A DNA stretch of 64,000 nucleotides. It comes from Patescibacteria group bacterium (lineage in GTDB: Bacteria; Patescibacteriota; Patescibacteriia; XYB2-FULL-38-15). How positions within the stretch are numbered: position 1 is the stretch's first letter; every line of letters starts with the position of its first letter. Both the position numbers and the translations under genes were made by a program. The notes under the pieces were generated by a model. That model searched no databases and was not told the origin of the DNA. It saw only the letters and a program-made list of their open reading frames with translations. Positions 1 through 64,000 of the stretch are shown piece after piece. The stretch lies in NCBI GenBank assembly GCA_041650995.1, contig JBAZJZ010000003.1:22662-86661 (forward strand), in the 5' to 3' direction.

Positions 1-66
1 GCGACAACATCGGCCAATTTCTCTTTACCAAAACCGAACGCCGGCCAATGGTACTTCCAGTCATAA
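1..66 (+). CDS. 3' end of an upstream ORF (partial, C-terminal 21 codons, stop at 64-66)
   Basis: Open frame runs from the window edge to TAA at 64-66. No identifiable domain. Confidence 0.2.
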   Translation, partial: ATTSANFSLPKPNAGQWYFQS

Positions 67-86
67 TTGAGGTATAATATAAATAT

Positions 87-1067
87 ATGAAACCATGCGT
101 TTTTTCAGGAATAAGACCATCTGGAAGATTGCACATCGGCAATTATTTTGGCGCAATTCAGAATTGGTTAAAACTTCAGGACGAAGCCGATTGCATTTTT
201 GCTGTGGTTGATTATCACGGCATGACCACGCCCTACGATCCGAAAGAAATGATGAAGGAAAAATATGAAGTGGTGTTGGATTATCTGGCCGCTGGGATTG
301 ATCCGAAAAAAAGTACGTTGATTGTCCAGTCCCACGTTCCGGAACACGCTGAACTTGCCTGGATTTTGGGGACAATCACGCCAGTTTCCTGGCTGGAACG
401 CGTGCCGACTTTCAAAGAAAAAGTGGCGTTGCATCCAGAATATATAAATCTCGGACTTTTATCTTATCCGGTTTTGATGGCGGCGGATATTTTGATTTAT
501 AAAGCAAATATCGTGCCGGTCGGAGAAGATCAGCTGCCGCATATTGAACTGGCGCGGGAAATTGCCAACCGTTTTAATAAAATGTTTGGCAAAACTTTTC
601 CTTTGCCCAAAGAAGCGCTGACAAAAGGGGCAAGGATAATGTCCTTAGATGATCCGACGAAAAAAATGAGCAAGACCGGCGGCGGGGGAATTTTACTTTC
701 TGATACGCCGGAAGAAATTTGGAAAAAATTGGCGCCGGCCGTTACTGATCCAGCAAGAAAGCGGGCGACCGATCCGGGTACTCCAGAAATTTGTAATATT
801 TATAGTTTGCATAAAATAATGTCTTTGCCCGAGCAAATAAAAATGGTGGCGGATTCTTGCCGCCATGCTAAATTTGGATGTCTTGATTGCAAAAATATTT
901 TAGTTAAAAATATAGCTGATGAGTTTGAGGATTTTAGAAAGAAAAGAAAAGAGTTGGAAAAGAATCCAGAAAAAGTTCAGGAAATCTTGCGAGTCGGCGC
1001 GGAGCGAGCAAGAAAATTGGCCGCCGAAACTTTGGCTGAAGTGAAAAAGAAAACGGGGTTGGGGTAG
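87..1067 (+). CDS. trpS: Tryptophanyl-tRNA synthetase
   Basis: N-terminal GIRPSGRLHIGNY (class I HIGH region in TrpRS form) and KMSKT (KMSKS variant). Length 326 aa. C-terminal Cys cluster C-x21-C-x6-C-x2-C. Confidence 0.9.
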   Translation: MKPCVFSGIRPSGRLHIGNYFGAIQNWLKLQDEADCIFAVVDYHGMTTPYDPKEMMKEKYEVVLDYLAAGIDPKKSTLIVQSHVPEHAELAWILGTITPVSWLERVPTFKEKVALHPEYINLGLLSYPVLMAADILIYKANIVPVGEDQLPHIELAREIANRFNKMFGKTFPLPKEALTKGARIMSLDDPTKKMSKTGGGGILLSDTPEEIWKKLAPAVTDPARKRATDPGTPEICNIYSLHKIMSLPEQIKMVADSCRHAKFGCLDCKNILVKNIADEFEDFRKKRKELEKNPEKVQEILRVGAERARKLAAETLAEVKKKTGLG

Positions 1068-1219
1068 AATTCCAAAATCCAAAGCTCAAATGTCAAATCA
1101 AATCCAAAATATCAATGTCAAAATTTAGATTTTAGATTTTAATCATTGATTTGTCATTTAGATTTTGACATTTGGATTTTTAGCATCATGGTCTAGTAAT
1201 TTTGAACGTGAAAAAGGTC

Positions 1220-1248
1220 TTGACATTATCTATAAATTGTGTTATTTT
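1220..1248 (+). promoter_or_regulatory. Sigma70-like promoter for rnpB (TTGACA-17 nt-TATTTT, with TGT immediately upstream of the -10)
   Basis: TTGACA at 1220-1225, 17-nt spacer, TATTTT at 1243-1248, about 25 nt before the RNase P RNA P1 helix. Confidence 0.5.
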
Positions 1249-1271
1249 AAGAGATATTTTGGTACCTTAAA

Positions 1272-1738
1272 ATTTATCCGAGTAATGGGTAATCGCTCTC
1301 ATTTTTCCGTTTAAGATCGGGGAAAAGGGGGAGGAAAGTCCGGACACCGTTTCGACATAAAGTCGAAAGAGAGATAGTCGCTAACAGCGACGGGGAGTAT
1401 GCATTGTTGTTTGTGTTGCGTCTGCCGTTTACGCGGCGGGGGCAGCTTAATCGAACATCATTTGATGAAGCCCACGGACAGTGCAACAGAAAATATACCG
1501 CTCGAATCCCGACGAAAGTCGGGGTGAGACCCCGCAGTATTGCGGGGCGGGTAAGGTTGAAATCGTGAGGTAAGAGCTCACGCGGGACAGCCTGGTGACA
1601 GGCGCCGTGGAAAACACCTATCCGGTGCAAGGCAAAAATAGCCGCTTGAGGTTGCGAGCAATCGTGATCCCAGATAGATGATTACCGTTTCGCATCATTG
1701 CGGGATACAGAATCCGGCTTATAGTTACTCGGATAAAT
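1272..1738 (+). ncRNA. rnpB: RNase P RNA (bacterial type)
   Basis: Conserved P4 strands GGAGGAAAGTCCGGAC (about 1327-1342) and ACAGAATCCGGCTTA (1708-1722). AGTGCAACAGAAA motif present. Terminal P1 pairing ATCCGAGTAA (1276-1285) with TTACTCGGAT (1725-1734). Confidence 0.8.
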
Positions 1739-1753
1739 TTTAGGGGATCACTT

Positions 1754-2341
1754 ATGAAAGAATTTATTAAAGTTCAAGATAAAAATTTATTTTTGTTAAA
1801 CACGGAATTGTTGGGGTTAAGAGAGGCGCAACTATGGATTGGTTCGAGGGTTGAAGGTCCGACTGATAATAATGACGAGCGGGTTTTAAAGGAACGAGCC
1901 GAAGAAGAAACAAACAAAAATACGCCGGGTCATCGCATTTCTGGCATTGAAGCAGTCGATCTTTTAGAGAGTGAAAAATTTCCCGGTTGGCTTGAAGTTG
2001 ATACCTCTGATTGGCAACCCGGCATTTATCGATTTAATATTCATAGCAAAGCTTACGTCCAATCGGCTAAAGGAACTCCGTTGCGGCCCATTCGTGATGG
2101 CCAATATTCATGGCCAGGTTTTTCTGAAGAGGATTTAATGAATTTCTGCGACGAGCAAAAAAGTTTTCTGTATTTAGAAAAAAATAAGGCAGGGTTTTGC
2201 ATGCGAATAGAAAAAACGGAAGATGGAGGAATAAGGCCGGCGGGCGATGGGCGGGAATGGATAAAAAATTGGTCAGAAATAAAAAAAGGAGTTGAACAAC
2301 ATCATGCTGATAAAGTAAATCTTGGCAGACAAACTAAATAA
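1754..2341 (+). CDS. Hypothetical protein (195 aa)
   Basis: Uninterrupted ORF directly after rnpB. No recognisable motif. Confidence 0.4.
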   Translation: MKEFIKVQDKNLFLLNTELLGLREAQLWIGSRVEGPTDNNDERVLKERAEEETNKNTPGHRISGIEAVDLLESEKFPGWLEVDTSDWQPGIYRFNIHSKAYVQSAKGTPLRPIRDGQYSWPGFSEEDLMNFCDEQKSFLYLEKNKAGFCMRIEKTEDGGIRPAGDGREWIKNWSEIKKGVEQHHADKVNLGRQTK

Positions 2342-2348
2342 CATTATT

Positions 2349-3761
2349 ATGCTCAAAAAATCAGAACTTATTTTTTCCGTCATCTTGGTTCCTCTGGATT
2401 TTTTAATGCTCATCTTGGCAGCTCTGGCTGCTTATTTTTTAAGATTTGAAACATTTGCCGCTCTGCGACCGATTATTTATGAAATGCCTTTTGGTAATTT
2501 TTTAAATATCGCGGCGCTCACAGGTTTTCTTTGGCTTGCTATTTTTGCCCTCTCTGGACTTTACACGATTGGCGGAACGAGGCGAATTTTAGACGAACTC
2601 GCCAAAATTTTTTTAGCGTGTTCTGCCGGTTTAGCTGTCATAATTGTTTTGATTTTTTTCAATCGTGATTTATTTTCTTCCCGCTTTATAATTCTTGCTG
2701 CCTGGATCTTTGCCATTATTTTTGTGAGTTTTGGCCGGTTAGCCACGCGCTTTATTCAACGGGCGTTTTTTCGTCGAGGTATTGGCGTTCATCGAGTTGT
2801 GATTGTCGGTGAAGATAAAGCGGCTGATATTTTAGTTAATGAATTTTATAAAAATTCAGGGCTTGGCTTAAAGGTTATTAAAAGATACAAGAAATTTGAT
2901 GACGAAGCGGCGAGGGAGCTTGAAGAAATTTATCGGGCTGTCGGAGTTGACGAAATAATTCAGGCGCAAGGAGGAGCGAGTCGGGAGGAGACGATGAATC
3001 TTATTGATTTCTGCAACGAGCATCACATAGTTTTTAAGTATTCGGCTGATATTTTTTCCGTACAAGCAGCTAAAATTGATATCCGTGATTATGCCGGTGT
3101 GCCGGTTGCGGAAATTAAAAGAACTCGCCTTGAAGGTTGGGGGAGAATTTATAAAAGAATTTTTGATATTATTGGTTCGTTGATTTTGATGATTCTTTTT
3201 TCGCCGATCATGATTTTAACGGCTATTGCCATTAAGCTAGATTCTCGCGGTCCGATTTTTTGGAGCAAACTGGATGATGGAACGCCCGTAGAGAGAGTCG
3301 GCCAGAATGGCACCCCCTTTCATTACTTTAAATTTCGATCCATGAAGCCGCACACCCATAATTTGCGCTACACAGCGCTGGCCGAGCAGGATTTTAGAAA
3401 AGGGCCGCTTGTTAAAATTAAAGATGATCCGCGAATCACGCGCGTGGGAAAATTTATCCGACGTTTCAGTATTGATGAGTTGCCAGAGTTTTTTTTAGTG
3501 TTGACTGGAAAAATGAGTTTGGCTGGTCCGCGGCCGCATTTGCCCGAAGAGGTTGCTAGGTATAAAAAACACCACAAAAAAGTTTTAATTGTTAAGCCGG
3601 GCATCACGGGTCTTGCTCAAATTTCCGGTCGGGCCGATCTTGATTTTGAAGAAGAAGTTAAAATTGATGTATATTATATTGAAAATTGGTCGCTAAAACT
3701 CGATTTGTATATTTTGTTTAAAACCCCTTTAGTTGTTTTATTCGGCAAGGGGAGTGCCTAG
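2349..3761 (+). CDS. Polyprenyl-phosphate sugar phosphotransferase (bacterial sugar transferase, WbaP/WcaJ-like)
   Basis: N-terminal multi-TM region. C-terminal Bac_transf-type block ...SIDELPEFFLVLTGKMSLAGPRPHLPEE...KPGITGLAQISGR. The track ORF starts at a TTG (2322); the first ATG is 2349. Confidence 0.8.
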   Translation: MLKKSELIFSVILVPLDFLMLILAALAAYFLRFETFAALRPIIYEMPFGNFLNIAALTGFLWLAIFALSGLYTIGGTRRILDELAKIFLACSAGLAVIIVLIFFNRDLFSSRFIILAAWIFAIIFVSFGRLATRFIQRAFFRRGIGVHRVVIVGEDKAADILVNEFYKNSGLGLKVIKRYKKFDDEAARELEEIYRAVGVDEIIQAQGGASREETMNLIDFCNEHHIVFKYSADIFSVQAAKIDIRDYAGVPVAEIKRTRLEGWGRIYKRIFDIIGSLILMILFSPIMILTAIAIKLDSRGPIFWSKLDDGTPVERVGQNGTPFHYFKFRSMKPHTHNLRYTALAEQDFRKGPLVKIKDDPRITRVGKFIRRFSIDELPEFFLVLTGKMSLAGPRPHLPEEVARYKKHHKKVLIVKPGITGLAQISGRADLDFEEEVKIDVYYIENWSLKLDLYILFKTPLVVLFGKGSA

Positions 3762-3765
3762 ATTT

Positions 3766-4866
3766 ATGAAAGTCGCTTTGATTCATGATCATCTGACGCA
3801 AGATGGAGGGGCGGAAAGGGTGCTTAGGGTTTTTCGGGAAATTTTTCCAGAAGCTCCGGTTTATACCCTGGTTTATGATAAGAAAAAAATGGGAGCGGAG
3901 TTTGACGGAAAAAATATCAGAACATCTTTTATTCAAAAAATTCCCGGGGGAGTAAAAAAATTTAAATGGTTTTTGCCCCTGATGCCACTGGCTACGGAAA
4001 AACACGAATTGGACAGCTACGATGTGGTTCTTTCAAATTCCAGCGCGCTTTCAAAGGGCGTGATTACGCGCCCGGATGCCCTGCACATTTGTTATTGCCA
4101 TACGCCGACAAGATATCTTTGGACCGATACGCATCTTTATATCAAAGAATTGTCACATGGATCGCTCGTGAAAAAGGCCGTGTCGTTAATGCTTCCGAAA
4201 CTTAGAATGTGGGATCGGATGGCGGCCGAGAGAGTTGATAAATTTGTCGCCAATTCCAAAACCGTCCAGAAAAGAATTTCCAAATATTACGGCCGGGAAA
4301 GCGAGGTAATTTATCCGCCGGTTGATGTTTCAGAATTTAAAATTTCTGAGGCGCAAAAAAGATATTATTTAGCCGGCGGGAGATTGGTGCCATATAAAAG
4401 ATTCGATTTGGTTGTGCAGGCTTTTAACAAACTCGGCATTCCTTTAAAAATTTTTGGCGAAGGTCCGGAATTGCAAAAATTAAAAGAAATGGCCAAGGCT
4501 AATATTGAATTTTTAGGAAAGGTAACTGATGAAGAGAAAAAAGAGTTGTATGGAAAATGCATCGCCTTTATTCATCCGCAGGAAGAAGATTTTGGTTTAA
4601 TGGTAATTGAAGCTATGGCTTCTGGTCGGCCGGTTATTGCCTATCCTAAAGGCGGAGCGACGGAAACGGTGGCCGCGGGGAAAACGGGAACTTTTTTCCC
4701 GGATCAAAGCTGGGAATCGCTCGCGCATACGATTATTAGATTTAATCCAGAAGAATATAGACCGGAGGAAATTCGGGGGCACGCGGCGCAATTTGATACA
4801 ACAACCTTTAAGGATAAAATAAAAAGCTACATAGAAAATAGTTGGCAAGAATTTCAGAGTAAATAA
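3766..4866 (+). CDS. Glycosyltransferase family 4 (GT1 fold)
   Basis: GT4-like N-terminal region (HDHLTQDGGAERV) and C-terminal EEDFGLMVIEAMASGRPVIA motif. First ATG at 3766; the track start 3733 is TTG. Confidence 0.7.
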   Translation: MKVALIHDHLTQDGGAERVLRVFREIFPEAPVYTLVYDKKKMGAEFDGKNIRTSFIQKIPGGVKKFKWFLPLMPLATEKHELDSYDVVLSNSSALSKGVITRPDALHICYCHTPTRYLWTDTHLYIKELSHGSLVKKAVSLMLPKLRMWDRMAAERVDKFVANSKTVQKRISKYYGRESEVIYPPVDVSEFKISEAQKRYYLAGGRLVPYKRFDLVVQAFNKLGIPLKIFGEGPELQKLKEMAKANIEFLGKVTDEEKKELYGKCIAFIHPQEEDFGLMVIEAMASGRPVIAYPKGGATETVAAGKTGTFFPDQSWESLAHTIIRFNPEEYRPEEIRGHAAQFDTTTFKDKIKSYIENSWQEFQSK

Positions 4867-4867
4867 T

Positions 4868-6013
4868 ATGAATGTCGGCATTGACGTAAGATCATTACTT
4901 GAAAAAGAGCGGAGTGGCGTTGGGGAGTATACGTATGAACTCTTGAACGCCATTTTTAATATTGATAAAGAAAATCAATATTATCTTTTTTATAATTCCT
5001 TTAAAAAAGTTGGAGATAATTTTTTGGCAGAGTGGAAAAAACATCAGAATGTTCATTTTTGTGGATTTGGTTGGCCGAACAAATTATTGAATTTTTGTTT
5101 TAAATTTTTGAAGCGGCCCAGGGTTGATAAGACAATATTGCCAAAAGGTAAAATTGATTTATTTTTTATTCCAAATCTAAATTTTATTGCTCTATCGTCT
5201 GGCCTCCGAAAAATAATCACGGTTCACGATTTATCTTTTGAATTTTTTCCGAAATTTTTTTCTTGGAAGCGGCAATTATGGCATTGGTTTATAAATCCGC
5301 GCAAATTAATCAGCGGCGCAGATAAAATTATCGCCGTTTCGGAAAATACAAAAAGAGATTTGATTAATTTTTATAAAATTCCCGCGGAAAAAATAAAAAT
5401 AATCTATTCCGGCGTCGCCTGCCGTGAAAATGTTTTAGATATTGACGAAGTTAATAAAAAATATAATTTGCCAGATAATTTTATTTTATTTTTGGGGACG
5501 CTTGAACCAAGAAAAAATATTGATGGTCTGGTCCGCGCGTTTGAAATTTTAAAATCTTATCAGCCTATTGGCTTATCTGCTTATCAGCTGGTAATTGTCG
5601 GTCCGCGGGGGTGGCTTTATAAAAAAATATTGGCCCGCGCGGAAAAAAGTCCGGCGCGCGATGATATCAAATTTATAAATTATATTTCTCCCGAAGAAAA
5701 ATTTTCTTTTTATAAATTGGCCAAACTTTTTGTCTACCCGTCTTTCTATGAGGGATTTGGATTTCCTCCATTAGAAGCGACCCGAGCCGGAACGCCGGCA
5801 ATTGTAAGTTCAGTTTCATCTTTGCCCGAGGTTATCGGCGAAGCGGCTTTGATGGTTGATCCAAATAATCCGGCCGAGCTGGCAAAAGTAATGGCTGAAT
5901 GTTTGACCGATGAAAATCTACGCGCTACCTTGATTGAAAAAGGCAAAGCGCAAGCGGAAAAATTTAGCTGGACAAATGCCGCGAGGGAATTTTTGTCGCT
6001 AATTAATCAGTAA
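4868..6013 (+). CDS. Glycosyltransferase family 4
   Basis: C-terminal FVYPSFYEGFGFPPLEATRAGTPAIVSS (E-x7-E GT4 motif). Confidence 0.7.
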   Translation: MNVGIDVRSLLEKERSGVGEYTYELLNAIFNIDKENQYYLFYNSFKKVGDNFLAEWKKHQNVHFCGFGWPNKLLNFCFKFLKRPRVDKTILPKGKIDLFFIPNLNFIALSSGLRKIITVHDLSFEFFPKFFSWKRQLWHWFINPRKLISGADKIIAVSENTKRDLINFYKIPAEKIKIIYSGVACRENVLDIDEVNKKYNLPDNFILFLGTLEPRKNIDGLVRAFEILKSYQPIGLSAYQLVIVGPRGWLYKKILARAEKSPARDDIKFINYISPEEKFSFYKLAKLFVYPSFYEGFGFPPLEATRAGTPAIVSSVSSLPEVIGEAALMVDPNNPAELAKVMAECLTDENLRATLIEKGKAQAEKFSWTNAAREFLSLINQ

Positions 6014-6030
6014 TTGTTAAATAAAAGAAA

Positions 6031-6062
6031 GATGCAAAGGGCCAAAGAGGCCCTCTTTTTAC
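6031..6062 (+). terminator. Rho-independent terminator
   Basis: GC hairpin AGGGCCaaagaGGCCCT followed by CTTTTT. Confidence 0.5.
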
Positions 6063-6092
6063 TTGTGTACGATTTTTTGCTATAATTAATCT

Positions 6093-7322
6093 ATGAAAAT
6101 AGGTATTGATGCTCGTTTTTTTGGGCCGGTGGGTAAGGGTTTGGGAAGATATGTGGAGCGATTGGTAGAAAATCTGGAAAAACTTGACCCCATACGAAGT
6201 TTCAGTAAACCGATGAACTCGGCTGGGCAACAGTCAGAAGAGAAATCGAATGGTGGACACACTGACAAAACCTCTACTTCGTACGGGGCGGGTCCCCAAA
6301 ATGAATACATAATTTTTTTGCGAAAAGAAAATTGGGATTATTACGCTCCCAAATTTTCCAATTTCAAAAAAGTTTTGGCCGACTATCCATGGTACAGTTT
6401 AAAAGAACAGATAATGATGCCACTCGCGATCCGGCGGGAAAAACTAGACCTTGTCCATTTTCCGCACTTTAACATTCCTATTTTTTGTTCGACAAAATTT
6501 GTCGCGACAATTCATGATTTGATTTTGCTTCAATTTCCAACTCCGCGGGCGACAACTCTCGGTCCGTTACTTTATAAAATAAAATATTTTGGTTATCGGC
6601 TCGTGATCGGTCTTGGCCTTCGGCGGGCAAAAAAAGTCATTACCGTTTCCGATTGCACAAAAAAAGAATTGGTAAAATTTTTTAAAATCAATCCGGGAAA
6701 AATCGCCGTCACCTACGAAGCTTGCGACGGCGTGGAGTATGGCCAGTTAAAGATGCCGGAGAGAAAACACCTAGTGAAATTTGGAATTACAAAACCGTAT
6801 TTGCTTTACGTCGGCAACGCTTATCCGCATAAAAATTTAGAAGGACTGATAAAAATTTTTCCTAAATTAAATTTGAATTGCCAGTTAGTGCTTGTCGGCC
6901 GTGAGGATTATTTTTATAAAAGGATGAAAGGGGAAATTAAAGGAACGCCGATTGAAAAAAATATTATTTTTACAGATTTTGTTTCAGAGGCGGTTCTAGC
7001 CGATCTCTACCGCAACGCGCGAGTTTATGTTTTTCCGTCATTTGTGGAAGGATTTGGTCTACCTGGCCTTGAAGCTATGAGCTATGGTTTGCCGCTTGCG
7101 GCTTCAAATTCCTCCTGCCTTCCGGAAATTTATGGTGATGCCGCGATTTATTTTAATCCAAAAGACGAGCAAGACATGATAGAAAAAATAAAATTTGTTT
7201 GGACAGACGAGCCGACGCGGAAAAACCTTATAAAATTGGGCCTGGAACAGGTTAAAAAATATAGTTGGAAAAATTTAGCCGAAAAAACTTTACAAATTTA
7301 CCAAAATGCCGGCAAGAATTAA
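6093..7322 (+). CDS. Glycosyltransferase family 4
   Basis: VFPSFVEGFGLPGLEAMSYGLPLAASNSS motif. Third GT4 gene in a row. Confidence 0.7.
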   Translation: MKIGIDARFFGPVGKGLGRYVERLVENLEKLDPIRSFSKPMNSAGQQSEEKSNGGHTDKTSTSYGAGPQNEYIIFLRKENWDYYAPKFSNFKKVLADYPWYSLKEQIMMPLAIRREKLDLVHFPHFNIPIFCSTKFVATIHDLILLQFPTPRATTLGPLLYKIKYFGYRLVIGLGLRRAKKVITVSDCTKKELVKFFKINPGKIAVTYEACDGVEYGQLKMPERKHLVKFGITKPYLLYVGNAYPHKNLEGLIKIFPKLNLNCQLVLVGREDYFYKRMKGEIKGTPIEKNIIFTDFVSEAVLADLYRNARVYVFPSFVEGFGLPGLEAMSYGLPLAASNSSCLPEIYGDAAIYFNPKDEQDMIEKIKFVWTDEPTRKNLIKLGLEQVKKYSWKNLAEKTLQIYQNAGKN

Positions 7323-9642
7323 AAAAAAATTGGAGATGAAAATAGCCCCGAACATGGGAGAACACCCGTCGCCGCATGTTTTAGATTTGAAAAAAGTAGT
7401 GGCGAAAAAAAGTGAGGCAGTAAAACTTCCGGAAGAGTCGGTAAGGACAGCGGGCTTTAAGGCTCCAGTCAAACGCGAGAGAATAAACAGGTTGACTTTT
7501 GTCCGCGCAAGAATTGCCCTTACGAGAAATGTTAGAAATTTTATCTCTTTTTTCCTCCGCGGTCCGCAGAGATTATTTAAAAATTTAGGGTTGGGGATTC
7601 TTGCTGTTCCCAGATTTTTTAAATTTTTAAGTTTTGCCTTCGCTGATTGTAAAAAATTATTAAGTTTTGGAGCGTTAGCTTTTCTTTTTATCCTGCCGCT
7701 CCAAACATTTTCTTATTACGAGTCGCTCCGAGAGACCGAAAAAGCAACTCTTCAGACGGCCGAAGAGGCTTACGCAAATTTATCGGCTGGCGGCGTGGAA
7801 ATTATGAGTGCTGATTTTTCCGGCGCGGCGGATAATTTCAGCCAGGCCGCGCGCGCTTTTTCCCGTTCGGGCGAAGAAATTGGACAAGTTAATTCCATTG
7901 TTTTAAATCTTCTCCGAGCTATGCCAGGCGAGGGAGAAAAATTGGAAGCGGGCGAAGCGCTCCTTTTTGCTGGAGAAAAATTAACCTTGGCCGGGGAGAA
8001 TATTCTTAGAAGTTTAGCTAATTTTCCCGCGGCGGCGAGCGATAAAAAATTAACAGAAAAGTTAAAAATTTTAAGAGATCATTTGTCAATGGTCCTGCCC
8101 GACGTGGCTGCAGCATCGGATAAGGTTTATGCCATAAAAATTCAGGCCGTGCCCGAGGACAAGCGGGAGGTTTTTCAAATCTTACAAGGAAAATTACCGC
8201 AGCTCGTTTCCAGTATGAAAAATTTAATTTCGGTTTCCGATTTACTGATAAAATTTTTGGGCGACGAAATGGACAAAAGATACTTAGTGATTTTCCAAAA
8301 TCCCGGAGAAATACGGCCGACAGGCGGTTTTATTGGAAGTTTAGCTCTGGTTGATTTTGATCGAGGAGAAATAAAAAATATGGAAGTGCCGGGCGGAGGG
8401 TCTTACGATTTTCAAGGATCGCTAAAAGAGAGAATTGCCTCGCCTGAACCATTGCAACTTATCGCGGCCAGGTGGCAGCTTCAGGACGCGAACTGGTTTT
8501 TTGATTTTCCGACATCTGCGCAAAAAATAAAATGGTTTTATGAAAAAAGCGGTGGACCCACTATTGACGGAGTTATTGCCGTGAACGCAGATTTAATCGC
8601 AGATCTTTTAGCCGTTGTCGGTCCGATTGAAATGCCAGAATACGGTAAAACTCTAAGTAAAGAAAATTTCATTGAAGAAATTCAAAAAGCCGTGGAAATA
8701 GAATACGACAAGGCGGAGAATAAGCCGAAGAAAATCATTGGTGATATGGCCCCGAAATTGATAGCCAAATTAATTTCCGCCGGACCGAAACAGTTTGGTG
8801 AAATTTTATCAACACTTCTTCGCGCGCAGAAGGAAAAAAATATTTTGCTTTATTCTACTTTTCCGGAAATAGAACACGAAATTAAAAATTTTGATTGGGG
8901 CGGAGAAGTAAAATCCGTTCCGGAAAAGGTGGATTATCTGGCTGTGGTTAATACTAACATAGGCGGGCAAAAAACCGATCGGGTGATAGAACAGGCAGTA
9001 AATCTTGAAACGAATATCGTTGAAGGCGGCTATATTAAAAATAAGTTAACTATTACGAGAGCGCATAAAGGAATTAAAAGAGAATTGTTTACCGGCGTTA
9101 GGAATGTCGATTACCTAAGAGTTTATGTTCCTCTTGGCAGTTCCTTAATTTCAGCTACAGGATTTGAAGCTCCGCCGGCAAGCCTGTTTGAAAAACCGGA
9201 GGGTGATTATAAAATTGATATTGATTTAAAAAATAGCGAAAGATCTTCGGTCGACGCGCCGAGTGGAACATCAATTTCCAGCGAGTCCGGCAAAACAGTT
9301 TTTGGAAATTGGGTTCAAGTTGATCCGGGTGAGACGGCTACGGTTACCCTAGAATATATTTTACCTTTTAGACTTTCTTTGTCGGTTTTGGAGAAAAGTT
9401 GGTGGGATAATTTTGAAGAGAAATTTGGACAAAAAAAGGATTCGAGCGAAGTTTATCAACTGTTAGTTCAAAAACAATCGGGAGTATTATCAAATTTCAC
9501 GAGTAGCTTAAGTTTTCCTTGCGAGTGGCAGTTGGCCTGGCAATCGGGAAACGGCGTGAAAGTTGGTGCGGTGTCAATAGAATCTCAGAGCCAATTGGAT
9601 TCGGATAGATTTTATTTATTCGGTTTTACTTTAGCAGATTAG
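7306..9642 (+). CDS. Membrane protein, DUF4012-like (envelope polysaccharide-associated)
   Basis: TM segments after residue 110, then FQNPGEIRPTGGFIGS...GVIAVNADLIADLL block. DUF4012 recalled from memory, not verified. Confidence 0.4.
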   Translation: MPARIKKKLEMKIAPNMGEHPSPHVLDLKKVVAKKSEAVKLPEESVRTAGFKAPVKRERINRLTFVRARIALTRNVRNFISFFLRGPQRLFKNLGLGILAVPRFFKFLSFAFADCKKLLSFGALAFLFILPLQTFSYYESLRETEKATLQTAEEAYANLSAGGVEIMSADFSGAADNFSQAARAFSRSGEEIGQVNSIVLNLLRAMPGEGEKLEAGEALLFAGEKLTLAGENILRSLANFPAAASDKKLTEKLKILRDHLSMVLPDVAAASDKVYAIKIQAVPEDKREVFQILQGKLPQLVSSMKNLISVSDLLIKFLGDEMDKRYLVIFQNPGEIRPTGGFIGSLALVDFDRGEIKNMEVPGGGSYDFQGSLKERIASPEPLQLIAARWQLQDANWFFDFPTSAQKIKWFYEKSGGPTIDGVIAVNADLIADLLAVVGPIEMPEYGKTLSKENFIEEIQKAVEIEYDKAENKPKKIIGDMAPKLIAKLISAGPKQFGEILSTLLRAQKEKNILLYSTFPEIEHEIKNFDWGGEVKSVPEKVDYLAVVNTNIGGQKTDRVIEQAVNLETNIVEGGYIKNKLTITRAHKGIKRELFTGVRNVDYLRVYVPLGSSLISATGFEAPPASLFEKPEGDYKIDIDLKNSERSSVDAPSGTSISSESGKTVFGNWVQVDPGETATVTLEYILPFRLSLSVLEKSWWDNFEEKFGQKKDSSEVYQLLVQKQSGVLSNFTSSLSFPCEWQLAWQSGNGVKVGAVSIESQSQLDSDRFYLFGFTLAD

Positions 9643-9671
9643 ATAATTTTTAAAATAATTAAATTTAAAAT

Positions 9672-11717
9672 ATGGCAGAGACAAAAGAAAAAAAGAAAAA
9701 AGTGGTTAAAGTCCGGCCGATTAAAAAAATGGCAAGCCGCAAAGGAAAAGAGGTAAAAATGATTGAGGCAGCAGAAGAAATGGTGGAATTGCCTCCCATA
9801 AAAGAAGAAAAAATGTTAGAGACTGTTCGTCGGCCCGCACTTCCCAAGGGAAAAGAAAAACATTTAAGTAAAAAAGAGCTTGAAAAAGAACTAAGAGAAA
9901 TTTACGAAGACCAAGACGGTGAAATTTCGGATATGTCAAAAATTTATCATAAGAAAAAGAGCAGGGTGAAGAGATTTATGTTGGGGGCGCTGATATTTTT
10001 TGTCTGTGCCGCGGCGCTTTCCTGGGCAGGATTTTTCTTTTTTGGGCGGGGCAGGGCTTTTACTGGTGAAAATGTAAATCTGGAAATAATTTCGCCAGAT
10101 ACTATCGCGGGCGGAGAAAACGTGGAATTTATAATAAAATATAAAAATAACGAGACAGTCCCTCTCGGCCAGGCGGAAATAAGAGTAAGATTGCCGGATG
10201 ATTTCGCACAAAGCGGAGCGGAACCCGCTTCCTCGGACGGAGAAAATATTTGGAGAATCGGAAGCATCGCCGCGGGCAAGGGAGGGGAGATAAAAATCAT
10301 AGGATCACTTTTCGGCGCGGAGGAATCCCTAGAGACACTTCAGGCAGTTTTAACTTATAAGCCGGCAGATTTTAATTCTGAATTTCAAAAAGTGGCTACG
10401 GCTGTAACAAAAATACAAAGTTCCCTTTTAGACGTGTCTCTTTCCGGCCCAGAAAGAATTTTAACTAATAAGGAGACGTCTTTTAAAATAAAATATGAAA
10501 ATACAGGAGAGGCAACACTTCAGGGTATAAAAATTTCTGTAATCGCCCCCGCAGATTTTTCTTTTAAAGAAAAACAGGGAGAAAAGGAAATATCAAGTTG
10601 GGAAATTCTTGAGGCAGTGCCGAATGAAGAAAAGGAGATTAATTTTTTGGGGTCGTTTGGTTCGGCCGCTGAAGGAGAAAAGGAATTCAAGGTGCAGATA
10701 GGATTTATGAAAGGAGAAAAATTTTATCTGCAGAAAGAAAATTATTTCAAGACAAATGTTTTAGCCGGGGCAATCCTCCCGACACTTATTTTAAACGGCG
10801 ATTCCAAAGATCGCGCGTTAAATTTTGGGGATACGTTGAATTACGCCATTGTTTATCAAAATAAAGATAAAACAGATTTGTCTGACGTTGAAATAAAAAT
10901 GGTATTTGAATCAACTTCGCGCAACAACAAAATGATTTTAGATTGGGCCACCTTCAAAGATGATTATAATGGAACAGTGCTCGGCACCCAGCTTTCTCCG
11001 GAAATTCGTCAGGGAACAATTACTTGGACGAAACGGCAGGTTACCAATCTCTCCAAACTAGCGCCCGGCGTGGAAGAAACAATTAATCTCCAGATGAGGA
11101 TAAAACCTTTTTCCGAATTTCAAAATTGGGGCACTAAAGATTTTGAAGTTAAAAGCTGGGTGGAAGTTAATGTCGGGAAAAATGGGGCGGACGGGGCAGA
11201 GGAAACAATTCAAAGCAATAAAATTAATTTTAAAATAAACAGCGACATGGTTTTGCAAACAGCGGCGCGTTACTTTAACGATGATAATATCGCCGTTGGC
11301 AGCGGCCCTCTTCCTCCCAGAGTTGGAGAAGCCACGGCCTACAGAATTTTTTGGAACATAACAAACTCTTTGCACGAAATTACAGATTTGAAAATAAGCA
11401 CTATCTTGCCAGAGAACATTCGTTGGTCTAATAAACATGAAATTACCGCCGGCGAACTGAAATTCAACGAGGCGACGCGTGAAGTTTCTTGGACACTAAA
11501 TAGGATGCCGCTTGATGTTAATGCCCTTGGTGTTAATTTTGAAATTTTAGTTACGCCTACCGCGGCAGAAAAAGGTAAACTTTTAACTTTGCTTTTGGGA
11601 ACGAATTTAACAGCGACTGATAAATCAACCGGGGCAATAATTACGAAAACCGGAGAGGCGTTAACTTCCAATCTTGACGGCGATCCGGGAGCAGAGGGCA
11701 AGGGGATTGTGCGATAA
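9672..11717 (+). CDS. Large surface protein: Lys-rich cytoplasmic N-terminus, one TM, repeated beta-rich (DUF11/CARDB-like) extracellular domains
   Basis: KKKK-rich N-terminus, hydrophobic segment LGALIFFVCAAALSWAGFFFF, then repeated about 100-aa units with G-E-N/T-rich strands. Confidence 0.45.
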   Translation: MAETKEKKKKVVKVRPIKKMASRKGKEVKMIEAAEEMVELPPIKEEKMLETVRRPALPKGKEKHLSKKELEKELREIYEDQDGEISDMSKIYHKKKSRVKRFMLGALIFFVCAAALSWAGFFFFGRGRAFTGENVNLEIISPDTIAGGENVEFIIKYKNNETVPLGQAEIRVRLPDDFAQSGAEPASSDGENIWRIGSIAAGKGGEIKIIGSLFGAEESLETLQAVLTYKPADFNSEFQKVATAVTKIQSSLLDVSLSGPERILTNKETSFKIKYENTGEATLQGIKISVIAPADFSFKEKQGEKEISSWEILEAVPNEEKEINFLGSFGSAAEGEKEFKVQIGFMKGEKFYLQKENYFKTNVLAGAILPTLILNGDSKDRALNFGDTLNYAIVYQNKDKTDLSDVEIKMVFESTSRNNKMILDWATFKDDYNGTVLGTQLSPEIRQGTITWTKRQVTNLSKLAPGVEETINLQMRIKPFSEFQNWGTKDFEVKSWVEVNVGKNGADGAEETIQSNKINFKINSDMVLQTAARYFNDDNIAVGSGPLPPRVGEATAYRIFWNITNSLHEITDLKISTILPENIRWSNKHEITAGELKFNEATREVSWTLNRMPLDVNALGVNFEILVTPTAAEKGKLLTLLLGTNLTATDKSTGAIITKTGEALTSNLDGDPGAEGKGIVR

Positions 11718-11740
11718 GTGATAAAGAAATTAAAATTTAA

Positions 11741-11768
11741 ACCCGCCACAATAAGGCGGGTTTTGAGT
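11741..11768 (+). terminator. Rho-independent terminator
   Basis: AAACCCGCCacaataaGGCGGGTTTT hairpin with T-tract. Confidence 0.6.
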
Positions 11769-11818
11769 TGACGGTTTTAAGATTTTAAACTAAGTTTATG
11801 ATAGAAGGAGGATCAGCA

Positions 11819-12040
11819 ATGTGTCGATTCGGACAGGAAGGCGGAGCGCCGATCGGAGGCGGAGATTCTTCCATGACGGAGAGGCCGGATGCGCCGAATT
11901 GGCAGGAGGCCAACGAATATCTGCGGAGGATGCTCGGTCCGAGGGCCTATGCCAATTTGAGGTTCAATCGGAGGGAACTTTCGATGCGCGACGCAGAGCT
12001 CATTGTTCGGCGATACGGCGGATCGAAGGACAAAAAATAG
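11819..12040 (+). CDS. Hypothetical small protein (73 aa) in GC-rich islet
   Basis: Strong RBS GAAGGAGGA 7 nt before the ATG. GC-rich codons contrast with the flanking genes. Confidence 0.35.
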   Translation: MCRFGQEGGAPIGGGDSSMTERPDAPNWQEANEYLRRMLGPRAYANLRFNRRELSMRDAELIVRRYGGSKDKK

Positions 12041-12049
12041 GGGACGGAC

Positions 12050-12268
12050 ATGAACATCGGCCAATGGATCGAGAAGGTTCGTAATTCGCCAATCGGGCGG
12101 ACTCTTCTCGTACCAGTACGTACTCCAGGCGCGATAGTCAATTTCGTCTGGCAGACGTTTTCATACTGGCTGGACGAGCGGAACGCGAAGCGTGGCGTGA
12201 CACTTGATGTTGAGAGTGTTCGCCAGCGGGGCGAGCCGTTTCTGCCGGATCCGAGATGCCATCACTGA
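12050..12268 (+). CDS. Hypothetical small protein (72 aa) in GC-rich islet
   Basis: Starts 10 nt after the previous stop. Same GC-rich composition. Confidence 0.3.
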   Translation: MNIGQWIEKVRNSPIGRTLLVPVRTPGAIVNFVWQTFSYWLDERNAKRGVTLDVESVRQRGEPFLPDPRCHH

Positions 12269-12328
12269 CGTGAGAGAGGGGGGGCGAGTGGACCAAGGGT
12301 TCACTCTTTTTTTATTGTAACAAAGATT

Positions 12329-12654
12329 TATTCTATTTTTCTGCCATGAATCATTATCTGTATAAAAGCCGTTTGCTCAAATCCATGGCCAAAAAATGAT
12401 AAGCGGCCGGCCATTTTATAAAAATCGTCTAAATCCACGCCGCGTTCTTTGGCTAGATCTTCGAATTCGTTTATTAATTGCAGAGTAGTAACTTCTCCTT
12501 CAGTTATTGCTTCTAAGACATTGCCGCCGCGTTCTTTGATTATTTTTTTAACTCTTGTTCATGCCGAATGGCAATTTCTTTAGTTAATTCGACACCGCGT
12601 CTTGCATTAGCCATATTATCTTTTTGTTCATGTATTTTTCTCTCACCTTCCATA
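12329..12654 (-). pseudogene. Small ORF interrupted at an A7 homopolymer (possible frameshift or pseudogene, about 105 aa if fused)
   Basis: Minus-strand ORF MEGERKIHEQKDNMANARRGVELTKEIAIRHEQELKK ends with a stop directly after A_AAA_AAA. A -1 frame continues IIKERGGNVLEAITEGEV...GRKIE to 12329. Confidence 0.3.
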
Positions 12655-12665
12655 TTATTTATTAA

Positions 12666-12737
12666 TGCCCTCGGCAGGAATCGAACCTGCACCACCTCCT
12701 CCGGAGGGAGGCGTTGTATCCATTCAACTACGAGGGC
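12666..12737 (-). tRNA. tRNA-Arg (anticodon CCG)
   Basis: Cloverleaf: acceptor GCCCTCG/CGAGGGC, anticodon loop CTCCGGA, T-loop TTCGATT. 72 nt. Confidence 0.85.
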
Positions 12738-13690
12738 TTTAAAATTTTTTTAGCAAGATTGTAAATTTTATACCACAAATTATTAATTGGCAAATCAAAA
12801 GTTCCGGGATAAGAAATTTCAAAACCACCAAAGCCTTTTTTAAAACGAGTGACTCCCGGCCATTTTTTTTCATCAATTCCCCAAAAATCGTAAAATTTAT
12901 AACCAAGATTTTTTGCTTCCTTAATAATTTCCCAGTGCAGAAAATATGGGGCCATTAAACTTCGATACTCATGTGAGGAGGCGCCGTGAAGATAAGTGGC
13001 CGTGTCGCCAAAATATCCGACGATGGCGGCGGCGAGTGGCATGTTTTCAAAATAAGCGACCATAAGTTCCGCGCGCATTTCTGTTTTCCCATCGCCGTTT
13101 ATATTTTTTAGCATGGATTCATAATATTTTTTGGGGTGTGCATGAAATTTATCACGGGCAGTAGTTTCTTCCATCAATTTCCAAAAATCTTCCAGAGCCC
13201 CGGTTTTTAAAACCAGATTTTTTTTCTCTGCCAGACGAATGTTATAGCGAGTTTTTTCGTGCATTAGAGAAAGCAATTCTTCGTTGGTTTTTAGGAGATT
13301 TAAAACGAGCGTTTGTTTTGGTTGAACGGACGCGACGCGCAGTAGTGGTGGTAGCAAGATTTCTGTCAGCGGTTCTATTTTTAAAAATATAGCTCCATCT
13401 TTTTGAGTGGTTTTTTTAATTTTGTCGATTAGCTCTTCTGGTTCGCCGACCGGGCCTCGAGGAGCATAAAAATATCCTTTCCTGAACGGCAGTAATTTTA
13501 CAAGCACGCCACAGATCGCCTTAAGATTATTTTTTTCATCAACTAAACCGAGCCGGTAAATTTTATGGCCATTTATCTCCTGAAAATCCAGCCACTCGGC
13601 GCTCTGTAAAAAAATCCCAGTCTGAGTCGGCTGGTTTAATAAAAAATCATTCCATTTAATTTTATCGTCGATTTGTTTAACTTCTAACAT
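12728..13690 (-). CDS. FemAB-family peptidoglycan interpeptide-bridge aminoacyltransferase (FemX-like)
   Basis: 320 aa. N-terminal FLQSAEWLDFQ...YFYAPRGPV pattern typical of the FemABX family. The 3' end overlaps tRNA-Arg by about 10 nt. Confidence 0.55.
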   Translation of the reverse strand: MLEVKQIDDKIKWNDFLLNQPTQTGIFLQSAEWLDFQEINGHKIYRLGLVDEKNNLKAICGVLVKLLPFRKGYFYAPRGPVGEPEELIDKIKKTTQKDGAIFLKIEPLTEILLPPLLRVASVQPKQTLVLNLLKTNEELLSLMHEKTRYNIRLAEKKNLVLKTGALEDFWKLMEETTARDKFHAHPKKYYESMLKNINGDGKTEMRAELMVAYFENMPLAAAIVGYFGDTATYLHGASSHEYRSLMAPYFLHWEIIKEAKNLGYKFYDFWGIDEKKWPGVTRFKKGFGGFEISYPGTFDLPINNLWYKIYNLAKKILKPS

Positions 13691-13691
13691 T

Positions 13692-14246
13692 TTATTTGCC
13701 CAGATTTTTTAGGGCCGCTTTAATTTTGTTTTCCGCGCCTTCCACTTCTTCACCTATTTTTCCGACCGCTTCCTGTGCTTCATTTTTGGAATATCCAAGG
13801 CGGACAAGGGCATCCACAATTTCATTATCGCCCGAAACGGTTTTTCCGGTTACGAGCCTGCCTTTTAATTCCAGGATTATTTTTTGGGCGGTTTTTTTGC
13901 CCACGCCGGGAATAGTTCCGAGAATACCCAGATCGCCTTCGGAAACAGCCTTTTCTAATTTTTCCAGTTTATAAGCAGAGATAAGTTTGTGGGCCAGCTT
14001 TGGGCCAACGCCAGAGATGCCAATTAATTGCCAGAAAAATCTTAATTCTTCGGCCGTGCCAAAGCCGTAAAGTTCCCGGCTGTCTTCGCGTGCGTATTCA
14101 TGGGTGAAGACCTCAATAATTTCCCCGGATTTATATTTTAAAAGATGCGATTCCGGGAGAAAAACTTGATAACCGACGCCGCCTGTCTCCACAATAGCGA
14201 AATGGCCACCTTTATAAATGATTTTTCCTTTGAGATAGGAAATCAT
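13692..14246 (-). CDS. ruvA: Holliday junction DNA helicase subunit RuvA
   Basis: N-terminal OB domain MISYLKGKI...GVGYQV, HhH motifs GVGPKLA and GVGKKTAQKI, C-terminal domain. Confidence 0.85.
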   Translation of the reverse strand: MISYLKGKIIYKGGHFAIVETGGVGYQVFLPESHLLKYKSGEIIEVFTHEYAREDSRELYGFGTAEELRFFWQLIGISGVGPKLAHKLISAYKLEKLEKAVSEGDLGILGTIPGVGKKTAQKIILELKGRLVTGKTVSGDNEIVDALVRLGYSKNEAQEAVGKIGEEVEGAENKIKAALKNLGK

Positions 14247-14250
14247 AAAA

Positions 14251-15204
14251 TTATTTTTTCTTTTTAAATCTTTTGATGCGAATTAATCCGGAGCATGGAA
14301 TAATTTGAATTCCTCGTTTTTCCAGTTCATCTAAAAATAAATTCATACCGAGTGAATCGGATGACATGTGTCCGGCGATGATAACGTTGATGTGCGCCGC
14401 CTCGGCTTCCTTTTTATGTTCTTCGGATTGGTGCATGCCGATAATTGTGCCAACCCCGGCTTGAGCAAGCTTTTCATAAATTTTTGCTGAGGGTTCAGTT
14501 CCGCCAGTGATTTCCGTGACCGCCACTTTGCCACAATGATTTTCCGGATGGCCGGCGAAGAGCCGCGGTCCGGCGCCGAGTTTTATTGCTTCTTTATATT
14601 CAGGAATTTCTTTTAATAATTTTAAAATGTCGCCGACATATTCCGGTTTGGCCGCGGTGATTTTTTTCTTTAGAAAATTGGCTACCAAATTATCGCAAGG
14701 TGTATGGACATTTATATAGCTGATTTTTAAAAGGCGGGCAATATCAATCGGACGATAGTGATTAACAGGATTTACGCCGCGAGCCACTTCCTCAATTCGC
14801 GATTTTTGTACAGCCTCGGCGACGTTTATTGGCACACCATATTGGGCATAAACATCCGCCTGCAAATGCATTACGTCCGCCAAGTCCGTAAGGGCTTTGC
14901 CTCGCGGGTGATGGGCTAAAATTAAATCAGCGCCAAGCCGGTCAGCTAAGAAAATTTCGTCACCTTCCATATCAATGCCGGCGAGGATTTTTTTAATTGG
15001 AGTTTTTCCCGAGTCAAAATGGATTCGGCTATCCAAATATGGATTAGTCAGCGCTTCAAGATCAAACTCTTCTTTTTGTTCTTTATTTAATTTTTCGTAC
15101 TGTTCTTTTTTCCGTTTTAACATTTTCAAAACCGCCGTTTTTCCGCGTAAGTCGGAATTAATGCCCATCTGTATGCTTAAATCGAAAATTTGTTTTAGGT
15201 TCAT
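14251..15204 (-). CDS. Nif3-family dinuclear-metal-centre protein
   Basis: GADLILAHHP and later HxxE blocks. Start taken at the internal ATG (MNLKQIF) so that it does not overlap the ileS stop; the track start is 15240. Confidence 0.6.
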   Translation of the reverse strand: MNLKQIFDLSIQMGINSDLRGKTAVLKMLKRKKEQYEKLNKEQKEEFDLEALTNPYLDSRIHFDSGKTPIKKILAGIDMEGDEIFLADRLGADLILAHHPRGKALTDLADVMHLQADVYAQYGVPINVAEAVQKSRIEEVARGVNPVNHYRPIDIARLLKISYINVHTPCDNLVANFLKKKITAAKPEYVGDILKLLKEIPEYKEAIKLGAGPRLFAGHPENHCGKVAVTEITGGTEPSAKIYEKLAQAGVGTIIGMHQSEEHKKEAEAAHINVIIAGHMSSDSLGMNLFLDELEKRGIQIIPCSGLIRIKRFKKKK

Positions 15205-15205
15205 A

Positions 15206-18046
15206 TTAGATTTTTTTAATGCCAAGCCAGACACCCGCAATTTCTTTTTGTCCTAAAACTTCGGGTCGGCCTTTTTCTAAGTTATTGCTTAGTGTTTCTT
15301 TTTTAATTTTTTCGCCAAATTCTTCTATTGCCTTTTCCGCGGATTCGCTGCCATCATAATAAATGTTAACCCGGTCAGCAATTGAAAGGCCAGCTTCTTT
15401 TCGGAGAGAATTAACCGTCCGGACAATTTCACGAACCAGACCTTGGGCTTTCAATTCCTCGGTCAATTCCGTATCTAACTTATCTTCACCGAATTTTAAT
15501 TCCAAAATATTGAGTTCGTCTTTAATTATTTCAATATATTCCGTCGACAGCTCTTTTGTGAGTATAGTAGAATAAGAGGCGAGCGGCTGTCTGATTTTTA
15601 TTCCGACCGAGGCGCGCGCCGCAAGTCCGGTTTCCACGATTTTTTTAGCCAAGTCCATCTGATCTAATATTTTTTGGTTAACTAATTTTTTTTCAAATTT
15701 TGGCCAAGTTTCAAGATGAACGGAAAGATTTTTTTCCGCGAGTTCCTGGTAAATCTTTTCTGAAACAAAAGGAGTAAACGGAGCGAGTATCCTCCCAAGA
15801 GTAGCAAGGACAAGGTGCAAAGTTGCGAGCGCTTCGTTTTTTTCTTCACCTTCGCTCTTGAATCTATCCCGCGAGCGTCGCAGATACCAGGTTGATAATT
15901 CATTGCTGAAATCCTGCAGACCGCGAGCGGCACCAACTACGTCATATTCATCCAACTTTTTGGTAGTATTTTTTGTCAGGAGATTTAGTTTCGCGAGGAT
16001 CCATTTGTCCAAAATATGGGACGGTTTTATTTTTCCTTCTGGTTTTTTGTCGGCGTATAATTTATAAAAACTGATGATATTAAAGAGAATTAAAAAGAAT
16101 TTTTTGATGACCCCATCAACTTCAACCACGCTAAAATTTTTCGGATCGCCAGGTTGGTTTATCGTGTAAAAAAACCAGCGGGCTGCGTCCGAACCATATT
16201 TATTGATAATATCCCATGGGTCAACAATGTTGCCTTTTGATTTACTCATCTTCTCACCCTTGGCGTCGCGCAGGTGGCCGAGACAGATGACGTTTTTGTA
16301 AGGAGCGCCGTGGCCCAGGAGAGTTGAAACGGCGAGCAGGGTATAAAACCACCCGCGGGTTTGATCAATTGCTTCCGAAATAAATTCGGCCGGGAATTGT
16401 TCACCTTTATCAATTTTTTCTTTATTTTCAAACGGATAATGCCACTGGGCAAAAGGCATGGATCCGGAATCAAACCAGCAGTCCAGCACTTCCGGAGTTC
16501 GTCTCATTTCGCTGCCACATTTTGGACAGGGGAAAATGACAGCGTCGATAAACGGTCGGTGGAGATCTAAAGTTTTCAGATTTTTTCCGCTTAATTTTTC
16601 AAGTTCCTCGACTGAACCCACAAAATGTTTTTCTCCGCAAGCGCATTTCCAAACAGGCAGTGGCGTACCCCAATACCGTTCACGAGTCAGAGCCCAATCC
16701 TTAACTTCCCTGAGCCATTCGCCGAACCGGCCGTCTTTGATATAGTCAGGAACCCAATTAATTGTTTGATTATTTTTTAATAAATTTTTTTTGACTGTCG
16801 GATCAGACATTTTGATAAACCAAGAACGTTTCGCGTAGTAGAGGAGCGGCGTGCCGCAGCGCCAGCAGAAAGGATAATCATGAGTGTAGGCAAGAGTCCG
16901 ATAAAGCAGGTTACGAGATTTAAGATCTTCAATAATTTCCGGCTCAACATTTTTAACAAATTTTCCGGCCCACTTTTTGACACTCGGAAGAAATAATCCA
17001 TTTTCATCAACCGTGTGGACTTCAGGGAGGCCAATTTTTTTACCCAAATTGAAGTCATCTTCGCCATACATGACCGCAGTGTGTACGACGCCGGTGCCGT
17101 CTTCAGTCGAAACAAAATCAGCCGAGGTAACATACCAGGCGCGTTTTTCGCCGGGATCGAGATAGTCCGGGAAAAGCGGTTCATATTCCAAATTGATTAA
17201 GTCCTTACCCCTTAGTTCTTTTTCAATTTCGTACGGCTGCCCTTCGAGCGTCTTCTCAGCCAGATCTTTGGCAACAATTAAATATTCCTCGTTTTGTTTT
17301 ATGATAAGATAATCGATTTTTTCGCCAACCGCTAGGGCCACATTGCCGGGAAGAGTCCATGGTGTAGTTGTCCAAGACAAGATGTAGAGTGGTAATTTTT
17401 CTTTTAAGCCGAGTTTTTGATCCCTAACTAAAAATTTTATGTAGACCGAAGTTTCCAGAATATTTTTATAGCCCTGGGCGACTTCATGTGAAGAAAGGGC
17501 AGTCCCGCAGCGCGGACATTGCGGGACAATTTTATTTCCTTCGTAAAGTAGATCCTTATCCCAGATCTGTTTTAAAATCCACCAAAGAGATTCAATATAA
17601 TAATTTTCATAAGTAATATATGGATGTTCGAGGTCAAGCCAAAAAGCGATGCGCTCGGTCATCTTTTCCCATTCTTCTTTATAATACCAAACGCTTTCTT
17701 TACACTTTTTATTGAAGGCCTCAATGCCGTACTTTTCAATGTCGGGTTTGCCTGAAAATTTTAATTCTTTTTCAATTTGGAGTTCAACCGGCAGACCGTG
17801 AGTGTCCCAGCCCGCTTTGCGACCGACAAAAAATCCTTGCATTGTTTTATAACGACAAACAATATCTTTGAAAGCGCGGGCTTCGACATGGTGCAGACCA
17901 GGTTTTCCATTAGCGGTCGGCGGCCCCTCAAAAAAAATAAAGTTACCTTTAGAACTTTTTTTTGCTAAAGTTTTTTCAAAAATTTTTTTGTCTTTCCAAA
18001 ATTTTAGAATCTCTTCTTCCATCTGGGGAAAATTGATGTTTGCCAT
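15206..18046 (-). CDS. ileS: Isoleucyl-tRNA synthetase
   Basis: PPTANGKPGLHHV (HIGH region), KMSKSKGN, zinc-binding CWRCGTP / CPRCGTA motifs. 946 aa. Confidence 0.9.
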   Translation of the reverse strand: MANINFPQMEEEILKFWKDKKIFEKTLAKKSSKGNFIFFEGPPTANGKPGLHHVEARAFKDIVCRYKTMQGFFVGRKAGWDTHGLPVELQIEKELKFSGKPDIEKYGIEAFNKKCKESVWYYKEEWEKMTERIAFWLDLEHPYITYENYYIESLWWILKQIWDKDLLYEGNKIVPQCPRCGTALSSHEVAQGYKNILETSVYIKFLVRDQKLGLKEKLPLYILSWTTTPWTLPGNVALAVGEKIDYLIIKQNEEYLIVAKDLAEKTLEGQPYEIEKELRGKDLINLEYEPLFPDYLDPGEKRAWYVTSADFVSTEDGTGVVHTAVMYGEDDFNLGKKIGLPEVHTVDENGLFLPSVKKWAGKFVKNVEPEIIEDLKSRNLLYRTLAYTHDYPFCWRCGTPLLYYAKRSWFIKMSDPTVKKNLLKNNQTINWVPDYIKDGRFGEWLREVKDWALTRERYWGTPLPVWKCACGEKHFVGSVEELEKLSGKNLKTLDLHRPFIDAVIFPCPKCGSEMRRTPEVLDCWFDSGSMPFAQWHYPFENKEKIDKGEQFPAEFISEAIDQTRGWFYTLLAVSTLLGHGAPYKNVICLGHLRDAKGEKMSKSKGNIVDPWDIINKYGSDAARWFFYTINQPGDPKNFSVVEVDGVIKKFFLILFNIISFYKLYADKKPEGKIKPSHILDKWILAKLNLLTKNTTKKLDEYDVVGAARGLQDFSNELSTWYLRRSRDRFKSEGEEKNEALATLHLVLATLGRILAPFTPFVSEKIYQELAEKNLSVHLETWPKFEKKLVNQKILDQMDLAKKIVETGLAARASVGIKIRQPLASYSTILTKELSTEYIEIIKDELNILELKFGEDKLDTELTEELKAQGLVREIVRTVNSLRKEAGLSIADRVNIYYDGSESAEKAIEEFGEKIKKETLSNNLEKGRPEVLGQKEIAGVWLGIKKI

Positions 18047-18097
18047 ATATGATTTTACGGTATTTTCAAAATTAAAATTAGATTAAGATTTATGTAT

Positions 18098-18132
18098 ATC
18101 ATAACAAAAAACTCCCGATTTAGCAAGGAGTT
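18098..18132 (-). terminator. Hairpin terminator downstream of the MBL-fold gene
   Basis: AAACTCCcgatttagcaaGGAGTTT hairpin between the convergent or tandem minus-strand genes. Confidence 0.35.
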
Positions 18133-18152
18133 TATGGCAACGCGGGACCTCT

Positions 18153-18938
18153 TTAAATTTTAATCTTTAAGCCGTCGTAAGCTAAAATTACAGAAAATTT
18201 TATTTTGTTTTTCCGACAATAAGAGTTGATTTCTTTTTGGGCAATTTTATGCGGCGGATAATTGTGGCCGATTTGGGTTAAATATAATTTTTTAGCGTGG
18301 AATTTTTTGGCTAAAGCAATTGCCCGTTCAACTGATAAATGCCAAGCCATTTTTGTGCCAAGCCACATGGCGCTATCTAAAAATAATACTTTGGCATTTT
18401 TAAAATATTTTTCCGAAGATTTGGGAATAGAACTAACGTCCGAGGCGTAAACCAGCGGGCCAATTTTAAATCCCAGGGTTAGAAAAGTTTTTTCTCGGAG
18501 GGCGTGCTTTACGCGAAAGGGAACAATTTTTAAGCCAAAAATTTTTAGGGAACGGTTCGGTTTTATAATTCGGTTCGGCAAAAGTTTGCCATAAACTCGT
18601 TTAAGATATTTTAAAGTTTGTTTTTCGGAGAAAATTTTTAGAGCGTAGTCCGCGGCAGTCAATTTTTTTAAACCGCCCGTTGCATCCGCGTGTCCGTGGG
18701 TCAGAAGCACCGCGTCCGCCGTGACGATTTTTTCTCGTTTTATTTGTTCTAGAAAATCAGGACCACAATCGATTAAAATATTTTTTTTATGCCACGCCAA
18801 AACAATTGAACTTCTTGTTCGCCGGCTTTTGCTTTTTGGTTTACGCGAGTCAAGGCAAGTAGAACAACGGCATTTTTTTCGCGGGATTGTTTCCGATGGA
18901 CCACTGCCTAAAACGGTAAGTTTTATTGACATAAGCAT
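18153..18938 (-). CDS. MBL-fold metallo-hydrolase
   Basis: LLTHGHADATGG (HxHxDH-type metallo-beta-lactamase motif). Confidence 0.7.
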   Translation of the reverse strand: MLMSIKLTVLGSGPSETIPRKKCRCSTCLDSRKPKSKSRRTRSSIVLAWHKKNILIDCGPDFLEQIKREKIVTADAVLLTHGHADATGGLKKLTAADYALKIFSEKQTLKYLKRVYGKLLPNRIIKPNRSLKIFGLKIVPFRVKHALREKTFLTLGFKIGPLVYASDVSSIPKSSEKYFKNAKVLFLDSAMWLGTKMAWHLSVERAIALAKKFHAKKLYLTQIGHNYPPHKIAQKEINSYCRKNKIKFSVILAYDGLKIKI

Positions 18939-18966
18939 TAAATTATTATACCATAATTTATAACTT

Positions 18967-19037
18967 GGGCCGTTAGCTTAGTGGTAGAGCTTCCGGTTTG
19001 CATCCGGAGGACGGGAGTTCGATTCTCCCACGGTCCA
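18967..19037 (+). tRNA. tRNA-Ala (anticodon TGC)
   Basis: G3:U70 pair in the acceptor stem, anticodon loop TTTGCAT, T-loop TTCGATT. Confidence 0.85.
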
Positions 19038-19064
19038 TTGTGAGTTTAATCTTAAAATAAAATT

Positions 19065-19307
19065 ATGAACGCACAACAAATCTATATCGCGATGGCCATC
19101 GTAGCCTTAGCCATTATCGCGGGTTTGATGTTTTTTGTTAAAAAGGGAAATCATCAATATAAACTATCTCCGTTTGCTGCTTTAGCGTTTGCATTTGTTC
19201 TCGCAGGAATTGTTTTTGGGGAAAGCAGATTAGTTGGTTATGGTTTAATGGGAATTGGTGTGCTGCTCGCCGTAATTGATATGGTTCAGAAAATGAGAAA
19301 GAAATAG
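19065..19307 (+). CDS. Small membrane protein (80 aa, 2-3 TM)
   Basis: Hydrophobic throughout. ATG start. Confidence 0.4.
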   Translation: MNAQQIYIAMAIVALAIIAGLMFFVKKGNHQYKLSPFAALAFAFVLAGIVFGESRLVGYGLMGIGVLLAVIDMVQKMRKK

Positions 19308-19416
19308 GATTTAAGAAAACAATAAGCCCAAAAAAATCACCTGCCGAGGAGGCGGTTTTTGTTATCCCTTGACCTTGTATAGTTTTTTTTCGCGCGGCGA
19401 GGTAAAATGAAATAAC

Positions 19417-20610
19417 ATGAAAAGAATAATTTTAATTATTTTAGCAATATTGGTTCTTAGTCTTGGCACTTGGTTTGCGGTGTATGGGCTGTCTTCGTAT
19501 CGGGCACAATCGGCGGAACGGGAAAAAACAGAATTTTTAAATAAAGAAATTGAGCAGCTTCTTGATTCACGCCGTGATGGAACAGAAAAAAGCGAACCGG
19601 CCGATCCGTTTGGCGAAGATGGTGTGGCGCGCGTTCTTTTGATCGGGCTTGACCGGAGAACGGGGGATGATAAAGGTCACTGCGACGCGATCCAGCTTAT
19701 TACAATTGATAAAAAAAATCAGAAAGTTTCTATTACTGCCGTGCCGCGCGGAACTTATTCGCCATTGCCGCCGGGCGAGAAACATTTGCCGACGGATTAT
19801 TATGTGTCAAAGGCATGCGAGGTGGGCGGCCTTGAGTATGGTCTCGCGCAAATACAAAAAATTCTCGGGACAAAAGCTGACTATCTTGTCGTCGTTGGAT
19901 TTTCTGAAGCGCTCGGCATTTTTAGAAATCTCGGTCTTCCGACCACGGAGACGCTCCAATGGCTTCGGCAGCGCCAGGGTTATGCTATCGGCGAGCCGCA
20001 GCGGGCGCACAACCATTCCACGTTTATAAAACAGATGATGATCCGGTTTATCCCCAAGAGAAATTCAACCATGAACACGGCGTTAGAATATATTATGTAT
20101 AAGATAGTAAGGACTGATTTAACTTTTGCCGAGACGCAGGCATTAGTTGACACACTTTCCTCCATGGATTTGGAAAAGAATACGGAACGCGTAAGCCTCC
20201 TGATGAAGCCGGCGTATGTTGTGCAGGATATTCCTTACGCGGAGGAATACATTGGCGAATATATTGATAAAATGGTTAAGCCGATTAAAGATCTTCTTCC
20301 GGGGGGCGATTATTCCGGACTGACCGAAGAGGAAGTGCAAACAAAACTTCTGGAAATAATTGATGAAAAGAAAAATGACCCAGAGTTTGTTTCTTGGTCT
20401 TTTGAAAATAATCTTTGGCTTCAGATAGAGGATAAAGAAAAAAGATTAGCAACGCAATATGACCTTCTTGGATTGTATTTGCCGTCCCTTTCCGAAAAAT
20501 CAGAGCGCGAAAGTATTTTAGCCGATTATATTTTGGAAATGGAAAATTATGGTGAAGAAGAGTGGGCAAAGAAGGGTAAAGATCTGCTCGCAAAAGAGCT
20601 CGGCCAATAA
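19417..20610 (+). CDS. LytR-CpsA-Psr (LCP) family protein
   Basis: N-terminal TM, then VARVLLIGLDRR...HCDAIQLITID...VSITAVPRGT, matching the LCP core (R.D...SIPRD). Confidence 0.55.
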   Translation: MKRIILIILAILVLSLGTWFAVYGLSSYRAQSAEREKTEFLNKEIEQLLDSRRDGTEKSEPADPFGEDGVARVLLIGLDRRTGDDKGHCDAIQLITIDKKNQKVSITAVPRGTYSPLPPGEKHLPTDYYVSKACEVGGLEYGLAQIQKILGTKADYLVVVGFSEALGIFRNLGLPTTETLQWLRQRQGYAIGEPQRAHNHSTFIKQMMIRFIPKRNSTMNTALEYIMYKIVRTDLTFAETQALVDTLSSMDLEKNTERVSLLMKPAYVVQDIPYAEEYIGEYIDKMVKPIKDLLPGGDYSGLTEEEVQTKLLEIIDEKKNDPEFVSWSFENNLWLQIEDKEKRLATQYDLLGLYLPSLSEKSERESILADYILEMENYGEEEWAKKGKDLLAKELGQ

Positions 20611-20666
20611 CATTTTCCTCTTGGCATTTTAATTGATAGTTTGTATCAAAAAGGGATTTTTTTGAT

Positions 20667-20692
20667 TTATTTTAAGCGACGAAAGTCGTTTT
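20667..20692 (+). terminator. Hairpin terminator after the LCP gene
   Basis: GCGACgaaaGTCGT followed by TTTTAG. Confidence 0.4.
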
Positions 20693-20713
20693 TAGTTTTC
20701 TAAAATTTTATCT

Positions 20714-20748
20714 TGACAAGAATTTTTTTCAATGATAATTTATTGATA
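20714..20748 (+). promoter_or_regulatory. Sigma70-like promoter (TTGACA-16 nt-ATAATT)
   Basis: Consensus -35 at 20714-20719, ATAATT after a 16-nt spacer, upstream of the Cys-rich peptide gene. Confidence 0.4.
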
Positions 20749-20808
20749 TTGTGTTTATGGCGTAAAGTGGGGGAAAGCTCAAGCCGAGGGAAGGAGAGGG
20801 AAGAAAGA

Positions 20809-21072
20809 ATGACGACAAGAACGATTCTCGCTGAGGCCAAGCCGTTGGGGCATCCTTGCGGCCATTGCCGCACTCGCGGAACGTGCGGTTGTGACGTCTG
20901 TGTTCAAGGAGGCGGAGTTTGCGGGGAGTGCGGCGGACTCCGCTACTTCGTTCCTCCAACCACCATTTCCATGGATGAGTTCGATCCTCCACGAGAGGAG
21001 CCTCTTGCCAGAGTGGTCCTCGCCCGGCGGCCGAAGAAGCCACCGTTCGGGAGGAGGGTGGCTCGTCGCTAA
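20809..21072 (+). CDS. Cys-rich small protein (87 aa; 8 Cys in CGHCRTRGTCGCDVCVQGGGVCGECGG)
   Basis: RBS-like GGAAGGAGAGGGAAG before the ATG. Very GC-rich codons. Confidence 0.4.
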   Translation: MTTRTILAEAKPLGHPCGHCRTRGTCGCDVCVQGGGVCGECGGLRYFVPPTTISMDEFDPPREEPLARVVLARRPKKPPFGRRVARR

Positions 21073-21217
21073 TCAGCGCTTGATGCCGCGATCGCGGTAA
21101 GCGCAGCGCTTAAAGTCGTTTGGAGGAAATCGAAAAGTCCGAAGGGAAACAGACAAAAATTGTCGTGTCGCGCTCTGGTGCTTGCATCAGGGCGTTTTTT
21201 TATTTTTAATTTATAAA

Positions 21218-21249
21218 AAAACCGCAAGACAGGTGTCTCGCGGCGGACT
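21218..21249 (-). terminator. Rho-independent terminator (minus strand)
   Basis: Minus-strand hairpin CCGCGAGACAcctGTCTTGCGG followed by TTTTTTTAT. Confidence 0.4.
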
Positions 21250-21329
21250 CTCCTTAATCCCCGTTTTATCTCTCAAGCGGGTTTGCCCTGACTCAAGTGG
21301 TTTCTAGGATTTCTTCTTGAGAAATCCTC

Positions 21330-21575
21330 TTATTTTGGATGGCGCAGGTTGTCCTTCCCGCAAAAGGGGCAATGAGTGACGTTTTCCAGGTAGCCAGACT
21401 GGCCGCCGTCTTCCCGCTTGCTCTCTTCGTAGCCGCAATGCGGACAGACGAGACAGTATTCGTCGACGATACATTGATAGTTGGCGAAATGGCGCTCGGA
21501 ATTCACGTCGCCGACGTAAAGACACTTGCAGTCTTTATGGCACTTCGGACACTTTGGTTTCGTTTCGACCATCAT
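21330..21575 (-). CDS. Double zinc-ribbon small protein (81 aa)
   Basis: CPKC...CKC, CPHC...CPFC pairs. Co-oriented and 15 nt downstream of the 101-aa ORF. Confidence 0.45.
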   Translation of the reverse strand: MMVETKPKCPKCHKDCKCLYVGDVNSERHFANYQCIVDEYCLVCPHCGYEESKREDGGQSGYLENVTHCPFCGKDNLRHPK

Positions 21576-21592
21576 TTTCCCTCCTTTTTCTA

Positions 21593-21895
21593 TCTCTTGC
21601 CCTTGGGGTAAATGTAGCCCCGGTTGCCGTTCGGCAGGACGAAAGAGACTGTTCCGTCGTCCGTTTTTTTGATTAGCAGGTTTTTTCCCAGAGTGAAGTT
21701 TGAGTTGGGAAGATTTTTCCAGGGTCCGCGTTCGGCCGCGAATTGGCGGGCGAAATTCGCGAGCGTGAAGTGGACGAGAATGCCTTCCGGAAAAACCTGC
21801 GTGATGGTTCCCCGGAAAGTGAATCCGTCAGTCTGACAGGTTATCATCACCCGGCCGCAAAGGCCACTTCGGTCAATCAGTTCTCCGAGTGTCAT
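21593..21895 (-). CDS. Hypothetical protein (101 aa)
   Basis: Strong RBS AAGGAGG 5 nt before the ATG at 21895. The track ORF extends to 21943. Confidence 0.4.
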
Positions 21896-21929
21896 TGGTT
21901 CCTCCTTTACCAAAAGGCCCTTGATCAAT

Positions 21930-21966
21930 ATATTTAAGTTCAAATTTTTTAAAATGTCAAGGGATC
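21930..21966 (-). promoter_or_regulatory. Sigma70-like promoter (minus strand) TTGACA-17 nt-TTAAAT
   Basis: The reverse complement reads cccTTGACAttttaaaaaatttgaacTTAAAT, just upstream of the 101-aa ORF. Confidence 0.4.
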
Positions 21967-22065
21967 GCGTCCGGCGCGCTATTTCGTGATATAATAAAAA
22001 CGTTGTTACCTTTTAAATTTTAAAACGTAGATAAGAATAGAAGCTTCTTTAATTCCGGAATTAAT

Positions 22066-22632
22066 ATGGATCCAAACCAAGAAAAACAAATCATTAAAGC
22101 CTGCCAAGCCGGAAATTTTGAGGGTTTTGGTGAGCTCTACGAAGTGTACGTTAAAAAAATATACAGCTTTGTTTTTTACAAAACATATCATAAAGAAACG
22201 GCCGAAGATATTGTCTCGATAGTTTTTATGAAAGCTCTGGAAAATATCGGCTCCTATAAACCCGGCCGCGGGAGTTTTTCCGCCTGGCTTTACGGCATCG
22301 CTCGCCACGCCGTGGTTGATCATTTTCGTGCTGTCCGCCCGAGCGTTAACATTGAAGACGTTTGGGATTTGGCTGATGAGCAAAATTTAGAAATAGATCT
22401 TGACGCACGGGAAAAACTCAATGAAGTAAAAAAATATTTGGCAAAATTCAAGCCAACGCACCGCGAAATTATAATGATGCGTCTTTGGCAGGGATTGTCT
22501 TATCGGGAGATTTCAGAAATTATCGGATTCTCCGAGGCAAATTGCAAAATGATTTTTTCTCGCGAGATGGCAAAGCTTCGGGAGGAAATGGGAATAGTCG
22601 CGTTTTTACTTTTTATGTTTTTAAATATTTAA
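22066..22632 (+). CDS. ECF-type RNA polymerase sigma factor (sigma-70 regions 2 and 4)
   Basis: Region 2 (FSAWLYGIARHAVVDHFR) and region 4 HTH (LSYREISEIIGFSEANCKM). Extended -10 TGATATAAT upstream at about 21985-21993. Confidence 0.8.
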   Translation: MDPNQEKQIIKACQAGNFEGFGELYEVYVKKIYSFVFYKTYHKETAEDIVSIVFMKALENIGSYKPGRGSFSAWLYGIARHAVVDHFRAVRPSVNIEDVWDLADEQNLEIDLDAREKLNEVKKYLAKFKPTHREIIMMRLWQGLSYREISEIIGFSEANCKMIFSREMAKLREEMGIVAFLLFMFLNI

Positions 22633-22645
22633 TCTTAAAAAATAT

Positions 22646-24283
22646 ATGGAAAACTTAATCAAAGAAATAATGGACGAGTTATTTGCCATTGACCCGAGTT
22701 TGAAAAAATATCAAAAAGAATTGGAGGCGGCTACGGCTAAAATGATAGCCAACAAACCCGATGATAGGTTTGATGAAAATTTTCGGCAGGAATTGAAAAT
22801 GAAATTGCTCGCGCGGGCTGAAGAATTGGAAAAAGGAGAAAAAGTAAAATTTTCATTTTGGCGAAGTTTAAAATTTTGGCGGGGTTTTTCTTTGGCCGCG
22901 GTCGTGGCAGCGCTTGCCTTAATTGTCGTAATACCCGCGATTCAAAACGGTCAGTTTAGTTTATTTAATTTTAAAAGCGGCAGTCCGCTGTCTTTAATTT
23001 CCGGGACAATGAATATTGAAGAGGCGGGTGAGCGAGCTTTTGGCGATCTTGCTTCTTCCAGCCAGGCTTTAACTAATTTAGAATTAGGAGATTCATCAGA
23101 CGCTTATTATAGCGCGCCCACGCCCGCCGCCGCGCCGAAAACACAGTCTTCAACTTCGCGCGAAGAAATTCTCGCGCGTGAAGTTTCGGGGCTTGGTGGA
23201 GGTAGCGGAACGAACGCCGCCGCGCCGGACGTAAAAATGTTGCCACCCGAGTACGCGACAAAATATAATTATGTTTACATTGGCGAAGATTTTTCTTTCA
23301 CGGAAGAGAGTGTGGCCGTCTTAAAACGTCTTAAAAGTTATGGCAGTGAAAATCTCAGTTCGGTTTTAAACAATTTAAGCTTTGGACTTTTTGACGCGAG
23401 CAAATTAAGAAATGTTAAAGTTCAATCAATGTCTATTGCCGAGGATCGCGACGGGGGATACGTGGTAGATTTTAATCCTTATGAGGGCACGATTTCTTTT
23501 TACGAAAATTGGCAAAAAATAATGCCGGTTAATTATGAAACCCAGCCGCGACTTCGAGAGTCTGATGTTCCGACAGACGAAAAATTAATTGAGACAGCCA
23601 ATGATTTTTTGTCGCGCTTTGGAATTGACCGCGGAAATTATGGCACGCCAATTGTCGGCCAAAGCTGGAAATTGGGTTATGCCAATGTCCGGGACGAAGA
23701 TATTTGGATTCCTGACACGATGACCGTGCAATATCCGTTGCTCTTGGGCGGGAAGGAAGCTTGGGAGCAGGGCGGTTACGACCGAGCCGGATTTTCCGTT
23801 AACGTAAATATCAGAACAATGAAAGTCACGGGTCTTTACGGACTTACAACACAAAATTATCAAAGTTCAAATTACGCCGCGGAAACTGATAAAAATCGTC
23901 TCTTAAAATTCGCGCTGCAGGGAGATCTTTGGCCGCAGCCAACATATCCGGAAGAAAATTTTAAAGTGAAAGAAGTGGAAATAAAACTTGGCACGCCGAG
24001 CGTGCAATATATGAGATATTGGAAATATGAAGGAAATCAAAGCAGCGAACTTTTTCTTCCGGCTTTGGTTTTCCCGGTAATTGACAAGAGCCAGGCTGAC
24101 GAATATTTTACAAAAAAAGTGGTGGTAGTTCCGCTCGTTCGGGAAATTTTGGATAGCGCGGAAAGAGAAAACACCATTACGCCACCAGCAATTTTAGAAT
24201 ATAGAAAAGACATGGGGTCATCTTCATCTCAGATTTTAACTCCTACTCAGGAGCCCTTGCCGCCAGAGAAGGTTCAGAATTAA
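22646..24283 (+). CDS. Putative anti-sigma factor / membrane-anchored extracytoplasmic protein
   Basis: Immediately downstream of the ECF sigma gene. Short cytoplasmic N-terminus, a single TM (AAVVAALALIVVIPAI), and a large extracytoplasmic domain. Confidence 0.4.
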   Translation: MENLIKEIMDELFAIDPSLKKYQKELEAATAKMIANKPDDRFDENFRQELKMKLLARAEELEKGEKVKFSFWRSLKFWRGFSLAAVVAALALIVVIPAIQNGQFSLFNFKSGSPLSLISGTMNIEEAGERAFGDLASSSQALTNLELGDSSDAYYSAPTPAAAPKTQSSTSREEILAREVSGLGGGSGTNAAAPDVKMLPPEYATKYNYVYIGEDFSFTEESVAVLKRLKSYGSENLSSVLNNLSFGLFDASKLRNVKVQSMSIAEDRDGGYVVDFNPYEGTISFYENWQKIMPVNYETQPRLRESDVPTDEKLIETANDFLSRFGIDRGNYGTPIVGQSWKLGYANVRDEDIWIPDTMTVQYPLLLGGKEAWEQGGYDRAGFSVNVNIRTMKVTGLYGLTTQNYQSSNYAAETDKNRLLKFALQGDLWPQPTYPEENFKVKEVEIKLGTPSVQYMRYWKYEGNQSSELFLPALVFPVIDKSQADEYFTKKVVVVPLVREILDSAERENTITPPAILEYRKDMGSSSSQILTPTQEPLPPEKVQN

Positions 24284-24303
24284 AAATTAAAAAAGAAAAA
24301 TAT

Positions 24304-24336
24304 AGGCGCGGGGCCCCAACCCCGCGCTTTATTATT
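24304..24336 (+). terminator. Rho-independent terminator
   Basis: GCGCGGGGccccaaCCCCGCGC followed by TTTATTATTT. Confidence 0.6.
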
Positions 24337-24427
24337 TAGATAAACTCCAGCCCCAATTTTGCAACTAATTTAGTTTTGTAGATAATTTTTTTTGCCAAGG
24401 ACGGATCTAAAATTTAAATAAATAAAA

Positions 24428-24456
24428 AAAGAGGGACGCGCGGGGCGATCCCTCTG
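24428..24456 (-). terminator. Rho-independent terminator (minus strand) ending the three-paralog operon
   Basis: The minus strand reads AGAGGGAtcgccccgcgcgTCCCTCT followed by TTTTTTTA. Confidence 0.5.
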
Positions 24457-24483
24457 GAGCGGTTTCACGCTCGGTTGTCGGGA

Positions 24484-24816
24484 TTAGTTTGTCTCTTCCG
24501 GCTGGCAGGCGCCAAGCGGCGTGCCGAAGAGCTTCGTGGCGAACGGCCCGGCCGCGATGATGCTTCGCTGCCTCTTCTCGGCATGGCTCTGGAGAGCCGT
24601 CTCGAGATGAGCCTTGAGGCCGATCTGTTCGTCCGCGGAGACTTGCATCACCGCGGCCAGACTGGCCAAAGCGCCAAGGCAGATCTCCCTGTCTGCCGGC
24701 AGCAGGTCTGTCGTGCCCATCATGATGTCGCCCTTCGCGATGGAAAAGAAGCAGCTCTGGCCGTCTTTTGTGAAAGTGATGACCAGGCTGTGCACCATGA
24801 GTTTGAAAGCACCCAT
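24484..24816 (-). CDS. Small Cys-containing protein, paralog A (110 aa), unknown family
   Basis: RBS GGAAGGAGG 6 nt upstream. Shares KLM..., ...CF(F/L)...KG(D/E)I... and (E/R)(I/T)C(L/F)..L..LA(A/V) blocks with the two ORFs upstream. Confidence 0.5.
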   Translation of the reverse strand: MGAFKLMVHSLVITFTKDGQSCFFSIAKGDIMMGTTDLLPADREICLGALASLAAVMQVSADEQIGLKAHLETALQSHAEKRQRSIIAAGPFATKLFGTPLGACQPEETN

Positions 24817-24845
24817 CTTTCCTCCTTCCTTTTCGCGAGTAGTTG

Positions 24846-25175
24846 CTAGTTCAACTGCTGCGCGGCCTCGGTGCGCAGGATGTCGTTGATGATCTTTTCC
24901 GTGAAGAAGTCGCGTCCGACAGCGACCATCGGTCGCGTAGCTCTCTCGTACTCATCGAAAGCCGCGTTCAGTTGGTCCTTGAGCTTGGCGCATTCGGGCT
25001 CTGGGATTTGCTCCAGGTAAGCCACGAACTTTAGGGCCGCAAGGCAGGATCTCCTGGTCGGCCACATGAAAGGAACAGCCGCGAGCTCGACCCTATCCTT
25101 CAGGATGGCGAACGAGCCGTAACAGCAGCCGACGCCGAAGTTGAATTCCAAGGTGTAGGTTGCCTTGTTCTTCAT
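24846..25175 (-). CDS. Small Cys-containing protein, paralog B (109 aa)
   Basis: RBS GGAGGG upstream. Same architecture, more divergent (GCCYGSFAIL...RRSCLAALKFVAYL). Confidence 0.45.
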   Translation of the reverse strand: MKNKATYTLEFNFGVGCCYGSFAILKDRVELAAVPFMWPTRRSCLAALKFVAYLEQIPEPECAKLKDQLNAAFDEYERATRPMVAVGRDFFTEKIINDILRTEAAQQLN

Positions 25176-25244
25176 TTTTTAACCCTCCCTCTTTGGTCCG
25201 TCCGAGCCTTTCGCGCGGGCGGCCTGATTCCAAGAACCCAAACT

Positions 25245-25499
25245 TTACGGTTGACGTGTCTCGGCGTCGTGTTTTCGGAAAGCTTCCTCCAGCTGTGCAC
25301 GGAGATTATTCTGCTCCTCCTCCGGGACACCGTTTGACACAGCCAGGTTTTCCAGGACGCGAAAGCAGGTTTCCTGGTCTGCTTTGACCGGCGGCGCGAT
25401 CGCAACCAAGATCTCGCCTTTCTGAACGATGAGAAAGCACGTCGAGTCGCCGTTCATCCAACTCACCGCCAAGGCATACCTCATGAGCTTTGCATCCAT
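25245..25499 (-). CDS. Small Cys-containing protein, paralog C (about 84 aa)
   Basis: ATG at 25499 with GGAGGG 9 nt upstream (the track start 25517 is TTG). KLMRYALAVSW...STCFLIVQKGEIL...ETCFRVLENLAV aligns with paralog A. Confidence 0.45.
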   Translation of the reverse strand: MDAKLMRYALAVSWMNGDSTCFLIVQKGEILVAIAPPVKADQETCFRVLENLAVSNGVPEEEQNNLRAQLEEAFRKHDAETRQP

Positions 25500-25552
25500 T
25501 TTCCCCATTCCCTCCAACCCTCGCTCGTTTGAGAGTACATTATTTTATATCA

Positions 25553-25592
25553 TTTTTATCAGAGAATTGTCAAGAGGCAGGGGGTTTACTTT
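25553..25592 (-). promoter_or_regulatory. Sigma70-like promoter (minus strand) for the three-paralog operon
   Basis: The reverse complement reads cTTGACAattctctgataaaaaTGaTATAAA (-35 plus extended -10). Confidence 0.4.
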
Positions 25593-25646
25593 AAAGAGAT
25601 TTTCTGGGATAATTGGGGAAAGATTTGTTAATTTATTTTATAAAAT

Positions 25647-28600
25647 ATGAATGGTCAATTCGTGAAAGAATTTGTCTCCACAATTTCGGAAAAATATAAA
25701 ACCGGTCAGGCAAAAGAGATGGCCTATCGGCCGGCGCTTGAAAAACTATTTCAAGATATTACCGGCTTGAATGTGATAAACGACCCCAAGCGGAGCGAAT
25801 ACGGCGCGCCGGACTTTGTTTTTATAAAAGGTAAGATTGCCGCCGCTTATGCCGAAGCCAAAGACCTGGGTGTGTCGCTTGACGAAACGGAAAAGGGCGA
25901 GCAGATGGCACGTTATTTTGGTTATCCGAATTTAATTTTGACAAATTGTTTGGAGTTTAGGTTTTTTAGAAATGGAGAAAAATATGAAACCGTAAAAATT
26001 GCTGAAATAAAAAATAGCGAAATCGCGTCGGTTGAAGATAGTTTTAATCTTTTGGAAGATACACTCTTGGCATTTATCAAAGAAGCCAAAGAGCCGATTA
26101 AGTCCGGTGTTGTTCTCGCCAAAGTGATGGCCGGCCAGGCGCGGCGCATTCGCGACAATATCAAAAAATATTTAAAAGAGGGCGACGAAAAGAAAAATGA
26201 AAGTTTGATTGCCGTTTATAATACTATTAAAAAATTATTACTCGCCGATTTGGATCACGAAAAATTTGCCGATATGTACGCCCAGACAGTTGTCTACGGT
26301 TTATTCGCGGCTCGCTATCATGATAAAACGGCAGACACTTTTTCTCGTGGAGAGGCGCGCGATTTGGTGCCAAAATCCAACCCATTTTTACGTAAATTTT
26401 TTGACCACATTGCCGGAGAAGATTTTGACGAGCGCGTAGAGTTTATTGTCAATGAACTCTGCGAAGAATTTAAGCACGCCGATATTCAGGCGATCGTGCA
26501 TGATTATTACAAAGTGGAAAAGGACGACAGCCGCGACCCGATTGTTCATTTTTACGAAGATTTTTTGCAGGAGTATGATGCGGCCGAACGAAAAAAGATG
26601 GGAGTTTTTTATACCCCCTTGCCGGTGGTGTGTTTTATTGTTCGCGCGATTGATGATGTTTTGAAAAAAGAATTTGGTCTAAACGGTTTGGCTGATACTT
26701 CCAGAACGGAAATAAAAGGGTTGCAGGGAATGAAGGCAAAACAGTCGGTTCACAAAGTTCAAATACTTGATCCGGCGACCGGTACCGGCACATTTTTAAA
26801 CGAAGTGATTTTGCAAATTAAAAAATCATTTGTCGGACAAGAGGGCCGATGGTCAAGTTATGTTCGTGATGATTTACTGCCGCGGTTGCACGGATTTGAA
26901 ATAATGATGGCGCCGTACACCATCGCCCATCTTAAACTTTCCACGCTTTTGAAAGAAACTGGAGTGGATATAAAAGACGAACGTATAGAAATTTACCTCA
27001 CTAATTCTCTGGAAAAAGCGGATAAATATGATGATACGCTTTTTGCCGGTTTAGGTTTTGATAAAGCTATCACGGAAGAATCTCGTTTAGCCGGAAAAGT
27101 TAAAAATGATTTGCCAATAATGGTAGTGCTCGGCAATCCGCCGTACAATGTCAGCTCACAAAATAAAGGCGAATGGATCGGCGAGTTGATAAAAGATTAT
27201 AAAAAAGATCTGGATGAAAGGAATATACAACCTTTATCCGATGATTATATTAAATTTATCCGCTTCGCCCAATATCTTGTAGACAAAAATGGCGAGGGAA
27301 TTATTGGGATGATTACCAACAATTCTTACATTGACGGAATTACCCATCGCCAAATGCGTAAAAATCTTTTGGAAACTTTTGATAGTATTTATATTTTGGA
27401 TTTGCACGGCAATGCTAAGAAAAAAGAAACCGCGCCCGACGGCAGCGTTGATCAAAATGTATTTAGTATAATGCAAGGCGTGTCCATCGCGCTGTTTGTC
27501 AAAAAAGCAGGCAAGAAAAAATCACTCGGCACGGTTTATCACGCTGAATTATTTGGAAAGCAAAAAGACAAATACGAGGCGTTGAATAATTTTGATTTTG
27601 AAAAGATGAAATGGAATAAGATTGATTGCAAGGATCCGTATTACTTTTTTGTGCCAAAGGATTTTAGAGCAGAGGATGAGTATAAAGAGGGGATCAGCGT
27701 AACTAATTTATTTCAAAAATGGGCTTCGGGAGTTGCTACTGCGAAAGATGACCTGATAATAAAATTTTCAGTCGATGAGATCAAGGAGCTTCGCGCCAGT
27801 TTTAGTAGATATTCAGATCAAGAGATAGCGCAGAAATACCAAGTCGACCAGAAAAAGGTTGTTCAAGTCAGAAAGGATATGGATAACGTTATTGGCGAAT
27901 ACACCCCTATTTTATATCGACCATTTGACACAAGATATACCCTTTACTCTCCGAACAGTGAAGGCGTGTTTCAAAGACCAAGGCCAGAAATAATGAAGCA
28001 CTTGTTAAAAGACAATTTGGCAATTTTAACATGTAAACAACAGACTAGTTTTGATTTTCAGCATGTATTTTTGTCAGCGACAATTACAGATCGATGTGGT
28101 GTTTCATTACAAACCGGTGAAGTCGGATATGTTTTCCCTCTTTATCTTTATGCCGACGACGGATCAAAAATTCCGAATCTCAAAAAAGAAATTGTGGCTG
28201 AAATAGAAAAAATTGTCGGCAAGGTGACGCCGGAAAATGTTTTGGATTATATCTACGCCGTTTTGCACTCGCCGAGTTATCGCGAAAAATATAAAGAATT
28301 TTTGAAGATAGATTTTCCGCGGGTGCCGTATCCGAAAAATGAAAAGCGATTTTTCGCGTTGGCAAAATTGGGCGAGGAGTTGAGGCATCTGCATTTGTTG
28401 GAAAGTTCGAAGGTTGAAAAATTTATTACCACTTATCCCGAGGCAGGGGATAATTTGGTGGAAAAAGTTGTCTATAAAGATGGAAAAGTTTATATTAATG
28501 CTTCGCAATATTTCGGTGGCGTGCCGGAAATCGCCTGGAACTTTTCCATCGGCGGCTATCAGCCGGCGCAGAAATGGTTGAAAGATCGCAAAGGCCGCAA

Positions 28601-28697
28601 ACTCTCCAACGCCGACATTGAACATTATCAAAAAATTGTTGTGGCGTTGGTGGAGACGGATAAACTTATGAGAGGAATTGATAAAGTTAATAAATAA
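25647..28697 (+). CDS. Type IIG restriction enzyme / N6-adenine DNA methyltransferase fusion (MmeI-like)
   Basis: N-terminal PD-(D/E)xK-like GAPDFVF...AEAKD. Gamma-class MTase motif I ILDPATGTGTFL and motif IV VVLGNPPYN. Long C-terminal target-recognition region. 1016 aa. Confidence 0.7.
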   Translation: MNGQFVKEFVSTISEKYKTGQAKEMAYRPALEKLFQDITGLNVINDPKRSEYGAPDFVFIKGKIAAAYAEAKDLGVSLDETEKGEQMARYFGYPNLILTNCLEFRFFRNGEKYETVKIAEIKNSEIASVEDSFNLLEDTLLAFIKEAKEPIKSGVVLAKVMAGQARRIRDNIKKYLKEGDEKKNESLIAVYNTIKKLLLADLDHEKFADMYAQTVVYGLFAARYHDKTADTFSRGEARDLVPKSNPFLRKFFDHIAGEDFDERVEFIVNELCEEFKHADIQAIVHDYYKVEKDDSRDPIVHFYEDFLQEYDAAERKKMGVFYTPLPVVCFIVRAIDDVLKKEFGLNGLADTSRTEIKGLQGMKAKQSVHKVQILDPATGTGTFLNEVILQIKKSFVGQEGRWSSYVRDDLLPRLHGFEIMMAPYTIAHLKLSTLLKETGVDIKDERIEIYLTNSLEKADKYDDTLFAGLGFDKAITEESRLAGKVKNDLPIMVVLGNPPYNVSSQNKGEWIGELIKDYKKDLDERNIQPLSDDYIKFIRFAQYLVDKNGEGIIGMITNNSYIDGITHRQMRKNLLETFDSIYILDLHGNAKKKETAPDGSVDQNVFSIMQGVSIALFVKKAGKKKSLGTVYHAELFGKQKDKYEALNNFDFEKMKWNKIDCKDPYYFFVPKDFRAEDEYKEGISVTNLFQKWASGVATAKDDLIIKFSVDEIKELRASFSRYSDQEIAQKYQVDQKKVVQVRKDMDNVIGEYTPILYRPFDTRYTLYSPNSEGVFQRPRPEIMKHLLKDNLAILTCKQQTSFDFQHVFLSATITDRCGVSLQTGEVGYVFPLYLYADDGSKIPNLKKEIVAEIEKIVGKVTPENVLDYIYAVLHSPSYREKYKEFLKIDFPRVPYPKNEKRFFALAKLGEELRHLHLLESSKVEKFITTYPEAGDNLVEKVVYKDGKVYINASQYFGGVPEIAWNFSIGGYQPAQKWLKDRKGRKLSNADIEHYQKIVVALVETDKLMRGIDKVNK

Positions 28698-28715
28698 TTT
28701 TTTAAAAGTTATTAT

Positions 28716-29549
28716 ATGTGGAGGGTTAAACCGCATACAAGAGAAAAATTGGAATATTTCAGAAAGTATATCGAAGCATATACAACCGCAACTAAAAAAC
28801 TACCTTTGAAATATTATATTGATGCTTTCGCCGGAACAGGAAAGTGTGTCCTCTGCGGTGAAAAATGCAGTTCGGAGGGGTGGTCAAGATGTGAAAAGTG
28901 TGGCAGAGGTAATTTAATTGATGGATCGGCATTGATTTCCTTAAAAATAAAAAATAAATTTAATGGTTATTTATTTGTTGAGCTAAATAAAAAAAGTTTT
29001 AAAATTTTGAATAATTTAGTGATTTCTGAAAAAAGTAATGTCTCTCCATCCATTTCAGTGAAAACACGCAATGATGATTCGAATAAACTACTAAAAGATT
29101 TGTATAAATATATACCTTCTCGGGCTGGCTGTTTGGTATTTCTAGATCCGAAGGGCGCCGAGCTTTATTGGGAAACCGTTGTCTCCTTATCAAAGATTAG
29201 AAAAGTAGACATCCTCATTTTGTATCCTTATGACATGTCTCTTGTAAGATTAATCAGAGATTATCCAAAAAAATTAGATCTTTTTTATGGCTCTACGGAT
29301 TGGTCGAATGTTTATAACTCGAAAGATAATTATAATGAGAAGAGAAGGAAAGAAGCGTTATTAAGTTTTTATAGGGAAAATTTAAAAAAATTAGGATTTG
29401 AGTACGTTGTCTATAAACAGATAAGAAGAAATTTAAGATCTGGCAAGGCTCTTTATCATTTAATTTTGGTGACACATAGCTCCATCGGCAAAAAAATTAT
29501 GGAGAATATCTTTGATAAAGAGATAGATGGGCAGACAAAGCTTTGCTAG
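28716..29549 (+). CDS. Protein with MTase motif-I-like DAFAGTG plus a CxxC-x9-CxxC zinc ribbon; resembles 'three-Cys-motif partner protein (TcmP)' annotations
   Basis: YYIDAFAGTGKCVLCGEKCSSEGWSRCEKCG. 277 aa, about 30-33% GC. The TcmP assignment is from memory of family descriptions, not verified. Confidence 0.4.
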   Translation: MWRVKPHTREKLEYFRKYIEAYTTATKKLPLKYYIDAFAGTGKCVLCGEKCSSEGWSRCEKCGRGNLIDGSALISLKIKNKFNGYLFVELNKKSFKILNNLVISEKSNVSPSISVKTRNDDSNKLLKDLYKYIPSRAGCLVFLDPKGAELYWETVVSLSKIRKVDILILYPYDMSLVRLIRDYPKKLDLFYGSTDWSNVYNSKDNYNEKRRKEALLSFYRENLKKLGFEYVVYKQIRRNLRSGKALYHLILVTHSSIGKKIMENIFDKEIDGQTKLC

Positions 29550-29576
29550 AGTGGTTTTTGTTGTTATAATATAAGT

Positions 29577-30443
29577 ATGAAAAAGGCGGGGGAGATACAA
29601 AGGAAATCGCTTTTGTATAAAAGCGGCGTGGAGTACGCCGACTATTGTATTAATCACGCCGAAGGCTGCTCACACGGTTGCAGGTTTCCTTGCTACGCCA
29701 TGATGATGAAAAAACGGTGCGGTGTGATAAATAGTTATGAAGATTGGATCAAGCCCAAAATAGTTGCGAACGCCTTGGAACTTTTGGATAAAGAAATTCC
29801 AAAATTGAAAGATAAAATTAAAGTTGTTCACCTTTGCTTCACAACTGATCCATTCATGTATAAGCAAAAAGAAATTTCCGATTTGACTTTGAAAATTATA
29901 AAGAGACTGAACGACGATAATATAAAGTGCACGGTACTGACAAAAGGTGTCTACCCCAAGGAATTAATTGACGTTGAAAAATACGGCGGAAATAATGAGT
30001 ATGCAATCACGCTCGTATCTTTGAATGAAGGATTTAAAAAAAGATTTGAGCCGGGAGCCGCGCCGTACGAAGATAGGGTAAAATCTTTAAAATATTTGCA
30101 TGACCATGGATTGAAAACCTGGGTAAGCATGGAGCCGTACCCAACGCCGAACTTAGTGGATCAGGATTTAAAGAAAGTTTTGGCAAAGATTAATTTTGTT
30201 GATAAAATTATTTTTGGGAAATTGAATTATAACATTAAGGTGACAGAATTTCAGGACAATAAAGATTTCTACGATGGTTGCGCAAAAATTGTTATAAATT
30301 TTTGTGAGAAAAATAATATTGGATATCACATTAAATACGGAACTCAGAAAAAAGACAACAAAAAAACGGAAAAAATTTTTCGAAAGGATTTTGTTTCCGA
30401 GAAACAGAGACGGGTTGATTGTTTAGAGCCAGTATATTTATAG
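29577..30443 (+). CDS. Radical-SAM-like protein with a non-canonical Cys cluster (C-x6-C-x3-C-x3-C; SplB/COG1533-like)
   Basis: CINHAEGCSHGCRFPCYAMM near the N-terminus, 288 aa, 28 nt downstream of the previous gene, same low GC. Confidence 0.45.
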   Translation: MKKAGEIQRKSLLYKSGVEYADYCINHAEGCSHGCRFPCYAMMMKKRCGVINSYEDWIKPKIVANALELLDKEIPKLKDKIKVVHLCFTTDPFMYKQKEISDLTLKIIKRLNDDNIKCTVLTKGVYPKELIDVEKYGGNNEYAITLVSLNEGFKKRFEPGAAPYEDRVKSLKYLHDHGLKTWVSMEPYPTPNLVDQDLKKVLAKINFVDKIIFGKLNYNIKVTEFQDNKDFYDGCAKIVINFCEKNNIGYHIKYGTQKKDNKKTEKIFRKDFVSEKQRRVDCLEPVYL

Positions 30444-30457
30444 AAAACAGATTTTTA

Positions 30458-30487
30458 AAAAAGTGGCCCTTGCCACTTTTTCTTTAC
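30458..30487 (+). terminator. Bidirectional hairpin terminator
   Basis: AAGTGGCccttGCCACTT flanked by A- and T-tracts on both sides. Confidence 0.5.
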
Positions 30488-30577
30488 CGCAGCTCAAATC
30501 TCAATGTTTGTGAAGAGTGGTCTTGAATTTAAAACAAAAAGCCCCTCAAAAAGCTGACGGGAATTTTACTCAATCAA

Positions 30578-30763
30578 CTAAATTGTGGAGTCCACAATAT
30601 CAGCCGACCAAGCAATCAATTTTACTCGACTAGCAGAATTAATAGAGGCTTGCTTTGAGGAGTAAGCCTCACTCGCAGCGACCTTCTCGCCGTTTATGGC
30701 TTGAAGGCGCCATCTATGATATCCAGCAGCGTCTTTGTAAATGACGAATCGAGGATTTGTCAT
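30578..30763 (-). CDS. DUF1508 (YegP/UPF0339) domain protein, 61 aa
   Basis: FVIYKDAAGYHRWRLQAINGEKVAASEAYSSKQASINS matches the YegP repeat consensus (F.lykd..G.fRfrL.a.NGe.ia.SegY.sK). Confidence 0.7.
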   Translation of the reverse strand: MTNPRFVIYKDAAGYHRWRLQAINGEKVAASEAYSSKQASINSASRVKLIAWSADIVDSTI

Positions 30764-31077
30764 ATTTGTTCCGTTTATTTTTATTTAATCTAGGGAGTCG
30801 ACCTTTACGCTGCTCCCTTCTTCAAAACCTGTTTAGATTCTGAAGGAGAGAGGTAAAGGTGACTTAATCTAGAAAGAAATAAAAGTCCCGGAATATCCCG
30901 CCAGCTTTTCAAAGAGCTTTAACAGTAATTTTATCAAGGATTATTTTAGGGGTCAATGGTTTATGAAAAAAATATTTTATCTCATAATTTTTTCCATCGT
31001 AATTTTGAGATCAGCCGGTTGGCGCAAAGCAAAAAATTGTCCTTAAAAAATTTAGAACATCACAGACATAATAAAAT

Positions 31078-31584
31078 ATGACTCTTGAACAAAAAATCGC
31101 CAAAGCATTTAGGATGGATGAGAAAACTCGTCAACGACATTCAAATCCCTGGAGCGTCTATTCGCGTTTTTCCATGATCCCGCTCCTTGGTTTGGCATTC
31201 TGGAGCAGGGTATGGCTCGGTTGGTGGTCACTCGCGCTGATTGCTGTTGTGCTTTTATGGGTTTGGACAAATCCTCGAATTTTTTCTGCGCCAAAAAGTA
31301 CTAACAATTGGGCATCTAAAATAGTGCTTGGCGAATGGGTTTGGATGAATCGAAAAAACGTACCTGTGCCGACACATCATCAATACGCGCCCAATATCCT
31401 TTCCGCAATCGGAGCGATTGGCGCAATCCCTTTTATCTGGGGCCTGTACGCGCTTGAAATATGGCCGGCGGTTTTTGGCGGCGTTGTTATTGTCATAAGT
31501 AAATTGTGGTTTGCGGACCGCATGGTATGGTTATATGAAGATATGAAAGACGCCACGCCAGAATACAAAAGTTGGCTTTATTGA
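31078..31584 (+). CDS. Trp-rich integral membrane protein (168 aa)
   Basis: 3-4 predicted TM segments. Shared 18-nt motif upstream. Confidence 0.4.
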   Translation: MTLEQKIAKAFRMDEKTRQRHSNPWSVYSRFSMIPLLGLAFWSRVWLGWWSLALIAVVLLWVWTNPRIFSAPKSTNNWASKIVLGEWVWMNRKNVPVPTHHQYAPNILSAIGAIGAIPFIWGLYALEIWPAVFGGVVIVISKLWFADRMVWLYEDMKDATPEYKSWLY

Positions 31585-31642
31585 TTAGTTTAGTGATGTT
31601 TTTTACCCTGCAAAATTGTCCTTAAAAATAATTTAAAAATCC

Positions 31643-32290
31643 ATGAATAAATCTTTTTCAATATTTATTACAATCATTATTATCTTTGTCTTTGCCGCAA
31701 TGGCGTATTGGTTTTTAAGCACACAAATTAATCTTTCCGAAGTAAATAACCCAATTACAAATCTTGTAAACAACGCAGCGCCTAGCGCGGTTTCCGGAAA
31801 TAATTTGAATCAAAATCAGCCGAGTGGTGAAAACGTTTTGGCCACTGATGATTTTTCTTTAACTTATCCGGCTGGCTGGCGGTCGGCTCCGGCAATAACT
31901 GGCGTGTCGGCTATGATTGTCAAGGAAAATGAAAACATTGCCGATCCCGAGGCCAAGAAAATGAATTTTCAAACTTATTTGGCTGTTGCCTATGATTCCT
32001 CTGAAGGGCAAACAAAAGACGAAGTTGTGGAATATTTGAAAAACGAGTTGCGCGCGGTAATTCCCGAAATAGTTTTTTCCCGCGAGAATTTTTTAACTGT
32101 AAATGGGCGCGAAGTCTACGCCACGGAAATAACTTTCCGTAAAAGCGGACTTGATTTTCATGTGCTGGAAGTTCTTGTTTGGGGAAAAGAAAATGACCTC
32201 TGGGTGCTTTCCTACAATACTCTGGAAGAATTGTGGCAAGGATATGTTTCTGATTTTGAAAAAATTACACAGTCGTTTATTGTGAAATAA
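31643..32290 (+). CDS. Secreted / membrane-anchored protein (215 aa)
   Basis: N-terminal signal or anchor, SFSIFITIIIIFVFAAMAYWFL. Confidence 0.4.
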   Translation: MNKSFSIFITIIIIFVFAAMAYWFLSTQINLSEVNNPITNLVNNAAPSAVSGNNLNQNQPSGENVLATDDFSLTYPAGWRSAPAITGVSAMIVKENENIADPEAKKMNFQTYLAVAYDSSEGQTKDEVVEYLKNELRAVIPEIVFSRENFLTVNGREVYATEITFRKSGLDFHVLEVLVWGKENDLWVLSYNTLEELWQGYVSDFEKITQSFIVK

Positions 32291-32301
32291 AATATAAAAA
32301 T

Positions 32302-32961
32302 ATGAACAAAACTTTACTTATCGTCGCCGTTCTTGTTTCAATCTTAATTATCGCCGGGCTTGTCGTGGGTATTTTTATTTTGCTTCCTAAAATTTTTGTC
32401 GCGCCGATATCCGCGCCGGTGGCTTGCACTCTTGAAGCTAAACTTTGTCCGGACGGAAGTTATGTCGGCCGAGTTTTGCCGAGCTGCGAATTCGCGCCGT
32501 GTCCCGATAAAATTTCATACGAAAGCGAGCCGCGTATAGAAAATAGTGAATGGAAAATTTGGAGTGATGGTGTGATAGAATTTAGTTATCCGGAAAAATT
32601 GACAGCGAAATACATTGATACTGTTGAATGGCCGCCGAAAGTGATGATCGCGACAGGCGAATTTTCTTGCGCGGAAACTCCGGCGGAAAGCAGCCTGCCG
32701 GAATTTGTGGCGCGGCGGATGGTGGATGACAGAGTTTATTGTGTGAGAGCGGTAAATGAAGCCGCGGCTGGCAGTGTTTACTCAACTTACACATATTCCA
32801 CCGCGCGCGAAGGAAACATTATTGTTTTGGATTTTATTTTGCGTTATCCGCAATGTTTAAATTATGATGATCCGCAAAAAAGTGAATGCCAAGCGGAGCG
32901 GGAAACATTTGATTTGGACAGCGTGGTAGACCGGATTGTGGAGACAGTGATAATTGAGTAA
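32302..32961 (+). CDS. Membrane-anchored extracytoplasmic Cys-containing protein (219 aa)
   Basis: N-terminal TM, 9 Cys in the exported part. Confidence 0.4.
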   Translation: MNKTLLIVAVLVSILIIAGLVVGIFILLPKIFVAPISAPVACTLEAKLCPDGSYVGRVLPSCEFAPCPDKISYESEPRIENSEWKIWSDGVIEFSYPEKLTAKYIDTVEWPPKVMIATGEFSCAETPAESSLPEFVARRMVDDRVYCVRAVNEAAAGSVYSTYTYSTAREGNIIVLDFILRYPQCLNYDDPQKSECQAERETFDLDSVVDRIVETVIIE

Positions 32962-33204
32962 TCGGTAATTAGTAATTGAAAAGCGGTCCGAGCGGCCGCT
33001 TTTTGGTTTATAAAATTTTTTGTGGTAAAATTATAAAATAAAAATAGTTTTAATTTTTAAATTTGGGAAATTATGAAAAAACTTTTTGAAGGAGGGACAA
33101 AAGGTCGAATAGATCCCGCAGCATTGCAGGACCGAATAGATCCCGCAGGATTGCGGGACAGGCTCTTTGAAAATTCCGCCTTTGGCGGGAAAGGAGAATG
33201 GAAA

Positions 33205-33798
33205 ATGAAGAAAGGGATCATGCTCGTGACGGCACTCGTTGGCGTGCTGGTTTTGGTCGGTTGGGGTTGCGGGAATTCCGCGGCGCCCACTGACACAAAC
33301 TCGGATATGAATGTTTCCGAGACTTCCTCAGACAGCGTGCCAGAAGTCACGTCCGACACGACCGGAGAAATTCCGGCCGGTTGGACAGAGTACAGGAACG
33401 AGCAGTGGGGGGTGAATTTCATTTACCCCGCGGGCTGGCAGTACCAAGAGTATAGCGAGACAGTTGAAGGCGAAGAGGTGGCGACCCTCGCTTTCTCAGA
33501 CCAGGAGTTGCCAGAAACTTTGCCGCCAGAACCTTTGTTTCCGATCATGGTTTTCCGCGACGCGAGGACCGTAGAAAGCGCAATGTCTGACTACACGGAG
33601 GCTGTTGCTGCGGAAGATATCACGCTCGGGAGTAGAGTAGTAAAAAAGATTATTTACTACTCTAATATTCTCGAACAGAACGACAGGGTCTATCTAATTC
33701 CTCTGCGTGATGGGATTTTGAAACTCTTTGTACCAGATAGTGCGAGTTACGTTTCCACGGCTGAAACCATGATTGCCAACCTTACTGAGACAGAGTAG
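33205..33798 (+). CDS. Putative lipoprotein (GC-rich)
   Basis: RBS AAGGAGA 7 nt upstream. Signal peptide with LVGWGC lipobox-like cysteine. The track ORF starts upstream at 33073. Confidence 0.45.
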   Translation: MKKGIMLVTALVGVLVLVGWGCGNSAAPTDTNSDMNVSETSSDSVPEVTSDTTGEIPAGWTEYRNEQWGVNFIYPAGWQYQEYSETVEGEEVATLAFSDQELPETLPPEPLFPIMVFRDARTVESAMSDYTEAVAAEDITLGSRVVKKIIYYSNILEQNDRVYLIPLRDGILKLFVPDSASYVSTAETMIANLTETE

Positions 33799-33808
33799 GA
33801 GACAGACA

Positions 33809-36388
33809 ATGGAAAAGTTCAAGATGGGCGCGCTGTGCCTGGTGTTGTGGTTTTTGTTGCCGCGCAATTCCGAGGCAGAAGAGTTTCTGTACCTGCCGAT
33901 TACCAGAACGCCGGTCATCACTTCAGGTTTCTGTGGTTACCGGACCGCGTCTGGCGCTTGCCATGGTGGTATTGACTATGACGTTCGCGACGACGGCGAT
34001 GGAATCTTCGCCGCAGCGGATGGCGTAGTTGAGGTTGCAGAAGATGGCTGGCTAAATACCTACCATGGGAGACGGGTGTATGGCAATTACGTACAAATAC
34101 TTCACGACAACGGCTATCGTACCATCTATGCCCACTTTAAAAGAGGCAGCCTGGAAGTCAGTGTGGGCGATGAGGTCAGTGTCGGTCAACTTTTAGGAAT
34201 TGGTGATAACTCTGGTTGGTCAACTGGCTCGCACCTGCACTTCGAAGTCCGCGATTCGAGCGGACGCAAGGTAGATCCTTACGGCGACAGCCCATCATAT
34301 CCAAACTGTGGCGCAAATCACCTTTGGGTAAATTGCCCACCAACAGTGTGGGTTGACGAGGACAGAGATGCCGACACATGGACAGTTGAAGAAGGCGACT
34401 GTGACGACACAAATCCCAACATCTATCCCGGCGCGGTAGAACGCTGCAACGGCGTGGATGACAATTGCGCGGATGGCGTGGACGAGGAACCAGCGGCGAG
34501 TTACGCTTGCCGCGACAGCGTGGACTGCACCATTGACGCCTGCATGGTTGGCGCGCACGTTTGTACCAACCGTCAAAATGACGCGGCTTGCGAAGACGGC
34601 GATCCCTGCACTACAAACCTCTGTATTATTCTGACCGGCTGTCGCGCGATTCCCAAGGACACGGACTTGGACGGTTTCGTGGATATTTCCTGCGGCGGCG
34701 ATGACTGCGACGATTCCAATATGGCCATCCGCCCTGATGCCGCGGAGAAGTGCAATAACATTGATGACGACTGCGACACGGAAACCGACGAAGACTGGCT
34801 GTTACTCGGAACCAGTTGTAATGTTGGCTTTGGCGAATGTCGGCGAAGCGGCATCTGGGTTTGCGAACCTCTGGAGCGCGCCACAGTCTGCGACGCCGAG
34901 TATATTTCTGGCACGCCGGAACTTTGCGACGGCCTGGACAATGATTGCGACACAGAGACTGACGAGGATTGGCCTGAGCTTGGCACGGCCTGCGGAATTT
35001 TCCCCTGCGACGGGACATATGTCTGTTCTCTTGGCGGCTCTGGTTCATACTGCAATGCCAGTCCTGGCATGCCTGAGACTTGCGACGGCCTGGACAATGA
35101 CTGCGATGGTGAAACCGATGAATCTCCGGCGGAATTTTCCTGCGGCGACGGAAATGACTGCACGGTTGATTCGTGCGTGCTTGGCGCATGCCGACATTTT
35201 TCGCGCGATCGCGACGGCGACACTCATGGCGACGACCTCTGTGGTGGTACCGATTGTAACGATCTTAACCCCGCGGTTTGGGAATACGCTTTCAGCGAAT
35301 CGCGGTTGACAAACTCGGCTGGAGATTCTAATTCCCCGGCCGTGGCGTGGACAGGTTCAGAACTTGGAATTGTTTGGGAAGATTGGCGGGCGGGCATTCC
35401 CAACGCGGAAATATACTTCGCCCGGGCAGACACTTCGCTCGCGAGAATTGGCGATGAAGTCAGAGTGACAAATGCCTCATGGGGATCGCGCGAACCGTCT
35501 CTGAGCTGGACTGGCTCAGAGTATGGTGTGGCTTGGTATGACCTTCGGGTTGACTCTCGTTCCGAAGTCTTCTTTACTCGGCTTGATTCTACTGGGCTGG
35601 AAATTGGCGATGATATCCAACTGACAGACCATTTTGCTCTTTCCGGCGCGAGTTATGAACTATCTCTCACCTGGACAGGAAGTGACTATGGCATTGTCTT
35701 TCAGGATAGCCGCCTTAGCTCAATGGATATTTTCTTCGTGCGGCTGGATTCCGGCGGGATAGCGATTGCTCCCGAAGCGCCTGCTATTTCAGACAGCGGA
35801 CCTGAGAGTTTTCCAGTTCTTGTTTGGACAGGGAGTCAATACGGTCTGGCTTACACTGTTTCAATCGACGGCTATCAGCAGATCTTCTTCGCGCGGTTTG
35901 ATTCTTCCGGTGTAAGAACAGGCGCCGTTACGAGAGTTGCCTCGTTTGATTCGGGCGGGAGATTCTACGCTGAAACAGTCGATCTCGTTTGGCAAGGCAG
36001 AGAGTTCGCTTTGGTCTGGACAAAGAACATGGCGAGCGGCGCGAGGGAGGTTTATTTCCGGAGATTGGACGCGGCTGGTGTACCACTTGCTCCTGAGGTT
36101 CTGGTTGCGACTAGTCCGGACATAATCTATCGCGTTGCCATCGCGTGGAATGGGAGAGAATACGGGGTTATTTGGCAAGAAAGTTCTGGCATGTTGGCCA
36201 ATGTTTACTTTGTCCGGCTAGCTGAAGCTGGCAGTAGGCTCGGTACGGTGATCCGGATTTCAAGTACTGCCAGAAATTCGGAAAAGGAAGTCGTGGTTTG
36301 GACCGGTCACGAGTACGTCATGGCCTGGTCGGACAATCGCGACAGCGATTGGGAGATCTACCTTGGTCGCGTCAGTTGCGGCTGGTAG
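33809..36388 (+). CDS. Secreted multidomain protein: M23 (LytM-type) peptidase, Cys-rich MopE-like repeats, and a 7-blade beta-propeller
   Basis: Signal peptide. M23 core HGGIDY...DG...GSHLHFEVRD. Seven copies of the C..DxDCDxxTDE motif. Seven WTGSEYGxxW...(F/Y)FxRLD repeats. 55-60% GC. Confidence 0.65.
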   Translation: MEKFKMGALCLVLWFLLPRNSEAEEFLYLPITRTPVITSGFCGYRTASGACHGGIDYDVRDDGDGIFAAADGVVEVAEDGWLNTYHGRRVYGNYVQILHDNGYRTIYAHFKRGSLEVSVGDEVSVGQLLGIGDNSGWSTGSHLHFEVRDSSGRKVDPYGDSPSYPNCGANHLWVNCPPTVWVDEDRDADTWTVEEGDCDDTNPNIYPGAVERCNGVDDNCADGVDEEPAASYACRDSVDCTIDACMVGAHVCTNRQNDAACEDGDPCTTNLCIILTGCRAIPKDTDLDGFVDISCGGDDCDDSNMAIRPDAAEKCNNIDDDCDTETDEDWLLLGTSCNVGFGECRRSGIWVCEPLERATVCDAEYISGTPELCDGLDNDCDTETDEDWPELGTACGIFPCDGTYVCSLGGSGSYCNASPGMPETCDGLDNDCDGETDESPAEFSCGDGNDCTVDSCVLGACRHFSRDRDGDTHGDDLCGGTDCNDLNPAVWEYAFSESRLTNSAGDSNSPAVAWTGSELGIVWEDWRAGIPNAEIYFARADTSLARIGDEVRVTNASWGSREPSLSWTGSEYGVAWYDLRVDSRSEVFFTRLDSTGLEIGDDIQLTDHFALSGASYELSLTWTGSDYGIVFQDSRLSSMDIFFVRLDSGGIAIAPEAPAISDSGPESFPVLVWTGSQYGLAYTVSIDGYQQIFFARFDSSGVRTGAVTRVASFDSGGRFYAETVDLVWQGREFALVWTKNMASGAREVYFRRLDAAGVPLAPEVLVATSPDIIYRVAIAWNGREYGVIWQESSGMLANVYFVRLAEAGSRLGTVIRISSTARNSEKEVVVWTGHEYVMAWSDNRDSDWEIYLGRVSCGW

Positions 36389-36416
36389 GCGACGGAGAAC
36401 AGCGAAGAGCCGAAAC

Positions 36417-36463
36417 AAAACCGTTTCTCGTTGAGGGAGGAGAGACGGTTTTTATTTTTGACT
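36417..36463 (+). terminator. Rho-independent terminator
   Basis: ACCGTTTCTCgttgagggaggaGAGAGACGGT followed by TTTTATTTTT. Confidence 0.5.
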
Positions 36464-36494
36464 TTCTGCCGATTTTGCGAGATAATTTATAGAT
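36460..36494 (+). promoter_or_regulatory. Sigma70-like promoter TTGACT-17 nt-GATAAT
   Basis: Consensus-like hexamers upstream of the 36515 small membrane ORF. Confidence 0.4.
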
Positions 36495-36514
36495 AAGAAT
36501 ATTAATTTTGAATT

Positions 36515-36766
36515 ATGAATTACGTGCAAATTCTCCAAATCACTTCTATCGCGCTTGAGGGGTTGGTCGCCCTTATTTCTGCCGTAGCCGCGTTTCGAGG
36601 CCGTTCATATATGTACGGCTTTGCTTTCACCTTCGCGATCTATGTTTTTTATGACTTGGCCAAACTTTACGGCTGGGGCGTTCCTCAAAACGCGCTATCC
36701 ATAATTTTCTTTGTTGCCACACTTTCGGCTCTGGCCTCGGTTTGGCGGATTTCAAAAAGGAGATGA
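36515..36766 (+). CDS. Small membrane protein (83 aa)
   Basis: Three hydrophobic segments. Confidence 0.35.
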   Translation: MNYVQILQITSIALEGLVALISAVAAFRGRSYMYGFAFTFAIYVFYDLAKLYGWGVPQNALSIIFFVATLSALASVWRISKRR

Positions 36767-36805
36767 TTGAATAACAAGTAATTGGAAATTGTAAGTTATT
36801 TTATA

Positions 36806-37330
36806 ATGTTTCAAAAGTTAGATAAATATTTCAAACGCCCGATAGGTTTGATTTTGATTGTTCTTTACAAGGGTGTTTGGGGTCTTGTGGAAATTATTTT
36901 AGGAATCCTTGCTCTGATTTTCAGTTCTCTGATCCGCCACGCGGCGGCGAGCGATTTTATTCGCGGTCTGATCGCCCGGGGAATCGCCGAAGATCCGCAA
37001 GGGATTTTTATTAATTGGCTTGCGGCCCATGATCCAAGCGGAATTTTACAAAAATCAATTTCTTTGGGGTTGGGCCTTATAATTTTGGGCGTGATTGATT
37101 TGGCCATTGCTATTGCCGTTTGGTTCCGTTCTTGGTTTGTCCGGGACATTGGTATTGTTTTTTTCTCCGGAGTGGCGATTTATGGCATTGCCTCGCTCGC
37201 GATTAATTTTTCTTTTTTTAAACTTTTAGCCGTCGTTTTAAATATCTCCATTCTTTTTTATTTCTGGCAGATGTTGCCAAAACATTTGGGGCAGAGAGGT
37301 AAAAGAGCAGTGAATAATAATTCTAATTAA
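36806..37330 (+). CDS. Integral membrane protein (about 174 aa)
   Basis: 4 TM. First ATG at 36806; the track start is TTG. Confidence 0.4.
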   Translation: MFQKLDKYFKRPIGLILIVLYKGVWGLVEIILGILALIFSSLIRHAAASDFIRGLIARGIAEDPQGIFINWLAAHDPSGILQKSISLGLGLIILGVIDLAIAIAVWFRSWFVRDIGIVFFSGVAIYGIASLAINFSFFKLLAVVLNISILFYFWQMLPKHLGQRGKRAVNNNSN

Positions 37331-37356
37331 TTTTTTAAAATTTAACTAACACGCGT

Positions 37357-38496
37357 ATGCGAAATAAATTTTTTGTATGCCTGGCAATTGTGGTCATGAT
37401 TTTGGTCGCCTCCCCGATTGGCGCGGCGGAATTTAAAGCCGGCGAAGAATTTGCCTTAGGTAAAGACAAAACAATTTCCGACAATCTTTATACTGTCGGA
37501 AATAACGTAATTTTGAGCGGAGTAGTCGAGGGAGATTTTCTCGCGGCGGGAGGGACAATCCTTTTTACCGGTGAAGTGGTAGAGGATTTAGCAGTGGCAG
37601 GAGGAACAGTGAGTTTGATTGGTTTGGTTGGGGGAGATATTCGGGTTATGGGCGGAACGGTGATGGTTGGCGCGGCAGTAGCCGGAGAGGCGATTGCGAT
37701 AGGCGGCCAGGTAAGCGTGTCGGAAGAGGCGACTTTTGGAAAGGACGTAACTTTGGCCGGTGGAATGGTAACTTTTTCCGGTGAGACAAAAAGCGGCCTT
37801 AAAATTTATGGTGATGAAGCGGTTATTAATGGAAAAGTTTCCGGAAATGTTTTTGCGAAAATTAGAAAATTAACGATTGGTCCCGACGCGGAAATTTCGG
37901 GCTCGCTTTCTTATGAGGCGATGGAAGAAGCTAAGATTGATCCGGCGGCTGTGATTGGTGGAGCAGTTGATTTTAAAAAAACTGAAATTCAAAAAGGGGA
38001 AGATAAAGAGGCAATCTGGGGATTTCTCTTTGGAGTTTGGTTTTTGAAATTTTTGTCAATCCTTTTGGTCGGCCTGCTTCTTTACTGGATTTTTCAGCGT
38101 CAGACAAAAGAATTTGTTAAAAGGAATTTGGAAGAGTTCGGCTGGGATTTATTGCGCGGCGCAGCCATGGCGATTTGTTTGCCGATCGCGGCGATTATTT
38201 CTTTCATCACGATAATCGGCGGCGTGCTTGGCGCGGGCGGATTGCTTTTATATTTTTTCCTCATGATTTTAAGTCCAGCCTTGGGGGGTATGGCATTTGG
38301 AAGTTTGATTTGGAAGCTTTTCTCAAAAAAGAAAGAATTCAATTTTAATTGGAAAACAGTTGTGGTTGGTATTGCGTTGATGAGTTTAATTGGATTGATT
38401 CCTGTTCTTGGTTGGGTTTTTTGTCTTGTTTTCGGCGTGGCCGCTTTCGGCGGTTTGTGGGTAGCGCTTAGAATGATGTTTTTAGAGAAAAAATAA
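37357..38496 (+). CDS. Membrane protein with secreted bactofilin-like beta-helix repeat domain and C-terminal TM segments
   Basis: Signal peptide. Repeats of G(G/D)x(I/V)xVxG(G/E)VxGD type in LAAGGTILFTGEVVEDLAVAGGTVSLIGLVGGDIRVMGGTV. Four C-terminal TM helices. Confidence 0.4.
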   Translation: MRNKFFVCLAIVVMILVASPIGAAEFKAGEEFALGKDKTISDNLYTVGNNVILSGVVEGDFLAAGGTILFTGEVVEDLAVAGGTVSLIGLVGGDIRVMGGTVMVGAAVAGEAIAIGGQVSVSEEATFGKDVTLAGGMVTFSGETKSGLKIYGDEAVINGKVSGNVFAKIRKLTIGPDAEISGSLSYEAMEEAKIDPAAVIGGAVDFKKTEIQKGEDKEAIWGFLFGVWFLKFLSILLVGLLLYWIFQRQTKEFVKRNLEEFGWDLLRGAAMAICLPIAAIISFITIIGGVLGAGGLLLYFFLMILSPALGGMAFGSLIWKLFSKKKEFNFNWKTVVVGIALMSLIGLIPVLGWVFCLVFGVAAFGGLWVALRMMFLEKK

Positions 38497-38582
38497 AAAA
38501 AGTTAAAAATAAAATAAAAAAATTGTCACTCCCGGGCGGCATCGGTGTTGATTTTTGGCGAATATTCTAAAAGTTAAGTTTG

Positions 38583-38591
38583 TGTTATAAT
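38583..38591 (+). promoter_or_regulatory. Extended -10 element TGTTATAAT
   Basis: Perfect TGn-TATAAT 45 nt upstream of the SOR start. Strong RBS AAAGGAGAA at 38623. Confidence 0.4.
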
Positions 38592-38635
38592 AAACCAAAA
38601 TAAGACGCGTCGCAGAGCGATAAAAAGGAGAAAAT

Positions 38636-38944
38636 ATGGAGATTCAAAAAATGAAAGATTTTATGAATCCGACTGAGCTTGAGCAAAAACATACGCCGGT
38701 CATTGAACGAGTGGGAACCGGAGGGGAAGTTTTTGTTCGGGTCGGGCTTGTGCCGCATCCAATGGAAGAGGGGCATCATATTATGTGGATTGAGCTTTAC
38801 CGAAATAAGGCGCTGGTGGAACGAAAAAATCTTGAAGTCGGCAAGCGTGCCGAGGCAGTTTTTGAAATTCCGGATTTAAAACCGGAAGACATTCTTGTGG
38901 CTCGGGAGGAATGCAATATCCATGGGTTGTGGGAAAGCGTTTAA
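38636..38944 (+). CDS. sor: Superoxide reductase (neelaredoxin / desulfoferrodoxin Fe-centre II domain)
   Basis: EQKHTPVIE...HPMEEGHHIMWIEL...CNIHGLWES: the His/Cys ligand pattern of 1Fe-SOR. Confidence 0.75.
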   Translation: MEIQKMKDFMNPTELEQKHTPVIERVGTGGEVFVRVGLVPHPMEEGHHIMWIELYRNKALVERKNLEVGKRAEAVFEIPDLKPEDILVAREECNIHGLWESV

Positions 38945-39014
38945 ACAGTTTATGGTTCACGGTTAAAAGTTCATAGACTTTTGTACTCTATGAACTAATA
39001 ACTATTAACTCAAT

Positions 39015-39251
39015 ATGGAATTTTTGACGACAGTGCCGATTCTTTTTGGCCGCCCGGCGAATATTTGGCTGGGCATTATCTTGGGCGCGCTTTTATTATT
39101 CCAAATTTATCTCGGCATAATGATGACGCGCCGCGGCAGGATGAATCTTTTAAAGCTTCATAGGATCAACGCGATGTTGCTTTTAATCGCTGTTTTTTTT
39201 CACGCTTATTGGGGTTTGGGGATTTGGTTTTTTAATTTTACAATTAAATAA
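39015..39251 (+). CDS. Small membrane protein (78 aa)
   Basis: Two TM segments. Confidence 0.3.
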   Translation: MEFLTTVPILFGRPANIWLGIILGALLLFQIYLGIMMTRRGRMNLLKLHRINAMLLLIAVFFHAYWGLGIWFFNFTIK

Positions 39252-39256
39252 ATTTT

Positions 39257-39700
39257 ATGAAGAAAATTAATTTTATCATTTTTATTTTGGCGATTTTAGT
39301 TTTGGCGGGCGCGGGCTGTTATGGAGCATCACCCAATTTGACACCCGATACTAACGCGCCGGCTGCTAATGTTCCAGCGACAAATAATATTACGCCAACA
39401 AATGAAAATATTATTCCGCCGTCAGTCAACGTGGAACAACCAACCGGAGAAACTCCTAAAACGGCCACGGTTGTGATCCAGGATTACTCTTTTAATCCGC
39501 CGAGCGTGACCATTGCCGCGGGCGGCGAAGTAACGTGGACAAATAGCGATTTGGTAAATCATACCGTGACCGGCGAGGATTGGGGTAGCGAACTTTTTGG
39601 CAAAGACCGAAGTTTTACCAAAAAATTTGAAACGCCTGGAGTTTACCCATATCATTGCGCACCTCATCCGAATATGACTGGCAGAGTGGTTGTAAAATAA
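39257..39700 (+). CDS. Cupredoxin (blue copper) lipoprotein
   Basis: Signal peptide with LAGAGC lipobox. Type-1 Cu ligands His (NHTV) and C-x2-H-x2-M in YHCAPHPNM. Confidence 0.65.
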   Translation: MKKINFIIFILAILVLAGAGCYGASPNLTPDTNAPAANVPATNNITPTNENIIPPSVNVEQPTGETPKTATVVIQDYSFNPPSVTIAAGGEVTWTNSDLVNHTVTGEDWGSELFGKDRSFTKKFETPGVYPYHCAPHPNMTGRVVVK

Positions 39701-39713
39701 TTTGAAAAATCGT

Positions 39714-40502
39714 ATGGCTCAAAAAATGTGGGTCTGTAATAATTGCGGTTTTATTCACTCCGGTGATAAGCCGCCAAAAAATTGCCCGCGATGCGGTTCG
39801 GAAGCGGAGGAATTTGATTTGATGCCGGTTAAGCCTTCTTTCGAACGCGCCAAAGTTTTGAAACCCACAGATTATTTGATTATTAATGGTTCAAAACATC
39901 GCGCTCATAACACCCGTCTCTTCACGGATATGGTTGCTGAAGTTTTCCGGGAGCAAAAAAAATCGTATCAAGTGATAAATTTGTGCGAATACAGGGTTGA
40001 TATGTGTTGGCATTGTTACTCCATGTTTCAAAATCTTTGCCATGACCCTTGTCAAAATCAGGACGATGACATGAAATATTTTTATCCTTTGCTCAAAAAG
40101 TGCAAGGGATTTATCATTGTCTCTCCGATAAATTGGAATAATATGTCGGCGCTTTTGAAACATTTTCTGGATCGATTGACCGCGGTGCAAAATATGTTTT
40201 TAGTAAATGGCACAACACCAATGCTCGGAAAAACTTGTGGCATAATTATAAACGGCCACGAAGATGGCGCTTACAAAACGGCGTTTGATATTATGATGTA
40301 TCTGCAAAATTTAGGTTGTGTGCTAGCGCCGTACGGGATTACTTATACAACGCACGGAGCGCAATATAAAACCGAAGAAGATAAAAATTATTTTGCGAAA
40401 GACAAGCGGGCTCGCGAATTTGTCCGGGCGGTAGCAAATAATGTGATAAAATTTTCCGAGGTAAAATTTGATTATAGAAAAATTATTCCGTCGGCAGAAT
40501 AA
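39714..40502 (+). CDS. Rubredoxin-like domain fused to flavodoxin-like / NADPH-dependent FMN reductase-like domain
   Basis: N-terminal WVCNNCGFIH...NCPRCG (rubredoxin-type CxxC x2). C-terminal IIVSPINWNNMSALLKHFLDR (flavodoxin-like fold). ATG at 39714; the track start is TTG. Confidence 0.5.
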   Translation: MAQKMWVCNNCGFIHSGDKPPKNCPRCGSEAEEFDLMPVKPSFERAKVLKPTDYLIINGSKHRAHNTRLFTDMVAEVFREQKKSYQVINLCEYRVDMCWHCYSMFQNLCHDPCQNQDDDMKYFYPLLKKCKGFIIVSPINWNNMSALLKHFLDRLTAVQNMFLVNGTTPMLGKTCGIIINGHEDGAYKTAFDIMMYLQNLGCVLAPYGITYTTHGAQYKTEEDKNYFAKDKRAREFVRAVANNVIKFSEVKFDYRKIIPSAE

Positions 40503-40519
40503 TAATTAACCTGAAAAAT

Positions 40520-40738
40520 ATGATCCAAGACAACCAGGAAAATTTTGATAAATGCGGTTGTGAGTCGTGTCCGAGCTACAATGCCTGCATGCGCGGGGGC
40601 AATCAAAAACTTTTTTGTGGCAAAGACAAAAGTTCTTGCGAAGTTCCCATGAAAGGATGCACTTGCATGAATTGCGTTGTGCATCGGGAAAATAATCTTA
40701 CGTCGGGGTATTATTGTTTAAAAGGAAAAGAAGAATAA
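40520..40738 (+). CDS. Cys-rich small protein (72 aa, 10 Cys; DUF2769-like)
   Basis: CGCESCPSYNAC...C...C...CTCMNC. Located inside the redox cluster. Confidence 0.35.
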   Translation: MIQDNQENFDKCGCESCPSYNACMRGGNQKLFCGKDKSSCEVPMKGCTCMNCVVHRENNLTSGYYCLKGKEE

Positions 40739-40760
40739 TTTAATTTTTAATTTTATTTTT

Positions 40761-40928
40761 ATGGCAGTAAAAAACATCGGAGAAAAATATCGCTGCAATG
40801 TTTGCGGAAACGAAACAACTGTCACGGAAGTTGGTGGAGGGACTTTGGTTTGTTGTGAAGAAGAGATGGAATTAATGGAAGAAGCGGGAAGCGAAGAAGA
40901 AGGGGAATCGGAAGAAGAAAAAATTTAA
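40761..40928 (+). CDS. Desulforedoxin-like small protein (55 aa)
   Basis: KYRCNVCGNETTVTEVGGGTLVCCEEEM matches the desulforedoxin C-x2-C...CC Fe(Cys)4 motif. Acidic tail. Below the ORF-track size cutoff. Confidence 0.5.
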   Translation: MAVKNIGEKYRCNVCGNETTVTEVGGGTLVCCEEEMELMEEAGSEEEGESEEEKI

Positions 40929-40948
40929 CAACAGTTTAAATTTTTGAT

Positions 40949-41509
40949 ATGTCCAAAACTCAAGAAAATTTACGAAAAGCATTTGCCGGAGAAGCGATGG
41001 CTCGCGATAAATATACTTTCTTTGCGAAGAAAGCGCGCGAGGAAGGCTTTGAGGGAATTGCCAGAATTTTTGAAGAAACGGCAGACAACGAACGGGCGCA
41101 CGCCGAGCGCGAAATTAGTTTTATGAAAGGTGAAGTGACCACAAGTTTTCTAAATTATGGTGTGGCGGAGGTCGGCAGCACGGCGGAAAATTTGGAAGCA
41201 GCGGCGGCCGGAGAACATTGGGAGTGGAATGAAATGTATCCCGGTTTTGAAAAAATCGCCCGCGAAGAAGGAGAAAATGAAATTGCCGACATGTTCAAAG
41301 AAATCGCCGAAGTTGAGGAGCAGCATGAAAAAAGATATCAGATTATTTTGGCAAAAGTGAAAGAAAAAATGGTTTTCAAAACCGAGCAGCCGATTCGTTG
41401 GAAATGTTTAAATTGCGGTTATATTCACGAAGGGCCCGAAGCGCCGGCCAAGTGCCCAGCCTGCGGCAAGCCCCGCGCTTACTACGAACCGTGGTGTCAG
41501 AATTATTAA
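40949..41509 (+). CDS. rbr: Rubrerythrin (ferritin-like diiron domain plus C-terminal rubredoxin-like domain)
   Basis: E...ExxH diiron motifs (EETADNERAHAE, EVEEQHE) and WKCLNCGY...CPACG. Confidence 0.8.
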   Translation: MSKTQENLRKAFAGEAMARDKYTFFAKKAREEGFEGIARIFEETADNERAHAEREISFMKGEVTTSFLNYGVAEVGSTAENLEAAAAGEHWEWNEMYPGFEKIAREEGENEIADMFKEIAEVEEQHEKRYQIILAKVKEKMVFKTEQPIRWKCLNCGYIHEGPEAPAKCPACGKPRAYYEPWCQNY

Positions 41510-41530
41510 AGTAAAAATTTGATAAATAAA

Positions 41531-41565
41531 AAATCCGTCTGCCAAATTAGCGACGGATTTTTTGG
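41531..41565 (+). terminator. Rho-independent terminator
   Basis: AAATCCGTCtgccaaattagcGACGGATTT followed by TTTTG. Confidence 0.55.
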
Positions 41566-41639
41566 TGGGCGGCACAGGAGTCGAACCTGTGACCTTTACA
41601 ATGTCAATGTAACGCTCTAACCAGCTGAGCTAGCCGCCC
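41566..41639 (-). tRNA. tRNA-Val (anticodon GAC)
   Basis: Cloverleaf on the minus strand, anticodon loop TTGACAT, T-loop TTCGACT. Confidence 0.85.
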
Positions 41640-41665
41640 TCGGTATCTAGTAGTATTTTATACAA

Positions 41666-42823
41666 TTATTTTTTTAAAAGCAAATTCATTTTTATCTCTT
41701 CAATAATTTCTTTTTCCGCGTCAGTGAGTTTCATGCCCGTAAGACAGAATTGTTTGAAATCTTTTCCACCCTCGGCGGCGTGGGAAATCAGCCTATCGGC
41801 GGTGGCGCCTTTTAGGGACTTGATTAGACAGCAGATTTTTGTTTCGGGAGAATTAAGGTAAGGAATTTCATAAAAAAGAACAACAATATTCGCGTCAGGA
41901 GAATTGGCAATCAGCTCGTCGATTACTTCGGGCAATTCCTCAACTTCCGCACCGGAAGTTATAAAATCATCGCGCGTTAAGAGCGACCAGACTATTTTTG
42001 CCGACGGATCGTTTTTCAAACGCATTAAAACTCTGCCCCAGAGTTTTAGGGTACCTATTGTTTTTGTCTGATAAAGATTTTTGATAATTTCTTCGCGTCG
42101 GGCGCCGCGGGCGATGAGTTGTGAAGCGATGCCCAAAGTTCTTGGCGTGACATTTGGAGATTTGAAACTTCTGGTTTTAGAAATCATTCCTGCCAAAAGT
42201 AGTGTGGCGATTTCTTCATCAATCAAACGCGGGTCAAGCGATTCTAAAAAGTTGAAAAGAGTTTCCGCGGTGGAAGTGGAATTCATTTCCACGAGATTAA
42301 TTTGGCCGAATTGTTCGTTGGAAGGACTATGGTCAATATTTACGACCGGCGTGCGATAGAAAAAATCTGAATTTTGTTGATAAACATTTCCCAACGATTC
42401 AAGATCCGGCGTATCGAGAACGACGGCGAGATCGTAGCGGTAATCGGAAAGAGCGGTGGAAATATTTTTAGCGTCAATATTTTTTTCTTCCGGCGCGACA
42501 AAAATATTTAATTTGTTTCCCTGCATTTCATAATGTAGATCGCCGATTCGGTTTTCGGCCACGTCCAAGCTGATAATTAATTTTCTTAAATTATTGATAG
42601 TCGGTTTGATGGCGCCGACTTCAGGAAGAAAGGTGAATTTTTTCGGTGCGGAAAAACCATCAGAAGCAACGTCAACCATTGGTTTTCCGAGTTTTTTTAA
42701 AACGGAACGCAAAGCTAAACTAGTGGCGACGGCATCGCCGCTCCAGTTTTTGCGGAAAGCAATCAAGGGATGACTGCTTTTTTGCATTGTTTCAAATATT
42801 TGTTGGTTTAGGTTTAACGCCAC
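41666..42823 (-). CDS. DHH-family phosphoesterase (NrnA-like nanoRNase / pAp phosphatase)
   Basis: DHH and DHHA1 architecture with NIDHSPSNEQFG. 385 aa. Confidence 0.55.
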   Translation of the reverse strand: MALNLNQQIFETMQKSSHPLIAFRKNWSGDAVATSLALRSVLKKLGKPMVDVASDGFSAPKKFTFLPEVGAIKPTINNLRKLIISLDVAENRIGDLHYEMQGNKLNIFVAPEEKNIDAKNISTALSDYRYDLAVVLDTPDLESLGNVYQQNSDFFYRTPVVNIDHSPSNEQFGQINLVEMNSTSTAETLFNFLESLDPRLIDEEIATLLLAGMISKTRSFKSPNVTPRTLGIASQLIARGARREEIIKNLYQTKTIGTLKLWGRVLMRLKNDPSAKIVWSLLTRDDFITSGAEVEELPEVIDELIANSPDANIVVLFYEIPYLNSPETKICCLIKSLKGATADRLISHAAEGGKDFKQFCLTGMKLTDAEKEIIEEIKMNLLLKK

Positions 42824-42973
42824 AAGTGCTTCTTTAAGCTAAAAATTTAATTAGTATAGTAGTATAGTTTAAGGTTAAGATAGTGTCAATTGTGCATAAG
42901 ATTGTTATTTTAAGGTTTTTTTGTTAGAATAAAGGAATTAAAATCAGTTAAATTTGGCAATATTTGTTTATTT

Positions 42974-45409
42974 ATGCCAGAGCTAGAGAAAGCTTACAAT
43001 CCAAAGGCCGTGGAAGACGGGATTTACGAGAAATGGGAGAAATCTGGGTATTTTAATCCAGATAATTTATCGCGTCAAGGAAGGCCGTATTCCATTGTTA
43101 TGCCGCCGCCGAACGTCACTGGGACCTTGCATTTGGGCCATGCCGTGATGCTTGCGATTGAAGATATTTTGATTCGCTATCACAGGATGCGGGGTGATAG
43201 AACTTTATGGCTCCCGGGCACGGATCACGCGGCTATTGCCACTCAAACCAAAGTGGAAAAAATTTTAAAAGAACGAGAAGGAAAAACCCGCCATGATTTG
43301 GGCCGGGAAAAATTTTTAGCTGAAGTGGATAAATTTATCACGAGTACAAAAAGCACCATAAAAAATCAGATTCGGAAAATGGGGTCGTCTTGCGATTGGT
43401 CGCGCGAAGCGTATACATTAGACGAGCCCCGTTCGCGGGCGGTACGCACGGTTTTCAAAATGATGCATGACGACGGTTTAATTTATCGTGGCGAGCGGAT
43501 TGTGAATTGGTGCCCGGGATGCGGTTCAACTTTGGCTGATGATGAAGTGGAATATAAAACGCAAAAAGCTAAATTTTATACTTTTAAATATAGTAAAGAT
43601 TTTCCGTTTGCCATTGCGACGACCCGACCGGAAACAAAATTGGGCGACATGGCCGTGGCGGTTAATCCCGAAGACTCGCGTTATAAAAAATATGTTGGGA
43701 AAACATACGAGGTGAATTTTGTCGGCGTGCCATTGAAAATAAAAATTATTGCCGACCGGTCGATTGATATGGTTTTTGGCACAGGCGCGCTTGGCGTAAC
43801 GCCGGCTCACTCCACGGCCGACTGGCAGATGGCCGAGAAAAATGATTTGCCGATTATAAAAGTAATTGATGAACAAGGAAAAATCAGAGATGGTTTTACG
43901 GAATATTCCGGAAAATCCACGACCGCGGCGCGGGAGATGATTGTAGAAAAAATAAAAACCGCCGGACTTTTGGAAAAAGAAGAAGAAATAGAAAATAACT
44001 TATCAATTTGTTATCGTTGCGGCACGCCGGTTGAACCGTTGCCGTCGCTCCAGTGGTTTATTGATGTAAATAAAAAAATTAAAAAATATAAAAAATCTTT
44101 AAAGGAATTGTCACTTGAGGCGGTTAAAAAAGGTGTTTTTGGCCAGAAAAAGATAGAGATTATTCCCGAGCAATTTGAAAAAGTTTATTTTCATTGGATG
44201 GAAAATTTGCGCGACTGGTGCATTTCTCGCCAGATTTGGTTTGGCCATCGCGTCCCGGTTTGGTATAAAGAAAAAGAAATTTATGTTGGCATTGAGGCGC
44301 CGCAAGGTGAGGGTTGGACACAGGATCCAGATACGCTTGACACCTGGTTTTCCTCCGGGCTTTGGACTTTTTCAACTTTGGGCTGGCCGGAAAAAACAAA
44401 AGATTTGAAAAATTTTCATCCGACAGCAGTTTTGGAGACGGGTTATGACATTTTATTTTTCTGGATCGCGAGAATGATTTTGATGACGACTTATGTTTTG
44501 GGAGATATTCCTTTCAAAAACGTCTATCTGCACGGACTGGTCCGCGACGAGAAGGGTAAAAAAATGAGCAAGTCTCTCGGCAATATTATTGATCCATTAG
44601 ATATGATAGAAAAATACGGCACGGACGCGGTGCGCCTTTCTTTGGTGCTTGGCACTTCGCCGGGCAATGACATGAAATTGAGTGATGAAAAAATCGCTGG
44701 CTTCAGAAATTTTACGAATAAATTGTGGAACATATCACGTTATATATTAATGAATGTAAAGGATACAAGTATTGATACAAGGAACATAAAACCCAAAGAG
44801 AGGGCTGATAAATGGATTTTATATTACTTTAATGAACTTAAGAGCGATCAAGTCAAAAAGCATAAAGACTTTGGACAAGTTTCTGGGGGTGTAACGGGGA
44901 AATTAAACGTCTTTCAATTTTCTAACGCTGGTTTTGAACTGAGAAATTTTACATGGAGTCAGTTAGCTGATCACTATTTAGAAATGGCAAAGGGCAGAAA
45001 AGATAAAGTAAAAGACCAAATTTTGATATATATTTTGAAAGATTTATTGAAACTTTGGCACCCCTTTATGCCATTTGTGACAGAACATATTTGGCAAATG
45101 TTGGGTGAAAAAGAAATGCTTATTGTCCAAGAATGGCCCAAATTTGATAAGCGGTTTGAGAAATTTAAAAAAGAGGCAAAATTATTTGAGGACGAGATGC
45201 TTCTTGCTAATGCCGGTAAAGAAAAAATACGGTTGGAAAAAGAACTAGCAGAAGCGGAAAAATATTTAGGAATTTTAGAAAATAAATTATCTAATAAAGA
45301 ATTTCTCGCCAACGCGCCAAAAGAGTTGGTGGCTGGGGAAAAAGAAAAATTGGAATCGCAGAAAGAGAAAGTTCAAAAAATTAAAGATCAATTAAAAACT
45401 TTGTCATAA
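42974..45409 (+). CDS. valS: Valyl-tRNA synthetase
   Basis: PPPNVTGTLHLGHA, KMSKSLGN, C-terminal coiled coil. 811 aa. Confidence 0.9.
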   Translation: MPELEKAYNPKAVEDGIYEKWEKSGYFNPDNLSRQGRPYSIVMPPPNVTGTLHLGHAVMLAIEDILIRYHRMRGDRTLWLPGTDHAAIATQTKVEKILKEREGKTRHDLGREKFLAEVDKFITSTKSTIKNQIRKMGSSCDWSREAYTLDEPRSRAVRTVFKMMHDDGLIYRGERIVNWCPGCGSTLADDEVEYKTQKAKFYTFKYSKDFPFAIATTRPETKLGDMAVAVNPEDSRYKKYVGKTYEVNFVGVPLKIKIIADRSIDMVFGTGALGVTPAHSTADWQMAEKNDLPIIKVIDEQGKIRDGFTEYSGKSTTAAREMIVEKIKTAGLLEKEEEIENNLSICYRCGTPVEPLPSLQWFIDVNKKIKKYKKSLKELSLEAVKKGVFGQKKIEIIPEQFEKVYFHWMENLRDWCISRQIWFGHRVPVWYKEKEIYVGIEAPQGEGWTQDPDTLDTWFSSGLWTFSTLGWPEKTKDLKNFHPTAVLETGYDILFFWIARMILMTTYVLGDIPFKNVYLHGLVRDEKGKKMSKSLGNIIDPLDMIEKYGTDAVRLSLVLGTSPGNDMKLSDEKIAGFRNFTNKLWNISRYILMNVKDTSIDTRNIKPKERADKWILYYFNELKSDQVKKHKDFGQVSGGVTGKLNVFQFSNAGFELRNFTWSQLADHYLEMAKGRKDKVKDQILIYILKDLLKLWHPFMPFVTEHIWQMLGEKEMLIVQEWPKFDKRFEKFKKEAKLFEDEMLLANAGKEKIRLEKELAEAEKYLGILENKLSNKEFLANAPKELVAGEKEKLESQKEKVQKIKDQLKTLS

Positions 45410-45413
45410 ATTT

Positions 45414-46754
45414 ATGAAAGTGAGCACCGATGAAAAAAAAATCCAAGAGTTTCTGACGCGGGGGGTGGAAAATGTTTATCCGTCACGCGAAGAATTTGAA
45501 AAAGCGCTGCGAAGTGGAAAACAACTTACCATTTATAATGGTATTGACCCGACCGGTCTGACGCTTCATATTGGCCATGGCGTAGTGCTTTTAAAATTGC
45601 GCCAGTTGCAGGAACTCGGTCATAAAATAATTTTGTTGATTGGTGATTTTACCGGAATGATCGGCGATCCGACCGACAAGACGGCGACGAGAAAAAAATT
45701 AACGCGTAAAGAAGTGTTAGTAAATTGTAAAAATTACGCCAAGCAGGCCGGAAAGATTTTGGATATGAAAAAAGTCGATCTCAAATATAACAGTAAGTGG
45801 CTGGGGAAATTGAAATTTGCCGATATCGTGGAGTTGGCTTCTCATTTTACTGTACAGAGGATGCGTGAGCGAGATATGTTTTTAGAGAGAATGGCAGTAT
45901 GGGCCGCATGTAGACATTGTAAAAATAAATTTATTTCCCCGATACAGTTTAGTAAAGAAAGTTTTGATACAGCTCAGCTAAGTGGAAACACCACAGTTTG
46001 CCCGAATTGTCATAAGATAACAGGTTTAGATAAAAGTGATTTAATTTTTGAAACAGAACCAGTTTATCTTCATGAATTTTTGTATCCCCTGATGCAAGCG
46101 TATGACAGTGTGGCCATGGATGTTGATGCAGAAGTTGGCGGTAACGACCAGACATTTAATATGTTGGCTGGACGCGATTTAATGAAAGAATTAAAAAATA
46201 AAGAAAAATTTGTTTTGACGACGAAATTGCTCGTTGATCCGACCGGGAAAAAGATGGGCAAGACTGAAGGAAATATGGTGACGCTTGAAGATACACCGGA
46301 AGAGATGTATGGGAAAGTGATGAGCTGGCCGGATACTTTAATGCCCGTGGCTTTTGAAATTTGTACGCGCGTGCCAACGGATGAAATAAAAAATATTTTA
46401 GCCGGCGATCCGCGCGATGCAAAAATGCGCTTGGCGCGGGAAATTGTGACGTTGTATCATTCAGCCAAGGATGCGGAGAAGGCGGAAGAAAATTTTATTA
46501 AAGTTTTTCAGAAAAAAGAAGCGCCAAGTGAAGTTTTAAGTTTTAAGTTAAAAGTTAAAAGTTTAAACATCCTTGATTTGCTTGTGGAAACTAAACTGGC
46601 GGCGAGCAAGGGCGAAGCGCGAAGATTAGTGGAACAGGGCGGCGTAAAGGTGGGCGACCAAATTATTAATGATATTAACGCCGTAATAGAAATTCCTGCC
46701 GAGGGAGTTTTGATTCAAAAAGGAAAAAGACATTTTGTAAAAGTTAAAAGTTAA
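45414..46754 (+). CDS. tyrS: Tyrosyl-tRNA synthetase with CxxC...CxxC insertion and C-terminal S4 domain
   Basis: GIDPTGLTLHIGHG (HIGH), KMGKT (KMSKS). About 55-aa insertion carrying CRHC...CPNC. S4-like C-terminus. Confidence 0.85.
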   Translation: MKVSTDEKKIQEFLTRGVENVYPSREEFEKALRSGKQLTIYNGIDPTGLTLHIGHGVVLLKLRQLQELGHKIILLIGDFTGMIGDPTDKTATRKKLTRKEVLVNCKNYAKQAGKILDMKKVDLKYNSKWLGKLKFADIVELASHFTVQRMRERDMFLERMAVWAACRHCKNKFISPIQFSKESFDTAQLSGNTTVCPNCHKITGLDKSDLIFETEPVYLHEFLYPLMQAYDSVAMDVDAEVGGNDQTFNMLAGRDLMKELKNKEKFVLTTKLLVDPTGKKMGKTEGNMVTLEDTPEEMYGKVMSWPDTLMPVAFEICTRVPTDEIKNILAGDPRDAKMRLAREIVTLYHSAKDAEKAEENFIKVFQKKEAPSEVLSFKLKVKSLNILDLLVETKLAASKGEARRLVEQGGVKVGDQIINDINAVIEIPAEGVLIQKGKRHFVKVKS

Positions 46755-46760
46755 AATTCC

Positions 46761-48476
46761 ATGTGGTTAAAAATAAAAAAAGAAGTTACTGGTTTGGTTA
46801 AGAAAAATTTTCCAGATCTTCCAATCTCGGAAGAAGATTTTGCTTTTCCACCGAATCCGGAATTTGGAGACTTGTCTTTGCCATGTTTTAATTTTACCAA
46901 GGCGCTTGGAAATTCGCCGCTGGAAATCGCTAAAGAACTGGGTGAAAAAATTGAGCCATCCGGTATTGTCGGGAAAATTGTCGCGGCCGGGCCGTATCTT
47001 AATTTTTTTCTTGATAAAAGAGAAATGGCAAGATTGGTTTTAAACCAAATTTTGAAAGAAAAAGAAAAATTCGGAAACAGCAAGATAGGAAAAGGGAAGA
47101 GAGTGATGATAGAATTTTCCAATGCCAATACTCATAAAGAATATCATGTTGGCCATCTTCGAAATCTTTGTTACGGCGACGCGGTGACGCGATTGCTTTC
47201 CGCTTCCGGGCACAAAGCGATTCCCGTTTCATATATTAATGATTTTGGAATTCACGTTGCCAAGACACTTTGGTTTATGGAGAAGGATCAACATGCTCAA
47301 GGGATAATAAAGCAAAACACTGTTGAAGATAAAGGTTTCTTTTTGGGTAGGATGTATTCAGCTGCAACAAAAAAGATTGATGAAATCGGGGATAATGCAA
47401 AAAAGGAAGTTGGAGAATACATGACAAAAATTGAAAGTCGGCGCGGTCCGGAATATAAATTTTGGCAAGAGACGCGGGAGTGGAGCATCAAACAATTCGC
47501 GGAAATTTATGAAGAGATGGGCGTTAGTTTTGATAATATTTTTTACGAAAGCGAAGTGATTGATGAAGGCAGAAAAATAGTGGAGGAACTTTACCAAAAA
47601 AAATTTTTGGTAAAAAGTCAGGGAGCGATTATTGCCAATTTGGAAAAATACAATCTTGGCGTTCTGCTTTTTTTGCGCTCCGACGGGACGGCGCTTTATC
47701 CCGTGGCAGATCTGCCGCTCGCGTTAAAGAAGTTTAAAAAATATAAATTGAATGAATCGATTTATGTGGTTGACGTTCGGCAGAGTTTGTATTTTGAGCA
47801 GTTATTTAAAATTTTAGAATTGCTAGGATATAAACAAAAGATGGTTCATTTGGGATATGAATTTGTAAAATTGCCGTCGGGAATGATGTCTTCGCGCACA
47901 GGTAATGTCATTACTTATGAAGAATTACGGGAAGAGGCAATGAAGCGGGCAATTGACGAAACAACAAAACGCCATGCTAACTGGAGCGAAGAACAAATTA
48001 AGGAGACGGCGAAAAAAATTGTTGTTGGAGCGATGAGATTTGAAATGGTAAAAGTTGGTAAAGAACAAACAATCACTTTTGATATTGACAGAGCACTACA
48101 TTTTGAGGGTTTTACCGCCGCGTATCTGCAATACACGCACGCGAGAATTTGTTCCATTATTCGCAAGGCGGGAATAAAGATATCGGGGAAAATTGATTTT
48201 GATAAATTCAGAGAAAAATGGGAATATAATTTAGTGATTGAATTGGCGAAGTTTCCAGAGATTTTGGAAAAAGCGGCGCGCACTTATAGCCCAGCGGTGT
48301 TGGCTGATTATCTTTATGATTTGGCAAAAATTTTCAGTGATTTTTATCGAGATGTCAAAGTGATTGGAGCTGATCCGGAAGCGGGAAAAGCGAGAATTGC
48401 CCTAATTCACGCGGTGAAAATTGTTTTAGCTAAAGGTTTGGCAATTTTGGGCATGGCCGCGCCGGAAGAAATGTAG
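46761..48476 (+). CDS. argS: Arginyl-tRNA synthetase
   Basis: NANTHKEYHVGHLRN (HIGH), DALR anticodon-binding C-terminus (AAYLQYTHARICSI). Confidence 0.85.
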   Translation: MWLKIKKEVTGLVKKNFPDLPISEEDFAFPPNPEFGDLSLPCFNFTKALGNSPLEIAKELGEKIEPSGIVGKIVAAGPYLNFFLDKREMARLVLNQILKEKEKFGNSKIGKGKRVMIEFSNANTHKEYHVGHLRNLCYGDAVTRLLSASGHKAIPVSYINDFGIHVAKTLWFMEKDQHAQGIIKQNTVEDKGFFLGRMYSAATKKIDEIGDNAKKEVGEYMTKIESRRGPEYKFWQETREWSIKQFAEIYEEMGVSFDNIFYESEVIDEGRKIVEELYQKKFLVKSQGAIIANLEKYNLGVLLFLRSDGTALYPVADLPLALKKFKKYKLNESIYVVDVRQSLYFEQLFKILELLGYKQKMVHLGYEFVKLPSGMMSSRTGNVITYEELREEAMKRAIDETTKRHANWSEEQIKETAKKIVVGAMRFEMVKVGKEQTITFDIDRALHFEGFTAAYLQYTHARICSIIRKAGIKISGKIDFDKFREKWEYNLVIELAKFPEILEKAARTYSPAVLADYLYDLAKIFSDFYRDVKVIGADPEAGKARIALIHAVKIVLAKGLAILGMAAPEEM

Positions 48477-48547
48477 GTCTTGTTTTAGAGATTTTAAGAT
48501 GGTAAAATAAAAGAGTGATTTTAAAATTAGGTTTAAAATTAAAACTT

Positions 48548-48955
48548 ATGTTTAAAGAAATGTATCCAAAAGAAGGAGGGGATGTAGAGACAATCATTGG
48601 GCCTTCGGTAAAAGTTGAGGGAGATTTTACAAGCAAGGGTAATGTGACCGTGGAAGGAGTGGTTCACGGGTCTTTAAAAACTGAAAAAGATTTGAAAGTC
48701 GGAGTGGGCGCGAAAATTTCCGCCAGCGTTTTTGCCAACAATGCTTTTATTGCCGGAGAGGTTAAGGGTAATGTAAAAGCGAGCGGTCGGCTGGAGCTTA
48801 CTGACACTTCAAAAATTTATGGCGACATCGAAGCCAAAACAATCATAATGTCTGCTGGAGCATTGATGAATGGAAAATGTACGATGTGCAACGACGCCCT
48901 GCCGCTTCCCCATCTTCAAGATAACGACGCCCTGAAAAAGAATAACAAAAAGTAG
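48548..48955 (+). CDS. Bactofilin
   Basis: DUF583 pattern IIGPSVKVEGDF...GNVTVEGVVHG...GEVKGNVKASG. The track start (48515) is GTG; first ATG at 48548. Confidence 0.7.
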   Translation: MFKEMYPKEGGDVETIIGPSVKVEGDFTSKGNVTVEGVVHGSLKTEKDLKVGVGAKISASVFANNAFIAGEVKGNVKASGRLELTDTSKIYGDIEAKTIIMSAGALMNGKCTMCNDALPLPHLQDNDALKKNNKK

Positions 48956-48997
48956 CCACGGTTTTGTATTTTTGAGTTTCGTTTTTAGTTTTTTGTT

Positions 48998-49747
48998 ATG
49001 TATCAATATATTTACGATGCTTTTCTCTCGGAGGAAAAGTATCTCCGCCCAATGACGATTATTGAGAATCGTCTCGCCGATCTTGGACTTCAAGGGCGGG
49101 TAAATCGCCTAAATCTTTTTAAAGATCCTCGAGAGCTTATTCTAGAAGGAATAAAAAGAGGCGTGGATACTGTGGTGGCGGTAGGAAATGATGAAACACT
49201 TTCACGGGTGGTTAACGCCGTCGGCGATTTTAATTTAACTGTCGGCATGATTCCGATAGGTCCGAAAAACGAGATAACGAGAATCCTGGGAGTTGAGGAG
49301 GGTCTTTTAGCCTGCGATTGTCTTTCCAGCCGTTTAATCAGAAAAATAGATTTAGGAAAAATTAACGATATTTATTTTCTGGCTCACCTGAAAGCAGGGT
49401 CAGAAGTAAGTTTAAGATACGGAAAAGATTATCAGGTCAGGTCGCTTACAAATAATTTGGTGGAAATTTATAATTTGCCTACGCGGGAAGAGCAAGCAGA
49501 TCCGGAAGACGGTTATCTTGAGGCGCGCATCAGGCCATCGGAAAGAAAAATTTTTAAAAAAAATAGCAAGGGAGATTTTTCGCTTGATGGAAAAAGTTAT
49601 TTTCCGGTGCGTAAAGTTATTTTGGAAGGAAATGAAGGATCAAAAATTTTAGTTGATGGCTTAAAGCTAGTCAGTACTCCGGCTGAAGTTCAAATTTTGC
49701 CGCGTCAATTAAAAGTCATTGTAGGGAAAAATAGGTTTTTTAAATAA
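48998..49747 (+). CDS. Diacylglycerol-kinase catalytic-domain family lipid kinase (DAGK_cat/YegS-like)
   Basis: VVAVGNDETLSRVVNAV (GGDGT-type motif variant). Confidence 0.45.
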   Translation: MYQYIYDAFLSEEKYLRPMTIIENRLADLGLQGRVNRLNLFKDPRELILEGIKRGVDTVVAVGNDETLSRVVNAVGDFNLTVGMIPIGPKNEITRILGVEEGLLACDCLSSRLIRKIDLGKINDIYFLAHLKAGSEVSLRYGKDYQVRSLTNNLVEIYNLPTREEQADPEDGYLEARIRPSERKIFKKNSKGDFSLDGKSYFPVRKVILEGNEGSKILVDGLKLVSTPAEVQILPRQLKVIVGKNRFFK

Positions 49748-49764
49748 AAAGTAAAATATTTAAT

Positions 49765-49956
49765 ATGAAACCAAAAATAGACAGAGATCTATGCATTGGC
49801 TGCGGACTTTGTGAATCGCTTTGTCCAGCGGTTTTTAAGCTTGATGACGGAAAGTCGGTGGTTTTGGAAGGTGTTGATTACAAGGCAAACAGGGAATGCA
49901 CTCAAAAGGCCATTGAAAATTGTCCAGTGCAGGCAATCAGTTGGGAAGAAAAATAA
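49765..49956 (+). CDS. Ferredoxin (single [4Fe-4S]/[3Fe-4S] type, 63 aa)
   Basis: CIGCGLCESLCP...C cluster motif. Confidence 0.7.
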   Translation: MKPKIDRDLCIGCGLCESLCPAVFKLDDGKSVVLEGVDYKANRECTQKAIENCPVQAISWEEK

Positions 49957-50002
49957 GATATAGCCAAAATTCATGGGATGTGATAAATTGGGCGATAGGT
50001 TT

Positions 50003-50086
50003 GCCCAGGTGGCGGAATTGGCATACGCGCATGCTTGAGGTGCATGTTCCCGCAAGGGATTGGAGGTTCGAGTCCTCTCCTGGGCA
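50003..50086 (+). tRNA. tRNA-Leu (anticodon GAG), type II with long variable arm
   Basis: Acceptor GCCCAGG/CCTGGGC, anticodon loop TTGAGGT, 15-nt variable arm, T-loop TTCGAGT. Confidence 0.8.
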
Positions 50087-50178
50087 TATAAATTTTGTAT
50101 CTCTTTTTAGAGATTACAAAATTTATATAGTGCTCGAGGTGGCGAGAATTTCCCCCCTGTTAAGCCTTCGGGAAATTC

Positions 50179-50199
50179 TTCGAGTCCTCTCCTGGGCAT
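50179..50199 (+). pseudogene. Duplicated 21-nt 3' fragment of tRNA-Leu (att-like direct repeat)
   Basis: TTCGAGTCCTCTCCTGGGCAT is identical to 50066-50086(87). Preceded by perfect hairpins at 50089-50127 and 50142-50178. Confidence 0.6.
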
Positions 50200-50255
50200 T
50201 TGAGGAATTCGGTTTGGCGGAAGAGCATTCCTCACTTTCTTTTATTCCGCCCTTG

Positions 50256-50329
50256 GGGCGGCTAGCTCAGCTGGTTAGAGCGTCTCGTTTACACCGAGAA
50301 GGCCGGGGGTTCGAATCCCTCGCCGCCCA
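50256..50329 (+). tRNA. tRNA-Val (anticodon TAC)
   Basis: Acceptor and D-arm identical to tRNA-Val(GAC). Anticodon loop TTTACAC. Confidence 0.85.
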
Positions 50330-50345
50330 TTGTTAGTAAATAATT

Positions 50346-50597
50346 ATGATAACAAGAATTATAGTTGGAGTTATCGGGACAGTTATTGGTTCAATAATGG
50401 TCATCAAATCAGAATGGCTTCTGTCTTTTTTCGGCCGAATTAATTGGGCAGAAATTCATCTTGGCGCTGAGGGCGGCACAAGACTTTTTTACAAATTGAT
50501 CGGTATTTTGGCAATCATCATCTCGCTCATGATTATGACTGGTATGATTGAGGGTTTGCTCTTCGCGATTTTCGGTCCGTTATTTGGGCAACGTTGA
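50346..50597 (+). CDS. Small membrane protein (83 aa)
   Basis: Two TM helices. Confidence 0.35.
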   Translation: MITRIIVGVIGTVIGSIMVIKSEWLLSFFGRINWAEIHLGAEGGTRLFYKLIGILAIIISLMIMTGMIEGLLFAIFGPLFGQR

Positions 50598-50633
50598 GTT
50601 TAAAAAACAATAAATTAATTTTTTTAAATTTTT

Positions 50634-51203
50634 ATGCCCGAAGAATTAAAAGTTTTAAAAATTTCCGGTGGCAATGCTTTGCTTGACCCGTATGTTATTT
50701 TTGAACAGATTGGTTTGGGAGTTGGCGCCAAAATGGCTGACTTGGGTTGTGGCGCGGCCGGTCATTTTGTTATTCCGGCGGCAAAAATCGTCGGAGAAAA
50801 AGGGGCTGTTTATGCCGTGGATCTTTTAAAGTCAGTTCTCGAAGCAGTAAAAAGCAGAGCAAGGCTTGAAGGGGTGGGCAACATTGAAACTGTTTGGTCG
50901 AATCTTGAAATCTACGGAGCAACAGACATTGAAGAGGGCAGTCTTGATTTAGTACTTTTGGCCAACACGCTTTTTCAAATTCCAAAAAGAGAAGAGGTTT
51001 TTCGGGAAGCGGTAAGACTTACGAAGAAGGGTGGAAAAATCGCGGTAGTAGAATGGGGGCTTTTGGCCGCGCCGCTTGGTCCGCCGTTAGATCGTCGCCT
51101 TAACAAAGATGCGGTAAGAGAATTGGCGCGGGCTAGTGGTTTGACTGAGGTTAAAGAATTTAAGGCTGGGCCATATCATTACGGATTAATTTTTTCCAAA
51201 TAG
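50634..51203 (+). CDS. Class I SAM-dependent methyltransferase
   Basis: Motif I MADLGCGAAGH, motif II AVDL. Confidence 0.6.
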   Translation: MPEELKVLKISGGNALLDPYVIFEQIGLGVGAKMADLGCGAAGHFVIPAAKIVGEKGAVYAVDLLKSVLEAVKSRARLEGVGNIETVWSNLEIYGATDIEEGSLDLVLLANTLFQIPKREEVFREAVRLTKKGGKIAVVEWGLLAAPLGPPLDRRLNKDAVRELARASGLTEVKEFKAGPYHYGLIFSK

Positions 51204-51222
51204 TATAAAATAAAAAATAAAT

Positions 51223-51627
51223 ATGATTAATTTTGTGAGATTATTAGATTTAAATTTTTGGTTTGCTCTTCGGCCGGCCGCCCTAAGCGAACGGACGATG
51301 GTTATTTTAGTAGTCGGTTTCGCCGTATTTTTGGTACTGGCAATTGTTTGCGGTATTTCAGCAAAGGTTAAAAAACAAAACCCGCCTCTAGCGAAGCTTT
51401 TTCGAAAATTGAAAAAGATGCTTTCTACTATGGGCATACTCGGTTTTATTGTTTTATTTTTTAGCTATGAACAGATTTATCTTTTAGGCAGCCGTTTTTG
51501 GTTTTTGTTATGGTTTATCGGTTTTGTCGTTTGGGCAGTTTTTATTGTTCTTTACGCGGTGAAAAAAATGCCGAAAGAAAAAGATGAATTAGAAAAAAAA
51601 CAAAAATACCTTAAATATTTAGCCTAG
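51223..51627 (+). CDS. Membrane protein (134 aa)
   Basis: 3 TM helices. Confidence 0.35.
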   Translation: MINFVRLLDLNFWFALRPAALSERTMVILVVGFAVFLVLAIVCGISAKVKKQNPPLAKLFRKLKKMLSTMGILGFIVLFFSYEQIYLLGSRFWFLLWFIGFVVWAVFIVLYAVKKMPKEKDELEKKQKYLKYLA

Positions 51628-51634
51628 ACAAATA

Positions 51635-52003
51635 ATGTCGCACGATCGTCAGGATTTGGGGAAATTGGGAGAAGAATTGGCTTGCGATTTTTTGAAAAAA
51701 CAAGGATATATAATTCTCGATAATAATTATCGGACTCGCGGCGGAGAAATAGATATTGTGGCAAAGGAAGGTGAAATGATAGTTTTTGTTGAAGTGAAAA
51801 CTAGGGTGAGCAGAGAATTCGGTTATCCGGAAGAAGCGATTGACGCTCGGAAGCAGCATAAATTGGCCATGACCGCGGAGTGTTATCTTGCAACTCACGA
51901 ATTATATGAAAAAGATTACCGGATTGACGCGATTGGTATAGAAATGGAGCGCGATGGCCGATTAAAAAATTTGCGCCACGAAAAAGACGTTGTGGGGTGG
52001 TAG
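51635..52003 (+). CDS. yraN: YraN-family (UPF0102) endonuclease-like protein
   Basis: GEELACDFLKKQGYIILDNNYRTRGGEIDIVAKEG..VFVEVKTR matches the UPF0102 signature. Confidence 0.7.
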   Translation: MSHDRQDLGKLGEELACDFLKKQGYIILDNNYRTRGGEIDIVAKEGEMIVFVEVKTRVSREFGYPEEAIDARKQHKLAMTAECYLATHELYEKDYRIDAIGIEMERDGRLKNLRHEKDVVGW

Positions 52004-52098
52004 CACTTGATTTATTTATTATCATGTGTTATGATAAAAATGTAACTAGTTCCTTCCGGACTAGTTTATTTAATAAGTAAAAGTAAATATTAGAAATT

Positions 52099-53346
52099 AT
52101 GGCTTCACCCATTTATCAGGCGATCAAGCAAATTTGCGAAGAAAAAAATATTAAACCAGAATCAGTTATCGAAACTATCGAGGCGGCGCTCGCAGCGGCA
52201 TACCGCAAAGATTTTGGTACTAAAAATCAAAATATTAAAGTTGAATTTAATTCAGAAAGCGGAGATTTTCGGGTTTTTGATATAAAAACTGTGGCGACCG
52301 ATGAGCTCGCCGCCAAATATGAAGAAGAGAAAAAAGAAAGAGAAGAAAGAATTAAGGAGGGGCTGCCAGAAGAGAAAAAAGAAAGAGAAGAAAAGCCAGA
52401 GGAAACTGAAGGCGAAGAAGAATTGAAATTTAATCCAAAATTAAATTTAAGTCTTGCTGAAGCGCGGGCGTTGAAAGCCGATGCGAAATTAGATGAAGTT
52501 ATTAAAACCGAACTTGAGGTACCGGGAGCGTTTGGCCGTATGGCTGCTCAGACCGCGAAACAGGTAATTATCCAAAAATTAAGAGAAGCCGAGAGGGATA
52601 CTTTATATAATGAATTTAAAGGTAAAGAGGGGGAGATTTTGCAGGGAGTCATTCAAAGAACCGAAGGCAAGATGGTATTGGTTGATCTTGGCCACGTGAC
52701 CGCCCTTTTACCTCCTGATGAACAAATCGAAAAAGAAAAATATGCGCCAGGTTCGCGTATGAAATTTTATTTGAGGGAGGTAACCATGACGACAAAAGGA
52801 CCGCAACTTATTGTTTCCCGCGCGCATCCGGAAATTCTCAATAAACTTTTTACTTTTGAAATTCCAGAAATCGCGAATGGCGTGGTAAAAATTAGAGCGA
52901 TCGCAAGAGAGGCTGGCTCCAGATCTAAAGTCGCGGTTTCAACCGAGGATGAAAATATTGATCCGATTGGCTCATGCATCGGACAGAGAGGCACGCGTAT
53001 TCAGACAATCATAAACGAATTAAACGGCGAAAAAATAGATGTTATCCAGTGGAGCGATGATATAAAAGATCTTATCGCGAATGCCCTTTCTCCGGCTAAA
53101 ATTTCCAACATTGAAATTAAGGAGGAAGAAAAATCCGCTTTCGTCGAGGTCAAGGCGGACCAGCTTTCTTTGGCGATTGGCCGCGGTGGACAAAATGTTC
53201 GTTTAGCCGCCAAGTTAACTGGTTGGAAAATCAACATCGGAGGCGGAGAAGCGGCAACTGAAGAAGGGAGAGAAGAAAAAGCGGAGACGGGAGAAGATTT
53301 GCCAAAAGAAAGTTCAGAAGAAAAAAAAGAGGAAGAATCAAAATAA
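52099..53346 (+). CDS. nusA: Transcription termination/antitermination factor NusA (with Glu/Lys-rich insertion and acidic C-tail)
   Basis: N-terminal domain, S1, KH1/KH2 (GSCIGQRGTRIQ...; IGRGGQNVRLA). Tandem DNA repeat at 52325-52395. Confidence 0.85.
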   Translation: MASPIYQAIKQICEEKNIKPESVIETIEAALAAAYRKDFGTKNQNIKVEFNSESGDFRVFDIKTVATDELAAKYEEEKKEREERIKEGLPEEKKEREEKPEETEGEEELKFNPKLNLSLAEARALKADAKLDEVIKTELEVPGAFGRMAAQTAKQVIIQKLREAERDTLYNEFKGKEGEILQGVIQRTEGKMVLVDLGHVTALLPPDEQIEKEKYAPGSRMKFYLREVTMTTKGPQLIVSRAHPEILNKLFTFEIPEIANGVVKIRAIAREAGSRSKVAVSTEDENIDPIGSCIGQRGTRIQTIINELNGEKIDVIQWSDDIKDLIANALSPAKISNIEIKEEEKSAFVEVKADQLSLAIGRGGQNVRLAAKLTGWKINIGGGEAATEEGREEKAETGEDLPKESSEEKKEEESK

Positions 53347-53389
53347 TAAATTTAAACTTCGCTTATAATTATTTAATATTTTAAATTTT

Positions 53390-54130
53390 GTGATTGCACT
53401 TTTTAACACAATTTTTTATCAGCCGCTTTTTAATTTATTAGTTTGGTTTTATAATGTTATTCCTGGACATGATATTGGCATAGCGATCGTGCTTCTGACA
53501 ATTTTGATAAAATTAATTCTTTATCCGTTTTCCCTGCAGGCGATTCGCGCTCAAAAAGCGCTTGCCGAACTTCAGCCAAAGATGGAGGAATTAAAAGTCA
53601 AATACAAAGGTCAAAAGGAAGAGATGTCAAAGGCGATGATGGCTCTTTATAAGGAACATAAGGTTAATCCACTGTCGTCTTGTTTCCCAGTTTTAATTCA
53701 GTTGCCGTTTTTAATCGCCGTATACCAAGTTTTTATTCACGGTTTGAGCTCACAGGGATTAGAAAACCTTTATTCTTTCGTGGCTAATCCAGGTCATATC
53801 AATGCTGTTTCTTTCGGATTTCTTGATCTTTCAAAATCAAATATAGTTTTGGCAATCCTCGCTGGCGCGGCGCAGTTCTGGCAGGCAAAAATGATGCCGA
53901 GGGCCAAACCGAGTCCAAAAGTTCCGGGATCAAAAGATGAGAGTATGACAGCGATGATGAATAAACAGATGTTGTATTTTATGCCAGCCATTACTGTTTT
54001 TATCGGGGCGACCTTGCCTGGCGGTCTTACTTTTTATTGGTTTCTTACTACGCTTTTGACTGCTCTTCAACAATATTTTTATTTTAAAAAAGATAAGAAG
54101 TCTGATAATAAGCAACAAATAATGCCATAA
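53390..54130 (+). CDS. yidC: Membrane protein insertase YidC (short Oxa1-like form)
   Basis: 5 TM. PLSSCFPVLIQLPFLIAVYQV (conserved YidC TM2/TM3 region). Confidence 0.75.
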   Translation: MIALFNTIFYQPLFNLLVWFYNVIPGHDIGIAIVLLTILIKLILYPFSLQAIRAQKALAELQPKMEELKVKYKGQKEEMSKAMMALYKEHKVNPLSSCFPVLIQLPFLIAVYQVFIHGLSSQGLENLYSFVANPGHINAVSFGFLDLSKSNIVLAILAGAAQFWQAKMMPRAKPSPKVPGSKDESMTAMMNKQMLYFMPAITVFIGATLPGGLTFYWFLTTLLTALQQYFYFKKDKKSDNKQQIMP

Positions 54131-54149
54131 TTTTGGTGATAAGTTATTT

Positions 54150-54494
54150 ATGACCATAAGTCATAAAAATTTAATTGGTTTGCCGGTACAAACAAAAAGC
54201 GGTTTGCTTTTGGGAAAGATTGGAAGTTTTGAAATTGAAAGTGATACCCAAACCGTTTTGCGTTATATTGTTAAAAGTAGAAATTTGATCAGCAAATTAT
54301 TATCTGAAAAGGTTAGCGAAATAATAATCAGCCGAAACCAGGTAATATTTTTAGATGAGGAAAAAATGATTGTTGACGACGCTTCGGTTAAAGAATTCGG
54401 CGGCGTTAATGTGCTCCAAAGAGCGGAGAAAAATGCGCCGGCGCTCGGAAGCCGTTTAAGCATTTCAAAAATTAATGGAGAATGTTCAAAATAA
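54150..54494 (+). CDS. PRC-barrel domain protein
   Basis: LIGLPVQTKSGLLLGKIGSFEIESDT pattern. Confidence 0.4.
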   Translation: MTISHKNLIGLPVQTKSGLLLGKIGSFEIESDTQTVLRYIVKSRNLISKLLSEKVSEIIISRNQVIFLDEEKMIVDDASVKEFGGVNVLQRAEKNAPALGSRLSISKINGECSK

Positions 54495-55386
54495 TTTGGA
54501 AAAATCCATTTTGGCTACCATTGCCTATTTTGATATTTTTGATTATCCACTAACGATTACAGAAATTTGGAAGTGGCTGTATTTAGAAAAAGCAGAAGAA
54601 AACTCACCGACCATTGGAGAAATTTGGAAAATTTTGGAAAATAGTCAATTATTAAAATCCTTGGTTCAAAACAGCCGGGGATTTTATTTTTTAAAGAATC
54701 GTGAAGGATTATTGACAACTCGCGAAGAGAGATATGTTTTAGCTTTTAAAAAATTAAAGAGGGCCAAGCGAATCGCGGGAGTTTTAAAATTTATTCCTGG
54801 AATAAAAATGATTGCGATTTGCAATAGCCTTGCTTGGACAAACGCTCGGGAAGAAAGTGACATAGATTTTTTTATTGTTACGGATAAAAGTAAAATATGG
54901 ACAGCTCGTTTTTGGGCAGCCGGATTTTTACAGATTTTCGGCATGCGCCCGAGTAAAAAAAATAATAAAGATAAAATTTGTTTAAGTTTTTTTGTTAGTG
55001 AAGATTCCTTGAATTTAGAATCATTAGCTCTGGGGATTCCGGACATTTATTTAGTCTATTGGATCGCGCAGATCGCTCCACTTTTTGATTGCGGAGGAAT
55101 TTATAATAGATTTTGGCGAGTAAACGACTGGATTAAAAAATTTTTACCGAATGTTTTTTCAAGAGAAGGAACGGATAAAGTTAGTGAAAATCGGCCGACC
55201 AAAATCGGACTGGGAGAAAATTTTTTCCGCTGGCTGCAAATTAAAATGTTGCCGGAAAATTTAAAAGAAATGGCTAATCGCGACAGCCGGGTTGTAATTA
55301 CTGATAAAATTTTGAAATTTCACGCCAACGACCGACGCGAAGAATATAAAAAAATGTGGGAAGAAAAAATAGCTGAATTATTATGA
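54475..55386 (+). CDS. Nucleotidyltransferase-fold protein (hypothetical)
   Basis: ICNSLAWTN...ESDIDFFIV (GS-x(n)-DxD-like pol-beta NTase motif). Confidence 0.35.
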   Translation: MENVQNNLEKSILATIAYFDIFDYPLTITEIWKWLYLEKAEENSPTIGEIWKILENSQLLKSLVQNSRGFYFLKNREGLLTTREERYVLAFKKLKRAKRIAGVLKFIPGIKMIAICNSLAWTNAREESDIDFFIVTDKSKIWTARFWAAGFLQIFGMRPSKKNNKDKICLSFFVSEDSLNLESLALGIPDIYLVYWIAQIAPLFDCGGIYNRFWRVNDWIKKFLPNVFSREGTDKVSENRPTKIGLGENFFRWLQIKMLPENLKEMANRDSRVVITDKILKFHANDRREEYKKMWEEKIAELL

Positions 55387-56726
55387 AAATTTTGGAAAAA
55401 ATTATAGAATATGGATTATATCTCTTTGTTTTTCTCTTGCCTTGGCAGACGAGGTTAATTATCCGCGAAGGAAGCTTAAATGGCTACTGGGAATATGGAA
55501 CAATAAGTATTTATGCCACGGAAATTTTATTGTGGACAATATTTATGCTGGCGGCGGTTTGGTGGGTAATAAGAAAGTTTAGAGTTAAAAGTGAAAAGTT
55601 AAAAGTTCCAGTTGAAGATTTAAATTTAGAGGCAAACACTAAATACAAAATACTGAATACAAAATATTTTATTTTAAGTATTTTTGTCGTTTGGTCACTA
55701 ATTTCTTTTCTTTGGTCCGATTCAAAAATTTTATCACTTTATGTTTGGCATTGGCTCGCGGAAGTAGCCGGATTATTTTTAATTTTGCGAACCGTTAAAT
55801 TAGACGTCGCAAAATTGATGTGGGCGTTTGTGTTTTCCGCCGTGCTCCAGGCCGGACTTGGTCTCTGGCAATTTTTATCGCAATCAACATTTTCTTTCAA
55901 ATGGCTCGGAATGGCTTTCCATAATCCGGCCGTACCCGGAACAGTCGTCGTGGAAACAGCGGTTCGCCGTTGGCTTCGCGCTTATGGCGCGCTTCCGCAT
56001 CCAAACATGCTGGCGGGATTTTTGGCCGCGGCGATGTTTTTTTCTTTCAGACTTTATCAGAAGATTGGTTACGGCGTTAAAAAAATTTTTATACCCGTTA
56101 TTTTTTCGATTTTATCTCTCGGACTTTTTGCCACATTTTCTAAAAGTGTAATTTTAAGTTTTTCCGTAGTTTTAATTTTATCGTGGTTATTGTTTTTTAT
56201 TTTTAAGCAGTCTAGGGAATTTAAAATTGATTTATTAAAATTTACTTTGATTTTCTTAATAATCGCCGTGATTTTTTTCGCGATTTTTTGGGAACCGGTG
56301 GAAACGAGAATTCTCGGTACGGAAAGATTGGAAATAAAATCAACCACGGAAAGATTAAGTTATTTTGGTGAAGCGTGGCAATTAATAAAAAGTCATCCGG
56401 TTTTTGGCGTAGGTCTTGGCAACTATACCTTGGCCGTGCATAATGAGATTAACCCGAATTTACAATCTTGGGACTACCAACCGGTTCATAATATTTATTT
56501 GCTTGGATTGGCAGAGCTTGGGATTATCGGGTTTATTTTATGGTTGGTTTTGATCTTTTTCGTTATAAAAAAATTACCAATTACCAATTACCAATTACCA
56601 ATTATTTTTTTAATAATTGGTTTTTTTGACCATTACCTTTGGACACTTTATTTCGGAGTAATGCTATTTTGGTTGGCTTTGGGGTCAATACAAAAGGATC
56701 TTGACAACCCGCTTGACAGATCATAA
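55383..56726 (+). CDS. O-antigen ligase/polymerase-like (Wzy_C family) membrane protein
   Basis: 10+ TM. Large periplasmic loop. 447 aa. Contains the 7-bp x4 repeat at 56574-56601. Confidence 0.55.
   Translation: MKILEKIIEYGLYLFVFLLPWQTRLIIREGSLNGYWEYGTISIYATEILLWTIFMLAAVWWVIRKFRVKSEKLKVPVEDLNLEANTKYKILNTKYFILSIFVVWSLISFLWSDSKILSLYVWHWLAEVAGLFLILRTVKLDVAKLMWAFVFSAVLQAGLGLWQFLSQSTFSFKWLGMAFHNPAVPGTVVVETAVRRWLRAYGALPHPNMLAGFLAAAMFFSFRLYQKIGYGVKKIFIPVIFSILSLGLFATFSKSVILSFSVVLILSWLLFFIFKQSREFKIDLLKFTLIFLIIAVIFFAIFWEPVETRILGTERLEIKSTTERLSYFGEAWQLIKSHPVFGVGLGNYTLAVHNEINPNLQSWDYQPVHNIYLLGLAELGIIGFILWLVLIFFVIKKLPITNYQLPIIFLIIGFFDHYLWTLYFGVMLFWLALGSIQKDLDNPLDRS
56574..56601 (+). repeat. Heptanucleotide tandem repeat (TTACCAA) x4, with a partial fifth copy
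   Basis: Read directly. Located inside the CDS near its 3' end. Unit length is not a multiple of 3. Confidence 0.8.
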
Positions 56727-56808
56727 GATATAACATAAAATACTATGATAAAACAGACAATTAAGTCTGATTTTTATCTCTAAAATTAATATTAAATTAA
56801 AGGAAAAT

Positions 56809-57096
56809 ATGAACATCAAACCATTGGGTGATCGGGTAATTATTAGACCAATTGCCGAAGACATTACCACAAAATCAGGCATTGTTTTGCCGGAAACCGT
56901 GGAAAAGGAAAAGGCCGAAAAGGGTGAAGTTTTGGCTGTGGGTCCAGGTCGCGTGCTTGATAATGGATCTCTTGCGCCAATGTCTATTAAGGTCGGCGAC
57001 AAAGTGATGTTTAAAAAATATAGTCCTGATGAAATAAAAATTGAGGGCGAAGAACTTTTGATTATTTCTGAGTCGGATATTTTAGCGATTATTTAA
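56809..57096 (+). CDS. groES: Co-chaperonin GroES
   Basis: IKPLGDRVIIRP...GIVLPE...GEVLAVGPG. Confidence 0.9.
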   Translation: MNIKPLGDRVIIRPIAEDITTKSGIVLPETVEKEKAEKGEVLAVGPGRVLDNGSLAPMSIKVGDKVMFKKYSPDEIKIEGEELLIISESDILAII

Positions 57097-57114
57097 AAAT
57101 AAAATTAAATTTAA

Positions 57115-58743
<1,629 letters not shown>

Positions 58744-58759
58744 AAAGTAACTTTTATAA

Positions 58760-58790
58760 AAAGCCGGGGTTTAAATCCCGGCTTTTTTGT
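58760..58790 (+). terminator. Rho-independent terminator
   Basis: AAAGCCGGGgtttaaatCCCGGCTTTTTT. Confidence 0.65.
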
Positions 58791-58843
58791 ATGTCAAATT
58801 TATGTTATAATTATCTTGTTGTTTAATTTTTTCTTCATTTTTT

Positions 58844-60277
58844 ATGTTGAAACGCACAAAGATCGTTTGTACCATTGGTCCGGTCTCGGAGAAGCCGGCT
58901 ATCTTAAAAAAGATGATAAAGGCCGGCATGAATGTTGCCAGACTTAATTTTTCCCATGGCACGCATGCTTGGCATGGTAAAGTTATAAAAATTATCAGAA
59001 AAATTTCCAAAGAATCAGGCCAGCCGGTGGGCATTATCGCCGACCTGCAGGGACCGCGCATTAGGGTTGGAGAACTTCCGACGGCGGGAGTGAAACTTAA
59101 TCCCAAAGAGAAAATTACCTTGACGACCAATTTAAAAAATGCAAAAAATAAAATTCCAGTAACTTACGCAAATTTACATAAAGATTTATCTTCGGGCAAC
59201 AGAATTCTTCTGGACGAGGGTTTGCTTGAATTGAAAGTTTTAAAAATTTTAGGTCGTGATATTTTTTGCGAGGTTGTGGTTGGCGGAATTTTGACTTCGC
59301 ACAAAGGCATTAATTTACCGGATTCGTCAGTCAGTCTTCCTCCACTTACGGAAAAAGATAAAGACGATCTTTTATTCGCAGTTAAAGAAGGTGTTGATTG
59401 GGTCGCCCTTTCTTTTGTTTCTCGTGCTTCGGAAATTTATGATTTACGTTACTTAACTCGTTCTCTGGAAAAAAAATTAAAATTGCCCAAGAACGCTCCA
59501 ATTAAAATTATCGCTAAAATAGAGAAACATGAAGCTGTCAAAAATTTAGATGAGATTTTGGAGGCGGTGGACGGAATTATGATTGCTCGAGGTGATTTGG
59601 GTATTGAAACCCCAGCCGAAGATGTTCCGCTTTGGCAGAAAAAAATTATTGATAAATGTTTGGCCGTGGCCAAGCCCGTGATCGTTGCCACGCAGATGCT
59701 CGATTCCATGATTAGGAAACCTCGGCCGACAAGAGCCGAGGTTTCAGACGTTGCTAACGCCGTGATTGATCACACCGACGCAGTAATGCTTTCCGGAGAA
59801 ACAGCAAGCGGCCTTTATCCGCTTCTCGCGGTGGAAACAATGGCAAAAATAGTAAGTGAAACGGAAAAATCAATCTATGATGATTTGGTGATGGCGGGAA
59901 TAGTGAAAAAGATAAAAAATATTGATGATGCCGTGAGCCAGGTGGCTAAAATTTTGTCAAAAACGGTGGAGGCTAAAGCGATTTTAGCAGCATCTCTTTC
60001 TGGTTACGCAGGCCGTATCGTTGCCCGTTATCGGCCGGAACTGCCCATTCTTGTCACAACCGACAATCTTCGGGTTCAAAGGCAGTTAACGTTGTCTTGG
60101 GGCGTTATCCCTTTTGTCCTTCCGTCTTGTCGTTCGGTTGAGGAATTAGTTGATCGTTCTATCGGCTATATTAAAAAAAATAAATTTGTGGCTCGGGGAG
60201 AAAAAATTATCATCATCGCCGGAGAGCCAGTCGGCCGTTCGGGAAATATTAATTTGATCGAAATCAAAGAATTATAG
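58844..60277 (+). CDS. pyk: Pyruvate kinase
   Basis: KIVCTIGP...NVARLNFSHG...MIARGDLG. 477 aa. Extended -10 TGTTATAAT at 58803-58811. Confidence 0.9.
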   Translation: MLKRTKIVCTIGPVSEKPAILKKMIKAGMNVARLNFSHGTHAWHGKVIKIIRKISKESGQPVGIIADLQGPRIRVGELPTAGVKLNPKEKITLTTNLKNAKNKIPVTYANLHKDLSSGNRILLDEGLLELKVLKILGRDIFCEVVVGGILTSHKGINLPDSSVSLPPLTEKDKDDLLFAVKEGVDWVALSFVSRASEIYDLRYLTRSLEKKLKLPKNAPIKIIAKIEKHEAVKNLDEILEAVDGIMIARGDLGIETPAEDVPLWQKKIIDKCLAVAKPVIVATQMLDSMIRKPRPTRAEVSDVANAVIDHTDAVMLSGETASGLYPLLAVETMAKIVSETEKSIYDDLVMAGIVKKIKNIDDAVSQVAKILSKTVEAKAILAASLSGYAGRIVARYRPELPILVTTDNLRVQRQLTLSWGVIPFVLPSCRSVEELVDRSIGYIKKNKFVARGEKIIIIAGEPVGRSGNINLIEIKEL

Positions 60278-60280
60278 TTT

Positions 60281-62665
60281 ATGAATAAAAATAAAAAATT
60301 AATTCTCTGGTTTAACGAGATAAATATTAAAGATATCGGATTGGTCGGAGGAAAGAATGCGTCGCTCGGCGAGATGTACCAAAATTTAGAATCAAAAAAG
60401 ATTGCCATCCCAAATGGTTTTGCCATAACTGCCTATGCTTTTAGGCAGTTTTTGGAATTTAATAATTTAGAAAAGAAAATTGAGGATTTGCTTTCTACTG
60501 CCGATTCGGGAAGTATTAAAAATCTTCTCGCTGCCGGACATCAAATCAGAAATTTGATTATTAAGGGAAAACTTCCCCGTGTTCTTGTTTCCGAAATTAG
60601 TCACGCGTATAAAAAATTAACCGGGCGGGGCGGCTCGGGAGTGGCAGTTCGTTCTTCGGCTACGGCAGAGGATTTGCCTGTGGCTTCATTTGCCGGCCAG
60701 TTGGAAAGTTTTTTAAATATAAATGGAAAAAATCTTCCAGAGGTTGTTAAAAAATGTTTTGCCTCCCTTTATACGGACCGCGCCATAGCCTATTCTGTTA
60801 GCCATAAATTTAATCACGCGGAAATATCAATTTCTGTTGGAGTTCAAAGAATGGTTCGTTCGGATTTGGCTTCCGCGGGGGTAATTTTTACTTTGGACAC
60901 AGAAACTGGATTTAGAGACGCGATTTTGGTGAGTGCCGGCCTTGGGCTTGGAGAAAATGTTGTAAAAGGAAGAATTATTCCCGATCAGTATTATATTTTT
61001 AAACCGACCCTGCGGAAAGGTTTTCTGCCGTTAATCGGTAAAAATTTAGGAGCGAAAGAATTAAAATTAATTTATGGGAAAGCCGGCGCGTCCACGATTA
61101 ATTTGAAAACTAGCGCCCGGGAAAGAGAAAAATTTGCGCTTACCGATAATGAGGTTTTGGAGTTAGCCCGCTGGGCGGAAATTATTGAACATCATTATAA
61201 AAAACCAATGGATATAGAGTGGGCTAAAGATGGAATAGAAAATAAATTATATATTGTCCAGGCGCGTCCGGAAACTGTCCACGCGGAAAAAAACGGTAAA
61301 ATTTTAGAAGAATATAATTTAGAAAGAAAAAGTGAAGTGCTTTTGACTGGCACGGCGATTGGCACAAAAATCGGTAAGGGTTGGGTTAAAATTTTAGGAA
61401 GTATCAAAGAGATTGATAAATTTAAGGATGGCGAAGTGCTCGTTACCCAAATGACCGATCCGGATTGGGTGCCGATTATGAAAAAGGCAAGCGCTATTAT
61501 TACCGAATCCGGTGGTCGGACATGCCACGCCGCGATTGTTTCCCGCGAACTCGGCGTTCCTTGCGTGGTGGGCGCCGTCCGGGCGTGCGAGATTTTGAAA
61601 AATGGCCAGGGAGCCACGGTCAGTTGCGCCGAGGGAGAAGAAGGAAAGATTTATCAAGGTCTTTTACCGGTAAAGATTAAAAAAATTGATTTAGAAAAAA
61701 TTAAGCGGCCAAAAACAAAGATTATGATGAATGTTGGCGAACCTGAAAGGGCATTTGATTTTTCTTTTATCCCAAACGACGGAGTTGGTTTGGCTCGCGA
61801 AGAATTTATTATTTCCAATTATATCAAGATACATCCGCTTGCGCTGTTAAAAGTTAAAAATTTAAAATTAAAAGATCAAAGAATAATTGAGAGATTAACT
61901 TACGGATATAAAAATAAAACAAAATTTTTCGTTGATAAATTGGCCGAGGGCGTCGGCCGTATCGCCGCGGCGTTTTATCCGAAGCCGGTCATTGTTCGTT
62001 TTTCCGATTTTAAATCTAATGAATACGCCGGTCTTGTTGGCGGCGCGGAATTTGAGCCGAAGGAATCCAACCCCATGATGGGTTGGCGCGGCGCTACGCG
62101 TTATTTTGATAAAAATTATAAAAAAGCTTTTGCCCTGGAATGCGAGGCAATCAAAAAAGTTCGTAAGATTTTTGGATTAGATAATATTATTGTAATGGTT
62201 CCTTTTTGTCGAACCGTTTCTGGCGGGAAAAGAGTTGTTTCTCTCATTAAGGAATCTGGTTTGGGAAAATCTCCAAAATTAAAGCCATTAAAAATTTATA
62301 TGATGGTAGAAATACCCTCTAATGTTATTTTAGCCGATCAATTTGCTAAAGTTTTTGATGGATTTAGCATAGGCTCAAATGATTTAACGCAATTAATTTT
62401 GGGTGTTGATCGCGATTCGGAATTGGTTAGTCATCTTTTTGATGAAAGAAATGAGGCAGTAAAAAGGGCAATCCGGCAAGTAATTCAAGTAGCGCACAAA
62501 AGTAAGGTTAAAATTGGCATTTGCGGTCAAGCGCCGTCGGATTTTCCAGACTTTGCTGAGTTTTTGGTAAAAAATAAAATTGATAGTATTTCCCTAAATC
62601 CCGACTCAGTTTTAAAAACAACTTTAAGAATTTTAGAAACAGAGAAAAAATTAAAACATAAATAG
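60281..62665 (+). CDS. ppsA: Phosphoenolpyruvate synthase (pyruvate, water dikinase)
   Basis: N-terminal PPDK_N (LVGGKNASLGEM), phospho-His domain GGRTCHAAIVSRELGVPCVVG, C-terminal PEP-utilising domain. 794 aa. Confidence 0.85.
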   Translation: MNKNKKLILWFNEINIKDIGLVGGKNASLGEMYQNLESKKIAIPNGFAITAYAFRQFLEFNNLEKKIEDLLSTADSGSIKNLLAAGHQIRNLIIKGKLPRVLVSEISHAYKKLTGRGGSGVAVRSSATAEDLPVASFAGQLESFLNINGKNLPEVVKKCFASLYTDRAIAYSVSHKFNHAEISISVGVQRMVRSDLASAGVIFTLDTETGFRDAILVSAGLGLGENVVKGRIIPDQYYIFKPTLRKGFLPLIGKNLGAKELKLIYGKAGASTINLKTSAREREKFALTDNEVLELARWAEIIEHHYKKPMDIEWAKDGIENKLYIVQARPETVHAEKNGKILEEYNLERKSEVLLTGTAIGTKIGKGWVKILGSIKEIDKFKDGEVLVTQMTDPDWVPIMKKASAIITESGGRTCHAAIVSRELGVPCVVGAVRACEILKNGQGATVSCAEGEEGKIYQGLLPVKIKKIDLEKIKRPKTKIMMNVGEPERAFDFSFIPNDGVGLAREEFIISNYIKIHPLALLKVKNLKLKDQRIIERLTYGYKNKTKFFVDKLAEGVGRIAAAFYPKPVIVRFSDFKSNEYAGLVGGAEFEPKESNPMMGWRGATRYFDKNYKKAFALECEAIKKVRKIFGLDNIIVMVPFCRTVSGGKRVVSLIKESGLGKSPKLKPLKIYMMVEIPSNVILADQFAKVFDGFSIGSNDLTQLILGVDRDSELVSHLFDERNEAVKRAIRQVIQVAHKSKVKIGICGQAPSDFPDFAEFLVKNKIDSISLNPDSVLKTTLRILETEKKLKHK

Positions 62666-62675
62666 GAAAGACTTG

Positions 62676-62710
62676 ACAGTAACCGAAGATTACGGTAAGA
62701 TGAAAATCGG
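62676..62710 (+). promoter_or_regulatory. Sigma70-like promoter TTGACA-17 nt-TAAGAT
   Basis: Near-consensus hexamers about 80 nt upstream of the GC-rich small ORF. Confidence 0.45.
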
Positions 62711-62788
62711 TTGCTGTTTTTGTTTTGGCTCATACTGAGGGATGGGTCAAGCGGCCAAGAAGCCGTGAGAAAGGAGAGAAGGGAAGGA

Positions 62789-63007
62789 ATGGTGAATTCG
62801 CAATTGGGATGGAAAGTGGTCGTGCGAGATTCTGCAGGGGATATCCTGAAGGTGCACCGTCGCCTTTCGAAGGAGAAGGCGGAAGAGAAGAGGAGGCGCG
62901 CTCTGAAGCGTGGCTGCAAGGTCGAGATGACGGAAGAGCACCACGGCCGTTTCCGGCGGAGCGAGTCGTACGTCAACCGCCATCCCAAGGCGAGGCGGGC
63001 GGCCTAG
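62789..63007 (+). CDS. Small basic protein (72 aa) in GC-rich islet
   Basis: RBS GGAAGGA before the ATG. About 60% GC. Arg/Lys-rich. Confidence 0.35.
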   Translation: MVNSQLGWKVVVRDSAGDILKVHRRLSKEKAEEKRRRALKRGCKVEMTEEHHGRFRRSESYVNRHPKARRAA

Positions 63008-63175
63008 CCAGAAAGCGGGACAAGAACAACTAAAACCAAGACCCCGTTGCAAAAAGGGTGAATAACTCAATTGCCGGGGTCACTTTTATATCCAAAAGAC
63101 ATTGACAGATAAAATTTTTATTGGTAAAGTTATATAAATCAAGAGTATTTTATTTTTGATTTTTTATATAAAGAT

Positions 63176-63233
63176 GGGTCCGTGGTGTAGTCCGGTCTAA
63201 CACGCCCCGCAGTACTGCGGGGAGATCGAGGGT
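63176..63233 (+). pseudogene. Truncated tRNA-Asp-like copy (5' acceptor and D-arm identical; altered anticodon arm; no T-loop or 3' acceptor)
   Basis: First 29 nt GGGTCCGTGGTGTAGTCCGGTCTAACACG are identical to the intact tRNA-Asp. Then CCCCGCagtactGCGGGG (6-nt loop), GAGATCGAGGGT, and a break. Confidence 0.6.
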
Positions 63234-63390
63234 ATGAAATATTTTGTTTAGGTGTTACAAAATAAAGAGGGAAGATATTATGTGGGCTTTACGAATGATA
63301 GATAGTTCAATTATTGCCAAAAGACGTGAAAGTGAAATAAAAAAGAAAAAGAGAAAAACGTATATAGATTGGTTAATAAATAAAAATCTT

Positions 63391-63469
63391 GGGTCCGTGG
63401 TGTAGTCCGGTCTAACACGTCTCCCTGTCACGGAGAAGATCGAGGGTTCAAATCCCTTCGGACCCGCCA
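63391..63469 (+). tRNA. tRNA-Asp (anticodon GTC), CCA encoded
   Basis: Acceptor GGGTCCG/CGGACCC, anticodon loop CTGTCAC, discriminator G, then CCA. Confidence 0.85.
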
Positions 63470-63484
63470 TTAAATTAAAAAGAT

Positions 63485-64000
63485 ATGGCTAAATCTCGCA
63501 AAAAGTCCGCCGCCGAATCATTTGAATTTGGAAATTTAGGTGATCTTGAGGCGAAGAGGCGAGCGGCCAGACGAGAAAGAAAAAATCTAGAAAAATCACC
63601 TAAAGAGGCGAAAGACTGGAGAGAAGAGTTGGCAGAGGTGGGCGGCAAAGAATTGGTGGAAAAAAGAAGAAGGGGAAAAGCCCGGGAAGCGGCGATATAT
63701 TCTAATTTACGAACCAAGTATGACCAGGGAATTCTAAGTAAGGAAGCCCTGGTTGATTTTTTAGAAAGATTTCCTTCGCCGGAAGAATACGAAGCCCATG
63801 AAAGACTCGCTGAAGCTATCCGGGAGGGAGAGGTGAAGGCAGACATTGCAGATTTGAAAAGAGATCCGGCGGAAACATCCCGTACGAGAACCATAACCCA
63901 AAGAATAAGAGCGCCGAAAGAAGGAAGATGGGTTGATGAGAAAAAAAATGTGGAGGTAATACGAAGGTCGGGGATCGTTGTCCCGACCGGTACAAAAGCA
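63485..64000 (+). CDS. Hypothetical Lys/Arg/Glu-rich protein (5' partial; continues beyond the window)
   Basis: Open from the ATG at 63485 to the window end. The track's antisense ORF (63475-63894, minus) is Ser/Leu-rich and typical of a shadow ORF. Confidence 0.4.
   Translation, partial: MAKSRKKSAAESFEFGNLGDLEAKRRAARRERKNLEKSPKEAKDWREELAEVGGKELVEKRRRGKAREAAIYSNLRTKYDQGILSKEALVDFLERFPSPEEYEAHERLAEAIREGEVKADIADLKRDPAETSRTRTITQRIRAPKEGRWVDEKKNVEVIRRSGIVVPTGTKA

Follow-up and report, generated by a model that had tools for sequence, protein, structure and literature searches.

The stretch of Patescibacteria group DNA analysed here (64,000 nucleotides, hereafter the window) carries on its minus strand an operon of three small paralogous genes, A, B and C, which occupies a fixed chromosomal site with a changing content: from one relative to another the site holds one to three copies and exhibits a deletion, mosaic alleles and very unequal divergence. 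The encoded proteins form a family that is new as a family and that is, as far as sequence comparison reaches, an orphan restricted to one clade, with no relative detectable elsewhere among 1.84 billion representative proteins. We tentatively regard them as abundant cytoplasmic binding proteins of the immunity, antitoxin or decoy type, a possibility that carries clearly less than even weight; in its behaviour the locus appears to resemble known hypervariable arrays of small conflict-type proteins, and its distribution is narrow. The genomes of Patescibacteria (CPR) are small and rich in unassigned genes, and the locus provides a testable, conflict-like family specific to one lineage. It also separates adjacency to a restriction-modification (RM) gene from working with such a gene, two things that are easily merged in the reading of a sequence.

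The coordinates of the operon and its neighbours are collected in the table below. A preliminary description of the region had reported three tandem minus-strand ORFs, each with a GGAGG-type RBS, and both the ORF calls and the sequence bear this out, the RBS lying 5-10 nt 5' of each gene. The full ORF of gene A spans 25245-25517 on the minus strand, its start at the ATG at 25499 is backed by the orthologs in the related loci L001 and L003, and its product is identical to the NCBI MAG protein WC445_04125. The strong promoter that had been placed at 25553-25592 is present but shifted, and was read directly from the sequence, where its -35 hexamer is a perfect TTGACA; an automated promoter scan skipped it because the scan demands T at position 6 of the -10 element. 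An element of the form TTGACA-17/18-TGnTATAAA/TATATT precedes the leading family gene by 72-110 nt in 12 of 13 loci, the promoter being almost invariant across them, in contrast to the proteins. The terminator described at 24428-24456 is likewise there, with its stem and T-run (an automated terminator scan skipped this hairpin 3' of gene C because its loop is 12 nt long), and in L001 and L003 its place is taken by a different but equivalent hairpin and T-run. With a conserved promoter consensus in front, a strong RBS at each of the three genes and a terminator at the end, A, B and C constitute one transcription unit.

Features of the operon and its surroundings in the window
Feature	Coordinates	Strand	Description
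Gene W	20809-21072	+	small orphan, CxxC-rich
Gene Z	21330-21575	-	small orphan, zinc-ribbon-like
Gene Y	21593-21895	-	small orphan, 101 aa
ECF-type sigma factor	22066-22632	+	Pfam Sigma70_r2/r4 on orthologs
Single-pass membrane protein	within 22066-24283	+	545 aa; no Pfam match; anti-sigma-like by position only
Intrinsic terminator	24424-24455	-	stem AGAGGGA/TCCCTCT (24455-24449 / 24436-24430), 12-nt loop, T-run
Gene C	24484-24816	-	110 aa, tailed form, faster-evolving
Gene B	24846-25175	-	109 aa, tailed form, most conserved copy
A-B spacer	25176-25244	-	RBS GGGAGGG; 85-95% identity to L001/L003
Gene A	25245-25499	-	84 aa, tail-less family form; ATG at 25499
Operon promoter	25544-25573	-	-35 TTGACA 25573-25568, 18-nt spacer ending TG, -10 TATAAA 25549-25544
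Type IIG/IIL RM enzyme	25647-28697	+	divergent to operon; Pfam N6_Mtase, Eco57I, Type_ISP_C

On comparative grounds A, B and C are real genes and not shadows of plus-strand frames. It had been stated that no plus-strand ORF longer than 90 aa exists here, which is incorrect: there is one of 124 aa (24475-24849) and another of 91 aa (24614-24889). The longer one shares the codon register of gene C exactly, as expected of the shadow of a GC3-rich gene, and a comparable antisense shadow ORF reaches 328 aa in L007. Decisive is the family-wide homology of the minus-frame proteins, which extends across highly diverged sequences. Substitution patterns also favour the minus-strand frame, clearly for gene B, where dN/dS against the L001 and L003 orthologs is 0.10-0.19 and changes at codon positions 1, 2 and 3 number 5, 3 and 15, and weakly for gene C, for which, taken alone, the frames are poorly separated (21/11/25 in the minus frame vs 26/11/21 in the antisense frame). 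In the antisense frame that shares the register the most variable position becomes codon position 1, and the dN/dS ratio is higher. Gene C has a dN/dS of 0.39-0.49 against the same two orthologs, its tail (codons 80-111) being nearly neutral at 0.96, and gene A has 0.31 against L001. The overall range of 0.10-0.49 argues for purifying selection on all three copies, and over no whole gene does dN/dS exceed 1. Structured RNA as a cause of the GC richness or of the low dS values was rejected because the folding z-scores are unremarkable (-0.54 for A, -0.36 for B and -2.18 for C); a search against Rfam (E<=1, 20.5-25.8 kb) gave no match.

The reported similarity among the three ORFs is real: BLASTP aligns A with C at 36% identity (E 2e-17) and B with C at 28% (E 1e-7), while A and B give no pairwise match and are linked only by way of C and of the family profile. 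When the 1.84 billion proteins were searched exhaustively with a profile, 17 genuine clusters emerged, all of 82-138 aa; word-index searches with the operon proteins retrieved near-identical proteins only, and two further candidates, P0021 (3286 aa) and P0022 (a moth protein), whose weak matches cover about 30 residues each, were treated as spurious. The family is sampled at about 14 independent loci of one clade, a small number. In an alignment of 21 sequences (numbering of C) the columns C46, L50, E63 and L67 are invariant and M1, L11 and A54 nearly so, and an IPxDE turn with an invariant Glu and a QLExAFR helix can be recognized. Two cysteines had been described as conserved; both columns do align in the three window copies, but family-wide only C46 of the helix is invariant, the first Cys being merely frequent. 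Similarly, the N-terminal KLM motif said to be shared by all three is present in A and C but not in B. In multi-gene operons the first gene is tail-less (A, P0010, P0013, P0015), and the tailed forms, which are encoded by the later operon genes and by the single genes of L005, L010 and L011, have a C-terminal amphipathic motif P(F/V/L)xxxL(I/V), as read by eye from the alignment. With a net charge of -7 to +3 and a pI that is mostly 4.7-6.8, the family proteins range from mildly acidic to neutral, and, since neither a signal peptide nor a membrane segment is evident by eye, they are probably cytoplasmic.

The preliminary description could not place the family, and we agree with it: scans of all 21 members against Pfam, NCBIfam, PHROG and PADLOC, including their immunity, antitoxin and defence profiles, gave scattered chance matches only, the family profile gave a single chance match among PDB sequences (E 1.1), and nothing on this family was found in the published literature. 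In hhalign comparisons the family was unrelated to Y and to V, another family of the neighbourhood (see below). An AlphaFold model of protein C based on the 21-sequence alignment has a core pLDDT of 86-89 (with a 6-sequence alignment the pLDDT was 54, too uncertain for use) and displays a predicted β1-β2-β3-α1-α2 topology followed by a disordered tail, i.e. a sheet of three strands lying against a helical hairpin, with the invariant Cys at the start of helix 1. The fold had been guessed to be of the Roadblock/MglB kind, which can be excluded. The Roadblock/LC7 fold is an αββαββα sandwich, from which the predicted topology differs, and none of the 21 members matches any Pfam profile, including Robl_LC7 (which we take to be PF03259), even at E<=1. 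Foldseek searches of the PDB and of the viral models of BFVD returned nothing at E<=1e-3; RNase H was matched weakly in its N-terminal part, with E values of 0.3-0.6. YegP/DUF1508 (UPF0339) matched neither as a profile nor as a close fold. The core of the model may resemble PSRP-3 and eL28, and then at the level of predicted fold only.

How unevenly the locus evolves becomes apparent from comparison with its flanks. Nine loci share flanking genes with the window, and five others (L005, L010, L013, L015 and L016) are without such a flank, their contigs being too short to show it. On the 3' side of the operon, and convergent with it, lies the pair formed by the sigma factor and the 545-aa membrane protein (22066-24283). 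In L001, L007, L011, L012 and L017 identity to the window amounts to 79-85% for the sigma factor and to 63-71% for the anti-sigma-like protein, the values in the near-identical strain L004 being 97% and 93%; in L002 the anti-sigma-like gene matches at 71%, in L018 a 215-aa gene matches at 73%, and L003 retains only the RM gene and the operon. Across the five loci that are roughly equidistant by their sigma factors, identity to the window ranges from 34 to 55% for A and from 27 to 73% for C, while B is 94%, 62% or 39% identical or absent (in L001-L003 it is 94% identical). There are three copies in the window, L001, L003 and L007, two in L012 and L013, and one in L005, L010, L011 and L015-L017. 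The strain L004, in which C is 99% identical to that of the window, carries an in-frame deletion that joins codon 16 of A to the final 23 codons of B; its endpoints apparently lie in an imperfect repeat, ACG(G)CGACT.

The synonymous divergence from L001 is itself mosaic. It amounts to 2.5 in the N-terminal half of A (codons 1-52) and 0.47 in its C-terminal half, to 0.24 in B, and to 0.58, then 0.36, then 0.18 in C, compared with 0.8-1.2 in the flanking genes. Exchange of alleles between lineages accounts best for this pattern, and it is from such allele replacement that we infer diversification. The N-terminal half of A, corresponding to the β-sheet, is hyperdivergent between relatives, and the helices are conserved family-wide. 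Neither DNA repeats linking the paralogs nor a TR/VR-like pair was found, which makes gene conversion between the copies and a diversity-generating retroelement unlikely here.

On the 5' side of the operon the gene content is variable. The divergent Type IIG RM gene opens a swappable island (~25.6-31.6 kb) that differs or is absent in relatives, and the variable slot extends from the operon to a conserved 215-aa PsbP-like gene. In the window it holds the Type IIG RM gene, a 277-aa gene, a radical-SAM gene and a 168-aa gene; in L001 a Type IIG RM gene and a NYN-domain gene; in L007 a 628-aa double methyltransferase (D12+N4/N6), a 463-aa gene and a NOV_C gene; and in L011 a 250-aa N4/N6 methyltransferase and a 173-aa gene. 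It is empty in L012 and probably also in L018, where a gap of 480 nt is left. In L017, in which no 215-aa gene was detected, this side is taken up by a MerR-like and a STAS-like gene and by a further Type IIG enzyme; in L004 a different, non-RM gene lies upstream of the operon; and in L005 there are small proteins and a SAM synthetase, together with MerR and 98-aa genes in common with L017. No integrase or transposase genes are present at the locus. Because the content of the slot varies, down to nothing in L012, while the operon remains, we read the RM adjacency as positional, a matter of hot-spot geography and not of partnership.

The tandem paralogs, the conserved expression signals, the predicted fold and the charge of the proteins, the variable N-terminal sheet beside conserved helices, the mosaic content at a fixed site and the defence hot spot beside it are what led us to the binding-protein reading put forward at the outset. 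The family proteins would act as abundant stoichiometric binders, in which the conserved helical hairpin may serve as a scaffold or as the face for a common partner, while specificity would reside in the variable sheet and tail. Encounters with variable targets would keep the locus diverse, by way of duplication, deletion and allele exchange. Such targets might be toxins, or else proteins that competitors, hosts or mobile elements introduce, and the RM gene would be a neighbour through its hot-spot location and no partner. The locus has several traits of the tandem arrays of small immunity and antitoxin genes (e.g. orphan immunity clusters): the products are small, the tandem paralogs have diverged and vary in copy number, alleles are replaced among close relatives, the composition is atypical, and a defence hot spot adjoins. 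It differs from them in that there is no cognate toxin gene, no match to a known family, and a single family under one strong promoter; the resemblance is behavioural only. Nor is there a toxin, effector or other partner gene that accompanies the operon consistently. Membership in two known classes was considered and rejected: type II antitoxins, including HicB-like ones, as there is no Pfam or PADLOC match and the operon comprises family paralogs only, without a toxin gene, and immunity proteins of polymorphic toxins, as no Imm profile matches and no toxin domain occurs among the neighbours examined, only the evolutionary behaviour being similar. If the binding-protein reading is true, the family may show what these episymbionts defend against.

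The preliminary description had suggested, among other options, anti-restriction proteins, and a broader form of this idea would make the family responsible for anti-restriction, restriction alleviation or control of the divergent methyltransferase or RM gene. The first divergent gene is indeed of this kind in five of nine readable contexts (Type IIG in the window and L001, the methyltransferases of L007 and L011, and an HsdM-like one in L013), a Type IIG gene stands two genes further on in L017, the promoters are back-to-back, and small size and a nearby RM gene are also features of ArdA, KlcA/ArdB, Ocr and the RM controller (C) proteins. Yet the methyltransferases are of unrelated types that swap or vanish while the operon stays put, and family genes occur where an RM gene is absent, as in L012 and probably L018; in L004 and L005 genes of other kinds lie upstream. 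The family members match no ArdA, KlcA/ArdB or Ocr profile in Pfam, PHROG or PADLOC and no HTH profile, whereas a C protein would have an HTH domain (XRE-type) and would travel with its RM system; they lack the charge of a DNA mimic, and they are encoded by syntenic chromosomal genes. No relatives were found in viruses or plasmids, whether in IMG/VR (with three sub-alignments) or by tblastn against GenBank phages and PLSDB plasmids (with one member each), and a scan of genome contigs brought back only OZ246416.1, already known. We therefore consider a link to restriction highly unlikely. A role as accessory of the ECF sigma/anti-sigma pair, either as a member or modulator of an envelope-stress regulon or as a thiol redox sensor acting via the invariant Cys, is also unlikely, though less so. 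The operon adjoins the convergent pair in the window, L001, L011 and L012 and is near it, with extra genes inserted in between, in L004, L007 and L017; moreover, the invariant Cys, which opens a helix, and the invariant Glu would suit such a function. On the other hand, L013 has family genes with no sigma pair within 3.5 kb, the operon promoter conforms to the sigma-70 consensus and is not ECF-type, and, while the sigma factor keeps 79-85% identity, the small proteins are exchanged or differ in copy number, which is unusual for a fixed regulatory partnership.

The predicted fold could be taken to suggest ribosome- or RNA-associated proteins. The possible likeness concerns PSRP-3/Ycf65/cS23, a 30S protein of plastids and cyanobacteria (PDB 5mmm_w, 2kt9), with 5-9% identity, and the eukaryotic eL28/Mak16 and WNK/OSR1 CCT-like (PF2) peptide-binding domains, to which there is no sequence kinship; over all these comparisons sequence identity is 5-13%, no Foldseek E value reaches 1e-3, and the Pfam profile of PSRP-3/Ycf65 (presumably PF04839) is negative. 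Unlike PSRP-3, and unlike ribosomal components in general, the window proteins are hypervariable, change in copy number and are confined to one narrow clade of Patescibacteria; moreover, a pI of mostly 4.7-6.8 is probably too acidic for a binder of ribosomal RNA. Such a role is accordingly very improbable. The locus might instead consist of cargo in decay, brought in by a GC-rich mobile element or from another foreign source and devoid of current function, its frames and paralogy being historical. GC-rich genes in AT-richer genomes, recent third-position changes that run from GC to AT (both detailed below), the loss of most of A and B in one strain, and the clustering of GC-rich small orphan genes would all be compatible with decay. 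It is nevertheless rather improbable in view of the purifying selection on all copies, the intact frames and RBSs, and a strong promoter that is near-identical in 12 of 13 loci despite protein identities of 25-40%; nor has a donor, an integrase or transposase at the locus, or a viral or plasmid relative been found. Binding proteins of the immunity, antitoxin or decoy type thus remain our preferred, tentative reading.

The GC-rich islet noted in the preliminary description is evident both in overall GC content (0.55-0.60 in the operon vs 0.41 in the rest of the window) and in GC3, which is 0.67, 0.79 and 0.79 in the three genes, compared with 0.31-0.46 in 43 of 46 other large ORFs and 0.56 in two. 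It had been attributed to probable horizontal acquisition, and the foreign-looking composition agrees with this; a simple recent acquisition, however, is too simple an account, as the synteny is clade-wide and the family members are GC-rich throughout, but mosaic exchange of alleles between relatives is indicated. GC3 is 0.64-0.92 in nearly every family gene, a single one having 0.50, the GC content of the genomes being 0.40-0.48, and the excess extends to NCG codons and to Arg being at least as frequent as Lys. Recent third-position changes, polarised by parsimony, comprise 15 from GC to AT and two in the opposite direction; this is near the ratio of about 6:1 calculated for the AT-biased mutation of the host acting on GC-rich sequence, and therefore the GC richness is not maintained by mutation. 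Translational codon selection is an unlikely cause, since GC3 is only 0.44-0.46 in GroEL (0.44) and in a probable rubrerythrin, identified from the reading of its N-terminus, and since the operon uses many NCG codons. Two candidate explanations remain, namely repeated reseeding from an unseen GC-rich pool or GC-favouring fixation. The excess of GC3 in the face of AT-biased mutation defines a puzzle about the upkeep of composition in reduced genomes. Persistent GC richness is a feature for which the model of immunity-type binders gives no account.

The operon is accompanied by further small genes of similar character. W, Z and Y have a GC3 of 0.56-0.66, and homologs of them neighbour family genes in L001, L004, L011, L012, L013, L016 and L017. 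In L013, without the sigma pair, the order is X, X, Y, Z, Y, V, V, V (X being a family gene), and in L016 X is followed directly by Z. It is conceivable, although doubtful, that the operon together with Y, Z, W and V constitutes a clade-specific hypervariable gene set that keeps its own compositional compartment, with a GC3 of 0.64-0.92 in most members and genomes at about 41-48% GC, despite GC-to-AT mutation; if so, either a yet undiscovered GC-rich gene pool repeatedly reseeds one chromosomal site in these Patescibacteria, or strong GC-favouring fixation acts on a new conflict or recognition system. Y evolves fast, with an identity to the window of 31-37% in L011 and L017, where the sigma factor has 83-85%. 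A further family, T, of 73 aa, which is less GC-rich, is found beside X in L005, L006, L015, L016 and L017.

Next to the operon, the island looks swappable: besides a Type IIG RM enzyme, a radical-SAM/DUF5131-like gene and a 168-aa gene, it carries a 277-aa gene without a Pfam match, which together with the radical-SAM gene presumably resembles a known mobile radical-SAM gene pair. In the related locus L004, from a strain with 99% identity in protein C, the divergent gene upstream of the operon is not an RM gene; judging by its N-terminus, it may be RhuM-like. The operon itself has there undergone an in-frame deletion: codons 1-16 of A now run directly into the final 23 codons of B as a chimera of 39 aa, and C is the one gene still intact behind the same promoter.

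Other small orphan families accompany the X genes, i.e. the relatives of A, B and C. Family T (71-81 aa, motif GEWREAAKAxGYxVPxxLCxGL) directly adjoins an X gene in five contigs, in divergent or convergent orientation. In the GC-rich block of L013, two X genes and two Y-like genes occur together with a multi-zinc-ribbon protein of 274 aa and with family V, represented here by three Cys-protein paralogs of 88-91 aa and in L007 by a 193-aa gene; the reverse transcriptase abutting this block is very AT-rich, unlike the block itself. The long antisense ORF of L007, which runs across 2.5 family genes in exact codon register, shows that GC3-rich genes generate long shadow ORFs, which gene callers could mis-annotate.

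L011 and L014 are loci of one 886 kb chromosome (OZ246416.1), labelled 'uncultured Gammaproteobacteria bacterium'. It agrees with Patescibacteria MAGs in gene order and in its sigma factor (83% identical); for these reasons, and because the chromosome is only 886 kb long, the label is probably wrong.

Elsewhere in the window, the 241-aa and 871-aa ORFs may be counterparts, by position, of the large M23/MopE or CHAP/MopE proteins in L011 and another related locus, L001. The RNase P RNA and six tRNA genes (tRNA-Arg, Ala, Val (x2), Leu and Asp) are ordinary chromosomal content. A GC-rich palindrome, AGGCGCGGGGCCCCAACCCCGCGCTT, lies between the 545-aa membrane protein gene and the operon's own terminator.

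Features of the window and of related loci
Feature	Locus	Positions	Remark
RNase P RNA, bacterial class A	window	1277-1737	181.8 bits
Palindrome	window	24304-24329	reads as terminator on both strands
Island	window	25647-31584	adjoins operon
Type IIG RM enzyme	window	within 25647-31584	N6_Mtase+Eco57I+Type_ISP_C
168-aa gene	window	within 25647-31584	
Radical-SAM/DUF5131-like gene	window	29577-30443	
Two ORFs (241 aa, 871 aa)	window	33073-36388	GC raised to 0.54-0.55, GC3 0.56
A-B chimera left by in-frame deletion	L004	364-483	
T beside X	L005	3267-4000	
T beside X	L006		
T beside X	L015	1535-1756	
T beside X	L016	3-155	
T beside X	L017	10000-10245	
Antisense ORF	L007	7383-8369	minus strand, 328 aa
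Region with GC-rich block, reverse transcriptase (RVT_1) and HsdM-like methyltransferase; the last two	L013	26-2976 and 4737-7506	abut block of 0.58-0.63 GC

Follow-up and report, generated by a model that had tools for sequence, protein, structure and literature searches.

We analysed a two-gene cassette from a Patescibacteria group bacterium in which TcmP (three-Cys-motif partner protein) is encoded directly upstream of a radical-SAM protein (rSAM). We tentatively propose that the two gene products are the subunits of a single SAM-dependent enzyme that modifies nucleic acids and is carried by mobile DNA as cargo, an interpretation that we hold at somewhat below an even chance. Across genomes the two proteins are nearly always encoded together, are sometimes fused, are mobile and lie near DNA methylases and restriction genes, which together point to a two-part DNA-modifying enzyme. 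To our knowledge, TcmP and its three-Cys partner are a named gene pair that has stayed functionally blank for over a decade.

The cassette and its local context

The window is the whole stretch of DNA analysed, 64,000 nt of contig JBAZJZ010000003.1 (positions 22,662 to 86,661). Its relevant features, in window coordinates, are as follows.

25647 to 28697, + strand: Type IIG restriction-modification enzyme, upstream and co-directional; local context, not part of a conserved module
28716 to 29549, + strand: ORF1, TcmP, 277 aa, pI 9.6, RlmJ-like class I Rossmann methyltransferase fold
29577 to 30443, + strand: ORF2, rSAM, 288 aa, pI 9.1, member of an unnamed clade that is SPL-like (SPL, spore photoproduct lyase) and sister to DUF5131
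29543 to 29570, + strand: promoter-like match TTGCTA-16-TATAAT, 10/12 consensus, with a TG extension, its end lying 6 nt upstream of the rSAM ATG
30455 to 30487, no strand assigned: intrinsic-terminator-like hairpin AAAAAGTGGC-CCTT-GCCACTTTTT, read directly from the sequence, closing the IIG-TcmP-rSAM unit

Database relatives number 691 for ORF1 and more than 7600 clusters at 90% identity for ORF2 (the best 120 being 69-100% identical), which marks both as genuine genes rather than chance ORFs. An earlier, sequence-only reading of this DNA had located both ORFs correctly on the + strand but placed them 28 nt apart; the spacer is 27 nt, and 18 nt separate the IIG gene from TcmP. The same reading gave the cassette a GC content of about 30-33%, far below that of the restriction-modification gene. 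The measured values are 32.7% for TcmP and 36.1% for rSAM, the latter above that range, against 40.1% for the IIG gene and 41.6% for the whole window; the cassette is thus richer in AT, though only moderately so, and the difference is too modest to argue for a recent foreign origin. TcmP and rSAM are both basic, whereas the neighbouring IIG enzyme has a pI of 6.5. The latter comprises a PD-ExK-like N-terminus, an N6 methyltransferase and a Type ISP-type specificity domain, with matches to PF18135 (269.5 bits), PF02384 and PF07669 in Pfam and to REase_MTase_IIG (941.7 bits) in PADLOC.

A consensus scan addressing the terminator question gave no sites in either intergenic spacer of IIG-TcmP-rSAM, the sole sites of this stretch lying inside the rSAM ORF at 29608-29640. 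Because the downstream hairpin is symmetric, the convergent DUF1508 gene could use it as well. The TTGCTA-16-TATAAT match may be an internal promoter that yields a near-leaderless rSAM transcript, to which the sequence points weakly: the region is AT-rich, and matches of this kind occur only a little more often than expected (25 versus 16.2).

TcmP has a methyltransferase-type fold with an invariant motif set

ORF1 matches TIGR04474 (TcmP, tcm_partner) at 151.9 bits in a profile search with a cut-off of 53, its residues 6-268 covering model positions 1-261 of 263. This full-length match bears out a tentative assignment of the sequence-only reading, and an identical protein is already named TcmP by NCBI. 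The succession of DAFAGTG (residues 36-42) and CVLCGEKC...CEKCG, also described there, is confirmed. Three elements of the protein are central.

28821 to 28841, + strand: motif I, D36-A-F-A-G-T-G42, SAM-binding-type DxFxGxG
28845 to 28901, + strand: Cys-rich insertion C44-x2-C47-x3-C51-x7-C59-x2-C62, zinc-ribbon-like, in the window's class of TcmPs of about 280 aa
29139 to 29150, + strand: motif IV-like F-L-D144-P145, with D-P-x-G instead of the D-P-P-Y/F of amino-methyltransferases

ORF1 contains the entire TcmP motif set (K11, L12, D36, F38, G40, G42, G70, S71, N123, D144, P145 and W152), all of which is invariant among 68 TcmPs; D36, F38, G40 and G42 are additionally kept in 37/37 TcmP partners of rSAM loci. 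TcmP has an RlmJ-like Rossmann methyltransferase fold in which all SAM-binding-type motifs are conserved. D144-P145 aligns with the ...LDP of RlmJ and of the RsmD-like protein 2fhp, but methyl transfer by TcmP is not assured, since its motif IV lacks the aromatic residue of DPPY/F.

Only a Patescibacterial subfamily has the Cys-rich insertion; classical TcmPs lack it. The segment from G42 to G70 spans 28-29 aa in the window's class, compared with 7-19 aa in other classes, and the local pLDDT of the insertion in the predicted structure is lower, about 67. We infer that it is a putative metal-binding module. More generally, TcmP classes, among them the Zn-ribbon class of about 280 aa and others of about 315 and about 370 aa, differ in their Zn-ribbon or in C-terminal modules of 40-134 aa, while the catalytic-type motifs stay constant. 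The long C-terminal extensions give sub-threshold hints of GMT-wHTH (20.7-23.4 versus 27 bits).

The nearest folds of TcmP are RlmJ, Trm1 and RsmD-like proteins, all of them enzymes that methylate RNA rather than DNA, an observation that speaks against a DNA target. In sequence, TcmP resembles RlmJ (the 23S rRNA m6A2030 methyltransferase; PDB 6QE5) and the RlmJ homologue LPL1258 (2OO3) only marginally (E about 0.09). Moreover, TcmP has D-P-x-G where RlmJ has D-P-P-Y, and RlmJ is a stand-alone housekeeping RNA enzyme with no radical-SAM partner. An identity as an RlmJ-type RNA m6A methyltransferase was rejected on sequence similarity and on the D-P-P-Y motif.

The radical-SAM protein carries a proline-expanded cysteine motif

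ORF2 matches PF04055 (radical SAM) at 58.7 bits, above the gathering threshold, and has an SPL-like fold; it is a radical-SAM enzyme with a partial TIM barrel and is structurally most closely related to spore photoproduct lyase. Two positions need to be distinguished.

29664 to 29699, + strand: signature G30-C31-S-H33-G-C35-R-F-P38-C39-Y-A41, containing the predicted [4Fe-4S] ligand triad C-x3-C-x3-C
29646 to 29648, + strand: C24, taken earlier as the first Cys of a four-Cys cluster; outside the conserved motif

The family motif is G-C-x-H-G-C-x-[YF]-P-C-Y-A, and C31, H33, C35 and C39 are invariant among ORF2 homologs. Among 96 readable representatives clustered at 50%, 80 have CX3CX3C and 16 have CX3CX2C; the motif His is present in 95/95 representatives and the inserted Pro in 79/79 CX3CX3C sequences. 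In the HMMER alignment to the CMGHCHY-CY of SPL the gap falls at this Pro, so the spacing departs from the canonical C-x3-C-x2-C by the insertion of one proline. In the literature, 'CX3CX3C' appears together with radical SAM in a passing mention of NifB in a review; we take NifB to have the canonical motif, so that it presumably sets no precedent.

The sequence-only reading had described a four-Cys cluster, C-x6-C-x3-C-x3-C. The literal string CINHAEGCSHGCRFPCY is indeed present in ORF2, but only its last three Cys are conserved. The position of C24 is T in 39, A in 28, C in 13, S in 8 and another residue in 7 of 95 representatives, and Ser in 4/120 close homologs. With the first Cys kept in only 13/95 representatives, we rejected the four-Cys cluster; profile alignment also ruled out C24 as the equivalent of the first Cys of DUF5131. 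Conservation in homologs, which that reading had proposed to check, holds for the triad. The two outcomes it had named as counting against it, no match to the TcmP/three-Cys families and unconserved Cys, were both looked for and neither was found.

Its suggestion of a TIGR04471-type model failed: ORF2 scores 47.8 bits against TIGR04470 (cut-off 410) and does not match TIGR04471 at E <= 0.01, so membership in the Radical SAM mobile pair (TIGR04470/TIGR04471) was rejected. Membership in DUF5131 (PF07505) was likewise rejected (19.4 versus 28.9 bits). Homology to DUF5131 is nonetheless detected by HHalign (97.7%, about 200 columns), with the three Cys aligned one-to-one and indels in both spacers. 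The idea of a radical-SAM-like partner in a TcmP pair is thus upheld by the PF04055 match and the homology to DUF5131, but the protein falls outside DUF5131 itself. These profile comparisons place ORF2 in an unnamed clade that is sister to DUF5131.

The nearest named NCBIfam families are PA0069 and Rv2578c, at about 50 bits, and homologs of ORF2 carry the JGI label 'DNA repair photolyase'. No SPL-specific model is found among the NCBIfam matches of ORF2 at E <= 0.01. SPL (SplB; PDB 4FHC) and rSAM share about 14% identity, a likeness of fold and remote sequence similarity only. Furthermore, rSAM has 288 aa versus the 340 aa of SPL, an extra Pro in its Cys motif and a need for a partner protein, whereas SPL has none. 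The H-donor Cys of SPL (C140/C141) lacks a conserved equivalent in rSAM: C140 aligns with F88, beside the C/S-variable C87, which also speaks against a DNA reading.

The two proteins travel together and diverge separately

Among 55 informative CX3CX3C loci, 44 have a same-strand TcmP directly upstream and 3 are fusions (47/55), and 61 of the 66 informative viral contigs are paired. The two genes thus lie side by side and in the same direction in about 85-92% of the informative loci. Divergent TcmP partners all score above the TIGR04474 cut-off (101-230 bits). Fusions, with TcmP N-terminal and rSAM C-terminal, occur in several lineages at 586-634 aa, for example at L050 (positions 7068-8834), and keep the gene order; one exceeds the TcmP cut-off, and the 745-aa N-terminus of another (P0242) gave no Pfam or TcmP matches.

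Sister proteins with the canonical CX3CX2C motif lack TcmP and lie in phage DNA-methylase clusters; one is encoded in a phage operon with a C5 and an N6/N4 methyltransferase. TcmP pairing is found at 47/55 loci with the Pro insertion versus 0/4 with the canonical motif (Fisher p = 0.001, phylogenetically uncorrected).

The partners differ greatly in conservation. Median pairwise identity is 67% for rSAM and 23% for TcmP, with a Spearman correlation of 0.10 between them. A strongly conserved rSAM is combined with a hypervariable TcmP that is exchanged independently, and the two do not co-diverge.

The closest named arrangement is the TcmP + DUF5131 pair (TIGR04474 + PF07505), PADLOC candidate PDC-M41, for which our literature search found no publication. 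Full TIGR04474 membership, tight adjacency, occurrence in prophages and a vicinity of DNA methylases and restriction genes are common to both. In contrast, DUF5131 has the spacing GC-x6-C-x2-CYA, and bona fide DUF5131 partners score 310-341 bits against PF07505, where ORF2 passes PF04055 instead. Gene order is fixed with TcmP first in the ORF2 clade, whereas classical TcmP/DUF5131 pairs occur in either order or convergently. The ORF2 clade is also centred on Patescibacteria and has fused forms, and the Cys-rich insertion of the window's TcmP class sets it apart from the classical pair. In PADLOC, TcmP matches PDC-M41A (121 bits) and rSAM matches no model.

The pair occupies heterogeneous loci on mobile DNA

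The pair is found in Patescibacterial genomes, in other phyla and on many prophage or viral contigs. Copies that are 56-83% identical occur in bins of many phyla, and 71 viral or prophage contigs, found by a back-translated motif search, carry clade members. In the cultured-phage database the pair is almost absent, with one unannotated faecal contig at 53% identity. Neighbourhoods are heterogeneous and the position varies even between close relatives: the window's closest relatives have a Type II-like methyltransferase (L066) or ftsZ/PIF1 (L067/L068) as neighbours. N6/N4 DNA methylases, restriction enzymes, recombinases and repressor modules are most often found next to the pair; on viral contigs, N6_N4 DNA methylases lead the neighbour families (13/123). 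All-vs-all clustering of 235 neighbours gave no general conserved third gene, the largest cluster (8 of the 235) being a small N6/N4 DNA methylase. Prophage copies sit in the integrase/ImmA-HTH repressor-proximal cargo region, some loci lie amid housekeeping genes (ftsZ, MreB, tRNA synthetases), and the neighbourhood survey found no recurrent SOS or repair genes near the pair.

The sequence-only reading had described the pair as often lying near restriction systems. Restriction genes do occur near it, but at a minority of loci: at least 16/58, a modest raw count uncorrected for background, the majority of loci having none. It had also taken the Type IIG adjacency to suggest a DNA-modification or defence accessory module. 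This remains the best reading of the pair, but the adjacency itself is not conserved. An IIG homolog lies beside the pair at only 3/59 loci: the window, L021, where the order IIG, TcmP, rSAM is the same, and L027, a locus with two copies. Eco57I-type IIG genes lie upstream at L016 and L048 (2-3 additional loci); large upstream genes at other loci encode HsdR, ResIII, an SF1 helicase or a P-type ATPase.

Discussion

Our searches of the literature gave no biochemistry or function for TcmP, DUF5131 or ORF2's radical-SAM clade beyond mentions in annotation tables. In the enzyme that we propose, TcmP would be the target-recognition subunit, binding SAM and a flipped-out nucleotide, with its variable Zn-ribbon or C-terminal module providing sequence or context specificity. 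TcmP would hand the base to the rSAM subunit, which is predicted to cleave SAM reductively on the [4Fe-4S] cluster and to abstract a hydrogen atom with the resulting 5'-deoxyadenosyl radical. As a result, a non-canonical modification would be introduced into, or remodelled on, a DNA base; a methyl group or another group derived from SAM may come from TcmP. In restriction/anti-restriction conflicts, such a modification could mark as self, or protect, the DNA of the element that carries it or of the host. Stand-alone carriage agrees with a modification enzyme, since most loci lack an obvious cognate protective or toxic partner. In the window, the pair would be co-transcribed with the Type IIG enzyme and act independently of it.

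The searched literature describes SPL and phage M6 gp53, which isomerises a thymidine hypermodification, as radical-SAM enzymes that act on DNA (PMC8989533). The latter is the best functional precedent, as an SPL-like radical-SAM protein on mobile DNA engaged in post-replicative base modification and restriction evasion. Unlike ORF2, gp53 has a canonical motif (CTVGCAFC), and a search of the phage database detected no sequence relationship between them. Its partners on 5-hmdU are a kinase, aGPT-Pplase and a PLP enzyme, none of which is linked to the TcmP-rSAM pair. Further indications of a DNA substrate are the LexA/SOS-regulated SplB-like relatives in COG1533, the basic pI of both cassette proteins, the prominence of N6/N4 DNA methylases among the neighbours and the canonical-motif sister encoded in a phage methyltransferase operon.

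A more specific form of our proposal, which we consider unlikely as a whole, is a modular, sequence-specific DNA-modification system based on radical chemistry, with rSAM as the engine and TcmPs as swappable specificity and base-flipping subunits. The TcmP add-ons (Zn-ribbon, wHTH-like, other) would be exchanged like HsdS or TRD in restriction-modification systems, and the extra Pro of the cluster motif would adapt rSAM to its TcmP partner. The product would be a new C-modified base, for example a C-methylated or rearranged one, in the DNA of cells and prophages. This modification could be widespread in Patescibacteria and give epigenetic protection in restriction conflicts.

The integrase/repressor cargo region of prophages is the usual site of lysogen-expressed defences. 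The location of the prophage copies there and the PADLOC candidate status suit a defence effector equally well. The pair could be a stand-alone anti-phage defence and a variant of PDC-M41, in which TcmP senses or binds invading nucleic acid and rSAM is the effector, acting through radical damage or alteration of foreign DNA or RNA, or through an antiviral small molecule like those of viperins. We judge this rather improbable, though several lines of evidence argue for it: the match of TcmP to PDC-M41A, the restriction genes around some of the loci, and a hypervariable TcmP beside a conserved rSAM, which suggests an arms race. Additionally, an S. meliloti TcmP gene adjoins the Hna defence gene and is co-upregulated with it (PMC12445080), and radical-SAM defence systems are known (Ophion, bioRxiv 10.1101/2025.09.30.679545).

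A DNA-repair enzyme, in which the SPL-like rSAM reverses or excises a base lesion or adduct after TcmP has recognised and flipped the damaged nucleotide, appears improbable. SPL is both the closest solved structure and the closest PDB sequence to rSAM, and the label 'DNA repair photolyase' agrees with this idea. The nearest named families, PA0069 and Rv2578c, belong to COG1533 ('SplB-like'), whose members are under LexA/SOS control in many phyla and are associated with DNA damage (PMC4951493, PMC8565304). They share the G-C-x-H-G-C-x-Y-C motif type with ORF2. However, they have the canonical C-x3-C-x2-C, are solo SOS-controlled genes without TcmP, and are matched by ORF2 at 50 bits, far below cut-offs of 360-430 bits. 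Repair does not predict a hypervariable, module-swapping partner, and neither the patchy cross-phylum distribution, the occurrence on viral contigs next to genes for DNA methylases and restriction endonucleases, nor the two copies at L027 would be expected of it. The lack of recurrent SOS/repair neighbours in our survey and of a conserved SPL catalytic Cys also count against it.

We regard as very unlikely a housekeeping rRNA or tRNA modification in Patescibacteria, with TcmP acting like RlmJ/Trm1 and rSAM like RlmN/Cfr/MiaB/TYW1. The RNA methyltransferase folds nearest to TcmP favour it, as do the many radical-SAM enzymes that modify RNA, structural matches of rSAM among them, the loci amid housekeeping genes and a conservation of rSAM at a level typical of core genes. 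Yet a fixed RNA target is incompatible with subunits that do not co-diverge. The sporadic occurrence across unrelated phyla, the 71 viral or prophage contigs, the variable position between close relatives and neighbours that are mostly DNA methylases, recombinases and restriction genes argue further against it. Finally, a dedicated accessory that extends or alters the modification or restriction activity of the adjacent Type IIG enzyme is most unlikely: the co-directional genes with short spacers and a terminator only after rSAM, the same order at L021 and the Eco57I-type loci are in its favour, but synteny largely refutes it, since the IIG linkage is not conserved (2/58 other loci), the closest relatives and other loci have different neighbours or no restriction gene, and the IIG enzyme has nuclease, methylase and specificity domains of its own.

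In summary, the pair in the window falls into an unnamed and very large clade in which the partner of TcmP is a recognisable SPL-like radical-SAM protein with a distinctive C-x3-C-x3-C motif. The pairing, the fusions, the conserved rSAM beside a hypervariable TcmP and the neighbourhoods lead to a concrete model that can be tested: a two-subunit DNA-modifying enzyme whose specificity subunit can be swapped. Some pair-bearing viral contigs, for example the prophage loci IMG/VR UViG 642791610_000009 and 2523231056_000002, have identifiers like those of isolate genomes, so experiments may be feasible. If the model is true, restriction/anti-restriction biology would gain a chemically new class of DNA modification, and an abundant gene pair of Patescibacteria would be explained.

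Locus organization

The pair examined here comprises the three-Cys-motif partner protein gene (TcmP, ORF1) and a radical-SAM protein gene (rSAM, ORF2), behind a Type IIG restriction-modification enzyme gene.

Features of the cassette region in the window (coordinates, strand, description)
24484-24816, 24846-25175 and 25245-25517, -, three tandem paralogous small ORFs in a GC-rich block, 90-110 aa
25647-28697, +, Type IIG gene, ORF of 1016 aa
28716-29549, +, ORF1, TcmP, 277 aa
29577-30443, +, ORF2, rSAM, 288 aa
30455-30487, 3' of the rSAM gene, symmetric terminator-like hairpin with flanking A-run and T-run (direct sequence reading)
30578-30763, -, DUF1508 gene (PF07411 match, 41.5 bits), 61 aa, convergent with the rSAM gene

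The Type IIG, TcmP and rSAM genes are co-directional, with spacers of 18 nt and 27 nt. Because neither spacer contains a terminator-like site in a consensus scan and a hairpin follows the rSAM gene, the three look like one transcription unit at the sequence level; a promoter-like match ending 6 nt before the rSAM ATG is weak evidence in such AT-rich DNA. The symmetry of the hairpin (A-run, stem, T-run) could allow it to terminate the DUF1508 gene as well. The sequence-only reading had described an AT-rich cassette; the lower GC content is genuine (TcmP 32.7%, rSAM 36.1%), but the contrast with the Type IIG gene (40.1%) and the whole window (41.6%) is only moderate. The motifs it quoted, DAFAGTG, the Cys-rich CVLCGEKC...CEKCG and CINHAEGCSHGCRFPCY, are all present in the window ORFs.

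Upstream, a GC-rich block at 24400-25600 (55% vs ~40% on both flanks) adjoins the Type IIG gene. Its three small ORFs share 24-36% mutual identity and two conserved Cys, and matched no Pfam family; the block may be a distinct inserted piece of foreign DNA, or the ORFs a family of small proteins. The gene at 33773-36388 (+) encodes an 871-aa protein that is rich in Cys and combines an M23 peptidase domain at the N-terminus with metal-binding repeats of the MopE type; at 52-57% GC, the stretch around it differs in composition from the cassette region.

Identity of the two proteins

ORF1 belongs to a known, named family. It matched NCBIfam TIGR04474 over the entire model (151.9 bits, cut-off 53), bearing out the initial assignment to TcmP, and the NCBI annotation of the identical protein already reads TcmP. 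It also matched PDC-M41A, a PADLOC candidate, and no Pfam family. Together with this match, the residues invariant in a 68-TcmP alignment (K11-L12, D36-x-F-x-G-x-G42, G70-S71, N123, D144-P145, W152) and a confident AlphaFold model (pLDDT 91.4, pTM 0.90) identify TcmP as a protein with the class I Rossmann methyltransferase fold, of the type that methylates nucleic-acid bases. In motif IV it has D-P-x-G, not D-P-P-Y/F, and the Cys-rich segment, inserted behind motif I, is seen only in the window's Patescibacterial subfamily.

ORF2 exceeded the threshold for Pfam Radical_SAM (58.7 bits), and its predicted structure is confident (pLDDT 92.2). Membership in spore photoproduct lyase (SPL), in DUF5131 (PF07505, the classical three-Cys partner of TcmP; 19.4 bits, threshold 28.9) and in the PA0069, Rv2578c and rSAM mobile-pair-B families (~50 bits, cut-offs 360-430) was rejected. 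Neither Pfam nor NCBIfam holds a specific model for the ORF2 clade; RadicalSAM.org places SPL and DUF5131 in adjoining sub-clusters of one megacluster.

The literal string C-x6-C-x3-C-x3-C, first read as a four-Cys cluster, occurs in 114/120 close homologs, with the first Cys replaced by Ser in 4. An exhaustive search of 50%-identity representatives yielded the family signature G-C-x-H-G-C-x-[YF]-P-C-Y-A. Its C-x3-C-x3-C spacing is conserved in 80/96 readable representatives, the other 16, about 38-53% identical, having the canonical C-x3-C-x2-C without Pro. The inserted residue is Pro in 79/79 and the motif His is kept in 95/95, whereas the supposed first Cys is Cys in just 13/95. In a HMMER alignment to the SPL motif CMGHCHY-CY the gap falls exactly at the inserted Pro, and HHalign showed the family to be homologous to DUF5131, whose classical spacing is C-x6-C-x2-C, across 199 columns (probability 97.7%, E 1.6e-12), each of the three Cys facing its counterpart. 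We therefore rejected the four-Cys site; the alignments identify a three-Cys radical-SAM motif with a one-residue insertion that defines a large clade. D91, K123, R167 and P187 are also invariant, and C243 nearly so. Four representatives (P0292, P0301, P0327, P0340) align to the profile as two or three segments with ~100-aa insertions between them, which could be inteins or inserted domains; NCBIfam includes an intein-containing Rv2578c family.

Pairing and divergence of the subunits

We sampled 58 genome loci encoding rSAM relatives (56-83% identical), mostly Patescibacteria, with some bins labelled Actinomycetota, Planctomycetota, Nanoarchaeota, Clostridia and others. Most have a same-strand TcmP-family ORF directly upstream of the rSAM gene, and the most divergent partners still scored 101-230 bits, above the curated TIGR04474 cut-off. 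Over all loci, of 55 C-x3-C-x3-C genes with enough upstream sequence, 44 have a TcmP gene as partner and 3 are fused to one. All four sampled canonical-motif sisters lack a TcmP and lie in phage or integrative-element contexts, one packed behind C5 and N6/N4 DNA methylases with PAPS reductase and RusA nearby. The link between the Pro insertion and TcmP pairing (47/55 vs 0/4, Fisher p = 0.001, kinship ignored) is only suggestive, since the sequences are related. Fusions of 586-634 aa (P0243, P0248, L027, L049, L050) keep the TcmP-N/rSAM-C order, and one scores above the TcmP model cut-off. An IMG/VR search by back-translated motif returned 71 viral contigs, every one encoding a true family member (48-70% identical to the window protein), with a same-strand TcmP directly upstream in 61/66 informative contigs. 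In contrast, classical TcmPs of ordinary bacterial genomes and two cultured phages have a DUF5131 partner in either or convergent orientation.

Across 37 paired loci, median pairwise identity is 67% for rSAM and 23% for TcmP, and the divergences are essentially uncorrelated (Spearman 0.10). Relative to the window, one locus (L048) is 77% identical in rSAM and 27% in TcmP, another (L035) 62% and 59%. The SAM-binding-type motifs are common to all TcmPs, and what varies is the add-on modules: a Zn-ribbon-like insertion in the window's class and, in others, an extended C-terminus (about 40 aa or 100-134 aa longer) with sub-threshold winged-HTH hints. Such sequence divergence is typical of a conserved catalytic subunit that works with interchangeable recognition subunits.

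Several single loci add variants. One contig (L027) carries two copies, at 6864-8840 (+) and 11453-13219 (-), a split pair and a fused 588-aa TcmP-rSAM, near a homolog of the window's Type IIG enzyme (14973-16811). P0242 (1002 aa; L075 3891-6899, L076 1102-4110) joins a C-x3-C-x3-C rSAM domain to a 745-aa N-terminal region without Pfam or TcmP match, which may be an alternative partner domain; it adjoins a nucleotidyltransferase and a transposase. In five loci (L004, L015, L026, L027, L051) the rSAMs are 68-80% identical to the window's but the bins are Rhizobiaceae, Methanosarcinales, Gammaproteobacteria or Actinomycetota, which points to a very recent transfer between phyla or to short contigs placed in the wrong bin.

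Genomic context

In the genome loci, whose 118 largest neighbours spread over 144 Pfam families, no further gene generally accompanies the pair; the window's closest relatives are flanked by other genes, and other large upstream genes encode Eco57I-type IIG enzymes, HsdR, ResIII and SF1 helicases and a P-type ATPase. The Type IIG homolog recurs in L021 and L027 only, so its placement is no conserved link, and a dedicated Type IIG accessory is very improbable. The suggested proximity to restriction systems holds for a minority of loci, at least 16/58 having a restriction/modification-type gene in the flanks.

The largest neighbour cluster in genome loci is a small N6/N4 DNA methylase. The picture is sharper in viral contigs, where N6_N4_Mtase leads (13/123), followed by serine recombinases, ImmA/IrrE-HTH repressor modules, MvaI/BcnI endonucleases, ResIII, and Dam and C5 methylases; there the pair occupies the integrase-proximal cargo region of prophages. 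One viral contig (alignment A6) has an S-adenosylmethionine synthetase beside the pair, of interest since both subunits are predicted to use SAM. Gordonia phage BaxterFox carries a TcmP-DUF5131 pair between immunity repressor and integrase. Its full-length DUF5131 gene is unannotated (L059 4457-5485, - strand of the locus, about NC_031226.1 31921-32949; 341.5 bits, E 3.5e-102), opposite to annotated gp39-gp41 and convergent with TcmP (gp42); the RefSeq annotation at gp39-gp41 is probably wrong.

Proposed function

A DNA-modification enzyme is our leading, if tentative, reading of the pair. What the data show are the folds, the motifs, the obligate adjacency and fusions, the unequal conservation, the mobility and the gene neighbourhood; the mechanism built on them is an inference. 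TcmP and rSAM would together form one enzyme: TcmP would bind SAM and recognize and flip the nucleotide, and rSAM, with a [4Fe-4S] cluster on C31/C35/C39, would generate a 5'-deoxyadenosyl radical to modify the presented base. By analogy, DNA is the more likely substrate, given that it is the target of both SPL-like enzymes with known substrates, SPL and phage M6 gp53 (PMC8989533), that the COG1533 families closest to ORF2 in sequence are under SOS regulation, that both proteins are basic (the adjacent Type IIG enzyme is not), and that DNA methylase and restriction genes are neighbours. A defence effector is a distinctly weaker candidate: the PADLOC candidate match, the prophage cargo position and the hypervariable TcmP speak for it, but stand-alone carriage is easier to reconcile with a modification enzyme than with a restriction-like effector. 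A repair enzyme is unlikely, and an RNA-modification enzyme slightly more so.

No study on the function of a TcmP, a DUF5131 protein or an ORF2-clade member turned up in the searched literature. With ORF1 in a named family and ORF2 outside the described ones, the pair is of a known though uncharacterised kind, in a version that differs. As far as our searches show, the clade definition, the fusions, the subunits without co-divergence and the prophage/DNA-methylase context are newly described here.
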